Part shown: in pieces, positions 1 to 64,000 of the stretch
Numbering within the stretch: position 1 is the first letter of the stretch
Layout of the letters: each line of letters starts with the position of its first letter
Origin: an uncultured Acidobacteriota bacterium
Lineage (GTDB): Bacteria; Acidobacteriota; Terriglobia; UBA7540
Reading direction: 5' to 3'
Length of the DNA: 64,000 nt
Assembly: GCA_963804995.1 (NCBI GenBank)
Contig: CAWDSK010000006.1
Location: forward strand, 1 to 64,000
Position numbers and translations under genes: made by a program
Notes under the pieces: generated by a model
What the model saw: only the letters and a program-made list of their open reading frames with translations
Databases searched by the model: none
Told to the model about the DNA's origin: nothing

Positions 1-142
1 GCAGCCCCGCGCTCGTAAGTCCTTTCTCCACAGCGGGCGTGGCTCCGGCTGCCTCACATGGCTTGAGCCATAAAACGGCATGTTACTGCGAACTTATACT
101 TCAAGTCTCATCGTCCAAGTTCTTCGAGAAAGGAGGTTCCCA

Positions 143-1169
143 TTGCGCTTTGTCGGCAAGAATAAGATGGGCTTCTACCCGCTGCCATTGTCCGAAGCCC
201 ACCGGATTCGCAAATTCATCCAGTTCCCTGGCACGTCGTCATCCGCACTCGACCCGTGTGTCGGCGATGGCGCGGCGTTCGAGGTTATCACCAACGGTGC
301 TGAGGTATTTCGCTACGGTATCGAGTTGGACGCCTACCGTGCCGACCAAGCCAGGCAGCGGATTTCCAACATCGTCCAGGGAAATACGCTGGAAGTGCAG
401 TGCCCGGTCGAGTGCTTTGGCCTCCTGTATTTGAATCCTCCATACGATTGGACTTTGGGGCCCGCTGACAGTCGCCGCACGGAGCAGATCGTTTCTGAGC
501 CACACCTATCGCTGGCTGAAACCCGGTGGCGTGCTGATATTCGTTATCCCTGGCGACCGGCTGGCCGAATGTAGCCAGATTCTCTCCACGCATTTCCGTG
601 ACGTACGGGTTTACCGGCTGGAATCACCCGAGTGTGTGCGTTATAAGCAGGTGGTAGTCATCGGAGCACGACGAAGCCGGCGGGAGAAAGAGCGTCTTAC
701 GGACAGCGACATCGCCCGAGCACGACTTTACTATGCCGGCCTCGCCAGGAATCCTTCCCAAATCCCGGTTCTGTCACATGAGCCCGAAGCGCGATACGAC
801 GTGCCGACGAGCGGACCAGCCCAACTAGTCTACCGGGGCCTGCCCTTGGATGAGATCGAGGATCTTCTGCCGCAGTCAACGGCCTATCGACAGGCAGGAC
901 GCATTCTCTTTGCTGGCCCCGCGTCTGCCATAGGGCGACCCCTCACACCCTTGCACGGTGGTCACGTTAGCCTACTGGCTTGCTCAGGCCTTTTGAATGG
1001 CATCTTTGGATCTGGAAATTTGCGCCATATATCCTTCTGGCAGGCTGTTAAGGTTCTGGACAAAACAGAGGAAGAAGAGGATGGCGTGATTACAGTCAGA
1101 GAAAAGGAACGATTCTCGAATGAGCTCACGCTGGTTTACTCCACGGGCGAAGTAGCGATACTGAAATAA
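143..1169 (+). CDS. Class I SAM-dependent (DUF6094-like) DNA methyltransferase of mobile elements, split by a +1 frameshift near 487-491
   Basis: AAGGAGG RBS at ~130 then TTG at 143. Motifs GFYP, LDPCVGDG (SAM binding), YGIELD and LYLNPPY lie in ORF 80..574. The reading continues as (F)LSHTYRWLKPGGVLIFVIP in the frame of ORF 531..1169. Confidence 0.75.
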
Positions 1170-1234
1170 TCCCGGCACTCCCACTGCAAATTCCCTCTCT
1201 GCCGATTCCCACGAATCCCTATAGGAAAATCATC

Positions 1235-2464
1235 ATGAAGAATGCCCACGAGCGCTTCGGCGTTTTGGAATACACGAAGCGCATGAAGGACACGACCACG
1301 CGAATCCAGCTTCGGCTGGATCGATTTATCGGAGAGGTCGAAGACGGACGGAACGGTAAGGCCCATCTCATTTCTGTTCTGGGCGGCGACTCCGACGTTG
1401 GCGCCATCTGGGCAGCGGTCATCGAGCAGAACCTCTTTAGCGTGGAAGCTCCGGGGATCGAGCCTGTAACAGCTAGCCTGGGTGAAGACGCCCAATGCTT
1501 CCGCGGGACCATCACTATCGCGGGCCGCAAACCAATCCGTCACCTGGTGGCAATCTCAGCCGAGCTGGCCAAGACACGTCCAGGAGCCGATCCGGGAGGC
1601 AGGCGAACCATCCTGTGTGATAACGACCCGACGTTCGTGCTGTACCGCATCGCCCAGCGGTTCGGATTACCGGTCGTGCCGGAGTGGGCCGGTTGGCTCA
1701 ACGAGGAGATCAACCGCCGTGGAGCGATCAAACCGCTTATCGGCGTGGGATGCTCTCCGGTGATGGTCAGCGGCACCAAGAAGCTGTTCCTGAAATGGAT
1801 TCGAAGCGCCCTGCGGCAGAAGCGGATTGAGGTTCCTGACCGCAATGGGCCGGTCCGCTGGAGCCTGGCCCACAGTTTCTTCCGAATCGACCAGAATGAC
1901 CTGGAGGAGGTGAGCCGTCCAGGAGCCAGGCGAAGAAAGTCACGGCTTTCAAGCGGAGGGGGAGGAGGCACCGTCATGCGAATCATCTTGAAGGTTTCAA
2001 GCAGCAACGAGCATTGCAATGGGGGATGTGAATTCGCCCTCTTGGATTTGACTCCGGAACTCGCCAGGTTGGCCGTGGGACGAATCGCTACACTCAGGGA
2101 ACAGAAAAGCCTCGACCCGGATATCGATGAAACCTATTACTGGGCATATTTCGCGGAGTATTTCTCTCCCTGGAAAGATCCTGCCAGCCCTGGAGAGGAA
2201 GTTGAAGGCACGGGGATGACGTTGGAGGAAATGCTGGATGAACTTGCAATTGAAGAGAAGGAAATAGCCTGCGTTCCTGAGACCTTCCAGGTGCCACCTC
2301 ACCAGATTGCCGCCGTGGAGTGCGAGCAAATAATCGTTCGACTAGACTCCATAGTGTTCATGGCCATCCCAAAACATGCCAGCTTTTATGTGCAGACTGT
2401 AGAATTGCCACTCGCCATGCTCGAAGCCGCGGCAGCTACCAGCACTTCACCCGCCCACGTCTGA
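1235..2464 (+). CDS. Hypothetical protein(s); probably two genes read in one frame, with the second start at ATG 1976
   Basis: 409-aa ORF with a low-complexity linker (SSGGGGG) and an internal GGAGGAGG RBS directly before the in-frame ATG at 1976. Confidence 0.55.
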   Translation: MKNAHERFGVLEYTKRMKDTTTRIQLRLDRFIGEVEDGRNGKAHLISVLGGDSDVGAIWAAVIEQNLFSVEAPGIEPVTASLGEDAQCFRGTITIAGRKPIRHLVAISAELAKTRPGADPGGRRTILCDNDPTFVLYRIAQRFGLPVVPEWAGWLNEEINRRGAIKPLIGVGCSPVMVSGTKKLFLKWIRSALRQKRIEVPDRNGPVRWSLAHSFFRIDQNDLEEVSRPGARRRKSRLSSGGGGGTVMRIILKVSSSNEHCNGGCEFALLDLTPELARLAVGRIATLREQKSLDPDIDETYYWAYFAEYFSPWKDPASPGEEVEGTGMTLEEMLDELAIEEKEIACVPETFQVPPHQIAAVECEQIIVRLDSIVFMAIPKHASFYVQTVELPLAMLEAAAATSTSPAHV

Positions 2465-2527
2465 CCCACCAATAATCACGCACATTTCGTATCGCACCCA
2501 AACCGCACAGGAGGGACCTTCAGAGCC

Positions 2528-4888
2528 ATGGAGCCCATAACCGATATCGCCACATATTTACGTGCCCACGCCCAAGAGTTAGGGGACCGAATCCTTGAAT
2601 CCTACCCACCGTTGCATTCCATCGACGACCCACCGTCACCCATGATCGGCAAGCTCCTTCGGAAACCTTATTCTTCTCAGATTCTCGCCATCATGGGTCT
2701 GGTCCGACGTTGGCAGCAGGCCCGAGCTGGTGCCGTGATTGCGGAGTGCGGCACGGGCAAGACGCTGATATCGCTCGGTGCGATTCAAACCCACGCTGAG
2801 AACCGACCCTTTGCGGCGCTCGCAATGGTCCCACCTCAATTGGTCGAGAAGTGGTGCCGGGAAGCAATGCTCACGCTGCCCCGCCTCCGCGTGTTCATCA
2901 TCGACGGGCTACGGACGCCCACCAGCTCCAACAGTCATCACGGCGTGAATGAAGTCAAGCTGCGAAACAAACGCATCGTGCGCGAGGGATTGCGGACCAG
3001 CTTGAGCGAGTTGCGCCTGCGCAGGACCTCCCCCTCGGCCCGCAAGCGTTGGGATTCAATTTGCTCTTCTCCGGCACTGTTTGTTATCGGCCGGGATCGC
3101 GCCAAGCTTGGGTACTTCTGGCGGCACGCCTACCAAGTTGCCCGGTGCGGGCGTTATCAGGGCAGCGTCGTCAATCCTGACAGCGGGTCTCCGGTCTATC
3201 TCGGAAGTGAAGGCGAGCGACTGCTGGCGATGGACTTCAAAAAGGTGAAGCTTAGCGAAATGCTGGGCCAAGGTGAAGGAACAAATCACGCCCGGCGGCT
3301 GCTTTACAGCGCGCTTTGGCAGGCAGATGGGAAGAAGATTCGCCGCTTTGCACCGATCGACTTCATCGGCCGGTATATGGACGGGTTTTTTGATTACGCC
3401 ATAGCCGACGAAGTTCACGAGCTGAAGGGAGGAGACACGGCCCAGGGGAACGCTCTGGGCACGCTGGCCGCGTCCGCCCGTCACATTGCGGTACTCACGG
3501 GGACACTTTTGGGCGGCTACGCGGACGAACTTTTTAATATCCTATTTCGCCTCGGGGCATCGCGAATGCTCGAAGAGGGCTTTGAATACGGCGAAGCGGG
3601 AGTTCGAGCCTTCACCGAAATCTACGGCCTGCTGGAAAAGATTACCGTGATTGAGCCGGCTGATAACGCCTGTTCCGAGGCACGGGTTACAACGCGGGTC
3701 CGCCACCGGCCGGGAGCCTCACCCCTGCTGTTTGGCCGCTTCCTGATGAGCCTTGGGGCGTTCGTGTCGCTGGAAGATATCTCCGATGCTCTCCCGCCAT
3801 ACCGGGAGGAAATCGTCAGCGTGGAGATGGACCAACCCCTACAGAAGGCGTATGAGGACATGGAGCAGGACATCAAGAAGGCCCTCCGCGAGCATCGAGG
3901 CAACCAGTCGATCGCAAGCGTCGCCTTGAATGCGCTCCTTGCCTTTCCAGATCGACCCTACGGCTTCGGAGACTTGATCGGACGTGAATTCAATCCTGAA
4001 ACCCAACGCCGTGAGCCATTCCTGATCGCGGCCACGCCTGACCTGGATGAGAACTTTGTCTATGCCAAGGAGCGACGGCTGGTGGAGGAAATCAAAGCCT
4101 CGCTTGAGCTTGGCAGGAAGGTGCAGGTCTACGCGGTATATACCCAGAAGCGCGACGTGACGCGGCGGCTGGAGAGCATCCTGGCGAAAGAAGGGATCCG
4201 GGTAGCCGTGCTCACGACCCAGGTGGCGCCGGAAGAACGCGAAGCCTGGTACGAACGTCAGTTACGCTCCGGCGTTCAGGTCGTAATCTGCCACCCGCGT
4301 TTGGTTCAGACTGGACTAGACCTATGGGCCTTTCCTGACATTTTCTTCTACGAAACGGGCTATTCCATTTACACCCTGCGGCAAGCCAGCCGGCGCTCGT
4401 GGAGAATCGGGCAGCGGAATAACGTCAACGTGAAATTCTTCTACTACGCGGGCACCATGCAGGAAACGTGTGTGCGGCTGATGGGGAAGAAGCTCCTGGT
4501 TTCGCTTGCCATGGAAGGAAAGTTCGCAAACGACGGCCTGCAAGCGATCGACGAAGGTGATGACATCCTGATGGCGATGGCGCGGGAGTTGGTGACGGAA
4601 AAAGGAATCGGCGAGAGTGCCGACCTCGTCTGGAAACAACTTCAAAAGCAGCAAGCTGAGGTATTTGGAGCCCGTGCTACGGAAACCTTACCATCAGTGG
4701 TCGAGGCTCGATCCTCCAGATGGAATTTGCCGAGAGTCATCATTCCACCGCCAACGTCGATCCCGGAAGTTGTGACGCAGCTTCTGATGTTTGGTATGTC
4801 GCCCGACGCAGTGCAGCATCGCAAGGCTTCACGCAGGTCAGCGATCGCCGCCACTTCTGCGGATCAGCTCGGGCTGTTCCCGAATTGA
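2528..4888 (+). CDS. SF2 (SNF2-like) helicase of mobile elements
   Basis: Motifs AECGTGKT (Walker A), IADEVHE (DExH), LTGT, TGLDL and QASRRSWRIGQ (motif VI). GGAGGG RBS. Ends in QLGLF. Confidence 0.85.
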   Translation: MEPITDIATYLRAHAQELGDRILESYPPLHSIDDPPSPMIGKLLRKPYSSQILAIMGLVRRWQQARAGAVIAECGTGKTLISLGAIQTHAENRPFAALAMVPPQLVEKWCREAMLTLPRLRVFIIDGLRTPTSSNSHHGVNEVKLRNKRIVREGLRTSLSELRLRRTSPSARKRWDSICSSPALFVIGRDRAKLGYFWRHAYQVARCGRYQGSVVNPDSGSPVYLGSEGERLLAMDFKKVKLSEMLGQGEGTNHARRLLYSALWQADGKKIRRFAPIDFIGRYMDGFFDYAIADEVHELKGGDTAQGNALGTLAASARHIAVLTGTLLGGYADELFNILFRLGASRMLEEGFEYGEAGVRAFTEIYGLLEKITVIEPADNACSEARVTTRVRHRPGASPLLFGRFLMSLGAFVSLEDISDALPPYREEIVSVEMDQPLQKAYEDMEQDIKKALREHRGNQSIASVALNALLAFPDRPYGFGDLIGREFNPETQRREPFLIAATPDLDENFVYAKERRLVEEIKASLELGRKVQVYAVYTQKRDVTRRLESILAKEGIRVAVLTTQVAPEEREAWYERQLRSGVQVVICHPRLVQTGLDLWAFPDIFFYETGYSIYTLRQASRRSWRIGQRNNVNVKFFYYAGTMQETCVRLMGKKLLVSLAMEGKFANDGLQAIDEGDDILMAMARELVTEKGIGESADLVWKQLQKQQAEVFGARATETLPSVVEARSSRWNLPRVIIPPPTSIPEVVTQLLMFGMSPDAVQHRKASRRSAIAATSADQLGLFPN

Positions 4889-5203
4889 GGGTGAGCAGGG
4901 CTTTGCCCGGCATGATGGGGCCCTAATAATCGCCAGGTGCTCACTATTAATCTTATGTGCTAGAAGCGCCGACAATCGTCTTACGCGCCATGCTATTACC
5001 GTCATTCACCCCAGCCAACTGACCACCTAAACACGTCCAGTTTGTCGCCACAGTGACACCCCCTGGGTTTGTGGTCCCCCAATAAACAAATTGAAAAGCG
5101 AAGTTTTGGCTTCACCCACAAAAAGCAGCCCCCGGGCCTGACGCGCATGTCGCACTCGGCTGGCGTGCCCCGAGAAAAAAGCGGCAGAAAGGGAGAACAA
5201 ACC

Positions 5204-6106
5204 GTGACTGAAGAAATCAAACGCAGGCAGAGAGCTACGGAGAAGGCGGGCGGTATCGATTCCTGGCACCGCGTCGTCACAGGGAAAGCGTCCGTCAGGC
5301 GACGGGCTGGGAGTTGGAAAAGGGAATTCAATCGCGACGTCAATCGGCAAAAGATGCTGATTGAAATGCTTCCGCTGGTAAGGCGTGTGGCTCTTAAAAT
5401 TCGCGAACATCTCCCTGCCCATGTGGAAGTGGATGAGCTGAGCGCCAACGGCGTGTTGGGATTGGTGGATGCCGTCGCCAGATTTGACGCGAGCAAGCGC
5501 GTGAAGCTGGAGAGTTACGCGCGGCATCGGATTCGCGGCGCGATTTTGGATGGCCTCCGCGCCGCCGATCCCGTCACGCGCGACACACGCCAAAAGAACA
5601 AGCGAATTCAAAAGCTGTATCGGGAACTGGAAGTCAATCTCGGACGGTCCGTCCAGGACGAGGAGATGGCTGCGGCATCGCGAATGAACCTCGCGCAGTG
5701 GCATCGGGCTCTGACCGACCTACAGAGCGTGGGGATTGACTGCGGTCCGCGTGTCCTTTCGGCAGCCGCGACCACGACGCTGCAATCCACTGACCCAGAG
5801 CTTCTGATTGACGGCAGGGACAACGCTTTTGACCTGTGTTATCGCCGCGAGCAACGTGAAATTCTGAGCCGGGCGCTTTCAAGCTTGCCGGAGCGCGAAC
5901 GACGGGTCCTCTGCCTTTACTCCGAGGCGGAATTGACGATGAAACAGATTGCCCTTTTGATGCATGTTGACGAATCACGAGTCTCGCAGCTCCATTCCGC
6001 GGCGTTGATCCGATTAAAGGCGAGAGTGGACTCCTTGCTACACCCAACAAACCCTGGAATCTCAGAATCCGGCATTCGCTCCATGGCGGCCGGGGCGGCG
6101 GCCTAA
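5204..6106 (+). CDS. FliA/WhiG (sigma-28-like) RNA polymerase sigma factor
   Basis: Region 2 sequence GVLGLVDAVARFD...YARHRIRGAILDGLR and region 4 HTH LTMKQIALLMHVDESRVSQLHS. GTG at 5204 follows GGGAG. Confidence 0.85.
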   Translation: MTEEIKRRQRATEKAGGIDSWHRVVTGKASVRRRAGSWKREFNRDVNRQKMLIEMLPLVRRVALKIREHLPAHVEVDELSANGVLGLVDAVARFDASKRVKLESYARHRIRGAILDGLRAADPVTRDTRQKNKRIQKLYRELEVNLGRSVQDEEMAAASRMNLAQWHRALTDLQSVGIDCGPRVLSAAATTTLQSTDPELLIDGRDNAFDLCYRREQREILSRALSSLPERERRVLCLYSEAELTMKQIALLMHVDESRVSQLHSAALIRLKARVDSLLHPTNPGISESGIRSMAAGAAA

Positions 6107-6199
6107 CCGCTCTAATCCCCAGGTTCGGGAATCTTTCGCTTCGACAATCCCCATTAACAGAAAATTGGATCGACGCCCAGATGTGAAAGGAGTTCTCGT

Positions 6200-7342
6200 A
6201 TGCCCTTGCGAATCGCGCAAACAGGCGATATTCACCTGGAACAAGACCGCTACTTCACCGACACGGCTCAGTGTCTTGAATGGTTCGTCGAGGACGCAAT
6301 CAGAGCCAACACAAACCTATTCGTGGTCAACGGTGACCTGACGACCTACAAGCAGACCATCCAAGAGCGGAATCTCTGGGTTGACACGCTCATTCAGATG
6401 GGCAACCACGCCCCGGTTGTCCTGGTCGCGGGTAACCACGGCAAGGAACTCGATGGAGACTTACACGTTCTGGCACGAGCCAAGGCCGCCCACCCCATCT
6501 ATCTTTGCACCGAGCCGGACATGATTGAGATTGGCGAGGCTGCTGTCGCGGTCTTCCCGTATCCCCGGAAAGCTGAGATGGCTGGTAACGAGCACAGTCT
6601 AGGTGAGAACTTCGCCAGGCAACTCGGTGAGTTCAACCGGCGCTTTGAGCAGCGGCCTGGAAGCTATAAGCTCTTCTTCGGGCATTTTGGGGTGGCCGGC
6701 GCCAGGGTGAGCAGTGGTCAGCCGTTGGTCGGGCGATGCGCGGAGTATCCCCTTGATCCGCTACGTAGCCTGAAGGCCCAGTATATCGGGCTCAGCCACG
6801 TTCACCTGCGGCAGCAACTCGCCCCGCGCGTGTGGTACTCCGGGTCACTCTCCCGCTGCGATTACAGCGAGGTTGAAGACAAAGGCTACCACTTGGTAAC
6901 ACTGAATGCTCCGGAGCTTTGCCCGGACCTGTCGGACCTGACCGTTGAGTTCAGGCTGTCGCCTACCCGGCGAATGGTCGAGCTTCACGCCGTTTACGAA
7001 GATGGCGAACTGCGGCTACCCGACAACTTGGATGTGGTCACTTTGAAAGATTCTCGGGTGAAAGTCGTGGTGACGGTCCCCAATGGCCCTGATCACCAGC
7101 TCAGCCGCGAACAGCAGGAGAATCTCCGGGAGAAGTTATTGGCCGCCAATCCCGCAGAACTGAAGGTGAAGATCGAGCACGATGCAGACCTTGCGGCGGA
7201 GCCTGCCCCCATCGCCGCTGCCCATTCGGCCGAAGAAAAGCTCCGCGCCTACTGGACGATGAAAGGGGCCCCACCGGCCGACCGCCAGGAACGGTTGCTT
7301 ACCAAGCTGGCGGAAGTCGAAAAGGCAGTTCTCTCAAGTTAA
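6200..7342 (+). CDS. SbcD/Mre11-like metallophosphoesterase nuclease
   Basis: Calcineurin-like motifs GDIH, NGDL, AGNH, FGHF, LSHVH and YSGSL. AAGGAG RBS. Confidence 0.85.
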   Translation: MPLRIAQTGDIHLEQDRYFTDTAQCLEWFVEDAIRANTNLFVVNGDLTTYKQTIQERNLWVDTLIQMGNHAPVVLVAGNHGKELDGDLHVLARAKAAHPIYLCTEPDMIEIGEAAVAVFPYPRKAEMAGNEHSLGENFARQLGEFNRRFEQRPGSYKLFFGHFGVAGARVSSGQPLVGRCAEYPLDPLRSLKAQYIGLSHVHLRQQLAPRVWYSGSLSRCDYSEVEDKGYHLVTLNAPELCPDLSDLTVEFRLSPTRRMVELHAVYEDGELRLPDNLDVVTLKDSRVKVVVTVPNGPDHQLSREQQENLREKLLAANPAELKVKIEHDADLAAEPAPIAAAHSAEEKLRAYWTMKGAPPADRQERLLTKLAEVEKAVLSS

Positions 7343-7411
7343 GAAAGCTACAAATCCCATCCTTATATATATACCCACCGTAACGTTGACTACCCCCTAG
7401 GAGGACACCCC

Positions 7412-9556
7412 ATGCGCCTGCATAATCTTCGACTCCGGGGAATCACCGAGGCATTCCCCAATGAAGTCTGCGTCGACTTCGATACTCTGGGTGAGGGGCT
7501 AATCGCCATCGTGGGCGAGAACGGCGCCGGCAAGTCCACGCTGATCGGATCAGTATTCGCTGCTCTGTTCCGCCAACTGCCCGGCCAGAAGCGGTCGCTT
7601 TATGACTTCGCCACTCATCCCCGGCCCGAAATCGACCTGACGTTCAGTGTCAATAGCGCCCGCTACCGGTCGCTCCTCAAGATCGATCCCAAGTCCCGCC
7701 AGATGGAGAGCTATCTCTTCAACGGGGAGGGTAAACCGCTTACCAACGGCAAAAAGGAACCGTATGAGGAGCTCGTTCGCAAATGTGCCGGTACCCCCGA
7801 CTTTTTCCTCGCAAGCGTCTTTTCCAGCCAGAAGCGCACGGGAAACTTTCTCTCGCTGGATCGGAGCGAGCGGAAGGAGCTATTCATCCGAGAACTGCTC
7901 GGGCTGGACCGGCTGAGGCTGATTGCAGCCGCGGCCAAAGACAAGGGCGACGAAGTGGTCAGGACCACGCTTGGCCTGGATGGCCAGGCGAAAAGCCTGA
8001 AGGAGCTGGTGGATGCCGAGGTTGAAGAACCCACGGAAATTGAGGCCCGCCTTGCGGAGGTGTCATCCCGTCTTCAAACCCTGGAAGCCGAGAAGCGAGT
8101 GGCACAACAACGACTGCTGGAGCTTCAGGCAGCGGAGGCCAGTCGGAAGCCACTCCTGGGTGAGATTGAGACTCTGAACCAGCGGCTGCGCAAAACCGAT
8201 GCCGAGATCACTGAAACCAAACGCCAGATTGGGAGGGATGAAAGCCTTCTGACGGGAAAGAAGGACCTCGCCGATTTGACGGAACGAGGCGCGAAACTTG
8301 CGACTCGCATCGAAGACCTCCATCGGCAAATCCGGGAGATTCAGGGGCTCGAAACCTCCAACCATGAAGCCGAGCGCACTGTGCAAGCTCTCGATGGCGA
8401 GTTGAGGAACAACATGGCCGAGCTCGAGCGGCTGCGGGTGGAGCGTGAAGAGTTGGCGGTAGTGCCCTGCCGGGGCGAGGGATCCTACGCATCCTGCCCG
8501 AAGATTCGCCGCGCCGTCGAAGCCGGCCAGAAGATCCCAGGATTGGAAGGAGAGGCCGCAACACTCTCACTCGAAGTCGAGGTCCAACGCAGTTCGCTCC
8601 TTCAGATTGCCACCCCATCTTTTGAACTCACCCGGACACTCGAAGGCTGCGAGCGGGACCGCAGGAAAGTTGATCAGGAGCGGCAGGGTTACGAGGAATT
8701 GCGGGCCGTCGAGGCGCGGCGGGAGGAACGGCTCAAGGCTTTGGAGCGCCTGGCTCAGGGCCGAGCGGAAGTTACCGCGGAGTTGGCAAGGAAGGAATCT
8801 GAGCTCTCCGCATTCGCTGACATTGACGGCAAGATGCAGGCTTCACGACGAGAAGTTGAAAACACTGATCGGCTGATCATCTCCTGCCGCCGTGAGCGAG
8901 ATGGTCTCATTGCGCGCCAGGCCCAAATTAAGCAGCGTCAGGAGCAGTTGGATACGGCGCGGGCTCGCTTGGCCCAGGTCGAGGCCGAACTGGGCCCGGC
9001 AAGAACTGAACTCGAGGACTTCAACTACCTCGCAAAGGCCTTTGGCCCGGACGAAATCCAGCTTTGCGAAATCCAGGCCGCCGGGCCGGAGGTTTCCGGC
9101 TTGGTCAATTCTTTGCTTGAAGGGTGCTTCGACAACAAGTTCGAAGTCCGCTTCCGGACACAACGCCCCAAGGCCGACGGACGCGGTATGGTAGACGATT
9201 TCGACATTGAAGTCCGCAATAAGAATCTGGACCGTACTTACCTCGTGGATGAGCTTTCGGGCGGGCAGTTCGTCCTGGTCAACGAAGCCGTCAACTTGGG
9301 CATCGCCATCTACAACATGCGGCAGGGCGAAGGCATTCGCTACGAAACTCTATTCCGGGACGAAACCGTGGGTGCACTGGACGCCACCAACGCCAAAGAG
9401 TATGTGCGCATGCTGCGTCGAGCCATGGACCTGGGTGGCTTCCATCAAGTTGTCTTCATTTGCCATACGCCGCTTGTTTGGGAGCTGGCAGATCGGATCC
9501 TAAAGGTGCAGGGTGGGCAGGTGTCTCCAGACGGCGAAACGGCTCTCACAGGATGA
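7412..9556 (+). CDS. SbcC/Rad50-like ABC ATPase with coiled coil
   Basis: Walker A GENGAGKS, long coiled coil, LSGGQ signature, Walker B TLFRDE, D-loop GALD and H-loop ICH. AGGAGG RBS. Confidence 0.9.
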   Translation: MRLHNLRLRGITEAFPNEVCVDFDTLGEGLIAIVGENGAGKSTLIGSVFAALFRQLPGQKRSLYDFATHPRPEIDLTFSVNSARYRSLLKIDPKSRQMESYLFNGEGKPLTNGKKEPYEELVRKCAGTPDFFLASVFSSQKRTGNFLSLDRSERKELFIRELLGLDRLRLIAAAAKDKGDEVVRTTLGLDGQAKSLKELVDAEVEEPTEIEARLAEVSSRLQTLEAEKRVAQQRLLELQAAEASRKPLLGEIETLNQRLRKTDAEITETKRQIGRDESLLTGKKDLADLTERGAKLATRIEDLHRQIREIQGLETSNHEAERTVQALDGELRNNMAELERLRVEREELAVVPCRGEGSYASCPKIRRAVEAGQKIPGLEGEAATLSLEVEVQRSSLLQIATPSFELTRTLEGCERDRRKVDQERQGYEELRAVEARREERLKALERLAQGRAEVTAELARKESELSAFADIDGKMQASRREVENTDRLIISCRRERDGLIARQAQIKQRQEQLDTARARLAQVEAELGPARTELEDFNYLAKAFGPDEIQLCEIQAAGPEVSGLVNSLLEGCFDNKFEVRFRTQRPKADGRGMVDDFDIEVRNKNLDRTYLVDELSGGQFVLVNEAVNLGIAIYNMRQGEGIRYETLFRDETVGALDATNAKEYVRMLRRAMDLGGFHQVVFICHTPLVWELADRILKVQGGQVSPDGETALTG

Positions 9557-9769
9557 TGCCATCCGTCAGAGTGTTCGAAGAGCCGAAGAATCGCCCACTG
9601 GCACCAAAGCAGCGACCGCTCTCTAGATCCGGTGCCCCAGCGGTATACGGGACATATGGCTCATAACCCTGTTCGGCGACACTCCTTTCGACATGGTCCG
9701 ATATGATCGCTGCAGGCTTTCCGATCAACGGGATGCTGTCAAAGAATCTGTAGAGTTCGCTCCTCTGGT

Positions 9770-9926
9770 TAAAGGCATCGTCCTCCACCGACGAGAGCTT
9801 GATCAAATGCGATATGCCGATACCCTCAGGAGGTATGCCTGTGGCTGACGGAATAACTTCGGTGACCACGAACGGGCGCTTGCGCACGACAACCAATTGA
9901 CCAGTTTCCGGGCAAGATTTCATCAT
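9770..9926 (-). pseudogene. drmD: N-terminal stub of a DISARM DrmD-like SNF2 helicase, joined to unrelated sequence
   Basis: The first ~52 aa (PETGQLVVVRKRPFVVTEV...HLIKLSSVEDDA) resemble DrmD N-termini as I recall them. No helicase motifs follow. Confidence 0.55.
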
Positions 9927-9963
9927 TTTGCGAACCTATTATATTTCCTGCGCCGCATTTACC

Positions 9964-12900
9964 TCACATAAACAGGCGATAGTCGTAAGACCCGGAGCCG
10001 AACCGCTCCAGAAGCGCACCGATTCTCGCTATTTGTTTTGATGTCTCTACTGTTGCCGGCAATTTGGTGTATAGGTCGAAACTGTTCCAATTCATCTTGG
10101 ACAGACCAAGGATCTCGTCTCCGACCATGGTCAACTCCGAGCTGCCGGAGTGACGCCGGATGACGAGCGGTGCGGGAATACGGCGCTTGCCCTGATAATA
10201 GTTTAGTCGCGGATTGATAGCTCGGGAAACACCGTGTACCCACAACAGAGCTGAATCCCTATCGAGCTTCAACAAGGTCCCCCTCTTCACCGGATATCCG
10301 TCTTCTTTGAAAGTGCCGTCCGATTGGGGGATTGAAGACAAGTATCGCAACGCGCTGTCTACGTGAATTTCCAGAAGATCAATCTGCTTTACGCCACTCA
10401 AACCTGCCTGTAACCCTTTTCTTTCATCGTTCATGAAGGGCGTTTGCTTGTGAATTACGACGCGCCCTGGTAGCCGGAATCGAGACTCCCAAAACAGCTG
10501 CCGAATTGTTTCCCCGACGCGGCGCGCATCCTCATATGACATGAAGGCGTTCCGACCCCGGAATACAGGGTCCTCGATCTTACTCAGTCGAAATTGAAGC
10601 CCTTGTCCCTGAGCATTGTAGAGATGACTGCATCCCAGGATGACGTGGTTCCCCCTCTTAGCCTTAGGGTCCAGACTAATGCCGAGGCCGACAAAAGCTG
10701 AATCACTATCGAGAGATGACAGAACCCATGGCGTACGCATGCTTTTGACATAGAGGGCTAATGATAACCACCAACGAATGCGACATTGCAGCTCGTTTTC
10801 AAGGGTATCTTCCTCCAAGAACTGGGTCGCGATTCCCTGTGGAACACAAAACGCCTTTACAAAGTTGTGAAGATCGAACCGCTCGGACTCTGTGTCGAAA
10901 GTCCGCCACCGCGCCCATCTCGTGGGAATGAAGATGACAGTTACGTTCGGTAAGGCCGCGGCTTTCAGCGCATTCAGGCATGTAGTGATGTGTTGGCTCA
11001 ATTGGAGCGCGCCCCGCTGTTCGTCAAAAGTCAGGTCGATTTCGGGGCACGTCAGCCATAGATTCTCACCCGGAGTCGGCACCTGCAGCGCAGTACCGAA
11101 CGCATTTTGAAAACCTCTAAATGGGGGCAAGTAGTCCGCCTCAAACTTGCCGGGCTCGATTGATTGATGAAAGCGTTGGAGGTATTCACTGAGCTTCCGG
11201 GACTCTCCGGCCGGACAGATCACGCCGAGGTGAATGGGTGGAGCCAGTTTCCGGGCGCTTAGCGCGTAGTCGAAGGGCTGGTTATTGACGATTCCTCGAA
11301 CGGGGTGGGGGTCCGAAACTGTCCCAGTACCTGTGCTATTTGAAAACACGAGATCTGGCTCTCTCAGTTCCACGCCTGCATTCGTGATCATCGATTGGAA
11401 CCTGTCTTTCACTCGAATCTGTTGAGCACGATCCGAGCTCATGATTTTTGCCAAGACAGGGGCGCGCTTAACTCGGAACCTGAACGGAGAGCCGCAATTC
11501 GCAGGGAATTCGAAGTTCCCATCCTTCAAGAGTCGTATACGCCATGAGTCCAGTGCCTGGTTGAACTTGTTGTTGTGCTGCCAGCCCAGAATCGTCATTT
11601 TTAGCTTCTTTTCAACCTCTTCCGGCACCTCTTCACCTGTAGGACTCTCTATTCGCACCGTGGGTTTGAGGACGACGTAACTTTTCCCAGCGACTCTCCG
11701 CAAATAGACGACCACGGCATCGAGAACTAGGTATTCCCTGCCAGCTTCCCTCCGACGTACCCCTCCTGTCGCGCTCCAAAGGATTTCGCGTCCATCCGTG
11801 TTGACGCCTGCTCCTACTGCCATAGCCCGCACAAGCGCGCGTCTTATGAGAGAGCTGATGACTCCATCCTCGTAACGCAGGTCTAAATCGTTGATCGGTA
11901 CCCGCTCGATCTTCTCACCTATCCGGTCAGCAAAGGCAGTGCGTATCTCGTCGATCGTTCCAAATGCATAGGCTTTGCCGAACGGAGCTGCCACAATTTC
12001 TCCTCCGTCCGTGCAGTTGTCGAAATACTCCCATACTTTCCCCTCCGGCCATTCCTTCAGGTCGAACTCATAGATCTCACCGGGCGGCATCAAAGGGAAT
12101 GCGTTGCTCTTGATGATGCCGCAGGTCGGCAAGTCTACGAGTGTGAAGTCTACGCGTTCCTCAGTGGGGATCGGGGCCTGCGCCATCATCAACTGGCGAG
12201 CCTCCTCGATTGCCTCGCCTTCCAAACAGTGCAGGGCGATCCGAAGCATTAGATCATCAAATCCGCCAGACTGGACATAATGGGCAGACCTTCCATTTGC
12301 GCGTGCCACATTCAGTAGCCGTCGGACAGTTTTGGGGATGTCCCCATCACCAAAGCCACACCAATACAGTCCGCCAGTGCCCGGACGTTTGTAGCTTTCC
12401 TCAAGTGCCTCCATCAAGGAGGTGTCCCGGCCACTGTAGCCCACGACTAACAGTGGAACATCTTTCAGTTGCTCAACCAGGGCATTCCTGAGGGCCTTCT
12501 CCTGCTCCTGCAACTCAACCGCGGTATTCTTCAATGGATCGTACCGGTAGTCTCCATGCAGAGATACGCAGATCAACTCATTTCGCTTCGGTTTTCGGGG
12601 AAGCCGTTCCTGACAGTCGATTCCCACTTCGATTGCGCTGATTGATTTCGAGTGGGCCGCGGCTTTTGCGGTCAGTCCGTCAAAATTGGGAGTCCATACG
12701 GATTGAACAATCCCGGCCTCAGCAAGCTTGATCGTAAGTCGGTATCCGATATGCGGAACCGCCTGGCGAATCTTTTCCTGAAAGAAGACTCTTCGGTCAT
12801 CTGCGATTGGATAGCATTCCTCAATATAGACGCTGTATTCTTCTGGAGTTTCATTCCGCGGATAGGTGCCTCGATCATCCAGCCAACGTTGGATCTTTGC

Positions 12901-13119
12901 GCGCACGGCTGGCAATGAGAGCTCCGCAAACTGCGTTTCCAGTCCTGGATTTCTGGTCAAGAAAATCGCGCGCTTCCACTCCCAGATGCAGCTTGCTGCG
13001 GAGGGAACCCCAGAGCTGATGGACGCGCCAGCCCCCAGCAAGAGACCATGCTGCGTGGTCCTGTTTATTCCAACAGAACGGATAAACGCATCCAGTCCGA
13101 GGGTCAAATTTTCTGCCAT
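9964..13119 (-). CDS. Fused SIR2-APAZ-short prokaryotic Argonaute (single-chain SPARSA-type NADase defence protein)
   Basis: N-terminal SIR2 motifs LLGAGASISSG, WTPNFD, SLHGD and VVGYSGRD. C-terminal MID/PIWI (ALYVKS, GLSKMNWNS..LYTKLPAT, YDYRLFM end) with a degenerate catalytic tetrad (FVGLG, VIHKQ). Confidence 0.9.
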   Translation of the reverse strand: MAENLTLGLDAFIRSVGINRTTQHGLLLGAGASISSGVPSAASCIWEWKRAIFLTRNPGLETQFAELSLPAVRAKIQRWLDDRGTYPRNETPEEYSVYIEECYPIADDRRVFFQEKIRQAVPHIGYRLTIKLAEAGIVQSVWTPNFDGLTAKAAAHSKSISAIEVGIDCQERLPRKPKRNELICVSLHGDYRYDPLKNTAVELQEQEKALRNALVEQLKDVPLLVVGYSGRDTSLMEALEESYKRPGTGGLYWCGFGDGDIPKTVRRLLNVARANGRSAHYVQSGGFDDLMLRIALHCLEGEAIEEARQLMMAQAPIPTEERVDFTLVDLPTCGIIKSNAFPLMPPGEIYEFDLKEWPEGKVWEYFDNCTDGGEIVAAPFGKAYAFGTIDEIRTAFADRIGEKIERVPINDLDLRYEDGVISSLIRRALVRAMAVGAGVNTDGREILWSATGGVRRREAGREYLVLDAVVVYLRRVAGKSYVVLKPTVRIESPTGEEVPEEVEKKLKMTILGWQHNNKFNQALDSWRIRLLKDGNFEFPANCGSPFRFRVKRAPVLAKIMSSDRAQQIRVKDRFQSMITNAGVELREPDLVFSNSTGTGTVSDPHPVRGIVNNQPFDYALSARKLAPPIHLGVICPAGESRKLSEYLQRFHQSIEPGKFEADYLPPFRGFQNAFGTALQVPTPGENLWLTCPEIDLTFDEQRGALQLSQHITTCLNALKAAALPNVTVIFIPTRWARWRTFDTESERFDLHNFVKAFCVPQGIATQFLEEDTLENELQCRIRWWLSLALYVKSMRTPWVLSSLDSDSAFVGLGISLDPKAKRGNHVILGCSHLYNAQGQGLQFRLSKIEDPVFRGRNAFMSYEDARRVGETIRQLFWESRFRLPGRVVIHKQTPFMNDERKGLQAGLSGVKQIDLLEIHVDSALRYLSSIPQSDGTFKEDGYPVKRGTLLKLDRDSALLWVHGVSRAINPRLNYYQGKRRIPAPLVIRRHSGSSELTMVGDEILGLSKMNWNSFDLYTKLPATVETSKQIARIGALLERFGSGSYDYRLFM

Positions 13120-13413
13120 ACGTCCCTATCTTGGTACTCGAAGCTTTACCATCTCTATAGTATCCACCTTTCTAGAAACATTGTGTGCAGCAAATCAAAT
13201 ATGAAGGAGAGTTCTGCTACCCTCAAGCGAGAACAGTCGGGGGATCGCTGTAGCGTGGCCTGGCACCTTGTAGCCGGCCAATACCGGGAACGACCTTTTC
13301 TCACGGTGACCGCCCCTGCCATTTCGCCCTATTCCTCGCGCGGCCTTCAGCATGCCAGTCGTTTTCCTGCCGCCCGAAGATAGCGGCTCGAATGCCCTAG
13401 CCGCCGCTTGCCG

Positions 13414-14337
13414 CTACGCCTTGAGACCATCGGCTAAGGCCGCAACCGTGGCAAGGGCCGTCTTGAAATCCGCAGCCTCGCCATAGACCATGTCTCGAAT
13501 AAAGGCCGTGTACAAGTCAGCAAAACGCTGATCCGCCGCAAGCCCGGCAACGGCTCGCAAGGTTTCACCAACCGGGTTTAGCCGGTAGGAAGGAAATTGA
13601 TGGCCGTAAGCCTCGACATCGGCGAGCATGATCTCCCTGGCCAGTTCGATAACTTCAGCCGGATCGTAATGTGCCCGGATTGCGTGGAGGTCGTACACAT
13701 GGCGCACGAGGCTTTTGTCGCGGGGGCCACCGGCATTGGCCAGTTCCGCCCCCGCGCGCCTCGTCAGCGCCACGAATTTCTCCGCAACCGTCTCAGTGAG
13801 CGCCACGCAAGCAATCGAGGGCACTTCCGGTGGTTCCCCGAAGGCCTCCGCCCAAAAGGACGTTACGGTTCGTTCGACGGAGGGCAGACGCAGCGGCCAA
13901 ACGGCGGTCTCAATTTGGATCTCCGGCCGCAACGTTCCCTCGCCCGCCACAATCGGCGCATACGGCAACTGATAAATCGTGTATCGGCTCGCATTGCCGG
14001 AATTGCGGTGGGCGGCATTGTCAGGATCAAACTGGAAACCAGCAAGCAAAAGGGCACCGGTAATGGTGTCGCGCAACGCACGCAGCTCCCGGCGAGAACG
14101 CGGTTGGTCCGATACGATCTTCAGGTCGATGTCTTCCGACATCCGCCGGATGAGACGGTGGGCGCGGCTCAGAGCCGTGCCGCCGCTGAACACCAGACGA
14201 AACGGTTTCACATCGGCGGTTTTGACCGCCGCAAGCGCCGCGACCACATACCAGTCCTTTTCGACCAGGGCCGGGCTCGGCAAATCGAAACGCTTTTGAA
14301 CTTCGAGTAGATCCTGAAGAGACAGTTTATTGCGCAA
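13414..14337 (-). CDS. abiEii: AbiEii/AbiGii-family nucleotidyltransferase toxin (type IV TA)
   Basis: Motifs VEKD, FSGGTALS, RMSEDIDL, AEKF and RHVYDL. Overlaps the antitoxin stop codon. Confidence 0.85.
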   Translation of the reverse strand: MRNKLSLQDLLEVQKRFDLPSPALVEKDWYVVAALAAVKTADVKPFRLVFSGGTALSRAHRLIRRMSEDIDLKIVSDQPRSRRELRALRDTITGALLLAGFQFDPDNAAHRNSGNASRYTIYQLPYAPIVAGEGTLRPEIQIETAVWPLRLPSVERTVTSFWAEAFGEPPEVPSIACVALTETVAEKFVALTRRAGAELANAGGPRDKSLVRHVYDLHAIRAHYDPAEVIELAREIMLADVEAYGHQFPSYRLNPVGETLRAVAGLAADQRFADLYTAFIRDMVYGEAADFKTALATVAALADGLKA

Positions 14338-14743
14338 GCACCAGCTCCTGCTTACCGTCGCGAAGCCGCCGCGAAAACCGGCCTTTGACCCGTACGACCG
14401 GATTCAGCGGGACCTGTGTCGAACGTCCGGCGTTGTAGTCGCGTTCGGCTTCGGACGGTTCCCATATCACCCCGAGCTTGGTGAGCGCTTGCCGTACCGC
14501 GCCCAGAAATCCGTTCCGGCTGTAAAGGATCGGGTCGCCGGAAAGACGCGAGACAATAGCGCGGCCATAAACCCCGTAGCCGAGCCGCACCAGGCGCTTT
14601 TCACGTACGAGGATACGCAGCACGCGGAGGACCTGATCCTCGCCGCCAAGGTCGCGGAACTCGCGCGGCAGGAACACGTCTTCGCCGCGCTTTCGGGCGA
14701 TCCGTGTTTCAATTCTCTCGCGCAATGTCTTCGACCGACGCAT
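14327..14743 (-). CDS. AbiEi-like (DUF6088-type) wHTH antitoxin
   Basis: ATG 14743 with GGAG RBS. Sequence FLPREFRDLG...LVRLGYGVY and STQVP. Lies directly upstream of and overlaps abiEii. Confidence 0.8.
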   Translation of the reverse strand: MRRSKTLRERIETRIARKRGEDVFLPREFRDLGGEDQVLRVLRILVREKRLVRLGYGVYGRAIVSRLSGDPILYSRNGFLGAVRQALTKLGVIWEPSEAERDYNAGRSTQVPLNPVVRVKGRFSRRLRDGKQELVLAQ

Positions 14744-14755
14744 GGCAAACTCCTG

Positions 14756-14792
14756 CAAAAACCCGACACCAATTGTATACAAAAACCCGACA
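14756..14792 (-). promoter_or_regulatory. AbiE operon promoter with a 13-bp direct-repeat operator
   Basis: CAAAAACCCGACA at 14756-14768 and 14780-14792 flank a minus-strand TATACAAT (-10-like). Confidence 0.55.
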
Positions 14793-15491
14793 TCAATCAA
14801 GCATAAAGTATTGTCCATCAAGTGGTTGATACAGCATGTCCAATAGACGCTCCTGGCGCCTTTGCCGTTATTTCGGACCGCTCCGGGAGATGCTTTCGCT
14901 CCGGAACAAGAGGACAGCTTAGCGCTGTTCCGACTGTGACCCCTGCCCTCGCGGGTCTTTATCTTCATCTGCCTTTTTCCTGCTGCCCCAGACAACGGGG
15001 CAGAGGTGCTGCAACCGAAACCGCATGAGGCAGCCATTCCGCGACGGTTGGAAGATACATTAAGCCGAAACACACGGTCCACTTGAAAACCCGCCCGACT
15101 TATCAAAGCTGAACCGGCACGCGCAACCAGTATGGGTGAGAGTATGGCCCATTCGTTCCGGACTGCGAAGCGGTGGATCACAAAGAGGGTCATCCCCGAC
15201 TACACCAATCAGATTGATCTATTCTCGCAAGCGCAGGTGGAAACGCCCACGCCGGTAGTGACTGCGACCGCGCGAACCTCCAGGTTATCCACAGCGTAAC
15301 ACTACTTAACACAGACTCTAACCTTACTAACACTGGCCAGCGCGCGAACCAGTTCAAAAGAAATGTCAAAAGGGCAGGGCCGTAGGGGAAGAGATGGCGG
15401 CGGCAAAGGGGTTAGATGAGGCAAAACCAAGCCCGGCTTGGCACTGACTAAGTCGTTGCGGAGATTCCCGGCCAAAAGTATACTTTGTCAC

Positions 15492-15968
15492 ATGAATTTC
15501 ACAGTATCCAACAGTGTGGCTGAAGTGCTCACATCCTTGCACGAAGCTGGATTTGATTGGATAGCCGAGGAAATCCAGATAACAATCCGCAATGGCAACG
15601 CCGTCGAGAATGTCGGCGCCGCTCGTCGTGCTACGGTCCCATTCGGACATGTCGAACAAGAGGCAATTCTTCTCGGCGTTCTACGAGAGTATTTCGTAGG
15701 TGTGGAAAGTGTTCTAGCGGACATTAAAAGTAATTTGCCTGAACTCCTTGGCCAGGCTGATTTGGAAGTGGAGGTATTGAACGAAGATGGTGCCGCTATC
15801 CTTACGGTCTCACCTAGAAATGACGCGCAGCTGAAATCGGCCCAGGTTGGACTCCCTTTGGATCAGATCCAAAGCTTTGACCAACTACTTCGGTCCGCGT
15901 GGCCTGCGGACATTGGAGTGTATCCGCGCAGATTCAGGGCCGTACCAGCGATAATGGAAGAAGAGTAA
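15492..15968 (+). CDS. Hypothetical acidic protein (158 aa)
   Basis: ATG 15492 within ORF 15438..15968; ends 1 nt before the next gene. Confidence 0.6.
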   Translation: MNFTVSNSVAEVLTSLHEAGFDWIAEEIQITIRNGNAVENVGAARRATVPFGHVEQEAILLGVLREYFVGVESVLADIKSNLPELLGQADLEVEVLNEDGAAILTVSPRNDAQLKSAQVGLPLDQIQSFDQLLRSAWPADIGVYPRRFRAVPAIMEEE

Positions 15969-15969
15969 T

Positions 15970-16629
15970 TTGATTGCTCCCTTCAAAGACGCAATCCGGA
16001 ATGCTATTCAAGAGCTCGGCGCGACCGTTCCACTCCTTAAAGACAAGGGCGTCCCTCCGAAGCTGTTTGAGATATTCGTTTTTACATGCGCGTTGCGGGC
16101 GCTCAAAGAACTCGGAGCAACGTTTGAGGTAAGGGACAACACGGATAAAAAGACAGGCAAACTAGTATTCCGGCTTGGTCCAGGTACGTTATCAGCCCCT
16201 GCAAGCGCCCCTGGGTTCGTTCTCGTGAAGTACCAGAAAGATGAATACGAGCTTCAGACCAATTTGCGCGTATCAGGTAGATCGTCCGTGTTGCATGAGC
16301 TTGACGTTTGCCTTCTTAGCCGGAAGGAGACGCAAAGATGCCGCTCCTCCGCGACTGACCCTAAATCGAACTCAGCTAAACTTCTGTTGGAATGCAAATA
16401 TTATGGGGATTCAATCCCGCTCAATCTTGGGCGAGAATACCTTGGGTTAAGCAGTGAATTCAGCGGGCGTGTGAAGACTTTTGTATATAACCTCGACAAT
16501 AATCCCTCAATTCAGTCTCTAATAAGCACGCATCGAGGAACGAGCAGCTTCCTCATTTCCCCATTGGAGCCTCAACGGGTCACTGCCTTCATCGGTTGGC
16601 TGAAGGTTGAGTTGGCACAGGTTCTGTAA
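15970..16629 (+). CDS. PD-(D/E)xK restriction-endonuclease-fold protein
   Basis: KLFEIF...VSGRSSVLHELDVCL...LLLECKYY matches the E..D..ExK pattern of Mrr-like nucleases. Confidence 0.7.
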   Translation: MIAPFKDAIRNAIQELGATVPLLKDKGVPPKLFEIFVFTCALRALKELGATFEVRDNTDKKTGKLVFRLGPGTLSAPASAPGFVLVKYQKDEYELQTNLRVSGRSSVLHELDVCLLSRKETQRCRSSATDPKSNSAKLLLECKYYGDSIPLNLGREYLGLSSEFSGRVKTFVYNLDNNPSIQSLISTHRGTSSFLISPLEPQRVTAFIGWLKVELAQVL

Positions 16630-16723
16630 CTCTGTGCGCCGCGGCTTTTAAGTTGTCAGCGTACAATGGTCTACAGCAAGGGTGGCAATTTTGGCGTGTG
16701 CCAAAAGCCAAAAGGGATTCATC

Positions 16724-16995
16724 ATGGCGATTAGGTTCTATGGTGATGAGAGCGAGGACAAGGAAGAGAAGATTCCATGCGATTGCTGGCTTCATAGGCT
16801 TCGCAGAAGAGTGGGATCGCCTTCAGGAAGAATGGATTGATTGCGTCGAGCCAACTGGGGTAAGCGCCTATCACATGACACACTGCGATAACGGGCGCGG
16901 TGAGTTCAGCAAGGAAAAGGGTTAGACCAGGGAAGAAAGAAACCGACTGACAATTGACCTAATAGAGATAATTTGTCGTCACGACGTATTTTACT
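16724..16995 (+). pseudogene. DUF3800-like protein remnant
   Basis: MAIRFYGDES start, a frameshift into HAIAGFIG..EEW...AYHMTHCDNGRGEF, an in-frame TAG at 16923, then truncation. Confidence 0.55.
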
Positions 16996-17039
16996 TGGAA
17001 TGGGAATTCGCCTTGATGACTACAGAACACACCCTCCCG

Positions 17040-17435
17040 TACCCCATGGAAACCCCCCTGAAGAACCCTGACCAGCAAGGAATCAGCCCTGATCTCGCCT
17101 ACATGCTTTTTCCAGGCGACCCAGATCTGCCCGAGCAAGACAAGGATCTTCAGCGCATATGGAGAGAGGAGACCGCGCTTACGGGCGCAGACAAGGTAAT
17201 CTTCATTGGGTATTCTCTCCCTGATTACGACTCTTTTTCGTCGATGTTCTTCGGCAAACACATCTCAGGAGAAGTCTACAACCCTTCCCCCGTAGACCAA
17301 CAGAAGTACAAGAATTTGTTCGGAAGCCGCATCGTCAAGGAAGGCGGGAATTCTCGTTGTGTCCGTATGCCAAAGATTAGTTGCACACCAAGGGCCATCA
17401 GGTCTGGCTCCCCCAGAAGGAGCAAGAACGAGTAG
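17040..17435 (+). pseudogene. C-terminal fragment of a SIR2-like protein
   Basis: IW...ADKVIFIGYSLPDYD...VYNP is typical of SIR2_2 C-termini. The N-terminal GAGAS motif is absent. Confidence 0.5.
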
Positions 17436-17508
17436 CGATGAAGGGCGTGACTTATTGTGACCGATTGCAGGTCGGGATCAATCGTCAAAAATCCGTGCCA
17501 CCATAACC

Positions 17509-19590
17509 TCATCTTTTCAGATCATCGAGGAACTCCGAGGCTGGAGCAACACCTGTAACCAATAGGTAATCGCGCGCTCGCGTACAGGCAACATAAAGCA
17601 ATTGTCGCTCGGTGTTGTATATATCTTCGAGATCGGCGTCATCTCCGACCGTTTCGATCCTTTCCTGTAAGGGAATGATCTCGTCATCGCAGGCCATCAC
17701 AACCACGGCCCGAAATTCCAGTCCCTTCGCCAGATGCATTGTGCCAATCGAGGCGTGACCGCTGATGGTTTCAATCTGCTCATCCAGGACTTTGAAAGAC
17801 AAACCGGCCTGCTGTACGGCGTCAGTCGCTCGATCCAACTGAGCTGGTGACCGCACAAACACGCCGATTTCGTGGGGCAAAGTGTTTTCGGTGGTCTTTA
17901 CGACGGAAAGCCATTTAGCCACGGCGGCTATTTCGTCTTCCGGTGAATCCAGAACCATGATTTCCGGCGGAACTCCGTTGAACACCGAAACTGTGCCGCG
18001 CCGTTCCTCCGTATTCCCGTCAACGTCAGAAACCTCCGGAGCGAGAAGCCGGTCAGCCTGCGTGCGGATTTGATGCGAGGTTCGGTAATTGACATGCAGC
18101 GTGGTCGAACGTCCACGAATATCGACGCCGAGCGACTTCCACGAAAAAGGTTGCGGAAATATGCGTTGTCCAAGATCACCGGCAAAGAAGAGGCTGTTCG
18201 CCCTGCCGCCGCCCAATGCGGCGAGAAACCGCAATTGGGCGACGCTGATGTCCTGGGCCTCATCCACTACCACGAAGTCAAACGGCCGATTCTTGACCGC
18301 AGCCAAGCTGGCGGCGAGCCGCGTGAACATCTCGGCCCGCGTGGTCAAATTGCGAGCCTTGAGAGCGGATCGAAAATGCTCGAAGATCGACCAGAGCAGA
18401 AGCCGCGGTTTTTCCGCCAGCCGGGTCTTGCGTCCCAAGCGGACAACGTCCCGATACGCTTCCCAGCTTTCTAATTGCCACGCGTCCACCACCTGTTCCC
18501 ACTCGGTCAGCAGGAAATACAGGCTGAATTTATGATCAGCCGTGTTTGAGGCTTCTTCCATGAGCTGACGCAGAACTTCCGTTGAGGCGAGGTTAACCCG
18601 CCCGGCGTTCAATTCATAAAGCCGTTGGCCGATGGCGTTAATGGCGTGGATTTCCAATCGTTCCCCGAGCCGTGGTTCGCTGCTGATGAGCCGTCGCAGT
18701 TTCGTGCGCAGGGCGTTGGCAAGCGTTTCCGAAAAGGTGGCCAGCAGGATCCGGGAGTTGGGGTTGGTGCGAGCCAGAAACGCGGCTCGATGGAGCGCCA
18801 CAATCGTCTTGCCCGTGCCCGCGGAACCCGCCACTCTGGCCGGGCCGTTGTAATCCCTCTCCACCAGTTGGCGCTGCGCCGGATGGAGAAAAATCGTCCA
18901 TTTCTCCCACGGGTACTCAAGCGCCTGCGCCAACTCCTCGACGTTGGCCATGACGCGGAATCGGCGCAGCGCGTCGGGATGGGCAAATGGGCTAGCTCCG
19001 GGGGCGCAAAATGCGGCGACAGGCGGCGTCACGCCGGTTGCGAGGTTAAGCAACGCCTCCGCCGCCTCCGCGGGCAGATGCCCGGCGATCTCCAGTATTG
19101 AGTCTTCGTTGGCGCGGCGGACGTCCGGCAGCCACTCGACCGGCACGCCGTAGCCGAGCAAATCATCGTCGGACACGGTTGCAAACAAGGGTTGCTTGGC
19201 GGGCGGCAGCTTGTGCATCACGCCGTCGTCCACGTATTTGGGAACGGTGATTTCTTTAACTCTTTCCCGAAGTTCGACAATTTGCGCTGCGCCGGTCTTG
19301 GGGTGCGTTTCGAGCTTTCTGCGTTCTGCCCACTGATAGGCCTTGTCGTGGTGATCGACGTAACAAAGCAGCAGGCTGGTTTCGGATTTATGGACGATGA
19401 GCCGCAGGTCCGCGCTGACTCGTACCGACCAGAAGTTCTTGTCCTTGGCCTTATCGAGTTTGTGAAACTGCATTCCGGGGTTGACGGGGTCCAGTTGCAG
19501 GTCAAATGCCGTGGTCTTCACGATTTTCTGCTCGTCGCCGGTCAAGCGAGCCAGGCTGTCCGTGAAGGTGTCGGCGATGCGGAATTCCAT
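17509..19590 (-). CDS. SF1 UvrD-like helicase with an N-terminal RelE/ParE-like domain
   Basis: N-terminus FHKLDKAKDKNFWSVRVSADLRLIVH (RelE-like). Helicase motifs GSAGTGKT, VVDEAQD, GDLGQRI, NYRT, AKGLEF and LYVACTRAR. Confidence 0.85.
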   Translation of the reverse strand: MEFRIADTFTDSLARLTGDEQKIVKTTAFDLQLDPVNPGMQFHKLDKAKDKNFWSVRVSADLRLIVHKSETSLLLCYVDHHDKAYQWAERRKLETHPKTGAAQIVELRERVKEITVPKYVDDGVMHKLPPAKQPLFATVSDDDLLGYGVPVEWLPDVRRANEDSILEIAGHLPAEAAEALLNLATGVTPPVAAFCAPGASPFAHPDALRRFRVMANVEELAQALEYPWEKWTIFLHPAQRQLVERDYNGPARVAGSAGTGKTIVALHRAAFLARTNPNSRILLATFSETLANALRTKLRRLISSEPRLGERLEIHAINAIGQRLYELNAGRVNLASTEVLRQLMEEASNTADHKFSLYFLLTEWEQVVDAWQLESWEAYRDVVRLGRKTRLAEKPRLLLWSIFEHFRSALKARNLTTRAEMFTRLAASLAAVKNRPFDFVVVDEAQDISVAQLRFLAALGGGRANSLFFAGDLGQRIFPQPFSWKSLGVDIRGRSTTLHVNYRTSHQIRTQADRLLAPEVSDVDGNTEERRGTVSVFNGVPPEIMVLDSPEDEIAAVAKWLSVVKTTENTLPHEIGVFVRSPAQLDRATDAVQQAGLSFKVLDEQIETISGHASIGTMHLAKGLEFRAVVVMACDDEIIPLQERIETVGDDADLEDIYNTERQLLYVACTRARDYLLVTGVAPASEFLDDLKR

Positions 19591-19598
19591 GGGGCCGC

Positions 19599-21689
19599 TC
19601 ACTCGGCGTCGCTCCCAACATCCAAGAAAAGCAACGTTTCCCTTTCTTCATCGCTTTCGAAGCGAAAGCCCCATCGCTTCTCCATAAACTTGAGGAGCTT
19701 AATCCCTCGGGCCTTGATCTGTTCTGGTCCCCATGATTCGCTTCGAGAGACTTCGATTTCCGAGTGGGAGCCATCTGTATAGCCGTTCCTGAGCTTTTCA
19801 CCGGCAGCGTTGCACTTCACCCGTTTCTTCTCATTGAAGCTGTCATTCTGGAGAGATGCATTGATGGACATCGAGAGCACCAGGAGATTACCGAGCGTCG
19901 CATTGTAATACTTCCGGCGCTCAGGTTCGATGTTGGCAAACTGCTCTGCCCACTCGGCAGTTTCCGTCTGAGGATAGATGTGCTCGATGGAAATTCTGTC
20001 GTTTTCAATCTTTTGCAGGTCAGCCCAATCGACCTTTTTTTGGCGACTCTCAGACAAAAGGCTGCTCTCATATTCAAACAGGAAATATCGCAATGCCGAC
20101 CAACCGTAGTAGCCGCTCCCGCTCTTGAATTTCTTGAGAAGGAGATTGTAGAAGTAACTGCTCAAGAACGTCCCGTCTTCATTGAAAGTGTAGGACAACC
20201 TTTCATCCAATTTTTCTGCAATCGTTGTGAGGCCGATCTCGCCGTGGTCGACCGCCCTAGCAAGATTGTAAAACTCGCTGTTCCCGTAACTTGCCATTGA
20301 GAAGTTCAGGCGAAACGCGATGAAAATGAATCGTTCGATCTGCTGAAAGATCTGGATGCGTGCGTCCACGCTCTTCTCATTCTTGAGGATAGCCATTACG
20401 AGCGGTCTGAAATATCCCATGTTAATGCGGTTAAGCCTTTCGATCCACTGCCGCTCATACGGACCCATACCGTTAGCGAGATCTGGATAGAACGAATTGA
20501 ACCAATAAACGGAAGACTCCTTCAGACTGTTCACATAGTCGCGGATTTCCGTCGGCGCCAGTTTTGCTGAGGAGATCGTCTTCATCGCTTCGGCTGGTAC
20601 TGTTATTTCATCGTCCGAGTCCTCAATAGCCTCGTCCGACCGCATCTCCTCGGGTACTTCTAACGGGACCTGCTTTTCGACCTTTTGATGAACCATCGCC
20701 GGTGCGAATTGCTCGTCGAGAAGGAAGTGGATGTAATCGCGGCCCGCCTTGCGGGAATACTTAAAATACATGATCCAGTGAGCTCTCAGAAAATCGTCAT
20801 CATTGAGGGGATGCTTGTTGTTTCTGCCTAACTGGTAGTAGACCTCTTTCCATGCGTCGTTGACGGTTTCTCGCAGGTTTCTCCTGGATGCAACGTCTAG
20901 TTCGTCGTCGTTGTAAAGGGTGGTGAGGTAGATCAGTCGATTCTTGAGCAGTTCCAGCTGGGAGAGCGCCTTTCCGCGATTGTTCATCGTCTCAAAGGCG
21001 ACAAATACATCGAATTCGTCCTTAATGATGTACTCATTGAAGAGAAACCGCTTCGTTAGCTTCTTGTAAACCTGCCGGAGCCCCTCGTACTGTTCCTTGT
21101 CGTATAGTTCGCGAAATTGCTCGCTGAAGTAGGTTTTGGCATTGCTCAGATTAAGTGTGTAGAAGGTTTCCTCAATACTCCCCCCACCTTCTTCGCCAAG
21201 AATCCGAAACCGCAAGTAGTCATAGCTTGGGTTGTCTCTTGCGTAGCCGAACTTGTAAGTACGGAATTTGTCGCCTGTTGGCTTGATTTTGAAAAGGAAA
21301 TTGCTTTGCAGTTCGGTAATGTTAAGACTCTCGGAGAGGTAAATTGTGGTTTCCGGCTTATCCTTGAAATCAGGCAGTCCCTTGATGAAGTCCACCAAGG
21401 CCTGAAGGAAGATGACGAAAGTCGTCAGACGCTGCTGACCATCCACGATGTGATAGACTTGGTACGAATGGTCCTCCACCAGCCAGTACTCCTTTTCGCT
21501 GGGGGCGACCGTAGGGACTTCCGCCAACGTGAGCACTCCGGTGTAATGCGACCGGTTTCCGGAAAGATTTATCAAGTCCTCCCAGAAGGCCTTGAGCTGC
21601 TCGTGCCGCCACGCATATCCCCGCTGGTAGTCAGGAATGCGGAATATTTTTTGCTTGAACAATATATCGAGCGATTTGGGCTCGTCCAT
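19599..21689 (-). CDS. GmrSD-family (DUF262 + DUF1524/HNH) modification-dependent restriction protein
   Basis: DUF262 motifs IPDYQRGYAW, VDGQQRLTT and FETMNNRG. HNH-like SIEHIYPQ...LGNLLVL...N. Confidence 0.88.
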   Translation of the reverse strand: MDEPKSLDILFKQKIFRIPDYQRGYAWRHEQLKAFWEDLINLSGNRSHYTGVLTLAEVPTVAPSEKEYWLVEDHSYQVYHIVDGQQRLTTFVIFLQALVDFIKGLPDFKDKPETTIYLSESLNITELQSNFLFKIKPTGDKFRTYKFGYARDNPSYDYLRFRILGEEGGGSIEETFYTLNLSNAKTYFSEQFRELYDKEQYEGLRQVYKKLTKRFLFNEYIIKDEFDVFVAFETMNNRGKALSQLELLKNRLIYLTTLYNDDELDVASRRNLRETVNDAWKEVYYQLGRNNKHPLNDDDFLRAHWIMYFKYSRKAGRDYIHFLLDEQFAPAMVHQKVEKQVPLEVPEEMRSDEAIEDSDDEITVPAEAMKTISSAKLAPTEIRDYVNSLKESSVYWFNSFYPDLANGMGPYERQWIERLNRINMGYFRPLVMAILKNEKSVDARIQIFQQIERFIFIAFRLNFSMASYGNSEFYNLARAVDHGEIGLTTIAEKLDERLSYTFNEDGTFLSSYFYNLLLKKFKSGSGYYGWSALRYFLFEYESSLLSESRQKKVDWADLQKIENDRISIEHIYPQTETAEWAEQFANIEPERRKYYNATLGNLLVLSMSINASLQNDSFNEKKRVKCNAAGEKLRNGYTDGSHSEIEVSRSESWGPEQIKARGIKLLKFMEKRWGFRFESDEERETLLFLDVGSDAE

Positions 21690-21759
21690 AATTGAACTCA
21701 CTGTAGATCTGCTCGTACGTGATGAGTAGTCCTTTCACTTCCTCATCCGCGCAAACAGT

Positions 21760-24567
21760 TTAGACCCGGAAGACCTTCATTACTTCATCGCCCAGGTGGT
21801 TGATCACCTTGACCGCGATGCGGTGACTCTTGGGCTTGTCAAAGGGGCGGGAGGTGTCGCTATGTAGTGTTTCCCAAGCTTCCTCGTTTATCTCCGCCTT
21901 GAGGGTGGTTTTGAGGGCTTTGTAAGGATCGTTGGCGCCGAGGAAGTACGCGTGGCGGACGAAGAAGCTTTCTTCGTTGTAGTCGGTATCAATGAACCAG
22001 CACGCGATGCCTTCGGCGCCGTCGCTGCGCACTTCGCCGCTGTTGGGATGGAACACATCGACACCCTTGATCTTGACGCGAATTTGGCCGGGCTTGGCGT
22101 TTTCACCGCCACCCAACATTTCGATGTCCGGCTCGCCGAAGATGACGAACAGGTTCCCTTTGCCTGTGTTCTTGAGGTCCCCGGCCATGTGCAGGTCGGC
22201 GTTCATGCGGGCCTTGAGCACGGGAATGCGGCCAAGCTTATTGAATTCCGAGGAATGGGCGTCGTAATTGAAGGCGCAAGTAATCAACACGTCAAAACCC
22301 GCGTCCCCGGCCTCGCGGGCAGCGGCTACCAGGTCGGGCCGCGAGACGGTGCCAAACTCGGGACCAATAAAGATGGCAGCGCGCTTCTCGGTGCCCGACT
22401 TCCCATTGCCTTCCACATAGCGCCCTTCTGCGCAAACCAGATTGCCGGGCCAGGGCGAAAGTGAGGTGAACGTGATCTTGTCTTCCTTGTGGGCCTGCTG
22501 AACCCCTGCCACCTTCAAGTTTTCCAGGATCATCTGAACAAAATCTTGCGCCGCATTGTAACCGAGTTTCGAATCGGCAAGAGAGTCAATCAGTTCGTCG
22601 TTCTCGTCCACTCCGAGCACGCGATGCGGGAGGAGACTCTCAACCGTGAACGGGCCGGCGACGCGGACGATTTTGTTGTCTTCGTAGGGTTTGTCATAGA
22701 GGTACTCGAATTCGGCCTTGGCAGCAATAGACCCGTCAATCTGTTTTTGCCTCGAAATTCGCGCTTCCCACCATTCGGAATGCAGTTTTTTGGCTCTCTC
22801 CGCCCACGCATTGTCCGCTTCGCGCGGAATTTCCCATTCCTGCCAGTTCTTCTTCAGTGACGCGTTCAGCTTTTCGCGCAGCGGCTCCAGGACGTCCTGC
22901 CACTTGTCCCAAATCACATCAATCTCGGCATTATTGGCTATAGACTTGAGAGTGATGTGCGGGACACGCTCATAGACGAAGCCGTGGCGGATATTCCCAT
23001 GCGTTGGCTGCGAACTCGGCGCAGTTTTGGTGATCTGCGCTTCCTTGAGTTGGCCCTCACGGGAATCGGCCAGCAGGTAATAGGGATACCGCGCGCCCAT
23101 TACGCGGGCGCGTGCCAGTGCCAGCGCCACGCGCGAGGTGTCAATGGTAATCCAGCGGCGGCCCCAATGCTCGGCGACATAGGCGGTGGTCCCGGAGCCG
23201 CATGTCGGGTCAAGCACGAGATCACCCGGGTCCGTGGCCATTAGGATGCAGCGTTGGATCACTCTACTGTCTGTTTGCACTACATACGTCTTTTGATCTC
23301 CGGTAAACCCTCCAGTACTCAAGTCCGCCCAAACTGAACCTAGGGGCTCTGCCGCGAAGTCTGCCCAAAAAGCAACATAGCGAACCGTTCTGCCCTTGGT
23401 CGCCAGCCGATTTCCCTTCTCCAATCGATTGAGACCTAGTGGGGTTGTCTTCCAGTGGCCATTGGGAGGCGGCTCATATGGCTGACCCCTGAAAGAAAAC
23501 GGCTTGCTTAATGATTCCGAGAATCCATCAGATACCAAAGGGTTCCTTCCGACGAGGCGGAGACTTGCAGGTAATTCGGCTGGGTCTTCCTTTTCCTCAG
23601 CTGTAAGAGCCCTAAGAATTCCTGCTTCGTCAGCGACGTAGTCATAGAAGGTCGTATCCGAGCCCGATGGCTTGGATGCCCTTAATGGAAGTCTGAACTT
23701 AACAGTGTCATGGGACCGTGCGTACCAAAGGACGTGATCAAAATTTCGCTGGATTAGTGCGACTTCGAATCCACCAGTCTTTCGAAAAGTAATTGATGCG
23801 CAAAAATTTCTCTCTCCAAACACCTCATCCATCACTGAACGGACTCGGTGTACGTTGTCATCTCCAATCTGAACGAAGATCGAGCCCGAATCGGTCAGAA
23901 GATCGCGCGCGACGGCGAGGCGGTCACGGAGATAAGTAAGATACGTGTGGACTCCGTCACGCCAAGTATCCCGGAACGCCTTCACCTGCTCGGGTTCGCG
24001 GGTAATGTGCTCGGTGTTCCCATCCTTTACATCACGGCTGGTGGTAGACCACTGGAAGTTGCTGTTGAACTTAATGCCATACGGCGGGTCGATGTAGATG
24101 CATTGCACCTTACCCCGTAACCCCTCGCGTTCGGCAAGGCTGGCCATGACCTGGAGGGAATCCCCAAGAATCATCCGGTTCGACCAGTTCTGGTCGTGCT
24201 GATAGAACTCAGTCTTGTCCACGCCTTTCGGCATGCCATTGAAATCGGCGAAAAGGTCGAGCGTCGTTCCCGCCTCTTCAGTGTTCTCATTGCTGGTGCG
24301 CAGCAAATCGTCAATCAATACCTTGGGGTGGACCTTTTCCTGGATATAGAGCGGAGGAGCGTTCACCACCAGATCCGACCAGTCCTGTTCGTCCTTCCCG
24401 CGCCAGACCAGTTGCGGATCCAGGTCCGTGTTGCGGGGATACCTCACCTCGCGGGGAATCTCCTGCTCTTTCTGAAGCACGGATTGGAACTCGGCAGTGG
24501 GAATGTTCTTCCTCTTGTCTGCGTCGTGCTTAAATACATCGACAGTTTTGGCGAGTTTCTTGACCAT
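21760..24567 (-). CDS. mod: Type III-like R-M adenine DNA methyltransferase (Mod)
   Basis: IYIDPPYG catalytic motif precedes LDPTCGSGTT SAM-binding motif (beta class). Ends in the conserved IAVKVINHLGDE. Confidence 0.9.
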   Translation of the reverse strand: MVKKLAKTVDVFKHDADKRKNIPTAEFQSVLQKEQEIPREVRYPRNTDLDPQLVWRGKDEQDWSDLVVNAPPLYIQEKVHPKVLIDDLLRTSNENTEEAGTTLDLFADFNGMPKGVDKTEFYQHDQNWSNRMILGDSLQVMASLAEREGLRGKVQCIYIDPPYGIKFNSNFQWSTTSRDVKDGNTEHITREPEQVKAFRDTWRDGVHTYLTYLRDRLAVARDLLTDSGSIFVQIGDDNVHRVRSVMDEVFGERNFCASITFRKTGGFEVALIQRNFDHVLWYARSHDTVKFRLPLRASKPSGSDTTFYDYVADEAGILRALTAEEKEDPAELPASLRLVGRNPLVSDGFSESLSKPFSFRGQPYEPPPNGHWKTTPLGLNRLEKGNRLATKGRTVRYVAFWADFAAEPLGSVWADLSTGGFTGDQKTYVVQTDSRVIQRCILMATDPGDLVLDPTCGSGTTAYVAEHWGRRWITIDTSRVALALARARVMGARYPYYLLADSREGQLKEAQITKTAPSSQPTHGNIRHGFVYERVPHITLKSIANNAEIDVIWDKWQDVLEPLREKLNASLKKNWQEWEIPREADNAWAERAKKLHSEWWEARISRQKQIDGSIAAKAEFEYLYDKPYEDNKIVRVAGPFTVESLLPHRVLGVDENDELIDSLADSKLGYNAAQDFVQMILENLKVAGVQQAHKEDKITFTSLSPWPGNLVCAEGRYVEGNGKSGTEKRAAIFIGPEFGTVSRPDLVAAAREAGDAGFDVLITCAFNYDAHSSEFNKLGRIPVLKARMNADLHMAGDLKNTGKGNLFVIFGEPDIEMLGGGENAKPGQIRVKIKGVDVFHPNSGEVRSDGAEGIACWFIDTDYNEESFFVRHAYFLGANDPYKALKTTLKAEINEEAWETLHSDTSRPFDKPKSHRIAVKVINHLGDEVMKVFRV

Positions 24568-24569
24568 AA

Positions 24570-27500
24570 TTAATTCGTCCCGACCGCTTGCGGTGTGGTT
24601 ACCGACTCAATAATTTTGTTGAATTCGCTTTCGACCTTCGCCTTAAAATCGGCCTCCATCTGGTAAACGTCGCCGAACTCCGCAAAAGCCCAGCGGCCAT
24701 ACGTGCCCAGGTTGTTCACCCCCGGCACCCAGTATGTCTCCATGGTGGACTTCTTCTCTTTTGCGTCCTCTCGGCGATAGCCCTTGATTTCGACAATCAG
24801 ATGCAGCAGGTCATCATCGCCGCGTCCATCGTCCACCAGCACGATAAAGTCCGGGCGGTAAGTTCGGGTTTCCGAACCGTAGCGGTAAGGTACTTCCAGC
24901 CAGAGGTTGTGGTTCTTGGCGTAAGCCCTTACCCGCGCGTGGGACTCCGCCACGCGGCAGAATTCCGCCTCCCAGTCGCTGTCCAATATCACCCAATTGA
25001 TGTGGCAGCGCCGGGCGTCGGTTTCCCAGCGGTCAGTCTTTGAGGTATTGAAATTCACATGGATCGTGGAACCCGTGGGATTGTACGGGTCGAGCAAAGC
25101 CTTAATGGGCCTCTTGCCTAACTCGGCTCGGGTAATGCCTGCCGTGATGCGCTCGCAGGCCATATCGGCCAGCGTCTGGTACATGAGCTGCGCAGGGTAG
25201 GTGCCGCCTTTGCACACCAGACACGTATCAAGCCAGTCTTTGGTGATGCGCTTCAGTTGGCCAAAAAGGTACAGCTTCGGTTCCTCGCCGGGATCGCGCC
25301 ATTTGGTGAACAGCAGGCGGTGGGTCAGATGATACAGCAAGGTGGACCGGCGCAAATCACCGGTGTGGATCAGGGTGAGTTCAACACCCTCGCCAATGAT
25401 GCCGGAATTGTGCGTAATCGAAGGCCCCACCAGATCGGGCGTAAGCTCGAGCACGGAGTCTTCATTGAATTCCGCTTTCAGTCGCTCCTCCGGCAATTCG
25501 ACTCGGTAACCCTGAACACGGGGGAAGCGGATTTCCAGGTGGTCGCGATCAGGGCGGACCGCCTTAACGTGAATCGTCTCTCGCGGCAACTGGGGTGAGG
25601 CGATCACCGGCTTGGCGTTGAAATCGAACGGAATGCCCAGGACGTCCGCATATTCAACGTTGAACCGGTCCTCCTCGTTCAGGTCGTAAGATTGCCGGCG
25701 CAGCGCCCGGCCGATGACCTGTTCACAGAGTAATTGCGTGCCGAAAGCGCGCACCCCCAGCACATGGGTGACAGTGTTGGCATCCCACCCTTCGGTCAAC
25801 ATCGAAACGGAAACCACGCATCGGATGTCACCGCCCAGGCGCCCGTACTTGCCGACGGTATTCCGCACCTCGCGGAGTAAATCCTGGTCGCTGATGTTCT
25901 CACCCTGGTTGCGGTCGCCCGTGCGTTCGATAATTTCGCGTCGAAAGCGTTCGATTTCATCGGCCGCCAGGGTGCGAAATCTGTCATCAAGAGGTTCCCC
26001 GGATTCCAGTTGCTCGCTGTCGATCAAGAAGGTTCGCGGGCGCGGAATGGGATTGCCGTGCTCGTCATAGTTGCGGAACAGAGGCAATCGGCCGTTCTCC
26101 AGCATGGTTGAGCCGTCTTCGTTCTCTCGCTGGAAGCCGGAGATATAGTCATAGACAAGTTTGGAGGCGGAGGTATTGTTGCAGACCACAATAAAGCAAG
26201 GTGGAACCTTAATTCCGCTTTGTTGCCACAACTCGAAGGTCTTTGCATAATGCCCATAGAGGGCTTCGAGGGCCGTCTGGAGTTCGACCGGAATGCTGAG
26301 TGGGTCGAGCGCGTTGGCCTTGCCACGCCCCTTCTTAGGCATTTTGTTCCGAATGTGCTCCCAAAGGTTGCGAAATATGGGCATGTCGCTGCCGGGAATA
26401 TTGTCAGCAATGGGCACGCGAGGCAGCTTGACGATTCCGCATTCGATAGCGTCCATCAGGGAGAAATCGCTCATCGTCCAGGGGAACAGTGTGCCCTCCG
26501 CGTAGCCGGAACCACGCAGGAAAAAAGGCGTTGCCGAGAGGTCAAGAATGCGCTCGACGCCCAGCTTGCGGCTGACGATTTCAAGGCCCGAGATCCAGAG
26601 GCGCGCCCGCTCATTGTTCTTTTCGGCTTCCTTCTTCTCCTCTCCCTTTAACTCGCCCTCGCCGTCGGACACAGGCTTTTCGCGATAGCAGTGGTGCGCC
26701 TCATCGTTGATCACCAGAATGTTCTTCATGCCCATCAGCTCGGGCATGACGCGCTGGAGCATCTGCCCCTCGGTTTCCTCAGTAGCGAGCGCCTCACCAT
26801 GGCCCTGGAGAAGCGCCCGACCACCCTTGGACAGCTCCATCCGCTCGCGCAGCTTGAAGGCGTGGTAATTGGTAATGACAATTTTGGCGCGGTCAAGATC
26901 GGCCAGCATGTCGGCGGGGACGAGTTCGCGAGCCTGGTAGTACGCGTCGGGATCGTTCGGTTGGAGAACCCGCAAGCGGTCTCGGATTGTGAGGCCCGGA
27001 GTAACAACTAGGAATCCGCGGGTGAACTTCTTGCTTCCGGGCCTTCGCACGGCGTTAATCGTCTGCCACGCGATCAGCATGGCCATAACCGTCGTCTTGC
27101 CGGCTCCGGTCGCCAGCTTCAGCGCCAAACGCGCCAAGCCGGGATTGGCATCATGGTTCGCGTTCTCCAGGTGACCGAGAAACTTCTTTCCCGCCGCCAG
27201 CGCGGGCGCCACTTCGATCAACCAAACGGCGACTTCCACGGCTTCGACCTGGCAGAAGAAGGGCCGGATGCTGCTGAACGGGTGGTGCCGCCAGTGCTGC
27301 AACAGCCGGGCGGTTTCCGGCGTAACGTGCCAGTCGCTCGGGTCTTTTAATTTGCGCCACGGATCGATGTACTGGCGGAGCTCATTGATGATGGGCGTGG
27401 GGTCGTATTGCTGCGCCTGACTGGACAGACCTTTCCCTTCATCGAACACCATGGCCTTCTGTTCGGCAGCGGCTTTGTGCTTTCGCGCCTTGGGCACGGG

Positions 27501-27635
27501 CACAATGAACTCGGCGCGACGCCGGCTTTCAATTATCCGTTGAGTCGGCTGCCCCAGCGCATCAAGCTCCCAGTGTCGTACAGGGTACTCATAGGGAGAA
27601 TTCAAGATGGGCTTCTTGAAAAAGTCGTTATCCAT
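24570..27635 (-). CDS. res: Type III restriction endonuclease subunit (BPTD_3080-like Res: SF2 helicase + PD-(D/E)xK)
   Basis: Motifs LATGAGKT, NDEAHH, LSATP, MLTEGWD and QVIGRALRR; nuclease YRPDFIV...IVEIKG. Confidence 0.9.
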   Translation of the reverse strand: MDNDFFKKPILNSPYEYPVRHWELDALGQPTQRIIESRRRAEFIVPVPKARKHKAAAEQKAMVFDEGKGLSSQAQQYDPTPIINELRQYIDPWRKLKDPSDWHVTPETARLLQHWRHHPFSSIRPFFCQVEAVEVAVWLIEVAPALAAGKKFLGHLENANHDANPGLARLALKLATGAGKTTVMAMLIAWQTINAVRRPGSKKFTRGFLVVTPGLTIRDRLRVLQPNDPDAYYQARELVPADMLADLDRAKIVITNYHAFKLRERMELSKGGRALLQGHGEALATEETEGQMLQRVMPELMGMKNILVINDEAHHCYREKPVSDGEGELKGEEKKEAEKNNERARLWISGLEIVSRKLGVERILDLSATPFFLRGSGYAEGTLFPWTMSDFSLMDAIECGIVKLPRVPIADNIPGSDMPIFRNLWEHIRNKMPKKGRGKANALDPLSIPVELQTALEALYGHYAKTFELWQQSGIKVPPCFIVVCNNTSASKLVYDYISGFQRENEDGSTMLENGRLPLFRNYDEHGNPIPRPRTFLIDSEQLESGEPLDDRFRTLAADEIERFRREIIERTGDRNQGENISDQDLLREVRNTVGKYGRLGGDIRCVVSVSMLTEGWDANTVTHVLGVRAFGTQLLCEQVIGRALRRQSYDLNEEDRFNVEYADVLGIPFDFNAKPVIASPQLPRETIHVKAVRPDRDHLEIRFPRVQGYRVELPEERLKAEFNEDSVLELTPDLVGPSITHNSGIIGEGVELTLIHTGDLRRSTLLYHLTHRLLFTKWRDPGEEPKLYLFGQLKRITKDWLDTCLVCKGGTYPAQLMYQTLADMACERITAGITRAELGKRPIKALLDPYNPTGSTIHVNFNTSKTDRWETDARRCHINWVILDSDWEAEFCRVAESHARVRAYAKNHNLWLEVPYRYGSETRTYRPDFIVLVDDGRGDDDLLHLIVEIKGYRREDAKEKKSTMETYWVPGVNNLGTYGRWAFAEFGDVYQMEADFKAKVESEFNKIIESVTTPQAVGTN

Positions 27636-28379
27636 GTTCGTCGAAACCGCTCAAGCAAGGAGTAGAAAGGCCAGACAGATATTACTCCGCGACAGCCAAC
27701 TTTGCCAGTCGTTCCGGGGTCGCCATTGCATAGGGGCAAGGGACTCAATTACGGCGGTGGACGGCGCGAAGGCTCACCTGATGAAGAATCTCAGCTTTTT
27801 GTTGTACAGGAGGGCGCGTTTAGAGTTCGACCACACCAACGCCAGGTTCCCCACGTAGAGTCTGGTCGTGACAGCCTTTCCATCCGTGAGTTACTTTCAG
27901 TCGCGCTGCCCACAGACTGGTGATTGTGGGGCGAGGGATTCGGCTTCTCGTATCATTGCAGAATCAGAAGGTTACGGCTAATAGGTGAGGTTTCTGGGCG
28001 GCAAGTCGCGAAATCTACTGACTTCCCCATCAGTAGCACCACTTTAAAATCCCGGTAAATGCTGATCTCCCCACACACGTTTGTGCGAATTGCGTGCGGC
28101 ACCCCACCAGAAGTGTACTCGTGGCCCCACGATTAGCCAGTTCTTCGGATGCGACCTGCCAGTCCCGAGGTCGGTATCGCTCACAACTATTCGAGGAGAT
28201 TCGACGCGGGTACCCTGGTTTCTCCCAGATGCGAGGATAGTCTGCGTGGCGTAAAGCAGCACGACGAGGGCAACTCTCGAACTTCAATAAGCCACCAGAA
28301 GCTGTTCCAGCCGGGCAACGAGGCCCAATGGAGTGGAGGAGCGGCCGGCAATAATGGTCGTCCGTTTATTGCCATGGCT

Positions 28380-31300
28380 TTAACCTGCCTGCGAGAGTAT
28401 CTCGCTGGCGGCCCGCGGTAAATTTCTACCGACAACGATTTCGTCGACCAACCGAGTTGGGACAGAGGAGTATTCTTTCAGGTCATACAATACGGGGTCG
28501 GCAGGGTCATCCGGGGCCAGCGGTGCACTCAAGCCAATTACCAACTGCCCCGCACCCTTTCTCGACAGAAGGATCGGGGCAATGACATGTCCCAATCCTG
28601 GCACATCGAGTTGGGCATTGCGCGTGAATACGACGCCTTCATCAGCCTGCCTTTCTAAGTCCTTGAAGAGAACATCCGTCGAAGCTCTGAGTCTTGCCTC
28701 TGTCCACTTCGGGCGTTCGCCGGTGAGCAGATAACGCAATAATGCTGCGCCCAATAGACGGTCGAGCAATTCGTGTTCAAACTTGTTCTTGTAGCTACGC
28801 AGGCAACGATAGCAGGACCGGTCGCAGTCGCAGCGCTCTAGGATGTCCAATGCTTGCTCGAACACCGGAAGTCCGCTTGCGCCTATTTGCTTTACAAAAC
28901 CGGCCCCCCCGGGGAGGGTGTCATAGAGGTAAATCTCAACCTCTTCGCCGCACCGCCCCAAGGGCGTGAGCGCAGGCCGATATTCCGCCTGAACTTCGGA
29001 TGGTTCGATTCGCAGCGTGCTACATGCTGCCTTTGAGATCGCTTCACTTAACGTCCTCAAGGCAATGTTCGTAGCTAAAAGCGAAGGGGCAAGTGATACT
29101 GGGGATTGCACCCGGAGGGAAATCAGTAGAACATCTGTGATGAAGTCTGTTCCAAGCACGATGCCCTTCGCTGTTCGTCCGCCTTCGCACATTGGTTCTC
29201 GGTCATCTGGAAATGGCTTCTGGTGTGCACTTCCAAGGCCCGGGGTCAAAGTAATAGCAGGCTCAATGCGACCACACAGAGTGCAGTACGAATACCCCTC
29301 ATCTTTGGGTCCGCGGTTCGTGACAAGCAAATGCTCCTTTAGGTGGTGGACGCGAATCCGTTCATTAACTAACGCCCATTTGGACTCATCAGCAGGGGTT
29401 GGGGCGACCAGCCGGGCTCGAAGTTGCGTAACTCTTCGCCGGCTGATCATCTGGAGAAACACCTTCATCTAGGAACACGGGATGGGCAAAACCGGGTGGC
29501 CGTAGCCAGTATTTTGCCTTTCCAAATGTTCCGATGCCGCCACATGCAGGACAATCTCTCGACTCGCCCCTTTCTCCTGCAGTAATCGCAATCGTCCGAG
29601 CATATTGGCAAATATTGCACTCATAGTAGAGCCTTCTGTTTTGCCAAGCTGAAGCACGCTCACGGCCAACTGGTGAATACACCGCGCCTGACGTAAACCT
29701 CTTACTGGCGATCCACACCTCCTTTCCCGGTGCGTATTGTGTGAGCGCGACCGATAGGCCCTGGGAAGGAGTGAACTGAAACTCGGGCCGGAAACGCGTC
29801 GATCTATCTCTGTCGAAAACGTAGAAGGTGGCCACATCGGTGGGAAAGGCGTAGCGCGGCAGAACGCCTTTGTAAAGCAACCGATCGAGTAAGTTCTCAT
29901 TGACCACATCGGCGCATGGAACTTCTTCTCCCTCTTCTGAGGGGACTTCCGAAACTAAAGAATCGTCCTCATCATTCTGCTTTACAGCCGTGGCCGATGA
30001 TGCGGCCGAATCAAATTCGATAGCTTTATCCACTTCGGTCACGGTGTCGGTTATCAGGCCTGTGAGTAATCTCGTGCGGTCAGCGTCGTTCAATTCAGTT
30101 GGAATCCAGGCTGAAACAGCCTGGCGAAGAGCACCCTCGTTATTCTGGAGCCATTCAACGAAATCGGTCCGACTCAGAATAGAGCCGGATGATTTGAAAT
30201 CACTGACCGTGCCGAGGACGGCAAATAAATGCGGCTGGTCTTCCGGCGAGATATCAGGGAGTTTGAATTCGTGGTACTTTTGAAATAAGAACGCCGTGAC
30301 GTGCCTGCGAATGATCTCAACATTATCCAGCGTCAAATGTGGATCTTCCACCGGTCCACGGATCATTAGGTCCGGATTGGTGAAGTAATGCTCATCGTGT
30401 GAGTCGGCGCTCCCAAAGGCTGTTACAGTTGCGATCGCGTTTCCGCGCCGACCAGCTCAACCCGCGCGTTGCTGATAATTTGCTCTAGCTGGCGGCATGT
30501 TACGTAACGAAACTCCCGACAGCGCGCCAATATCAATTCCTACCTCCATCGTTGTCGTGCATGACAGCACATCGATGGCGGGCCGTTCATGGTCGTTGTC
30601 ATCTGGCCCTAGATCAACATCTTGAAACAGCAACTCGTGCTCTTCTGCCTTCGAGAAAACATCCTTTGACTGTGCGTTATTCAATTGTGCTGTGTGCTCG
30701 GCTGCAATGAGTGATATGGGGGGTACGGGTGGGTCCTTGAGCACGAGAACCGTGCTGGAACGATAATAGCCCTTCCTGGCGATGAAAACGGGATCAATAT
30801 TCGGATCGATTGGCTCCGCGGTACCGTTAGCGCAATTCGTGCACATGCGTAGTCCGGGAAACAGACGTTGCGTCGTACGGCATGTGTTGCAATACGCCCA
30901 CTCACCGCCGATTTCGAGAGAAAGTTCGCCCCCCCTGAGGCGGTATTGATTTCCGACTTCTTCAGTAAACTTTTGCAAGAGCTTCGGAAGCCATTCGTTA
31001 GCAAAGGTAACTCTAGCATCTCGGCCACTCACAATATGCTTGAATAAGGTGAAATTTCCGGTGGCATGGGACTTGACGCGAGTCTTCCACCAAGCCTGCG
31101 GCGTCCTTCCAAGCCAAAACCCAAGGCGCTGCCACTGCTTTAACCACAAGCGAACTAATGCCACTTTTTGTGCCGTAGTGTTGGCTACACCAGAGATTTC
31201 CGGGAGATTCTCAATCGCTGTTCGGTGCCGACTCGCCTCCGTAACGGAAGCGAGCGCCAATGCTTCAAGACCGTAGTATCTGTCGGAGAATGTGTCCGAT

Positions 31301-33918
31301 ATTCCGGAGAGAAGGGACTCGGGAATTCTGGCGGCGCGCACTTCTCCCCAGGTCCTTAGCAGTTCGGTTGGGTTTTGCAGAACGTTGTTCCGGATTGCTT
31401 CTTCGACAAGCAGTTCCGCATTGAAGTCCTCTCCCGATCGAAGCTCCGGCCTCAGTCTCACATCGAGTAACTTCGCACTGAGCAGAACAGCGAGATACAG
31501 ATCCTCAATAGATATCAAAGGACCTATAGCGGGTATCTCCTGCAAGAGCTTGTACCCATAGATTATGAGGGGTCGGAGCGTATCCTGTGTCGAATACTTC
31601 TGAATGTTTGGAGCAAGCCTCGCAGCTGTTTGGCGGGAATCTGAGAAAATCAATACCTTGCGCCCGCGAAGCGGCGCAAGGCGAGTCGCGACAACCGAGC
31701 TAGGCGGTTGGATTTGAATCTGGCGCGTGATTAAAGCTTGGAATGGTTGATCGCCTTTCGTCTGGTGGTCTTGCACGGACGAACGGCCATACCCAGCGGA
31801 CTGACCGCAAACGGCACACGGTCGAAACTCTCCTTGAGATCCCGTGGGGGTTTCGACTCCCTCTTCGTCGTCCGGGGAAGCTGAAACAACCCGCGCGTTT
31901 CGCAGATACACGGTCCGAAATCTTCCAGCTTTCGGCGGGTTCAACCTTCCTGTATCGAGATCGAAGTCAGCTGGCTCGACCTCTCCATCCCCAGGATGCT
32001 CAAGGAGAAGGTCCAACGGTTCTAGTTCTAACTTTTCGCCGGCAGCAGTGCGCACCGGAATGCCTGATTCTTGCCAGAGGAAATTCGGGGCCTCAAGGTC
32101 GTCAGTAAAGGCACGAGCGTATGCTGTGCCACAGTTGCGGCAAGTAAAGAACTCTAGGATTCGGGTTCCGCAATCGCATCGTTCACGTGGCTGAGCATAC
32201 ATTTTTCCGGCTGGTCCGCCCCGTAGACCTTGTGGCAGTGCAGAACAATTTGGATCCATGCACACCCACAGCCCGGGCAGGCCTCGGTAAAACGAATGTA
32301 CTCGGCATGGAAGAAGCCCGGGCTCATCCGGAGACTTTTTTGCCAAACTTCCCAGGGCCATCAGCGCCGTAGTCGCGCGGTCGGCGATCGTATTATCGAC
32401 GCCAGGAAATATTAGAGCGGCCAGCCCCTCCAGGGGCTGCGCTTGTTGCATTGTTAGATTTACTATTAAATTCATTGGGGAGAAGCCGACGAGTGCGTTG
32501 TAGACCGTCTTGGAGAGGTCCAATGCACGTGCTTCTTGGCGGTAGTCGAGAAATGGCTGGATCGCATTCAGACGCATCACTTCCGATTCGGCGTAGAAGT
32601 GATCGAAATCTATAGAGGCCAGCGCTTCGGCATCCGCTCCAGTGCCCACAGATGCAGGTGAACGAAGGGCGAGGTCCCCTGTGATAGGGACGAATGAATG
32701 CGGGGTCTTTCCAGTGAGTTCCGCGCCGAACTGAGGCGCGTATGTGTAGTCACTGAAACTTGCACTCGTGCAGATAACCTGTATTCTTTCGGGCGGAATT
32801 CCCAGCCGCACCCGCAGCCGTCGAATGAGCAGCGCGACCTCGGCTCCTGCCGCTCCTCGGTACAGGTGCGCCTCATCGAGTACAAGTAGAAAGTTCTCCT
32901 TGGGATGATCATGTAGCCACCGCCGAGTCTCGTCAAAAATCGGGCGCTCAAGAGGACGCATCAGCATATATTCAAGCATCGAATAGTTGGTTACTATCAG
33001 ATCTGGAGGCGCTTGCTGCACTTCGTGCCGAGTCAAGAGTTCGGGATCATCAGCCAGGGTTACGCAGCGCTTAAATTCTCCATTCTTGTCCTGCCACCGT
33101 GAGCCGAGCCTTCCGAACCATGCGACCAAATCGGGCTTTGCAGGCCATTTCCCGCGTTTCTGCAATTCTTCGACGAGACTTTTCGAGACTTCACGTCGTG
33201 GGGAATTTGGATCTAATGAATTCAAAATATGACGAACGTAGTAAGCACCGATCGATGATAAACGCTCCTGGTCTTTCTTTGGGTCACGGACTCCCGGGTA
33301 AAGGGTCCTGCTCGTATACCGCGCGAAGCGTGCAGGGCGACCAGCCCATGTTTTGAACCGCAGGGTCAGGCGCTTATCACCGAACAACAACCTCAAACGC
33401 CCGAGCTGATCATTAACGAGTGCGTTCATCGGATACAAGATCATCGCCCTGACCGCAGCGTAATCCCGAAAAGAGCTAGGGTTCGCTGTCGCTTCCCTGG
33501 CAAGCTTGCCCAGTATTGGCAGCAGGAAACTCTCTGTTTTTCCTGACCCGGTTCCGGTCATTATCATGAGGCTTTTTCCTTTAACGAGAGATTGGTAGAT
33601 AGCCTCCGTCTGATGATGATATGGCGGGTCATAGACCAGTTGCCTTCCTTGCTCATTAGGGCTGCTTAGTGTTTCAAAAAGTCCGGCAATGTGGGGTTCG
33701 AGATTTTCGATGTCTCTAAATCTACATCCTGGTTTGTAGCGCGGGGTGCTCTCGATGTAAGGACGCTGATATATGACACCGAGGTCGTCAAGCAGTCTGC
33801 GCCGCTGGGCAATCAAGCCGGGATCACCAATGTGATACGTGGCCTCAATATACTCACGCAAAGAGCGCTGTAATTCGTTGATCGTTTCGTTGATTGTCGC
33901 TGGCATGTTATCTCCCAC
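28380..33918 (-). pseudogene. druE: Druantia DruE-like large DEAD/DEAH helicase with C-terminal DUF1998 (~1845 aa if intact), interrupted by a TGA at 30457-30459 and a +1 frameshift near 29422
   Basis: Motifs TGTGSGKTESF, YPMNALVNDQ, LDEAHLY, TTTMEVGIDIG and QRAG*AGRRG. DUF1998 YDTLPGGAGF...CDCDRSCYRC. The three ORF pieces are collinear. Confidence 0.85.
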
Positions 33919-34984
33919 TCCCGTCCTGCCGAACCATCCACATTCGTTCTTGAGCGAAATTAATTTCCGTGTCGAGTTGCGTCATGTCGAATGCATATGA
34001 GAACAAACAACCGGTGCTTACGACGGACCTACCGACGAAATCCCACCTCCGGCGAGCCCACAATGGCACAGGAGAGAAGAAATCGAGAAGCCTTTCGTTT
34101 GGGCGGGCGCCGTCACGCACTCGGAAAATCTGAGGTGTGCCTCTCATTGAATCTATTGCCTGCTGTAAGTGGAAGGCCTCATCGCAAGCTCTCCATTTGT
34201 GCTCATATATCGGCAAATCAAGTAGCTTTTCGAGCGCCCCGCCTTGGATTGAGACATAGCACCATAAATCGGCCCCGAATGGCTGCGGTCGCCTCGCGAC
34301 GAATAATCCGGTCTGAGTCTTTAGCGGTATCCACCTGGCCCGGTAGAATCGGACGGAGCGTTTGGGATCAAGCAAAATCATTTCCGGGATGGCCCCAGAA
34401 ATGCCCGCGAGGGCAAGTTTCTGGTCGTACTTTGCTACGTGGTTTCCTGCGGGGGCACACGATGGTAATCTCAACCACGCCTCTGGTTGCACCTCCAAAA
34501 GACCGAGATCCAAAAGGCGAGAGCGCGTCTTGATGTCCGCGTTGTGGATGGCCACTCGATAGTTTTCAAACGTTAATGTGACATCAATTTCCACGTCAAT
34601 TGGAAATCTTCCGTCGGGGTAGATACCGAATAGCAGCACTGTTGATTCAGACAGATATACGAAGCTCGGTGGAGCGGCGTACAACAGTTGAGCAGAGGTC
34701 TGAGAGGCAATATCCCTAGATTCAATAAAATCTCCGTAGGCCAGCAGCGAATCCAACATGTCCTCAATGTTGTCTCCGAGCTCCTCCGGGTCAAGATCGA
34801 AGCCTTCGAATGCCCCTGTGACTGTCCGAATAAGTTGGGAAGGTGGACAAGGGCAGAGGAAGGCTCCTGCTCTCCTCAAAAGAGCCGCAATGGCTTCGGG
34901 GGCAGTCATGTTGATGAGGTCGGATTCGAAACCGAGATCCGAGGCGGCAATTGACTGCACGGCTTCCACACTGATTTGCTGCAT
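33908..34984 (-). CDS. Druantia-associated hypothetical protein (358 aa; occupies the DruD/DruG-like position)
   Basis: ATG 34984. Overlaps the druE start and lies 8 nt from the upstream gene. No recognisable catalytic motif. Confidence 0.65.
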   Translation of the reverse strand: MQQISVEAVQSIAASDLGFESDLINMTAPEAIAALLRRAGAFLCPCPPSQLIRTVTGAFEGFDLDPEELGDNIEDMLDSLLAYGDFIESRDIASQTSAQLLYAAPPSFVYLSESTVLLFGIYPDGRFPIDVEIDVTLTFENYRVAIHNADIKTRSRLLDLGLLEVQPEAWLRLPSCAPAGNHVAKYDQKLALAGISGAIPEMILLDPKRSVRFYRARWIPLKTQTGLFVARRPQPFGADLWCYVSIQGGALEKLLDLPIYEHKWRACDEAFHLQQAIDSMRGTPQIFRVRDGARPNERLLDFFSPVPLWARRRWDFVGRSVVSTGCLFSYAFDMTQLDTEINFAQERMWMVRQDGSGR

Positions 34985-34992
34985 TATGAGCC

Positions 34993-37878
34993 TCAGTGAG
35001 CTACGTTGTCGGTAGACGGCTGCATTAGAGTGACAAACCTTGCCGTCCTCGCCAGGAGACGCTGCCGACGCAGGTAAGTGAGAGCGATGGCAAATTCGTC
35101 GGCAGCCCACAGGCGGACGCCTTCGGTGGCGCCGAAGGAGCGGAGAGCAAACTCCGTGATCCATTGATAGCCACTCATCCCGTGGTCATGTGCAAGCGAG
35201 ATGGCAGGGAGTTCAGCGAATTGGTGCAACGTGCGAACCAACAGCTTCGCTGCGCCATTTATGGATAACCATTTAAAATCGTCAGATTTTGTGGCCAATT
35301 GATTCAGGATATAGTTCTCCCTCGGGCTCGTGGAAATCGTCTCCTTGAACGTCTCAACAAGGTCGCGGTCTTGGTTCAGGGTACGTTCAATTGCGGCCCA
35401 TTTGTCGCCGCAGAGCAAGGCTACAATAGTATTCCTAAGCATACTGAGCACTTGTTCTTTTCGTATTTTTGCGAACAAGTCGCCTGGCAGGCGCGATCTC
35501 GACCACAACTCGAAGACCGCGAATATGTGATCGAGACGGTTCTCAGCGCTCTGCGTTCCAACACATGTACTTCCTAGGCCAAGATCGTTCAGAGAATGAA
35601 TCCGCGGCGGGATAACTACGGAGCATTGGTGGTCGCCAGATTTTCCGAGATACAGGCCGCCGTTTTCGGGAACCTGGAAGCCCGCAAGAAACTGAGGCCC
35701 GTTCAGTATTTCTTCCCGGTCTGGGTGGTCAAAGGACAGATACGACACCGTAATCGGTCGCTCCTCGTCGAGTTGAACGATGCGCAGAAAGTAGGATTGA
35801 TTCTGATGGCGTAATGCCCATCGTAGTGGAACAAACTCTCGCTCACATCGAACTTTCTGCTGACCTAATTCCCTGGTCCGAATATTGAGAACACATGCTG
35901 ATGCCTCGTCATATGCATTCTGCATGTGTTGAGTTTGAACGGCAGTTTTGAACGTGTTGAAAAATGTGTTGGCCGATACCGGTAATTTAATGGGACCAAA
36001 TTTGCGTTCAGCAATTAGAGCGGAGCAGTTCCGATCTCGATACATGAGGAGTTCCACCTCCGCATCATGGCAATCGGGCCCTAGAATCTCCACAACTGCA
36101 CTGCCTTCCCACAACTGCTCCATTGTTGGATTCGCCGGAGTAACAACGAGTTGGAGCGGCGAAGTGAATCCAGTGAGGTGATGTACGGCGCGGGGTGGCC
36201 TCACTTGCAAGTTAAGAGTTCCTATTGTTGCACGTTCCTGCGAGGCGTCGAAAAGGGAGAGCGTATACTTACCTTGGCCGAGTTCGCCAAGGCAAATGAA
36301 CATCGGATTCCTAATTTCACTCTGAGGAATAACCATCTCCGCTGGCTGTGGTCCTGAGAGACTCAGGACTAGGCCGGCTAAGGGAAAGTCAATCGCGATC
36401 CCTATACAGGGCCGGTCAGTATTCAGCCATTCGCAGGCACCCTCTCCGTCCCATACGGGAGGGACCAAACCGGCTGGCCAGACTCGAACTGCCCTAGCTG
36501 TGGTCAGTCCCAGTTCTCTAATTTTCTGTGAATAAGACTTGGAAATAGTTTCGGGCAGCGAAGTGCGAATCGCATGGATTCCAACGCATACCAATGTTAC
36601 GGGCGTGGCTCCTATGCCAGTTCCACAGAGAGGATCAGCACTCAGGACGACGTAGTCATTGCCCGGTCGTAAGATTTTGGTCAAATGTTCGACGGCTGAA
36701 CCGTCACTTGCACAGCGAAACACCCACGTTGGTCCCGGACGCAGCAAACACTCTGTGTGAAGCAGGCAATCAAGTTCTGGCACAGAATCGTCGAATTTCA
36801 AGAGCACTTGGCCTGTTTTTGGCCACCGAACAAGCGAAACCTCTTGTTCTGAAAATAGTACTCTGCCTCGGGCGAGCGGGCGGGGATCCCGCGCTCCAGC
36901 AACCGAGCAGCGCTGGCCAACGAGAATTTCCTTGAAGTTCGGAAACTTGGAGAGGAGGGGAGACAAGTTTGAAATTCGTAGCCGAACATCCCACGATCCA
37001 TTGGGGAGAGGGCGCAAAATGATTCTGGGTTCGATCCCGATTTCTCGCAATTCCCGTTTCGTACTGTTTTCATCTTCATCAGTTTGGCAACTCTCGCTTT
37101 TCTCGTCGAGTTCACCTACTGGCGCGCTGCCTTTTCGCAGCCCCGTCAGCCGAACCGCTGTAGCGTGCTGTCGAGCATCGCTCAACCATTCGCGCGACCT
37201 ACGCTCTAAATCCAAATCGGTCGCGATGCGTCGGCGCGTAGTCGGAAGGATCAGGCTGCTTGATTCTTCATTTTCGTTTAGCAGCAGAGAGGAGGCGATT
37301 TGTCCGACCAGGAGATGTTGTTCTGCGAGGTTTTGGAATCTCGAACTAGTCCTCCAACTGTAGGCCTCGATCCGTTCACCTAACATTTGCGGCGAACTTA
37401 GAAGTTCAGCATCAAAATAACCTCGGATGTCGTATAGAACTTCTGCGAGTTGCCGTTGAAGGTCTTTGGGAATAATGGCGTGCGTTATTGGCCAGGAGAT
37501 GATTGAAAAATGTTCAGCCCAACGGCCGTAGGGTTTTGCACCACCGAACCCCCGGTGAAACTTGCGAAAGGCCTCTCTAATCCAGTCACGATCCCCATGC
37601 ATTGACCAGCCGGGTGTACGGTCCGAAAAGGTCTGCCAGTATTCATCGCCGGAGAAGTCATACCCGATTTCGGTGGCGTAAACTACCCAGGCCAGCCAGT
37701 GGCGGTCCGACGGGCCAGTCTGCGCTATGTGATATTTTATGGCTTGTGAAAGAGCGTCGCGGTCAGATTCATTCATCCCATGCTCTAGGGCAAACAGAGC
37801 ACGCCTATTGCGATCAGGCTGCCGCTGCAGGGTCGCGAAATGCTGTTCGAGATTGACTTGCCATTCATTTAGTGTCAT
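34993..37878 (-). CDS. Druantia-associated large hypothetical protein (~961 aa; occupies the DruF or DruB/C-like position)
   Basis: Long ORF in an operon with druE. N-terminus WVVYATEIGYDFSGDEYW...THAIIPKDLQ followed by beta-rich regions. Confidence 0.65.
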   Translation of the reverse strand: MTLNEWQVNLEQHFATLQRQPDRNRRALFALEHGMNESDRDALSQAIKYHIAQTGPSDRHWLAWVVYATEIGYDFSGDEYWQTFSDRTPGWSMHGDRDWIREAFRKFHRGFGGAKPYGRWAEHFSIISWPITHAIIPKDLQRQLAEVLYDIRGYFDAELLSSPQMLGERIEAYSWRTSSRFQNLAEQHLLVGQIASSLLLNENEESSSLILPTTRRRIATDLDLERRSREWLSDARQHATAVRLTGLRKGSAPVGELDEKSESCQTDEDENSTKRELREIGIEPRIILRPLPNGSWDVRLRISNLSPLLSKFPNFKEILVGQRCSVAGARDPRPLARGRVLFSEQEVSLVRWPKTGQVLLKFDDSVPELDCLLHTECLLRPGPTWVFRCASDGSAVEHLTKILRPGNDYVVLSADPLCGTGIGATPVTLVCVGIHAIRTSLPETISKSYSQKIRELGLTTARAVRVWPAGLVPPVWDGEGACEWLNTDRPCIGIAIDFPLAGLVLSLSGPQPAEMVIPQSEIRNPMFICLGELGQGKYTLSLFDASQERATIGTLNLQVRPPRAVHHLTGFTSPLQLVVTPANPTMEQLWEGSAVVEILGPDCHDAEVELLMYRDRNCSALIAERKFGPIKLPVSANTFFNTFKTAVQTQHMQNAYDEASACVLNIRTRELGQQKVRCEREFVPLRWALRHQNQSYFLRIVQLDEERPITVSYLSFDHPDREEILNGPQFLAGFQVPENGGLYLGKSGDHQCSVVIPPRIHSLNDLGLGSTCVGTQSAENRLDHIFAVFELWSRSRLPGDLFAKIRKEQVLSMLRNTIVALLCGDKWAAIERTLNQDRDLVETFKETISTSPRENYILNQLATKSDDFKWLSINGAAKLLVRTLHQFAELPAISLAHDHGMSGYQWITEFALRSFGATEGVRLWAADEFAIALTYLRRQRLLARTARFVTLMQPSTDNVAH

Positions 37879-38586
37879 CTGTGGAATCAAGCCTTTGAGA
37901 TGACCGAGCCATTGCCCCACTACTGTTGCAAGAGTCTACACCACAGCCGGGACCAGTGAAATCGGATTTCTAGGGCTACAGTGCTGCTTGGCAAATGTGT
38001 TTGACCGATCGGTCGGGTGGGGTTGTGCTGCCCAAAGCTGTTTTCGCCCGCAACCCAAAGGGCCCGGGCGTTACACTTGTCTGCCTCTCCGCGCCAGCCA
38101 ATTCCGCGTCACCATTTGGCTCTGCGAATTTCTCGAGGCTTCATTCCCTTTGATTTGTCCGCGCGTGAATAAGGCGGCCAGCGGAGGAAACAAAATGATT
38201 GGGCTGGTGCATTCTCTCTGGACACGGCATTTGGGTTTCGGTCACGCAAACTACGGGCGATAATTATCTTGTTTCTGTCATGAGGTGCGCAGTGTGCCTG
38301 TAGTGAGGTATAGGTGGCGCGTGGACTCGCGAGCCGTAGCTGAATCACTGCAGACGATTCGGAAGAGAGACACTCCCACCAGCCTCGCCTGAAAGCAATC
38401 GGGAAGAGGCTGAAGTAAAGCTTGTCACCCTGCTACGCGGCACGTTGCCAATTCTCGTCATTGCATTGCTCGCCATCTACTTTGAGCAGGTCAGGAAGGT
38501 AAGGAAGTCGCCGAAGTCGTGCAAGGGCTCGCATAAACCGGTTTCGGACCGAGAAAGGAACTCCGCCTGGCGACACTGAATGAGAG

Positions 38587-40569
38587 TTACTCCTCCGTAC
38601 ACGACGGCAAGATGACGCGGGCCCCATGCTCTAGAGGGTAATTGACCGAGTGCTTCTCAACTTCAGGCAATGTGTCTTCTCTCAGAATCCTTTTGGAAAG
38701 CCACCTCTTTATCCAATAATCACCAATTTTTCGAGTTACTTCCCTTGGATTTGACCTGCCGTATATGAAATTGGCCCGCTTCGCTACCCCCAATAAAACC
38801 TCTCGAAAATTTGAGGCGAGGCTTATGCCATAAATTATTCGCGCGTTCCCGTGCATTAACAGCGAATCGGACGGCAGTCCAACAAGGGCGAGCCCGTCAC
38901 GGATCTTTCGAAACCTCGGATTAACGCCCTCGCCGAAGATACTGTTGACCCTGCGGCCCCCCTCACTCCTTGCCAACAGCACTTCGATTTCGTCTACGGT
39001 CGTCGGCGAAAGGTGATTCGAGCCGAACCCGAGCGACCGGCCCAACAATTCGTATTGCACTCCCGTTGCGGGCTTTCCGCCGACCTCTTCCGCAGGTATC
39101 CTCAAACGGTTGTATTGGCTGGAAGCGACGCCGTACAAACTTGTGGTCCCAAGTAGGACGAGTTGCGGCGTACGAAGGGCTGGTTTTCCGGCCATGGAGG
39201 AAGCAATAATGCTGGGAGTATTCCCATACCGCCGTTCGTACGCTACCGCAACCTCTGGGCTCGTAACGAGCATGGCGACCAGCTTTCCTCCGAGGAGAGG
39301 GTTATATGGAGCCACTGCGCCGCAAACCATGATATCTAGCATGTCGATGCCGATGTGACTGGCCTTCATATGCCGGATGATCACCTGGATGCCCCTTCGT
39401 CCTGGACTTGTCTTCAGTGCTAGGCCGAGAGTGTGTTTCGTGGGGGACTTGAATCCGGCTTCAAGTAAATTGAGTCTTGCTGCGAGGAGTTCGGCTAAGA
39501 CTTTTGCCCGCTTCGCCCTGAATAAGTACGATCGGGCTTCCTGCTCCCAGTCCTGTGTTGACTTCTTGTGTTGGCTTGACTTAGGGAATTTCCTATGCCA
39601 CTGACGAGCTAAGACGGCTTCCCTTAGTAGGGTGTCGACGATCTTTGGCGATGGGCTAAGCAGGTCTCTGCGCCTGACAATTTGTTCCTCTAGAAAGTCA
39701 TTGATATACACTGCCTTGACAAGTCGACTCCATGACTGCCAAATCCACTCCGCCCACCGTTTGGTCGGTTTTTGTTCGAGGCTCTCGATAAATCTGGCCG
39801 GCGTCCACCCTATCCAATTATCGCGCGGCGTCAATTGCACCACAGCACTCCCGAGTGCAGCGATGCCGATGATCGGATGGTTTTCGGCGGCCGCGTCCCG
39901 GACCAGAAGGCAGACTTGTCGTCCGGGCACGCTGTGGTATGGAATGACCCACGTATGTCTGAAGTACCGCCAAATATCGGCTAACCTGAGGCCAGTGAAT
40001 TCACAGGTTGCGCCTCGCTCGACGACTTGAATGTAAGGATCAATGCAGGCTCGAAGTGACTCCAGCCTCTTGGCTTCGTTCTCGCAATGGTCTATGGCCC
40101 GGAGTTTAGCGCTTAAGTCGGGTCCATCGCGCACAAGGGATAGGACCGACACCCAGCCGTTTGCTCCGACCCGTTTTGTCTCCATGCTTCGGATGAATTG
40201 CCGTGTGGCTGGAAGACAAAGCTGTGAGTCTCGTTCGAAAAGGTGGGCCTCCCGCACGCGTTGCTTCTCTAACGAAAACGAACTTGAGTCCGCTTCTGGG
40301 GGACAGCCCCAAAGCTGGGGCCCCTCCACGCGGAAAGTCCACCCTTGAACCCGAAGGTCGCAAAGAACTGAGACGCAGACCCGGAGTTCGTGGTTGCACT
40401 TGCCGGCTTCCTCTGCGGCTCTGAAGGCAGTTGTGCGAAGGGCCGCCGTTTCATTTCTGTCCGCGATCTTCCCTAGCTTTCGCGCAAACTCGAGCAGAAG
40501 GGCCCTTGCCTTGCCGTCGGAAAGGAGATTGGGCTTAAGTGGAACACAGTCTTTGTGCTGCTCGCTCAA
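38587..40569 (-). CDS. druA: Druantia DruA-like DUF4338 protein
   Basis: Segments WRYFRHTW...VPGR...LVRDAA..HPIIGIAALGS, CGAVAPYNPLLGGKLVAML and TTSLYG..SSQYNRL. Confidence 0.8.
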   Translation of the reverse strand: MSEQHKDCVPLKPNLLSDGKARALLLEFARKLGKIADRNETAALRTTAFRAAEEAGKCNHELRVCVSVLCDLRVQGWTFRVEGPQLWGCPPEADSSSFSLEKQRVREAHLFERDSQLCLPATRQFIRSMETKRVGANGWVSVLSLVRDGPDLSAKLRAIDHCENEAKRLESLRACIDPYIQVVERGATCEFTGLRLADIWRYFRHTWVIPYHSVPGRQVCLLVRDAAAENHPIIGIAALGSAVVQLTPRDNWIGWTPARFIESLEQKPTKRWAEWIWQSWSRLVKAVYINDFLEEQIVRRRDLLSPSPKIVDTLLREAVLARQWHRKFPKSSQHKKSTQDWEQEARSYLFRAKRAKVLAELLAARLNLLEAGFKSPTKHTLGLALKTSPGRRGIQVIIRHMKASHIGIDMLDIMVCGAVAPYNPLLGGKLVAMLVTSPEVAVAYERRYGNTPSIIASSMAGKPALRTPQLVLLGTTSLYGVASSQYNRLRIPAEEVGGKPATGVQYELLGRSLGFGSNHLSPTTVDEIEVLLARSEGGRRVNSIFGEGVNPRFRKIRDGLALVGLPSDSLLMHGNARIIYGISLASNFREVLLGVAKRANFIYGRSNPREVTRKIGDYWIKRWLSKRILREDTLPEVEKHSVNYPLEHGARVILPSCTEE

Positions 40570-40571
40570 CG

Positions 40572-42086
40572 CTAGCTCCCGAGAAAGGCCGCCAGAATAT
40601 TACTCCAAGCTATGCGCTTTCGGTTGTACCAATATCGTTGCTGGGGATTGACCGCTTCTGCCTCGGCTCTTGCCAGCGAAAAAAGAAGGCAATCGATGCT
40701 TACTCGCAATTCCCTGGAACCCTCTCCGCAGAGTGGGGCATAGACACGGTCGAAAAAAGGATGGTTACGGTTAAGGACCAACACGAGGGCGCCACGCTGG
40801 CGCTTCAAGGAATAAAAGGCCTCTTCGCGTAAGGGAAGAATAGATAGAGCGTATTTGGGGTTTCGATCCGTGCCTCTAGAAAGGGAAGAGAGCATCGGAG
40901 GATGCCGCCCTCCTGCCTTCTCTGGAATCGGGGGAAGGTATTTATCCCTTTGAGAGAGAATCTGAGCCGCGGGAGTCTTGGGGCGATCGTTTACCTTCGA
41001 ATATGCACGCCGGACGCGCGAATTCAGCGTGTGTGCGATGGCTTCGAGGTCTGCAGTTAGAATAGCTTCCAATTCGGGGCTCGGGTGAATAGCCTGCTTC
41101 GTGTAAGTCGGCCGGAAGTACTCGTCCAACTCCGCTCCGAAGGCTATCTCACATCGCCACCAATCGTCATAGTTTTCTCTTCGCTTCTTTCCCATGAAAT
41201 GCCAACCGTAACTGACCTCGCGACCTGCCCTTACAAGGGATGCGCCAGCGCCTTTGACAATGCCGTACCGGCGCTTGTCCTCAACAGGCAGATCGTGCCA
41301 ATCGGCGACTGGGAGTTCCGAAAAACGAACACAAATAGCTGAATTCCTCCCTGGATTGCCTGGCAGCCGGAACTTGTACGTGAGGGGCTTGGCGTAGATC
41401 TTGGCGCCGGTGAGGGGCGTGTCATGGTGGCAGAAGAGGGGATCAACGGGGACCACTCGTGTCCCGTTGATTGAGATCTCGACCCCGGCCCAGATTGAGT
41501 ATCGAAATATCCTTCCGATTTGGTTGCGCAGCTTTTCCCCTGAGACCGAGGTTGGCGTCTTTTCCAGCCTGTCGCATTTCCGCCAAACGACTAACGTGCC
41601 TGTTGCGCCTGAATAGGCTCGTGCCCATCCGGGCAATTTGGCGCTTCGGGGAGGCGGGATCTCCCGCATGGTGCCGTCGGCGATTTCGTCTACATCCAAA
41701 TACGAGTAGAGCGTACCGCCAGATCTTCTCCACGTGTAGATTTCCAGCCTGCGGGCTTGACTCAGTGAACTGGAGGGTAATCCCATGCCAAAGCGACCGG
41801 GGCCTGTCCGGTCATTGAATCGCGTTGTGCCCCCGAACTGTAAGGCCGCCCTGAGAGTGCGGTCGTCCATTCCGCAACCGTTGTCTAGGGCTGCAACCGT
41901 GACGCCGTGGTCCTTTTGAGATGTATCTTCTGTTGTAATGAAGACGCGCACTTTACTTGATTTGGCCTGAATGGAATTGTCCAAAAGTTCTGCAATTGCA
42001 TATGCTGGCCCTCCGTACCCGACCTCTCTAATTGCCAAGATAAAGTTCTGATCAGCCACGATGGAGAAGTCCCGTTGCAGTCCCAT
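40572..42086 (-). CDS. MORC-like GHKL (HATPase_c) ATPase
   Basis: Bergerat-fold motifs AELLDNSIQA, DNGCGM, GRFGMGL and GTLV, followed by an S5-like region. Its stop lies 2 nt before the druA start. Confidence 0.85.
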   Translation of the reverse strand: MGLQRDFSIVADQNFILAIREVGYGGPAYAIAELLDNSIQAKSSKVRVFITTEDTSQKDHGVTVAALDNGCGMDDRTLRAALQFGGTTRFNDRTGPGRFGMGLPSSSLSQARRLEIYTWRRSGGTLYSYLDVDEIADGTMREIPPPRSAKLPGWARAYSGATGTLVVWRKCDRLEKTPTSVSGEKLRNQIGRIFRYSIWAGVEISINGTRVVPVDPLFCHHDTPLTGAKIYAKPLTYKFRLPGNPGRNSAICVRFSELPVADWHDLPVEDKRRYGIVKGAGASLVRAGREVSYGWHFMGKKRRENYDDWWRCEIAFGAELDEYFRPTYTKQAIHPSPELEAILTADLEAIAHTLNSRVRRAYSKVNDRPKTPAAQILSQRDKYLPPIPEKAGGRHPPMLSSLSRGTDRNPKYALSILPLREEAFYSLKRQRGALVLVLNRNHPFFDRVYAPLCGEGSRELRVSIDCLLFSLARAEAEAVNPQQRYWYNRKRIAWSNILAAFLGS

Positions 42087-42193
42087 TTGCGTTTCCTTTC
42101 TTTGCCTAGTTCAATTCCATTAAGATTTAATAATCGTACGCACGATTTGTCAAGGAAGAACTTTCCCCGGACTGCACGTACACCTCGACGCGA

Positions 42194-42412
42194 TTAGTTG
42201 AGAGATTGGGCCGCCGTGGGCTTAACATACCCGCAGGGGCAGCGTCCCGTGCTAGGCGAAAATCGGTGCGAACGGTAAAGTGGGCATCGAGGGTAGAGCC
42301 GGGGTTGTCCACCAGTATGCGGAACAAGATTGGCTCGTTCAGGCCTTGGGATCTTTGCCCACCGTTTGCGTGCAAGCTTGGAGGCGTGAATGTCTTTGCG
42401 TTTCTTGGTCAT
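42194..42412 (-). CDS. Small basic protein with a Cys/His cluster (possible Zn-binding regulator)
   Basis: 72 aa with a K/R-rich N-terminus and C-x5-H-x8-C-x-C. Same strand, just upstream of the MORC gene. No clear RBS. Confidence 0.35.
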   Translation of the reverse strand: MTKKRKDIHASKLARKRWAKIPRPERANLVPHTGGQPRLYPRCPLYRSHRFSPSTGRCPCGYVKPTAAQSLN

Positions 42413-42699
42413 TCGAAGGCGAGATTGTACGATATCCTTGGACTAGCTGCATACAGCTTTCTACTTTCTGCAATTCGTGCCCGACCGAGACTTGTGCCGT
42501 CGCCCAATCCTACTACCAGTAATTCCAAACATATTCTGGTAACTTCACTGTTCTCTGCTCACATGGGCACCCGTTGGGCTGACCCGAAGACAGCATAAAG
42601 AATGGTCATGCATATATGCAAATTCAGGCCGTCTCAGAGGGGGCTTAGCCCAACCTAGGGAGACGTTCTCGCGCAGCCAGCCTGGCATAATAATTCTCA

Positions 42700-42910
42700 C
42701 GAGGGTTCGAACTCCAAGCACTACGGACCGCACCGTTGCACCGCGCACATGGTGCAAACAATTGCAGATGGATTGTAGCGCACATTTCGAGGATATCCGC
42801 GCTGAAGCTGCATCGTTCCCAGGCGCCCGACCTGAATACGGGCATTGCTCGCACAGGAAAGAATCAACGCATATGTTCCGGGTTTTGGCTCAATGATAAT
42901 TCCCATCGAT
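42700..42910 (-). pseudogene. DUF123/GIY-YIG nuclease N-terminal remnant
   Basis: KPGTYALILSC...IQVGRLGTMQLQRGY resembles the DUF123 start; the reading then degenerates. Confidence 0.45.
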
Positions 42911-42981
42911 GTCCTATTCTGGACTGGCAGCATCTCGCTCCGACTCTGCTAAAATACCTCGCAAGGAACATTGACAACCAC

Positions 42982-43197
42982 ATGGCCGACTGGAAAGTCA
43001 TCGCGCTGATCAGCGGTAATATCGAAGCCGTTTCAGGCCCGGTTGCTCATGACCGACCGGGAAGGCACGAACGAACTGTCTGGGAAGGGGAAGCCGCTGA
43101 CAAAGCCGAAGCCCTTCAAAATGCCGAGAAAGCCGACCCCAGGGTTGATCTGGAGTGGATGCGCATTCGCCACGAGCGGGACCTAGACGTAAGGTAG
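42982..43197 (+). CDS. Small hypothetical protein (71 aa)
   Basis: ATG 42982 (MADWKVIALISG...) within ORF 42736..43197; plausible composition. Confidence 0.4.
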   Translation: MADWKVIALISGNIEAVSGPVAHDRPGRHERTVWEGEAADKAEALQNAEKADPRVDLEWMRIRHERDLDVR

Positions 43198-43475
43198 GAT
43201 AGCGCTTAGCCCCTTTCAGCGGCACCCGAAATAGGCCCCCCCAACTCTTTCCTCACTACCTTAGATTTACCTACTCATGCCCCTTTTCTGGTGCTCCTTC
43301 TTCTCGCGGGCACGGCGAGATGGGGACTGCTTGCGCTCGCGGCACGGCGGGCGTCTGTTTTGTCGCCGCGGCGACACCCTCCCCACCGGATGAGACGACC
43401 TGGCAAAAGCATCCCCCACTGTCAGCCCTGCCCTCACTCTGGATCAACAAGAAACCATTGGAGAAGCTCAACTAT

Positions 43476-44561
43476 ATGTTCAGTAATCCTTTAAATGGCC
43501 GCGTCGCGAAGCCGCCAAGGAACAGGCCTTGGTCGAGTTGGCGATCCCGCCGCTTCGGAATGACTTTGATTCTGGGGATACTCGCGTTGGTCTGCCTGAT
43601 GAGTTTGGGTGGGGTTTTAGTATGGACAGAAAGTGCGAACTCGACCGCAGACGCAAAGCTCCTCCCCAGCCCGTTCAATGAACAAAGCGCTTTTGAGGAT
43701 TTGGAGAGGTTCGCGGCCCTCGGGCCGAGGCCACCAGGTTCAGACGCGCACGACTGGACGTATCTCTTCATCCACCTTTCGCTGCTTGGCGCTGGCGTGG
43801 ATGTCCACAACGTCGAGGTCGACAATTTCAAGGCCTCAACACCAGTGGGCGAAATCGAGATGACCAACGTCATCGCTAAAATTCCCGGCGCTCGGCCGGA
43901 GATGGTCATTCTTGGCGGGCATTACGACACCAAGAGGATGAAGATGCGTTTCGTCGGAGCCAATGACGGCGCGTCCAGCACAGCTTTCCTCATTGAAATG
44001 GCCCACGTGCTCGCTCAGCGGAGAAATCGCTTTACGTACTGGATTGTCTTATTTGACGGCCAAGAGGCACTGAAAGACTGGTCTGCCTCGGATGGCTTGT
44101 ACGGGAGCCGCCACTTTGCCCAGTCGCTCAGCGCGGACCAGGTGAAGCAGATTCGCGCCATGTTCAACGTGGATATGATTGGGGACAGGAACCTTCACAT
44201 CCACCGTGAGAGCCGCTCGGATTCTCAGCTCACCGATCTCATTTTTCGTGACGCCCAGGACCTCGGTTACGGGCGGTATTTTCTGGAACGGCCGCTTTCC
44301 GTGGAGGATGATCATATGCCTTTTGTTCGGGCGGGGATTCCCGCCGTTGAGTTAATTTCGCTCGATTACGGCCCGTTCAACATTTTCTGGCATACGCCCT
44401 TCGACACCGTGGGAAAGTGCAGCGCCGTGAGCCTCGGGATCGTCGGGCGGGTCCTGCTCGACGCCCTGGACGATCTTGAAAGCGGTCGGACGCCCAAACC
44501 TCTGCTTGCTTTTCTGGAGAGCGGCGCAGCGGGTATGGTCCGTGAGCAGGCCGGACGATGA
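43476..44561 (+). CDS. M28-family peptidase / glutaminyl-cyclase-like protein with an N-terminal membrane anchor
   Basis: Motifs GGHYDTK, GANDGASS, FDGQE, DMIGD, DDH and WHT. Start uncertain (43476 or 43560). Confidence 0.8.
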   Translation: MFSNPLNGRVAKPPRNRPWSSWRSRRFGMTLILGILALVCLMSLGGVLVWTESANSTADAKLLPSPFNEQSAFEDLERFAALGPRPPGSDAHDWTYLFIHLSLLGAGVDVHNVEVDNFKASTPVGEIEMTNVIAKIPGARPEMVILGGHYDTKRMKMRFVGANDGASSTAFLIEMAHVLAQRRNRFTYWIVLFDGQEALKDWSASDGLYGSRHFAQSLSADQVKQIRAMFNVDMIGDRNLHIHRESRSDSQLTDLIFRDAQDLGYGRYFLERPLSVEDDHMPFVRAGIPAVELISLDYGPFNIFWHTPFDTVGKCSAVSLGIVGRVLLDALDDLESGRTPKPLLAFLESGAAGMVREQAGR

Positions 44562-44754
44562 AACTCCACACCGCCGGCCCAGCGTTGGCAGGGATCTTTC
44601 GGGACCGCATCCTCCGTTGAGGACGCGCCTGGCCTGGGGCTTCTTCCGTCTGCTTTTCGTGCATAAAGGGCTCAGGACGCGACCGTTTACCTTCGGAAGA
44701 GGGCCCCCCGCGACTTACCAGCAGGCAAGCGAGAGGAGAAACAGGTGTTACACC

Positions 44755-44944
44755 TTAGTTACCCACCTTCACTGCACGGACAAGCCCCGAAATCCTTGTG
44801 CTGAGGGGTGTGAGATCGCCGCGAATGGTCGCGTCATCGGTTTGCTGCTCGATCCGTCCGCCCTCCCACGAATTCCAATTCCGTGTGATCGTGACAATCA
44901 CAGCAGCAGCGAGGAGCAACACCAAAATTGGAGTTGCATACCCC
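44755..44944 (-). pseudogene. HlyD/EmrA membrane-fusion protein fragment
   Basis: TM helix followed by QTDDATIRGDLTPLSTRISGLVRAVKV, then a stop. Confidence 0.6.
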
Positions 44945-45321
44945 CGCGCTTGGAGGAGAAGAGCAATCGATATTTTCGGTTCCTCAGAGCCTGGTGGAGG
45001 CTCAAGAGCGTCGAAGGTTTCAGTACGATAGCTGAACGGATCAGGCGGGCGGGGCGAATGAGGAGAGCACACAAACCTGCGACGAGGCGATCGGAAGTGA
45101 GTAGATGGGGGGACCGCTGCCGCGAACGATTGAGGATCAGGAGTTGTTGCTTGACAAGAACGGACTCGGCGACCACAGAACGGATGCCGCCCGGACCCAA
45201 GAGTCGGGCAAGAGTAGCCATGACATGGACGAAAAGGATGACGAGATTGCGCATCTCAGCATGTTAGCAAGAACGGCTAACCCCAGGAATTGTGCCCTAA
45301 ACTAGCAATTCGCCAGGGACA
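44945..45321 (-). mobile_element. Truncated IS (integrase-core/rve transposase N-terminus)
   Basis: ORF 44898..45254 (GGIRSVVAESVLVKQQLLILNRSRQR...IVLKPSTLLSLH) resembles rve-type transposase N-termini. The putative end TGTCCCTGGCGAATT at 45321 coincides with the break in the neighbouring gene. Confidence 0.65.
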
Positions 45322-46196
45322 GCCGGCACAAAGCGTTGGCTGACTCCGGCGATGATCAGCGCCCCAAAGCCCAGCAACTGGATATCCCGAAGCGGGCCGT
45401 CAATCAGCGCGATGCGCATCACCAGTTGGTCCACGCCGGCGGTCGTCACCTTGGCAAAAAAGAGAATGTCACTCACGATGGCCTGGAAGAAAAACCAGAA
45501 GAACGCGCCGAAAATGAACTTCTCATAAATCTGGTGCGGCTCCACGGATTGCTGCGCGGTCTTGAGGATAATGAGGATGAACAGGGTGATGGCAGCAAGC
45601 TCGGTACCCGCCGCCAGAATTCCCAGGCCCACTCCCACTGGCATCGGCTGGAGCATTTCCGCGGCCACGCGCGAGGCGATGCCGATCAGCATCAAGTACA
45701 ACGTCAGGTTGGCTAGGTCGGCGCGCCACAACGAAACGTATTTGAAGCGCGGGAACGATTGGTACGCGAAGCCCATCACGAACAGCCCCATCCAGCCGAA
45801 AATCATGGCGTGCGCGTGCGCCTGAATGGCGGGCACAAGGCGAACTTGCAGGAAAGTGCCCCCCAGGGCAATCTGCAAAAGATTGATCGCGCCCCACAAA
45901 GCGCCCACGGAAAGGACGATGGCGATTCCCGCCTTGAAGAATCGCCGGTAGATGAAATCCCCCAACGATCCCTGGTAAACGTACTCTTTGCTGCTGGGGT
46001 TCCGCATTTCGGCGTTCAATTCCCGCACCAACGCGTCGACGTCAACGTTGTGGACCGCGGCAAAAAACGCCAGCGCCTCGGTGGGGCCGTGCTCGCCGCC
46101 GCATCCTTTTAGCCCGTATTTATCAAAAACGCGCCGCGCCGTGGGGCAAGCTTTGACGATGTCGGCGACGCTCGTGAGTTTGGTGAATTCCGTCAT
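45297..46196 (-). pseudogene. DUF1858/ScdA_N + NnrS-like membrane protein, 3'-truncated by the IS
   Basis: N-terminal VFDKYGLKGCGG domain, then TM helices with QAHAHAMIFGW..FVMGFAYQSFPRF. The last residues (PGELLV) come from IS sequence. Confidence 0.65.
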
Positions 46197-46303
46197 GACG
46201 ATTCCTCCATTCGATGCCGTCCCGGTGGGGACGATTTCTCAGGCCGCGACGCTCTGCGCAAGAAGTGGGCGGCAGTTGGCAACGTGCTTCGTACCAGGAG
46301 GTC

Positions 46304-46513
46304 TTATGGGTTAGGAACTGCCGCCCCGGCCACGGCCGCGTTCAACTCTGCCAGAATCGCTTCCAGATCGAATCCATGCTTACCAGCGGCATAAGCGAGT
46401 GAATGAACTCCGCCACAGTGCAAATTCAGGTTATAGCTCCTGAAAACTCTCATTGTCTCCGGCCAGGTCCTGACGATATCTCCTACCTTCATGTCGGGCG
46501 TGATCGCTGCCAT
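46304..46513 (-). CDS. DUF542/ScdA_N-like small protein (N-terminal domain of Fe-S repair proteins)
   Basis: ATG 46513 with GGAG RBS. Sequence VGDIV..WPETMRVFRSYNLNLHCGG..SLAYAA..HG.D. Confidence 0.75.
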   Translation of the reverse strand: MAAITPDMKVGDIVRTWPETMRVFRSYNLNLHCGGVHSLAYAAGKHGFDLEAILAELNAAVAGAAVPNP

Positions 46514-46572
46514 GGTTGCGTCTCCTCTCTCGATCGTGCGGTTACAGCGTAGAGCAGCGGGGAAATGGGGGC

Positions 46573-46588
46573 GATGACTTCTGTCACA
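46573..46588 (-). promoter_or_regulatory. Crp/Fnr-family box (class II, centred at -41.5)
   Basis: TGTGACAGAAGTCATC on the minus strand; candidate -10 TACGCT at 46551-46546. Confidence 0.65.
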
Positions 46589-46701
46589 GGGCATTCGGCC
46601 GTCGAAGGTTGAAGGTCGAATGCGCGGGTCATGACCCATCCCTGGCCTCAACTCTCACCTTTCAACCTTTATCTTTCGACTTTTGACTCCCCGCCCCCTT
46701 C

Positions 46702-46717
46702 TGTGACTTCTGTCATC
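46702..46717 (+). promoter_or_regulatory. Crp/Fnr-family box upstream of the radical SAM gene
   Basis: TGTGACTTCTGTCATC, 45 nt before ATG 46763. Confidence 0.6.
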
Positions 46718-46762
46718 GCCAGGGGGCCGGTACTGTAGTGAAATGGGTGGCGAGGTGGAGCA

Positions 46763-47923
46763 ATGCGTGAGACAGCCGAAAACGAGCCCCAGGTGGATTT
46801 CAACGAGCGGCCTTTTATCGCGATCTGGGAGGCGACCCAGGCGTGCGACCTGGCGTGCGTGCATTGCCGGGCCAGCGCGCAACCCCTGCGGTCTTCGTTT
46901 GAACTGTCCCCGGCAGAAGCCAAGCGGCTGATCGATCAGATTGCCGAGATGCGGGTTCCAGTGTTCGTCATCACCGGCGGCGACCCGCTGAAGCGGCCCG
47001 ATATTTTCGACCTGGTGGAATATGCCACCGCGCGCGGATTGCGGACGTCCCTGACTCCCAGCGCCACACCCCTTCTGACGCGCGAGGCGATTGCCGAGCT
47101 TCAGCGGCGCGGACTGGCGCGCTTGGCCGTGAGCCTGGACGGCTCATCGGCGGACATTCATGACGCTTTCCGGCGCGTCCCGGGCTCGTATGAGTGGACG
47201 CTACGCGCCATCCGCTGGGCACGCGAACTTGCCTTGCCCGCACAGATCAACACCACCATTACACGTCGCAATCTGGCGGATTTTGATGACATGGTGCGGC
47301 TGCTGCAAACGCTCGATATCGCCATGTGGAGCGTCTTCTTTCTGGTCCCCACCGGACGCGGCCAACTGGACGACCTGATTTCTGCTGAGGAGTTCGAAGC
47401 GGTCTTCGCCAAGCTTTATCAAGTTGCACGGCGCGCGCGATTCGACATCAAGACCACCGAGGCGCAACACTATCGCCGCTATATTCTCCAGACGCGCGCG
47501 GCAGAACGGAGATGCCAAGAGCCGGCGACCGTCGCCAACGCCAAGGCCGCACCCACGCAAGCAACGTGGAATGAAATCGCGGTGAAAAACTCCCCCGATG
47601 GCATTGGCCGGGCGCCCCGTGGGTTGAACGATGCCAAGGGTTTCGTCTTCATCTCGCACTTCGGCGAGGTCTTTCCCAGCGGCTTCCTGCCTATGTCTGC
47701 GGGCAATGTGCGCCGGCAACCGCTGGCGGAGATTTACCAACACTCACCGCTGTTTGTTGCCTTGCGCGACACCTCTCGCCTGCAAGGGAAGTGCGGCGCC
47801 TGCGAGTTCCGCAACGTGTGCGGCGGCTCGCGCGCCCGCGCCTTTGCCCTCACCGGCGATCCCTTTGCCGAAGAGCCTTGCTGTGGGTATGAACCGAAAG
47901 CCGCGGCAGTTTACTCCCATTAG
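46763..47923 (+). CDS. Radical SAM/SPASM protein (TIGR04053/Ahb-NirJ-like)
   Basis: CDLACVHC, ITGGDPL and the SPASM segment GKCGACEFRNVCGGSRARA...EPCC. Confidence 0.85.
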   Translation: MRETAENEPQVDFNERPFIAIWEATQACDLACVHCRASAQPLRSSFELSPAEAKRLIDQIAEMRVPVFVITGGDPLKRPDIFDLVEYATARGLRTSLTPSATPLLTREAIAELQRRGLARLAVSLDGSSADIHDAFRRVPGSYEWTLRAIRWARELALPAQINTTITRRNLADFDDMVRLLQTLDIAMWSVFFLVPTGRGQLDDLISAEEFEAVFAKLYQVARRARFDIKTTEAQHYRRYILQTRAAERRCQEPATVANAKAAPTQATWNEIAVKNSPDGIGRAPRGLNDAKGFVFISHFGEVFPSGFLPMSAGNVRRQPLAEIYQHSPLFVALRDTSRLQGKCGACEFRNVCGGSRARAFALTGDPFAEEPCCGYEPKAAAVYSH

Positions 47924-48008
47924 TGCCGGGGGTTAGCGTGGATTTCTCACCACGCTGGGATTTTAAAGGGCTTCAGCGCGGTGATCATTCCGGTAAGAGA
48001 ATACACCT

Positions 48009-50297
48009 CTACACCGGAGGAGCCATGTCCCGCTTCCACACGCTGCGCAGCGCGCCGAGCGCGATAGGTACAGCACCGACGAGGATGAAGATCATGTCTC
48101 CCGCCATGCGAACCCATTCCAGCTTGTGGTAGAGGCCGCCCATCAGGAAGGTCAGCCGACGCGCGTGCCAGTACCCCTTGGCGATGGAGTCCCAGAGTTG
48201 GAGGACGCCTCCGGGAAACAGGTCCAAGAGGACCATAAGGGCGAGGCCCACGTTAGCACCCCAGAAGCCTATCTGGATGAACTTCTCTGTCCCCTTCCAG
48301 ACGGCGTCGGACTGCATGGCTCTCAAGCAAAATACCAGGACCGCCAGCGCCAACATCCCGAAGACGCCAAACAGGGCGGCGTGTGCGTGGTTGGCGGTGA
48401 GTGTCGTGCCCACCTCGAAGTAAGACACAATTGGCAGGTTGATAAGGAAGCCGAAAACCCCGGCGCCGACAAAGTTCCACACACCGACCGCCATCAGGAA
48501 GTAGATGGCCCACTTCTGGCTGGTCGCGAATTCCTGGCCGCACACGGAGCACTGCCGATTCTTCAGCTTGATGAAGTCCCAGGCGTCCAGGGTCAGAAGC
48601 GTCAAGGGCACAATCTCCATGGCGGAGAAGCACGCCGCCAGGCCCATGTTGAGCGTCCCCTGGCCGGTGAAATACCAGTGATGGCCTGTGCCAATGATCC
48701 CGGCGCTGAGGTAGAGGATGGCGTCGAGGTAGATCAGGCGCGTGGCGGTCTTGGTGCTGACCACGCCCATCTGGTGGAACATGATGGCCACCAGGACCGT
48801 GGCGAAGAGCTCGAAGAATCCTTCCACCCAAAGATGGATGATCCAGAAACGCCAGTTATCGATGACCGCGAAGTTGGTGTGGGGGCCGTAGAAAAGCGCG
48901 GGCAGGTAAAAGACGGGAATGGCCACGGCAGCGTAAAGAAAGAGTGCGGATAACTCACGCTTGCCAGGACTCTTCATGGCAGGCTTCAAGGCTCGGAACA
49001 TCAAAAAGAGCCAGAAGACAAGGCCCGCCGCCAGCAGGAGCTGCCAGAACCGCCCGAGGTCCAGGTATTCTGAACCCTGATGCCCGAACCAGAACCATAC
49101 CTGCCCGAGCTTGTCGTTGATGCCCAAATACTCTCCGAAGAGGCTGCCGAAAACCACTACAACTAACGCCCCGAGGAGAACGTAGACGCCAGCCCTTTGG
49201 CCTTTGGGCTCCTCGCCACCCACCCAGGGCGCCAGGAAAAGGCCGCCGCCTACCCAGGCCGTTGCGATCCAGAAGATGGCGAGTTGGAGGTGCCAGGTGC
49301 GTGCCAGAGTGTAGGGCAGGAAGTGCGCGATGTTGAAGCCGTAAAAGCCTCCGGGCTCCACGCGGTAGTGGGCGAGTGCGCCTCCCAGGAACGATTGCGC
49401 CAGGAAGAGGAGCGCCACCACGGCAAAGAACCACCCGGTGGCCCATTGGCTGGGCGTCAGGATCAGAGGCGTGGGAGCGGAGTGCGTAACGTGGGCGACA
49501 TCGCCCTCACCCTTCCAGCCCAGGTAGTCAAACTTGCCGACGACGAAGAGGATCAGGCCCAGACCTCCCAGAAGGGTGATGAGACTCAAAGCGCTCCAGA
49601 CGTAAGCCTCAACGGAGGGCCGGTTGCCTACCAGGGGCTCATAAGGCCAGTTATTCGTGTAGGTATAGTCCTTGCCTGGCCGGTTCGCCGACGCCGCCCA
49701 GGCGGCCCACGCGAAAAAGGCGGTCAGCGCTTGGAGCTCCGTGGGGTCCTTGATATAGCGTGCAGGCAGTCCAGGGGCGGCGCCCTGCTTGGTGAAGTAG
49801 TCGCTCCATTCGGCCGTCTGGCTGCGAAAGGCTGCCACCTCCCCGGGGGTAAAGAAGAGCGTTCGCGAGGCCGATTCGTACCGGTTCTCCTTAAGAACCC
49901 TCCGCACCTCCCCGGACGCGACGATCTGCTCATCAGTCGAGAGCTGTGCGAAGGGTTTGCCGTACTTATCCACCGCGATCGTATCCCGAGTCACTTCGCT
50001 GAGCCGGTGCAGATACTCGGCGCTGTAGTCAGGACCCAGATAAGCCCCGTGACCCCAAAGGGTCCCGTGTTCCATGAGGCCGTATTTAAAGAAGACCTCC
50101 TGGCCTTTTTGGATATCGGCTCCTGTGAATACTACATTTCCCGCCGCATCCACGGCCTTGTCGGGAATGGGAGGGGCGTTCGTGTAGGTCAAGACGGTTA
50201 CGAAAGATAGAACCGAGAAACCACCGATCATGACGAGAATCGCCGCATGTCGCCACCACGGAGAGAGACCTGTAGCACTACCGGACGTGTCTGCCAT
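48009..50297 (-). CDS. norZ: Quinol-dependent nitric-oxide reductase (qNOR)
   Basis: Motifs GHGAYLGPDY, RTWHLQ, IHLWVEGFFE, GTGHHWY and TANHAHAALFG; 762-aa polytopic membrane protein. Confidence 0.95.
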   Translation of the reverse strand: MADTSGSATGLSPWWRHAAILVMIGGFSVLSFVTVLTYTNAPPIPDKAVDAAGNVVFTGADIQKGQEVFFKYGLMEHGTLWGHGAYLGPDYSAEYLHRLSEVTRDTIAVDKYGKPFAQLSTDEQIVASGEVRRVLKENRYESASRTLFFTPGEVAAFRSQTAEWSDYFTKQGAAPGLPARYIKDPTELQALTAFFAWAAWAASANRPGKDYTYTNNWPYEPLVGNRPSVEAYVWSALSLITLLGGLGLILFVVGKFDYLGWKGEGDVAHVTHSAPTPLILTPSQWATGWFFAVVALLFLAQSFLGGALAHYRVEPGGFYGFNIAHFLPYTLARTWHLQLAIFWIATAWVGGGLFLAPWVGGEEPKGQRAGVYVLLGALVVVVFGSLFGEYLGINDKLGQVWFWFGHQGSEYLDLGRFWQLLLAAGLVFWLFLMFRALKPAMKSPGKRELSALFLYAAVAIPVFYLPALFYGPHTNFAVIDNWRFWIIHLWVEGFFELFATVLVAIMFHQMGVVSTKTATRLIYLDAILYLSAGIIGTGHHWYFTGQGTLNMGLAACFSAMEIVPLTLLTLDAWDFIKLKNRQCSVCGQEFATSQKWAIYFLMAVGVWNFVGAGVFGFLINLPIVSYFEVGTTLTANHAHAALFGVFGMLALAVLVFCLRAMQSDAVWKGTEKFIQIGFWGANVGLALMVLLDLFPGGVLQLWDSIAKGYWHARRLTFLMGGLYHKLEWVRMAGDMIFILVGAVPIALGALRSVWKRDMAPPV

Positions 50298-50378
50298 TCA
50301 TGCCCCCATTGCGGGCCATGTCGATGCCTTATGGCCACGCTTGATTTATTGATGTTAGGGGAGCAACGGGCACATGAC

Positions 50379-50394
50379 GATGACTTTTGTCACG
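50379..50394 (-). promoter_or_regulatory. Crp/Fnr-family box upstream of qNOR (centred at -41.5)
   Basis: CGTGACAAAAGTCATC on the minus strand; candidate -10 TAACAT at 50357-50352. Confidence 0.65.
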
Positions 50395-50955
50395 GCCCTT
50401 ACAATACGACCCGCAAGACCTTGAGAGGAACTTGGGGATCAGCGAGACAGAGCGCCTGAAAATCCTGCTTGATCACAAAAAGCACGGTGACGCCGTCGAC
50501 CGCGGCTGCTGACGCGGGTACTTCGCCGGATTGGGAACGAAAAACGCCCTTTCATGCTCGAATCCCACTTGCCTGAGTCCCACTGAAGACATCGGACTCT
50601 TCGGTCGCCTGGTACAGTCTTCCCAAGCGTGTTGACGGACATGATAGTAATGTTCCCGCTTAGGCGAACTGTGGCGGTGTTAGCCGTGTCAAATGGCGGC
50701 TGTGCCCGACGGCGCACAGGAGAAGAATTCACTGTTACCGTGAGATCACAAGTCGTCCCTCTAATTTACTACCGCGGCTGGCGCATACAGAAGAAGTGAA
50801 TGAGCCACCCACGAATTTGACGTGTTGGCGTGCTATCGGGAACAATCTAATCTACGATAGGCGGTGCAGTGGATAGTCGCGATCGGAAAAAGGCTGTCTA
50901 TGTCAGATCGGATTAAGAGATGACCCATGACGAGCGACAAGATAGGGATAACTGA

Positions 50956-52812
50956 ATGACTCGCTTTCTCTCGCGTGCATGGGACGATCCACACTGCGGC
51001 AGCTTCAACAAAGAAACCCATCGTCTATTCGCCTATCACCAGGCTACGAAGCATACCTTTCAATCGGTTCACACCACTGCGCATTATCTCGATTGGGATA
51101 ATCAACCTGATCCTTTCCGCACTTATGAAGGTGCCCCCGTTATCCTGCTCCCGCCTGAACCTGGCTTTCCAAACATCGGAACATTCGCTGCCATGACATT
51201 GCTTGCGGCCGGAGCAAGCGTGGCCAGCGACAATGAAATTGAAGATCACAATCCAGCTCCGCGGGACAAGATCTGGCTCAGTCAGTTGCTCTGGCACTCC
51301 ATGGCGATCAGCGCCCAAAAGAGGGTCCCGAATTCGGACCATCACTACAGCCTGCGAGTAAATCCCTCTTCAGGAAATCTTCACCCCACGGAAGTCTACT
51401 TGGCGCTACGAGGGTTCGCGGACCTCGGCGACGGCTTTTATCATTACCGCGCCGATCTCCACGCGCTGGAATTGCTGTGTCCGGGCGCTCGGACAGCCCG
51501 ACTCGCGCAAGACCTCGCAATTCCCTGGGCGGCGGAATCGCCGCTGATTGTAGGGCTGACCTCGATTTTCTGGCGCGAGGCTTGGAAGTACCGCAGCCGT
51601 GCCTATCGTTATTGCTGTCTTGATTTGGGTCACGCAATGATGAGCCTGCTGCTCGCGGCTCGCGCCTTGGGACTGTCCGGTGGCGCAATCACCCACTTCG
51701 CAGATTCCCGCCTCACGAGTGCCCTCGGCTTAGCCGGTGGCGATGAGGCGCCCATGGCCTTCTTAGTGTTTCCGTCGAGAAGGCCGGCGGAGCGAGCACC
51801 TTCCTGTTTAGAGGAAGCATTTGCCGGTATTCCCAACGATTTATCGGCCGAGGAAGTACCCTACGAACTTTTGCTTGGAATCCATTGCGCCACGATCCTG
51901 CCTGATCCTTTGGGCCCACGGCCTCTCCTGCCAATGGCAAATACTGAAGCAGCGCCCAGTGTGCCCGAATCTTTGCCCGAACCAGCGCGCGATGCCCTGC
52001 TGGGAGTGATCGCGCGCCAACGTCGTTCGGCGCTCGAATTTGACCCACGGACTCGACCCTTCGAGCGCGCCTCTGTGGAACAACTGCTGGATTTTGCGAC
52101 ACGGGACTGGCCCGCGGATTGGCGTGGGAACTTCCAGGGCCCGGAGCCACAGGTGGAGCCATCGATAGATTTCGTGACCCTGTACCTCTATATCCACCGC
52201 GTCCGCGGCTGCGAGCCCGGGATATACCGTTGGGATAGAAAAAGCCGAAGTTTGGAGCAGCTCCGTCGCGAGAATGTTGAACGCCAGGCGGCTTATCTCA
52301 GTCTTGAGCAACCCCTGGCGGGAAACGCCTGCTTCGCCATGTCAATGGTTGCAGACCTGGCGCGGGCACCTCGGGTGTTCGGAAATCGGGGCTATCGGTA
52401 TATCCATTACGAAGCCGGGGCGATCGGGCAGCGGCTGTACCTGGGGGCGGAAGCATTGAACTGGAATGCCACCGGCATCGGCGCCTTTTACGACGATGAG
52501 GTGCACCGTTACCTCGGGTTTCTAGATGAAGGCGACAACACGCTGGATGCTTCGGTCGATGCCGCGGAGCACGCAGCACTCATCATGCTGGGATCACCGG
52601 CGAGCCGTCACGCGGCAACGCGGAGTCCGGACCCGCTCCATCTCCATGCGGCGAATTGCGGCCCAGACGATGATCAGTCGTACAAAAAGAGGAAGGCCCG
52701 AGAGAACCCCGGGGCAGTTGCCGAGCGGCAGGATACCATCCTGCTACCACAGCAGGTAATCTATCACTTCGCCATCGGGCGCGCCATTCCCGACACGCGA
52801 ATTGAGGGTTGA
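50956..52812 (+). CDS. SagB/ThcOx-family tandem nitroreductase-like dehydrogenase
   Basis: YHQATKH, NPSSGNLHPTE and WKYRSRAYRY..DLGH; second domain RGYRY..EAGAIGQRLYL...GIGAFYDD. Confidence 0.85.
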   Translation: MTRFLSRAWDDPHCGSFNKETHRLFAYHQATKHTFQSVHTTAHYLDWDNQPDPFRTYEGAPVILLPPEPGFPNIGTFAAMTLLAAGASVASDNEIEDHNPAPRDKIWLSQLLWHSMAISAQKRVPNSDHHYSLRVNPSSGNLHPTEVYLALRGFADLGDGFYHYRADLHALELLCPGARTARLAQDLAIPWAAESPLIVGLTSIFWREAWKYRSRAYRYCCLDLGHAMMSLLLAARALGLSGGAITHFADSRLTSALGLAGGDEAPMAFLVFPSRRPAERAPSCLEEAFAGIPNDLSAEEVPYELLLGIHCATILPDPLGPRPLLPMANTEAAPSVPESLPEPARDALLGVIARQRRSALEFDPRTRPFERASVEQLLDFATRDWPADWRGNFQGPEPQVEPSIDFVTLYLYIHRVRGCEPGIYRWDRKSRSLEQLRRENVERQAAYLSLEQPLAGNACFAMSMVADLARAPRVFGNRGYRYIHYEAGAIGQRLYLGAEALNWNATGIGAFYDDEVHRYLGFLDEGDNTLDASVDAAEHAALIMLGSPASRHAATRSPDPLHLHAANCGPDDDQSYKKRKARENPGAVAERQDTILLPQQVIYHFAIGRAIPDTRIEG

Positions 52813-52818
52813 GGCGAG

Positions 52819-53109
52819 ATGATCGGCATTTTGGTGCTTGGGAATAACCACTTCATCGTGCGAGGTCCATTGCCGGATCGAGCGACCGCGCTGGCTCTCG
52901 CCCGGCATTGGACTATCATCCAAATCGCGCAGACAACGCCTGATTCGTTACGGACATGGAGCATTTCTACAAAGGAATTCCGGGAAAACATCGAGTGGGC
53001 GGCGGTCGTTCCCGGAGACGGCGAGGTTACGCCAGCCGTGGCGCAGTTGGTTGACGAGATCCTGGCAAGGGGAATCAAAGTCCACGACTCCAACACTGAA
53101 TGTTGGTGA
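52819..53109 (+). CDS. Hypothetical protein (96 aa)
   Basis: GAGG RBS; starts 6 nt after the previous stop; plausible composition. Confidence 0.6.
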   Translation: MIGILVLGNNHFIVRGPLPDRATALALARHWTIIQIAQTTPDSLRTWSISTKEFRENIEWAAVVPGDGEVTPAVAQLVDEILARGIKVHDSNTECW

Positions 53110-53301
53110 TGGGCGGATGGTGTGCTGAAGGACAAAATTGCCGTCGCGAACAGACCTGGAGAAGGTATACTGAAGTGGATCAGGATTCCAAAATGGAAAT
53201 ACGGATTTAAAGGGTCGGGTGACTGACGAAAAGCCCGGGCCGGAGAAGAGTAGGCTGGGTATGCCCGCTATCCCTTCCTGTTCCCATCAGTTTGTCCTTC
53301 A

Positions 53302-54744
53302 ATGAACATTCTCTTCGACAACACCTATGCCCGACTGCCGGAACGATTCTTCACCAATCAGAAACCCGCCCCTGTTCCGGAACCGAAGCTCATCCGTCTC
53401 AACCTCGGACTCGCGGCAAAGCTCTCGATGGACACCGACTGGCTGCAATCTACCGACGGAGTGGCGATGCTCGCGGGCAACGCGATTCCCGAGGGTGCCG
53501 AGCCGATAGCACAAGCCTATGCCGGCCACCAGTTCGGTGGATTCGTACCCCAACTCGGTGACGGCCGTGCCCTCCTTCTCGGTGAAGTGATCGGCACGAA
53601 TGGCGCGCGTTACGATATGCAATTAAAAGGCTCAGGGCGCACGCCATTCTCGCGCGGCGGCGATGGCAAATCCGCCCTCGGCCCCGTGCTCCGCGAATAC
53701 ATTGTCAGCGAAGCCATGGCCTCGCTGGGAGTTCCCACGACGCGAGCGCTGGCCGCGGTTGCTACCGGCGAAAGAATCATGCGCCAGGAAGGGATGCTCC
53801 CTGGCGGTGTATTCACCCGCGTTGCCGCAAGTCACATTCGCGTGGGAACTTTTCAGTATTTTCTGGCACGCAAGGATATCGATGCTCTGCGGCTGCTCGC
53901 CGACCATGTTATTGCCCGGCATTACCCGGCGTCGGCCGAAGCACCCCATCCCTATGGGGCCTTGCTCGAGTCGGTCGCAGCGGCCCAAGCGGATCTGATC
54001 GCCCAGTGGATGTCTCTCGGCTTCATCCACGGGGTGATGAATACGGACAATACCGCCGTCTCTGGGGAGACGATCGACTACGGACCGTGCGCATTCATGG
54101 ACGCCTTCCACCCGCAGTGCGTCTTCAGCTCCATCGACTCCCGTGGGCGCTATGCCTGGGGTAACCAGCCCGACATCGGGCTCTGGAACGTCACCCGCTT
54201 CGCGGAAACCCTGTTGCCCTTATTGTCTGAGGATCCTGGCGAAGCGACCAAGATTGCCGAAGCAGTTCTCTCCCGATATCCTGAGCGATTCCAGTGCCAA
54301 TACATCGCCCGCTTCCGCGCCAAATTTGGTCTCCCCCCTGAGGCGCCCGTCGCGCTCATCCAGGAAGGTCTCGATCTGCTCGCCGCCCAGGAGATCGATT
54401 TCACCCTCTTTTTCCGCCACCTCACACGTCTCGCCGAGGGAGAGGATTCAACGGCGCTGGAGGCGATGTTTTCCCAGCCTTTTGCACAATGGTTCGCCCA
54501 ATGGCGTCGCGAAGCCAACCCCGCCCTGCGTCTCGCCGAAATGCGCGCTGCCAACCCGATCCTTATCCCGCGCAATCACCGCGTCGAGCAAGCCATCCAG
54601 AGCGCCTATGGTGGCGACTTTGGCCCGTTCCACCGTCTCGTCGATGCCCTAACCGCGCCCTACGCTGACTCGGTCGAATACATTGACCTCGAAGCGCCAC
54701 CGCGACCAGAAGAAATCGTCCATGAAACTTTCTGTGGCACTTAG
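53302..54744 (+). CDS. selO: Protein adenylyltransferase SelO (YdiU)
   Basis: Motifs YAGHQFG, LGDGRA, QLKGSGRTPFSRGGDG, HGVMNTDN and IDYGP; C-terminal TFCGT. Confidence 0.95.
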   Translation: MNILFDNTYARLPERFFTNQKPAPVPEPKLIRLNLGLAAKLSMDTDWLQSTDGVAMLAGNAIPEGAEPIAQAYAGHQFGGFVPQLGDGRALLLGEVIGTNGARYDMQLKGSGRTPFSRGGDGKSALGPVLREYIVSEAMASLGVPTTRALAAVATGERIMRQEGMLPGGVFTRVAASHIRVGTFQYFLARKDIDALRLLADHVIARHYPASAEAPHPYGALLESVAAAQADLIAQWMSLGFIHGVMNTDNTAVSGETIDYGPCAFMDAFHPQCVFSSIDSRGRYAWGNQPDIGLWNVTRFAETLLPLLSEDPGEATKIAEAVLSRYPERFQCQYIARFRAKFGLPPEAPVALIQEGLDLLAAQEIDFTLFFRHLTRLAEGEDSTALEAMFSQPFAQWFAQWRREANPALRLAEMRAANPILIPRNHRVEQAIQSAYGGDFGPFHRLVDALTAPYADSVEYIDLEAPPRPEEIVHETFCGT

Positions 54745-55130
54745 CCCGAGCTTGGGTTTCTTGGATGCTTCACCCCCCGCTCCATCAGCGCCTCGTGAAT
54801 CTCCTGCTTGGCGAAGGTGGCATTAGCGCGGAACTCCACCTCTGTGCCCCGCTTCTGAAACCGCTCAATCTCAGGTAGCAGCAGTTCTTCCCAGTCCTCG
54901 GACTTTGGACGTCGCCAGATCGAAGTTTCCCCGCCAGACGATTGCCTTGCTGACCTACCGTCGTAGAGTCCAAGCCGCAACGACAGGCATGACCGCGATC
55001 GGCAACGACCGCCCCATCTTGAGCAAGTCAATCGTGTCGCGCAGCGTGCTCGCCATACCCATTAATCCGGATTCCGCCTGATAAACGCCCTTCCACGCCA
55101 AGATCCAGCCGGCCCGCAACACAACGTCAG
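54745..55130 (-). mobile_element. Degenerate IS1380-family transposase remnant
   Basis: SEDWEELLLPEIER...VEFRANATFAKQEIHEALMERGVKH resembles the IS1380 DDE region (FRADAAFA..EIYEALE); frameshifted. Confidence 0.6.
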
Positions 55131-55232
55131 TCGGCAGCTCCGAGAGCGATCGTAACTAGCGGTAGTATCTCGCTTGGCCTTTTGCTGTCCCCCGCTTCGG
55201 ACCCGCTCACTCATGCACAAGAAATCGGAAAC

Positions 55233-55256
55233 TTACTGTCCATTTACTGTCCATTT
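55233..55256. repeat. 11-bp tandem repeat TTACTGTCCAT x2 (possible integrase arm site)
   Basis: Perfect tandem copies about 110 bp beyond the tRNA 3' end. Confidence 0.55.
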
Positions 55257-55364
55257 CTATAGCGCACGATATAGACTTGCGAGACTCCAAGAGACAGGAA
55301 AGAACTACTCCAGGACCACATGGATCGCCATTGTTTATGCGGTTGAAATGCTAAGTTACAGATT

Positions 55365-55439
55365 TGGTAGCGCTACCGGGAATCGAACCCGGGTTTTCAG
55401 ATTGAGAATCTAACGTCCTAACCCCTAGACGATAGCGCC
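55365..55439 (-). tRNA. tRNA-Glu (anticodon CTC)
   Basis: Minus strand reads GGCGCTA...TTAGA-TT-CTC-AA-TCTGA...GGTTCGATTCCC...TAGCGCT-A-CCA (75 nt, encoded CCA). Confidence 0.95.
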
Positions 55440-55505
55440 CCAGAGGCAATCTATTTTTCTAACACCCACTCGCGGAAGTTGTCAAGAAGCGGTGGCGACA
55501 CATTT

Positions 55506-55718
55506 TGAGGTGCCACGGGCGTCCGAAGGTGTGAAAAAATACCATTTTCACCGCTGAGTCGCTGAGACGCAGAGAAATGACCCTTTGTTTTCAAACCTCT
55601 GCGCCTTCGCGCCTCTGCGGTGAAAGTTATGCGGGGATTTTTTCACAGCTTCTCCCGCCCGTGCCGCAGTCACGGCCAAGACCCCGATGGATCGGGGCAG
55701 GTCGGCCGTGGCACTTCA
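55506..55718. repeat. Nested inverted-repeat (REP/MITE-like) element
   Basis: Outer IR TGAGGTGCCACGG/CCGTGGCACTTCA, middle IR GAAGGTGTGAAAAAAT/ATTTTTTCACAGCTTC, inner IR TTTCACCGC.../...GCGGTGAAA. Confidence 0.7.
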
Positions 55719-55795
55719 GAAAAAGTCAATACGGAAGACGCTCACTCCGCAAGCAGAGCCGAGCATAACAAAACTCGCGAGGGCTTCCCGGCTGG

Positions 55796-57133
55796 TCAGT
55801 ATTTCGTGGTGGAAGCAAAATTGAATTCATGAACCTTGGCGGCGGGGACGACCATTTCAAATGACTCTTCGCCGGCGGTGCGTTGCGGCGGGCTCATCAT
55901 TTCCACTTGCCCCAGCATATCCACCAGGCTCTGATTGAAGCGCAAGTTCCTGACGCCATGCTGCACTTGCCCGCCCTCGATCCAAAACGTTCCGTCGCGC
56001 GTCATGCCGGTCAGGATTTTCTTATAGGGATCGACTTCGCGAATATACCAGAAGCGGGTCACCAGCAGGCCGCGCTCTGTCTTGCGAATCATCTCCTCCA
56101 CTGCCGTGCGGCCTCCGTCCATAACGATATTGACGGGAGCTTCTCCGATCTCATTGGGCAGCGGGAAGCCGTGGCCAGTGGGCTGCACACCCAACTTATG
56201 GGCAGTCTGGCGTGCGTAAACCAGGTTTTTCACTTCCCCTTTTTCGACAATCGCCACGCGCTGACGCGGTACCCCTTCCCCGTCGAAGGGCGCGCCGGTC
56301 TGGAGCGGGTGGAAAACGTCATCGCGAAAGTTGATGTTCTTACCAAACACCTTTTGGCCTACCCGGCCGGTCAGGCAACTGCGCTGCTCATGGACCGCCA
56401 GGCCACTGAAGTCGAGGATCATGAAACCCAAAAGGTCGAGCATGGCCGCAGGCTCAAGAATCACTGTGTAACGCCCGGGCTCGATCTGACGCGGCTCGCG
56501 GCTGGCCAGGGCCTTCTGGGCAGCGCGCTCGGCCAATGCGGGCGGATCGAGTTCCATCCAGTAAGGCGCGGTCTTCTTCGCCCAGCCGGAACTCGAGTCC
56601 GACATCATGGTCACCGAGAATTCCGACATCGTCTCTTCATGGAAGGCCCGCAAGCCGCGCGAGTTGAAGAGGCCGTAGGCGGAACTGCCGCTTGAAAACA
56701 CGCCGGCCGCCGTCAGGTGGTCCTGCTCAGCGCGAGCCACCACTTGCTGCACGGTCTCCGCCCGGGTCTGGGGGGTAAGGTCCGCGGTCTCCTTGAAAGA
56801 GCGATCTACGGCGCGGTAAGTCTGCGGGCTGGCCATCGGCAGCAACTCCGGGTCAGGCGGCTGCAAGCGCGCCAGCACCAAAGCGTTTTCGCAGAGTTGC
56901 CGGATGGAGGCTTCGTCAAATTTGTTGGTGCTGGCGCGCGCCATGCGCCCTTCGCTGACCAGCCGCACCGAAAGCGATCCGGTCTCCTCCGCCACGTTCT
57001 GGTGAATAGCGTTGTTGGCAAAACGCGTGAGCGCGTAGGCGGTGGACGAGATCATGGCTTCGGTCTCATCCGCCGTCGAGTACTTCAGCACTTTGTCGAA
57101 AAGTTCGTCAGCGCGTTGTCGGGTCAGGTTCAT
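55796..57133 (-). CDS. pmbA: TldE/PmbA-family protein
   Basis: LTRFANNAIHQN, PGRYTVILEP, PFDGEG and LTGMTRDG; lacks HExxxH; lies downstream of tldD. Confidence 0.85.
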   Translation of the reverse strand: MNLTRQRADELFDKVLKYSTADETEAMISSTAYALTRFANNAIHQNVAEETGSLSVRLVSEGRMARASTNKFDEASIRQLCENALVLARLQPPDPELLPMASPQTYRAVDRSFKETADLTPQTRAETVQQVVARAEQDHLTAAGVFSSGSSAYGLFNSRGLRAFHEETMSEFSVTMMSDSSSGWAKKTAPYWMELDPPALAERAAQKALASREPRQIEPGRYTVILEPAAMLDLLGFMILDFSGLAVHEQRSCLTGRVGQKVFGKNINFRDDVFHPLQTGAPFDGEGVPRQRVAIVEKGEVKNLVYARQTAHKLGVQPTGHGFPLPNEIGEAPVNIVMDGGRTAVEEMIRKTERGLLVTRFWYIREVDPYKKILTGMTRDGTFWIEGGQVQHGVRNLRFNQSLVDMLGQVEMMSPPQRTAGEESFEMVVPAAKVHEFNFASTTKY

Positions 57134-57166
57134 GGAGAAATTTGGCGATTTAGTGATTCAACGATT

Positions 57167-58625
57167 TCATCCCGGGTAGGCGACGCCCACCTGCACTTTG
57201 CGGAAGCGCGCGGGTGAGGCCCCATGTCCCGTGCCCATGGTCTGCATGGGCTGTCCTTTGCCGCAATTCGGCGTTCCCCAGAGCGTCCAGTAATCCGGGC
57301 CGCAGATCGCGTCGCAGGAATTCCAGAACTCTGTGGTGATGCCGCCGTAGCTGGGGTTCTTGAGCATCCGGGTCTTCTTGCCGCCGCGAATTTCCCAGCC
57401 GATTTCGGTGCCGAACTGGAAGTTGTAGCGCCGGTCGTCAATCGACCAACTGCGGTTAGTCTCCATATAAATGCCGTCGTCAGTTCGAGGCAATCAAATC
57501 GTCCGGTTTCCAGGCGCCGGGGAGAATGCTCACATTCGTCATGCGGATCAGGGGGATGCGATTCCAGCCTTCGGCGCGCATGGATCCGCTGGACCGCTTC
57601 AGGCCGATGGCGGGCGCCGTCTCACGCGAGGAAAGGTAGCCGACGAACTGTCCGTCCTTGATAATTGGCGTGCACTGCGCGGGAACGCCTTCGTCGTCAT
57701 AAGCGAACGTGCCGAGCCCAGGCCCGTGCGCGGGCGTAGCGTCCGCAACCACATTGACGATGTCAGACGCGTACTTGAGCGTGCCCAACTTCTCCAGGGT
57801 CAGGAAGCTCATGCCGGCGAAATTCGCTTCCGTGCCCAGCACGCGGTCAAGCTCAATGGGGTGCCCGATGGATTCGTGAATCTGCAAGCCCAACTGCGAG
57901 CTATCCAGAATGATGTCCTTCACGCCCGCCGGGCATTGCTCCGCGGAGTGCAACGCCACAGCCTCCTCCGCGACACGAGGTGCGTTCTCCAGCAGGTTAA
58001 GCTCTTCCACAAGCTCATAGCCTTTTGTCTGGTATTGCCCGCCGAACGAATTGGGGTAGGAGCGCCGCTGGATTTCCGTTCCCGCAAAGGAAGTGGCGAC
58101 GTATCCCGCGCCTGTCTGGGTCTTCAACTGGTAGATCTCCGAGCCCAGGCTGGAAAGGAAGAGCTGTTCGATGCGGCGAAAATCCATGGCGGTTTCAGCC
58201 AGGGTGATGCCTTGCACCTTGCGCAATTCCCCGTCCACCTTCAACATCAGTTCGAGACACGAGGAAATGGGAACGGAGAACGGGTCGATGCGGCAGGGCG
58301 CCGCCCAGCGGTCCACAATCTTCTCTTCCGGCGCCAACTCCACGTCGTGCTTCTTGGCCAGAGCACTCGCCAGGGCGATCTCGACCGCCAGGGCCGCGGT
58401 TCGATCCACGTTCGCTCGGGTCAAACTATCGGTGGAAGCAAAACCCCACGCTCCGCCCGCGATGACGCGCACGCCCAATCCCAGCGATTGCGATTCCCGC
58501 ACCTGGGAACACTGGCCATTTTTGGTGGAAAGGTAACGCTGGCGAGTATCGAGCACTCGTACTTCCGCGTACGTGGCACCGCGTTTGAATGCGGTGTCCA
58601 ACGCCCAAGTCGCGAATTCTTTCAT
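57167..58625 (-). CDS. tldD: TldD metalloprotease with a +1 frameshift near 57484
   Basis: HESIGH zinc motif, YDDEG and RMTN. Continues as DDGIYMETNRSWSIDD...CGKGQP in ORF 57167..57493. Confidence 0.88.
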
Positions 58626-58629
58626 AGTT

Positions 58630-58789
58630 AGCTATCAGCTCTCAGCGATCAGCTCTCAGCTACCCGTAGCACCGGGCCGAGGCCCGGTATGCCGCCCCAG
58701 GGGGCGCGCTATTTTCGGTTACCAGTTTTCAGCCACCGCCTTGCGGTTGGAGTGTGAGCTGAAAGCTGATCGCTGAGAGCTGAAAGCTG
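58630..58789. repeat. Inverted arrays of a 7-mer (AGCTNTC) flanking a REP-like hairpin
   Basis: AGCTATC AGCTCTC AGCGATC AGCTCTC at 58630-58662 and the complementary array at 58755-58789; ACCGGGCC-GA-GGCCCGGT hairpin between them. Confidence 0.7.
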
Positions 58790-58794
58790 CATGG

Positions 58795-60069
<1,275 letters not shown>

Positions 60070-61224
60070 TTAGAGTCCAGCCTCCTTCTTCAGGATGGCG
60101 GCCTTATCCGTCTTCTCCCAGGTAAACTCGGGCTCGGGACGGCCAAAGTGGCCATAGGCCGCGGTCTTCTTATAGATAGGACGCTGGAGATTAAGCGACT
60201 CAATGATTCCCCGGGGCGTCAATTTGAAATGCTTGCGAATCAAACTTTCGAGTTGGCTATTGTCGATCCGCCCGGTCCCGAAAGTATCCACCATGACGGA
60301 AACCGGGTCCGCCACGCCAATGGCGTAAGCAAGCTGTACTTCCGCCCGGCCCGCGATGCCCGCCGCCACGATGTTCTTGGCAATGTAGCGCGCCATGTAG
60401 GTGGCGGAGCGATCCACCTTGGTGGGGTCTTTCCCTGAGAAGCATCCGCCGCCATGGTGGGCGCTGCCGCCGTATGTGTCCACAATGATCTTGCGTCCGG
60501 TCAGGCCGGAGTCGCCTACGGGCCCGCCGGTCACAAAGCGTCCAGTGGGATTGATGTGGTACTTGGTTTCCGAATCGAGCAGGTGGGCAGGAACGACGGG
60601 CTTGATCACGCATTCCATAACGCCGGCGCGCAAGGTCTCATTGCTGACCGCCGCGGAGTGCTGGGTGGAAACCACCACCGCGTCCACCCGCACCGGCTTC
60701 GAGCCGTCGTACTCGACCGTGACTTGCGACTTGCCGTCCGGGCGTATGAAATCGAGAATCCCCTTGCGCCGCACTTCCGCCAAACGCAGACAGAGTTTGT
60801 GCGCGGTCATGATGGGAAACGGCATCAACTCTTCCGTCTCATCGCAGGCGAACCCGAACATCAATCCCTGGTCGCCTGCCCCGCCCGTGCCTACGCCCAT
60901 GTCAATGTCGGCGCTCTGGCGGGTCAGGTTGACGATCACCTGGCACAAATCCGGGGTGAAGCCGCCGCTGGGGTCGTTGTAACCAATATCCCTTACGGTG
61001 TCGCGGACCAACTTCTCAATGTCCGGCTTGGCGGAGGTGGTGATTTCTCCGGCCACATAGACCGACTGGTCCTTGACCATGGATTCGCAGGCGACGCGCC
61101 CGCGAGGGTCTTCCCTAAGCACCGCGTCGAGAACGGCGTCAGAAATCTGATCGCAAATCTTGTCGGGGTGTCCTTCGGTAACAGATTCAGAGGTAAAAAG
61201 ATAGTGATGCTTCGGCCCGCCCAC
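60070..61224 (-). CDS. metK: S-adenosylmethionine synthetase
   Basis: Motifs [33 protein letters not shown] and [16 protein letters not shown]. Confidence 0.98.
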
Positions 61225-61518
61225 GCAGAGCCTCCTTCCGGTCAGTTAAGAATTCCAGGGGACACACAAACCAAAAACCGTAGCACACGGCAAGCAAAAG
61301 TGTCAACGGTTTCTGGCCTTTCTCGCTAAAACCTAGGCCCATTTGTCGCGAATTAGATGCGAATGGGGCAGGTTTGCACCCAAGTGGCGCCAACTAAGAC
61401 CTCTAAGGGAATCACGGCCACTGCCCCATAAGCGTTAACTTGAGCCCCTGTCAACGTTGAGCCAACGCTGTCAGATTGAGGCGCTATGCACAGCGCCATA
61501 AGTGTTTGTGCATTCGGC

Positions 61519-61588
61519 TGTAGCAGCGCTCTATGAGCGCCGACCGGCGGTCCCCGCCAAGGCGGGGCAGGCGCCGACCGCCGCTACA
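61519..61588. repeat. REP-like doublet (TGTAGC...GCTACA) with an inserted 20-nt hairpin
   Basis: TGTAGCAGCGCTCTATGAGCGCCG ... CGGCGGT[CCCCGCCAAGGCGGGGCAGG]CGCCGACCGCCGCTACA. Confidence 0.65.
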
Positions 61589-61912
61589 ATTTATGGCGCT
61601 GTGTATAGTTTCCGAATAGGCAACGATACAGGGTACCCAACGGTGTAAGGCAGGAGCGATCGCCTCCGGCGCGCCGGAGAGGGTCGCTGCCAGCCGGTTC
61701 CGGGGCAAACTTCCGAGTCGCGCGTGATCCGGAAGTTGGTCGCCGCCCAGATCTACGGTAAGCCGACTTAGCGGAAAGCGAAGCGCTCGGGAATGGCGTC
61801 CGAGGTCATTGCTAGAGGTTTGTGGTTGTGGCTTCATACGAACCACGAAGTTTTTGTCGAAGGGCATCCGGCGACAGGGCTGCGTCCACCTGTCCAGTTC
61901 ACGTTCCTCCGC

Positions 61913-63640
61913 TCAGCTAAAGGCGTCCGCGATCATGTGAAGTGAAGTCACGCAGGTACTTAGCAGGTCTCTTCCCTGCATTACGAATGGCAAAGCTCTG
62001 TCAACCCGAGCAAGTTCATAGGCTTCGTCGAGGTCCTTGCTAGCGACATGCGCATCTGCAAGCCTGAGGTTGTAGATGCCATGTAAGGGGCCGAGTAAGG
62101 CGCGCGCCGGCTGGTCCCCTGTTAGGGTGGCGAGAACCTTTTCGAGTGACTTTAGGGAACCCCGGATCTCTTTGGGCGGAGGCGGCACGATCTTGTGAAG
62201 AACTGCCGTATCAATGTGCTCAACAACGACGCGCACTAGGTCTTTCGCCAGACCATAGAGACCCGACGTGGTCAGAGCCCTGAAGCGGTGGCAAGGTTTG
62301 AAGGCCTCCTCGGGGTCGAACGAACGGAACAGCGGTACTCGGAACCGGTTCACGAACGCATCGTTCAGCGTTGCGACGCCGATGGAAAGAAACGGCTCCG
62401 GTGGTTGAGTGTCCGCGGGCACTCCCTGTGCCTGCGCCGAAAATAACTCCTCGCAAACCTTACCTTCTGGGCTTACGTTGAACCCGGCCCAAACGCGCTG
62501 GAGCCATTCCGGAAGAAATGCGACATCCTTGGCGTATGCGTTCACCAGTCCGAGGTTGTTGACGCCGAAGGGGATGTATCCATGCGGCCATCCACTCACG
62601 CCGCCCGTTTCCCTGGTGTACCACCGCAACGCTCCACCGCGCCGCTCCGCCAGAGCAGGTATTACATCCGGCCTGAACCATAACCACCTGCCACTTTCCT
62701 TCAAAATCTCGGCTGTTTGCTTTTCGCCTGCTGCATCGACTGTAAACGAGATTACCGAATCTGATTTGTCGCGGCGAATGCGGATGCTCCGTGCCCCAGG
62801 CTCAATCCACTCGTCGCGCCAGACCTCGCCAACAACGCGAAACAACTTTCGCCCTTGTGAAAGCTTCCGCGTGAAAGTAGAGGACGCCATCTCGTCGGAA
62901 CTTCCGATTTGTGGCACGTCCTCACCGAAGTCAAGGTTGGGTCGAGTCATGTGCACGACTGCCATTGAACCGCCAAACTCGTGTCCCCCTTCGTGTATCT
63001 CCTGAATGCGGCCCTCCCACCGCTCACCATTCTTGTATGCACCGTCCGGTTTGGGCCACTCAAATTCCGGCTTTGATTCGACAACTTCTTCACGCTCCCG
63101 GTACCAAGAGACGAGAAGTGCCATTCGTCTTGCGCACAAGTAGTCCTTAAGGTGGTCGGCGCGCACCTCGAGCAGGCTCGGCCGGCCCTCGTTGTCCACT
63201 CTCATTCGGACCACTTCGATGTAGTCCTCGTCCATCGCGACCCAGATGTTTCCCTCCCGCTTCAGGCCAAGCGTGACCACAAAGTCCTGGTGGATGTGCC
63301 AGGTTGGCGGGTCAATGGAATTGCCACGCTGCGACAAAACTAATGGGATCGCTCCCTTAAGCGAACTGTGTCCTTGCTCATCCGCTGCTACGTAACGACG
63401 ACGCTCTACATAGCCTCCGTGATCATGCGAAATGCCAATATCCATCCAGCCCAAGGTCTCGGCTGCGGCGCGTTTTCTTTGCGGAACCGCAAGCGACCCC
63501 GCCCCGAAGAACTCTGATTTGTACCCGAGATATCCTCGCCTGCCTTCTCCGATTCTTTGGCTTGCACGGAGTGGGATCCATACTGCGCCATCGAAGCGAC
63601 GCCTGCGGATTACCGCCATTTCGAACCATTCTTTTTCCAT
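61913..63640 (-). CDS. Hypothetical protein (575 aa) with a helical C-terminus bearing R-x4-H
   Basis: Long clean ORF; C-terminal GIYNLRLADAH. Confidence 0.7.
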   Translation of the reverse strand: MEKEWFEMAVIRRRRFDGAVWIPLRASQRIGEGRRGYLGYKSEFFGAGSLAVPQRKRAAAETLGWMDIGISHDHGGYVERRRYVAADEQGHSSLKGAIPLVLSQRGNSIDPPTWHIHQDFVVTLGLKREGNIWVAMDEDYIEVVRMRVDNEGRPSLLEVRADHLKDYLCARRMALLVSWYREREEVVESKPEFEWPKPDGAYKNGERWEGRIQEIHEGGHEFGGSMAVVHMTRPNLDFGEDVPQIGSSDEMASSTFTRKLSQGRKLFRVVGEVWRDEWIEPGARSIRIRRDKSDSVISFTVDAAGEKQTAEILKESGRWLWFRPDVIPALAERRGGALRWYTRETGGVSGWPHGYIPFGVNNLGLVNAYAKDVAFLPEWLQRVWAGFNVSPEGKVCEELFSAQAQGVPADTQPPEPFLSIGVATLNDAFVNRFRVPLFRSFDPEEAFKPCHRFRALTTSGLYGLAKDLVRVVVEHIDTAVLHKIVPPPPKEIRGSLKSLEKVLATLTGDQPARALLGPLHGIYNLRLADAHVASKDLDEAYELARVDRALPFVMQGRDLLSTCVTSLHMIADAFS

Positions 63641-64000
63641 AGCTCAAGTGTCTTTCGGAGCACCGTTCGGGACCGTACTACAGTCCAGCATGCTATCTCG
63701 CGCACGCCAACTCCCGCATGAGTGCATCGACAAAAAATGCAAGATTTGCACGAGTGCAGAGGTCGGCCCACTGACCCTTCGAGTATACCGAAAAATCGCC
63801 CCGCCGAAACAGAGGTCAGACTGTTGCAGATGTCTGTTTAGACGGAGGTTCAGTTAAGCTTGTACGGCGATCGCAGAAATGCAGGTTCTACTTGGCCCTA
63901 TAATGCCCTTTACGCCGATGTGGCGCGGTGCTTCCGGTCGCATTGTCGGCCACCCGGAAGTTACACCGACTGCGGACTCGAGATCCTGCCTGGTCGCCTG

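Follow-up and report, generated by a model that had tools for sequence, protein, structure and literature searches.

A putative non-canonical Druantia type I locus with a MORC-like GHKL ATPase and a long DruA in an uncultured Acidobacteriota bacterium

Analysis of the window, i.e. the whole 64,000-nucleotide stretch of DNA from an uncultured Acidobacteriota bacterium, identified a locus that we read, with a probability of roughly one half, as a non-canonical member of Druantia type I with two cassettes and the DNA-directed mechanism proposed below. The first cassette would pair a MORC-like GHKL ATPase with a long form of DruA by translational coupling, and the second would comprise a 961-aa protein, DruD, the YprA-type helicase DruE1 and normally also a PD-(D/E)XK nuclease. 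The ATPase and the long DruA form an almost obligate gene pair, and this cassette is portable between partner modules and is nearly always situated beside a helicase-containing or GHKL partner.

The five co-oriented genes of the original prediction were all found, and all of them are located on the minus strand (Table 1). The predicted spacing of two nucleotides between the ATPase stop and the DruA start could be read directly from the sequence (TAG, then CG, then the TTG of DruA). Also the tight linkage of the three following genes was found, with 8 nt separating the stop of the 961-aa gene from the ATG of DruD and 1 nt separating the TAA of DruD from the ATG of DruE. The longest possible ORF of the 961-aa gene starts from a GTG at 37920 and comprises 975 aa. 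DruE, which had been predicted as one gene, is actually divided into three ORFs (called at 30457-33918, 29389-30366 and 28380-29468), which a single nonsense codon and a single +1 frameshift separate.

Table 1. Features of the locus with their positions in the window and the evidence for each.
Feature	Position	Strand	Evidence or remark
GHKL (MORC-like) ATPase, 504 aa	40572-42086	minus	Pfam HATPase_c_3, E 4.7e-19
Long-form DruA, 660 aa, TTG start	38587-40569	minus	PADLOC DruA1 PDLC00001, E 1.9e-175
Intergenic gap, 708 nt, gene-free	37879-38586	none	ORF, Rfam and promoter/terminator searches
961-aa protein, ATG at 37878	34993-37878	minus	Homologue alignment; in place of DruB and DruC
DruD, 358 aa	33908-34984	minus	PADLOC DruD1 PDLC00010, E 3.9e-104; PDLC00012, E 2.7e-84
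DruE1 piece 1, ATG at 33906	30457-33906	minus	PDLC00013 positions 3-1121, 1285.7 bits; DEAD domain
DruE1 piece 2, up to +1 frameshift	29389-30456	minus	PDLC00013 positions 1153-1449
DruE1 piece 3, MZB/DUF1998 zinc-binding domain	28380-29468	minus	PDLC00013 positions 1449-1772; Pfam MZB, E 7.9e-14
PD-(D/E)XK nuclease gene remnant, ~225 nt	28211-28435	minus	Similarity to the reference copy L008

Druantia type I, DruABCDE, reportedly belongs to the large defence systems that Doron et al. described in 2018. DruA (DUF4338), DruD and the DUF1998/MZB helicase DruE1 of the present locus all match the PADLOC models of type I strongly, and the gene order is alike, with DruA at the head and DruD and DruE at the end. 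The interrupted DruE1 gene covers with its three ORFs jointly the positions 3-1772 of PDLC00013, both the DEAD and the MZB domain being present. In comparison to type I as tabulated in PMC7251935, however, the locus lacks DruB and DruC and has the ATPase as an addition upstream, while its intact relatives have also a PD-(D/E)XK gene downstream. No DruB model was matched by any of the nine large ORFs scanned with PADLOC, nor was PDLC00003 (DruB) found in four genomes carrying the same locus type. Neither a full match to an existing subtype model nor a lack of recurrence was found, and the proposal of a hybrid or new Druantia subtype is supported. The literature searched included no paper linking Druantia with GHKL, MORC or GNAT, and no mechanism assigned to the accessory proteins of Druantia type I.

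A related form, consisting of a short DruA, a ~955-aa protein, DruD and DruE1, is present in the plasmid pNWAT01 of Nitrosococcus watsonii (NC_014316) and in two Acidobacteriota genomes (L124 and L126). The DruD and DruE1 families are common to both forms, and the ~955-aa protein is homologous to the 961-aa protein (32% identity over 848 residues, E 6e-138). The short DruA (410 aa; PDLC00002, E 2e-217), however, is missing ~165 aa at the N-terminus as well as an insert of ~145 aa that the long one has, and there is no ATPase upstream. Since the effector block occurs here with a short DruA and without the ATPase, the latter is not essential to the block.

The 961-aa protein belongs to a distinct family, which occurs also together with the short DruA and without the ATPase. 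It had no match in Pfam or NCBIfam, and none in PADLOC even at E ≤ 10, the DruH models included. The 24 aligned homologues share 29-43% identity. The structural model (pLDDT 80) is helical at residues 1-260 and 790-970 and has in between an array of beta-sandwiches (~300-770), which matches the MG array of complement C3 and FN3/Ig arrays with E about 1e-6. When compared by hhalign with alignments from other loci, the protein gave E 2.2e-4 with DruB-like sequences (probability 45%, in the beta region) and E 0.64 with DruC-like sequences; with Escherichia coli YjiT, corresponding to the N-terminal half of a DruH3, E was 0.18. In the nearest ESM Atlas clusters YjiT_N was present in 10-21% of the members (score 0.94), which we regard as a lead only. 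The general layout, with a helical domain and an Ig-like array, is similar to that of the large protein with N-terminal helical and Ig-like domains located upstream of the YprA-type DruE in Druantia type III (DruH-DruE), as described in bioRxiv 10.64898/2026.05.12.724681; DruA, DruD and the ATPase, however, are absent from type III.

The gap that separates DruA from the 961-aa gene yielded neither a notable ORF nor an Rfam match (E ≤ 1), and it showed no convincing promoter- or terminator-like site on the minus strand and no remnant of the 351-aa family found after DruA in 22 other loci. One 1-nt insertion, at 38131, distinguishes it from the reference copy. The gap as the site of a lost DruB was rejected, as in 30 co-oriented loci the spacing from DruA to the 961-aa gene varies between -4 and 4118 nt.

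The profile of the ATPase, built of 31 homologues, matched best MORC2, MORC3 and MORC4 among the PDB sequences (E 9e-11 to 1e-8), followed by MutL and SMCHD1. The GHKL domain with four ATP-binding motifs, by which MORC and paraMORC proteins are recognised in Iyer 2008, is present. In the 31 aligned sequences D36, N37, D68, G70, G72, G97, G100, G102 and T164 are invariant and E33 is kept in at least 90%, and the invariance of the polar residues in the ATP-binding motifs suggests an active enzyme. Residues 281-291, GASLVRAGREV, agree with the MORC S5 motif GhXhhpXXRhl at 10 of the 11 positions, with E at one hydrophobic position, and G281, R286 and R289 are invariant in the homologue alignment. 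For the S5-fold domain, which comes after the GHKL domain and defines the ATPases of MORC type, a profile of the C-terminal 330 residues was compared with the PDB sequences and found no match at E ≤ 5, and the protein is called MORC-like here for its GHKL domain only. In PADLOC the sole match was MzaB of the Mza system (E 1.8e-14), which is also the only PADLOC or NCBIfam family matched, and this through the N-terminal GHKL domain alone. The identification as MzaB was rejected, the NCBIfam MzaB model giving 63.7 bits against a cut-off of 850 and covering residues 16-222 only; other Mza genes were absent among the PADLOC matches of the nine large ORFs scanned. That none of the Druantia types is defined by a GHKL ATPase, as had been claimed, agrees with the models searched, among which none including the ATPase was found. 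Iyer, Abhiman and Aravind (2008, PMC2292703) predicted that prokaryotic MORC and paraMORC ATPases take part in restriction-like systems alongside SF2 helicases and nucleases, and the present ATPase is likewise linked to SF2 helicases and nucleases. It is, however, paired with the GNAT-fold DruA, while the words GNAT and acetyltransferase occur 0 times in that account.

For DruA, the match to PDLC00001 spans residues 38-658, and Pfam DruA (DUF4338, PF14236) was matched in two stretches (E 1.1e-35; 123.7 bits against a cut-off of 27). According to the AlphaFold model (pLDDT 87.5), DruA is a protein of the GNAT acyltransferase fold, in which an N-terminal helical/beta region of ~170 aa is followed by a GNAT fold split by a helical insert; the N-terminus may be read from its secondary structure as winged-helix-like. 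Of the 50 VIA-align matches listed for residues ~170-607, 49 had the fold of a GNAT or of a related acyl-CoA acyltransferase (Z 7.3-9.0), and Foldseek alone gave E ≥ 0.35 at best. The top match listed was Mom of phage Mu (PDB 8bv8; Z 9.0, rmsd 3.5 Å, 164 residues aligned). Mom modifies DNA adenine and is a counter-defence protein of a phage; it has the GNAT fold in common with the DruA core, but the identity is only 10%, and its Z lies within 1 of those of many ordinary GNATs (Z 7.3-8.6). As Mom is thus tied with GNATs acting on proteins and small molecules, the fold of DruA does not point to DNA as the substrate. The invariant polar residues of the GNAT core, including Y422, K429, Y448, S453, S457, Y479, Q485, Y486, E547 and R554, suggest that also DruA is an active enzyme, and the conserved residues C416, G417, A418 and G428, K429 after a beta strand would lie where GNATs bind CoA. 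DUF4338 has independently been called a GNAT domain by the Aravind group (PMC10853773).

The adjacency of the two genes proved to be recurrent when surveyed from both sides. DruA was located directly downstream of the ATPase in 78 of the 79 genome loci retrieved with the ATPase alignment, the lone exception being a locus where the contig ends 371 nt past the ATPase. The ATPase was located directly upstream of DruA in 71 of the 80 metagenome loci retrieved with the DruA alignment; of the remaining nine, eight had no upstream room and one had a truncated DruA. According to record titles, the pair is present in Acidobacteriota, Gemmatimonadota, Myxococcota, Pseudomonadota, Planctomycetota, Spirochaetota and others, and the cultured carriers include Halotalea alkalilenta DSM 17697, Castellaniella daejeonensis JCM 16240 and strains of Corallococcus and Myxococcus.

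Among the 69 well-flanked loci, a recognised partner was present beside the pair in 68. The block of the 961-aa protein, DruD and DruE1 was the commonest (37 loci; in a further tally 23 of 48 and 13 of 21). The predicted module of MORC and DruA serving a DUF1998 helicase fits the data. The other partners were a second GHKL paralogue (14 loci), a ~1000-aa protein related to the 961-aa protein together with an SNF2 helicase (13), and DruE1 without the 961-aa family (4). Canonical-looking DruB/DruC/DruD/DruE1 blocks adjoin the pair in 5 to 8 loci, and a PD-(D/E)XK homologue comes after DruE in 11 of the 13 loci with room for it. Every relative orientation of the pair and the 961-aa/DruD/DruE1 block was seen, which suggests two transcription units kept together.

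The state of the present copy was assessed against a 99.2% identical copy with an intact DruE of 1841 aa in another genome of the same genus (L008). The first break of DruE is a change from CGA to TGA at 30457-30459 and the second an extra T at 29422; the contigs of four public runs have CGA at the stop site and no insertion at 29422. In the reference DruE is followed by a 469-aa PDDEXK_1 protein (Pfam E 3.1e-14, with weak DruK/Cas4 matches in PADLOC), but the similarity of the window to it ends at 28211, with an extra T at 28281. This truncation is a genuine rearrangement, and a type III restriction-modification cassette is joined to it. Judged from the sequence, the effector cassette is damaged and, with the stop, the frameshift and the truncated nuclease, the copy probably has no activity, except if the two changes in DruE arose in assembly.

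It is possible, though not the reading we favour, that the stop and the frameshift arose by error in sequencing or assembly at a modified DNA motif and that the cell has an intact gene. Each of the four disruptive differences from the reference falls on a TCGAG, namely the C>T change that creates the stop and three insertions of 1 nt. Of the 23 [C/G]TCGAG sites, 10 differ between the copies, including five of the six CTCGAG, against 0.76% overall, and the assembly of nine contigs of up to 2.17 Mb suggests long reads. Removal of a T from TTCGAG, however, restored long ORFs genome-wide in 0.63% of cases against 0.39-0.72% at control words, and STTGAG showed no clear enrichment at in-frame stops. 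C>T changes at CpG are expected also from the deamination of methylated cytosine, the window's own variant was found in none of the 24 public runs, and the truncation of the nuclease gene is not an error of this kind.

For the two-cassette locus as a whole we infer a mechanism in which the ATPase would dimerise on ATP as a DNA clamp or looping engine, like MORC and MutL, and position DruA, the GNAT domain of which would move an acyl group onto DNA or a DNA-bound target. The transfer would be a licence or trigger for the effector cassette, where the 961-aa protein may be the recogniser or scaffold, DruE1 would unwind the invading DNA and the PD-(D/E)XK protein would cut it. A DNA-directed role is suggested by the partner modules, which are helicases or nucleases, and by Mom as the top structural neighbour of DruA.

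Rather unlikely, in comparison, is that the pair is a protein-directed sensor or switch instead of a DNA modifier. The GHKL ATPase would then sense a phage cue, and the effector would be switched on or off by DruA acylating either a phage protein or a partner protein (the 961-aa protein, DruE, the SNF2 helicase or the second GHKL). Among the 50 structural matches listed for DruA, protein or small-molecule N-acetyltransferases are indeed the majority, but the four partner classes show no evident acceptor that is conserved among them. One module for unrelated effectors is what would be expected of a generic regulator, and 15 loci of the second-GHKL class carry an ECF-sigma-like gene together with the pair. 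Druantia III has no modification arm, its Ig-domain DruH being the proposed sensor (bioRxiv 10.64898/2026.05.12.724681); GHKL ATPases of the MORC/MutL type, on the other hand, are described as engines acting on DNA (PMC2292703).

As the spacing and orientation vary and the DruA tree requires at least 16 changes of partner class, two neighbouring systems could give the same pattern, and the pair had also been suggested to be an independent two-gene system. The cassette is self-contained as that suggestion implies, one locus (L009 of G047) has GHKL2, GHKL and DruA followed by unrelated genes, and both the 961-aa/DruD/DruE1 block, with a short DruA, and the ~1000-aa protein with SNF2, on Leisingera and Rhizobium plasmids, exist without the pair. 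Nevertheless, a defence system only sharing islands with Druantia-type helicase blocks is improbable, as the pair stands alone in only one of the 69 well-flanked loci, the partner classes cluster on the DruA tree, with 16 changes where shuffling gave 28 on average and never fewer than 24, and a DruA, short or long, heads the DruE1 blocks examined, which makes DruA a part of Druantia type I by definition.

It is unlikely that the ATPase and a Mom-like GNAT DruA form a non-methyl DNA-marking arm, the clamp carrying the acyltransferase along DNA and the mark signalling self or non-self. The mark, or its absence on phage DNA, would then guide several unrelated helicase-nuclease effectors (DruE1 blocks, SNF2 blocks and, for the short DruA, NurA-HerA), DruA would correspond to the methylase in restriction-modification, BREX or DISARM, and Druantia type I would depend on modification. 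It would help annotation tools if the ATPase, the 961-aa family and the downstream PD-(D/E)XK gene had models of their own, and the GNAT fold, the catalytic-looking conserved residues in both proteins and the cultured carriers make the system directly testable. The ATPase coupled to the long DruA would be a second nucleotide-driven engine, left out of the type I definitions as far as these were checked, and the pair, plugged into at least four partner modules, points to DruA as a general front-end, either modifier or sensor, for helicase-based immunity.

The locus is a Druantia type I system with an added module of a MORC-like ATPase and a long DruA, and in it the 961-aa protein stands in place of DruB and DruC. 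Types are understood here by the definitions of Druantia types I-III, that of type I being tabulated in PMC7251935. The original prediction of a Druantia variant with a GHKL ATPase was real and largely right in its reading. Also the tight gene junctions it had claimed were confirmed from the sequence: 2 nt separate the ATPase from DruA (a TAG stop, CG, then the TTG start of DruA), 8 nt lie between the stop of the 961-aa ORF and the DruD ATG, and 1 nt between the DruD TAA stop and the DruE ATG. The upstream neighbours are ordinary genes, encoding an M28 peptidase, an NnrS-like protein and a radical SAM protein.

Coordinates of the genes of the window locus, its downstream neighbours and two related gene sets found elsewhere
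Feature	Location	Strand	Remarks
GHKL ATPase, 504 aa	40572-42086	-	Pfam HATPase_c_3, E 4.7e-19
DruA, 660 aa	38587-40569	-	PADLOC DruA1 PDLC00001, E 1.9e-175, nearly full length
Gap between DruA and 961-aa ORF	708 nt		no ORF
961-aa ORF	34993-37878	-	unmatched in Pfam, PADLOC and NCBIfam, also at E ≤ 10
DruD, 358 aa	33908-34984	-	PDLC00010, E 3.9e-104
DruE1, three ORFs	within 28211-42086	-	DruE1 profile positions 3-1121, 1153-1449 and 1449-1772
Type III restriction-modification Res	24570-27635		downstream of the Druantia locus
Type III restriction-modification Mod	21760-24567		downstream of the Druantia locus; PADLOC MTase_III, 1437 bits
~1000-aa protein and SNF2 helicase	L127 1673-11518; L208 8917-14924; L209 8989-14882		
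Short DruA/NurA-like/HerA-like cassette	L122 8726-12855; L123 2301-6351; L125 8754-13200		no DruD or DruE

The ATPase family is large: of the 8000 candidates that were scored, at least 3000 reached E ≤ 1e-10. An alignment of 31 ATPases yielded 80 loci in species-representative genomes, spread over many phyla; among them are loci of the cultured strains Halotalea alkalilenta DSM 17697 (L067) and Castellaniella daejeonensis JCM 16240 (L068). DruA came next downstream, in the same orientation, in 78 of 79 ATPase loci (L011-L089; phmmer annotation), the sole exception being a contig that stops 371 nt past the ATPase. With the long-DruA alignment, 80 metagenome loci were retrieved: the ATPase was immediately upstream in 71, one of them (L128) a near-copy of the window, while eight had no room for it and one (L161) had a truncated DruA. 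The adjacency is thus recurrent seen from either gene. The short DruA (376-416 aa) had no ATPase upstream in any of the six loci examined (a Nitrosococcus watsonii plasmid and L122-L126), and the ATPase therefore belongs with the long form. Judged from the positions of the Pfam and PADLOC stretches, the long form extends the N-terminus by about 165 residues and has an insert of about 145 compared to the short one, which was PADLOC PDLC00002 in three scanned loci (L090, L122, L124).

The short DruA was also found in a three-gene cassette in three Acidobacteriota genomes, followed by NurA-like and HerA-like genes. Altogether 36 of 401 Acidobacteriota genomes (including the unpublished G663) had a DUF4338 match, a tally on which no other result depends. 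Some genomes (G1003, G995, G873, G762; loci L100 and L117) had DUF4338 ORFs of ~320-360 aa or ~796 aa in many near-identical copies per genome (as many as 85 first-look candidates in G995), which suggests a mobile element carrying the domain.

The partners of the pair were tallied from 69 loci that had 6 kb or more on each side and whose DruA was 600 aa or longer. The 961-aa/DruD/DruE1 block was present in 37 of these, a second, longer GHKL paralogue (GHKL2) in 14, a ~1000-aa protein distantly related to the 961-aa protein, with an SNF2 helicase (DpdE/DrmD/BrxH-like) after it, in 13, and DruE1 without the 961-aa family in four; one had no recognised partner. The tallies of the separate collections were consistent with this. 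The class with DruE1 but no member of the 961-aa family consisted of canonical-looking DruB-like/DruC-like/DruD/DruE1 blocks, with a DruB-like protein of 545 aa matching PDLC00005 at its N-terminus only (E 6e-10 to 4e-14, five loci), and with the DruC-like protein and a PDLC00009-type DruD in eight loci each. Where the 961-aa/DruD/DruE1 block shared the strand of the pair, it lay downstream in 30 loci and upstream in two; on the opposite strand it was divergent upstream in 14 and convergent downstream in nine. Where DruE was complete, a DruD was present and there was room beyond, a PD-(D/E)XK gene followed DruE in 11 of 13 loci. On a quick FastTree topology of 146 DruA sequences, with partner labels (68 well-flanked rows) that depend on the visible flanks, the partner class changed at least 16 times, compared to a mean of 28 and a minimum of 24 in shuffled labels; partner class is therefore clustered on the tree, yet often exchanged.

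Some further arrangements were seen around these modules. An ECF-sigma-like protein of ~192 aa (Sigma70_r2 and r4) was present in 15 loci of the GHKL2 class (L015 13762-14340; L030 7267-7857; 13 others). The ~1000-aa protein and SNF2 helicase occurred behind the ATPase-DruA pair and also alone on Leisingera and Rhizobium plasmids, and a convergent 340-aa gene followed them in 13 loci. In a genome from another family of the same taxonomic class (G047, L009 3515-9742), the order was GHKL2 (635 aa), an ORF of 200 aa, the ATPase (496 aa) and DruA (672 aa). Behind them came a gene for a Sel1-repeat protein and then unrelated genes, and the 10 kb downstream contained neither DruD nor DruE.

The gap between DruA and the 961-aa ORF gave no trace in tblastn with the 351-aa and 192-aa families that follow DruA elsewhere, no Rfam match, and no promoter or terminator signals above those of shuffled sequences; together with the lack of an ORF, these results speak against a decayed gene. 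Among 30 co-oriented loci the spacing from DruA to the 961-aa gene ranged from -4 to 4118 nt, and in some of them a 351-aa gene intervened. The gap is therefore a module junction, and a lost DruB is ruled out. The gene for the ~351-aa conserved protein came directly after the long DruA in 22 loci (L081 13602-14639; L041 13598-14653; 20 others), which belong to several partner classes; it had no Pfam or PADLOC match and was absent from the window.

In the predicted model of the 961-aa protein (pLDDT 80), both ends are helical and the middle is an array of beta-sandwich domains that matches complement C3 MG domains and FN3/Ig arrays (E ~1e-6); the protein's sequence matched nothing among solved structures below E 0.2. 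A homologue with 32% identity was found in a four-gene plasmid system. Profile comparison showed a weak similarity to the DruB-like family, confined to the beta region (E 2.2e-4, probability 45%), and no similarity to the DruC-like family. The layout recalls DruH of Druantia type III as outlined in a 2026 preprint (bioRxiv 10.64898/2026.05.12.724681), and also the ESM Atlas pointed toward DruH. However, the protein had no PADLOC match even at E ≤ 10, the DruH models thus being unmatched, hhalign against YjiT gave E 0.18, and a phmmer query with YjiT found no match in any of the fetched loci. The PADLOC model DruB1 (PDLC00003), used to look for a canonical DruABCDE locus, was detected in 0/4, 0/154 and 0/401 genomes, but also in 0/14 control genomes, and the search with it is hence uninformative.

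In E. coli K-12 (L210, NC_000913.3, 12415-16856), yjiT matched the N-terminal half of PADLOC DruH3 (E 3.7e-241) and the pseudogene yjiV the middle of DruE3 (E 1.6e-285). By these profile matches K-12 carries remains of Druantia type III beside mcrBC, in agreement with a remark on the YjiT family in the 2026 preprint.

The window was compared with a sister copy from the same genus (L008, genome G001), which showed 99.24% identity over 14,261 nt (window 28211-42471), with 105 substitutions and three 1-nt insertions. In L008, DruE is intact (1841 aa) and followed by a 469-aa PD-(D/E)XK protein. In the window, DruE has a stop (CGA>TGA at 30457-30459) and a frameshift (an extra T at 29422), and of the remaining two insertions one falls in the gap, at 38131, and one in what is left of the nuclease gene, at 28281. 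The similarity stops at 28211, so that only ~225 nt of the PD-(D/E)XK gene is left. Contigs of four public peat/wetland runs all had the intact version of DruE and diverged at the same 28211 junction. All 24 public runs listed contained 0.79 of the sampled words, and they therefore carry the sister variant rather than the strain of the window itself. The type III restriction-modification pair (window 21760-28211) abuts the end of the similarity. This pair seems to have taken the place of the greater part of the PD-(D/E)XK gene.

All four disruptive changes were at TCGAG. Altogether 10 of 23 [C/G]TCGAG sites (five of six CTCGAG) differed between the copies, in most cases by C>T at the CpG, with three 1-nt insertions alongside. 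This pile-up may stem from mutation linked to methylation, from basecalling error or from another cause. That the DruE breaks are sequencing or basecalling errors is possible, and the concentration of differences between 99.2% identical copies at these sites agrees with it, but the genome-wide tests were negative or equivocal and the explanation is tentative: removing one T from TTCGAG restored long ORFs at 0.63% of sites, compared to 0.39-0.72% for control words, and the context of in-frame TGA codons had no clear skew. CTCGAG was moderately under-represented in the genome (observed/expected 0.66). Whatever caused the DruE changes, the PD-(D/E)XK truncation is a real rearrangement; the window copy is damaged and therefore probably non-functional.

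Against PDB sequences, the ATPase profile matched MORC2, MORC4 and MORC3 best (E 9e-11 to 1e-8), with MutL and SMCHD1 next, and every match fell within residues ~27-159; the C-terminal 330 residues had no PDB sequence match. The ATP-binding residues were conserved in the 31-member alignment, and the ATPase fitted 10 of 11 positions of the MORC-specific motif as quoted by Iyer et al. (PMC2292703), a match by sequence alone. The predicted DruA model (pLDDT 87.5, pTM 0.86) gave weak Foldseek matches, malonyl-CoA decarboxylase first, and VIA-align against 48,161 chains placed GNAT-type acyltransferases in 49 of the best 50 matches listed, over residues ~170-607. The list was headed by phage Mu Mom (Z 9.0), tied with the others listed to within 1 Z. 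This agrees with a remark of the Aravind group that DUF4338 is a GNAT domain (PMC10853773). The DruA sequence itself had no match among solved structures below E 0.2.

The ATPase and the GNAT-fold DruA form a conserved, translationally coupled pair that is linked near-constantly to helicase or nuclease modules, and catalytic-type residues are conserved in both. By analogy with MORC and MutL, the GHKL ATPase would act on DNA, and DruA would transfer an acyl group to DNA or a DNA-bound target. Regulatory acylation directed at protein is the main rival and is less likely. With DNA or a DNA-bound target, the acyl transfer may license or trigger an effector cassette, in which the 961-aa protein would be the recogniser or scaffold, DruE1 would unwind and the PD-(D/E)XK protein would cut. 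According to the YprA preprint (10.1101/2025.09.15.676423), type I DruE bears an inactivated Vsr-like nuclease domain, which fits a nuclease supplied in trans. That two systems simply lie side by side is a weaker rival and distinctly improbable.

A full-text literature search, with Doron et al. 2018 and bioRxiv supplements outside its range, found nothing joining Druantia with GHKL, MORC or GNAT, nor was DUF4338 linked to an ATPase in any of the four papers in which it occurs. The words GHKL, MORC and HATPase are absent from the YprA preprint. The PADLOC paper, seeking extra genes of the Doron systems, reported Druantia type IV and, in the passages matched, nothing on type I. More widely, the ATPase and DruA make up a portable front-end shared by several helicase-based systems.
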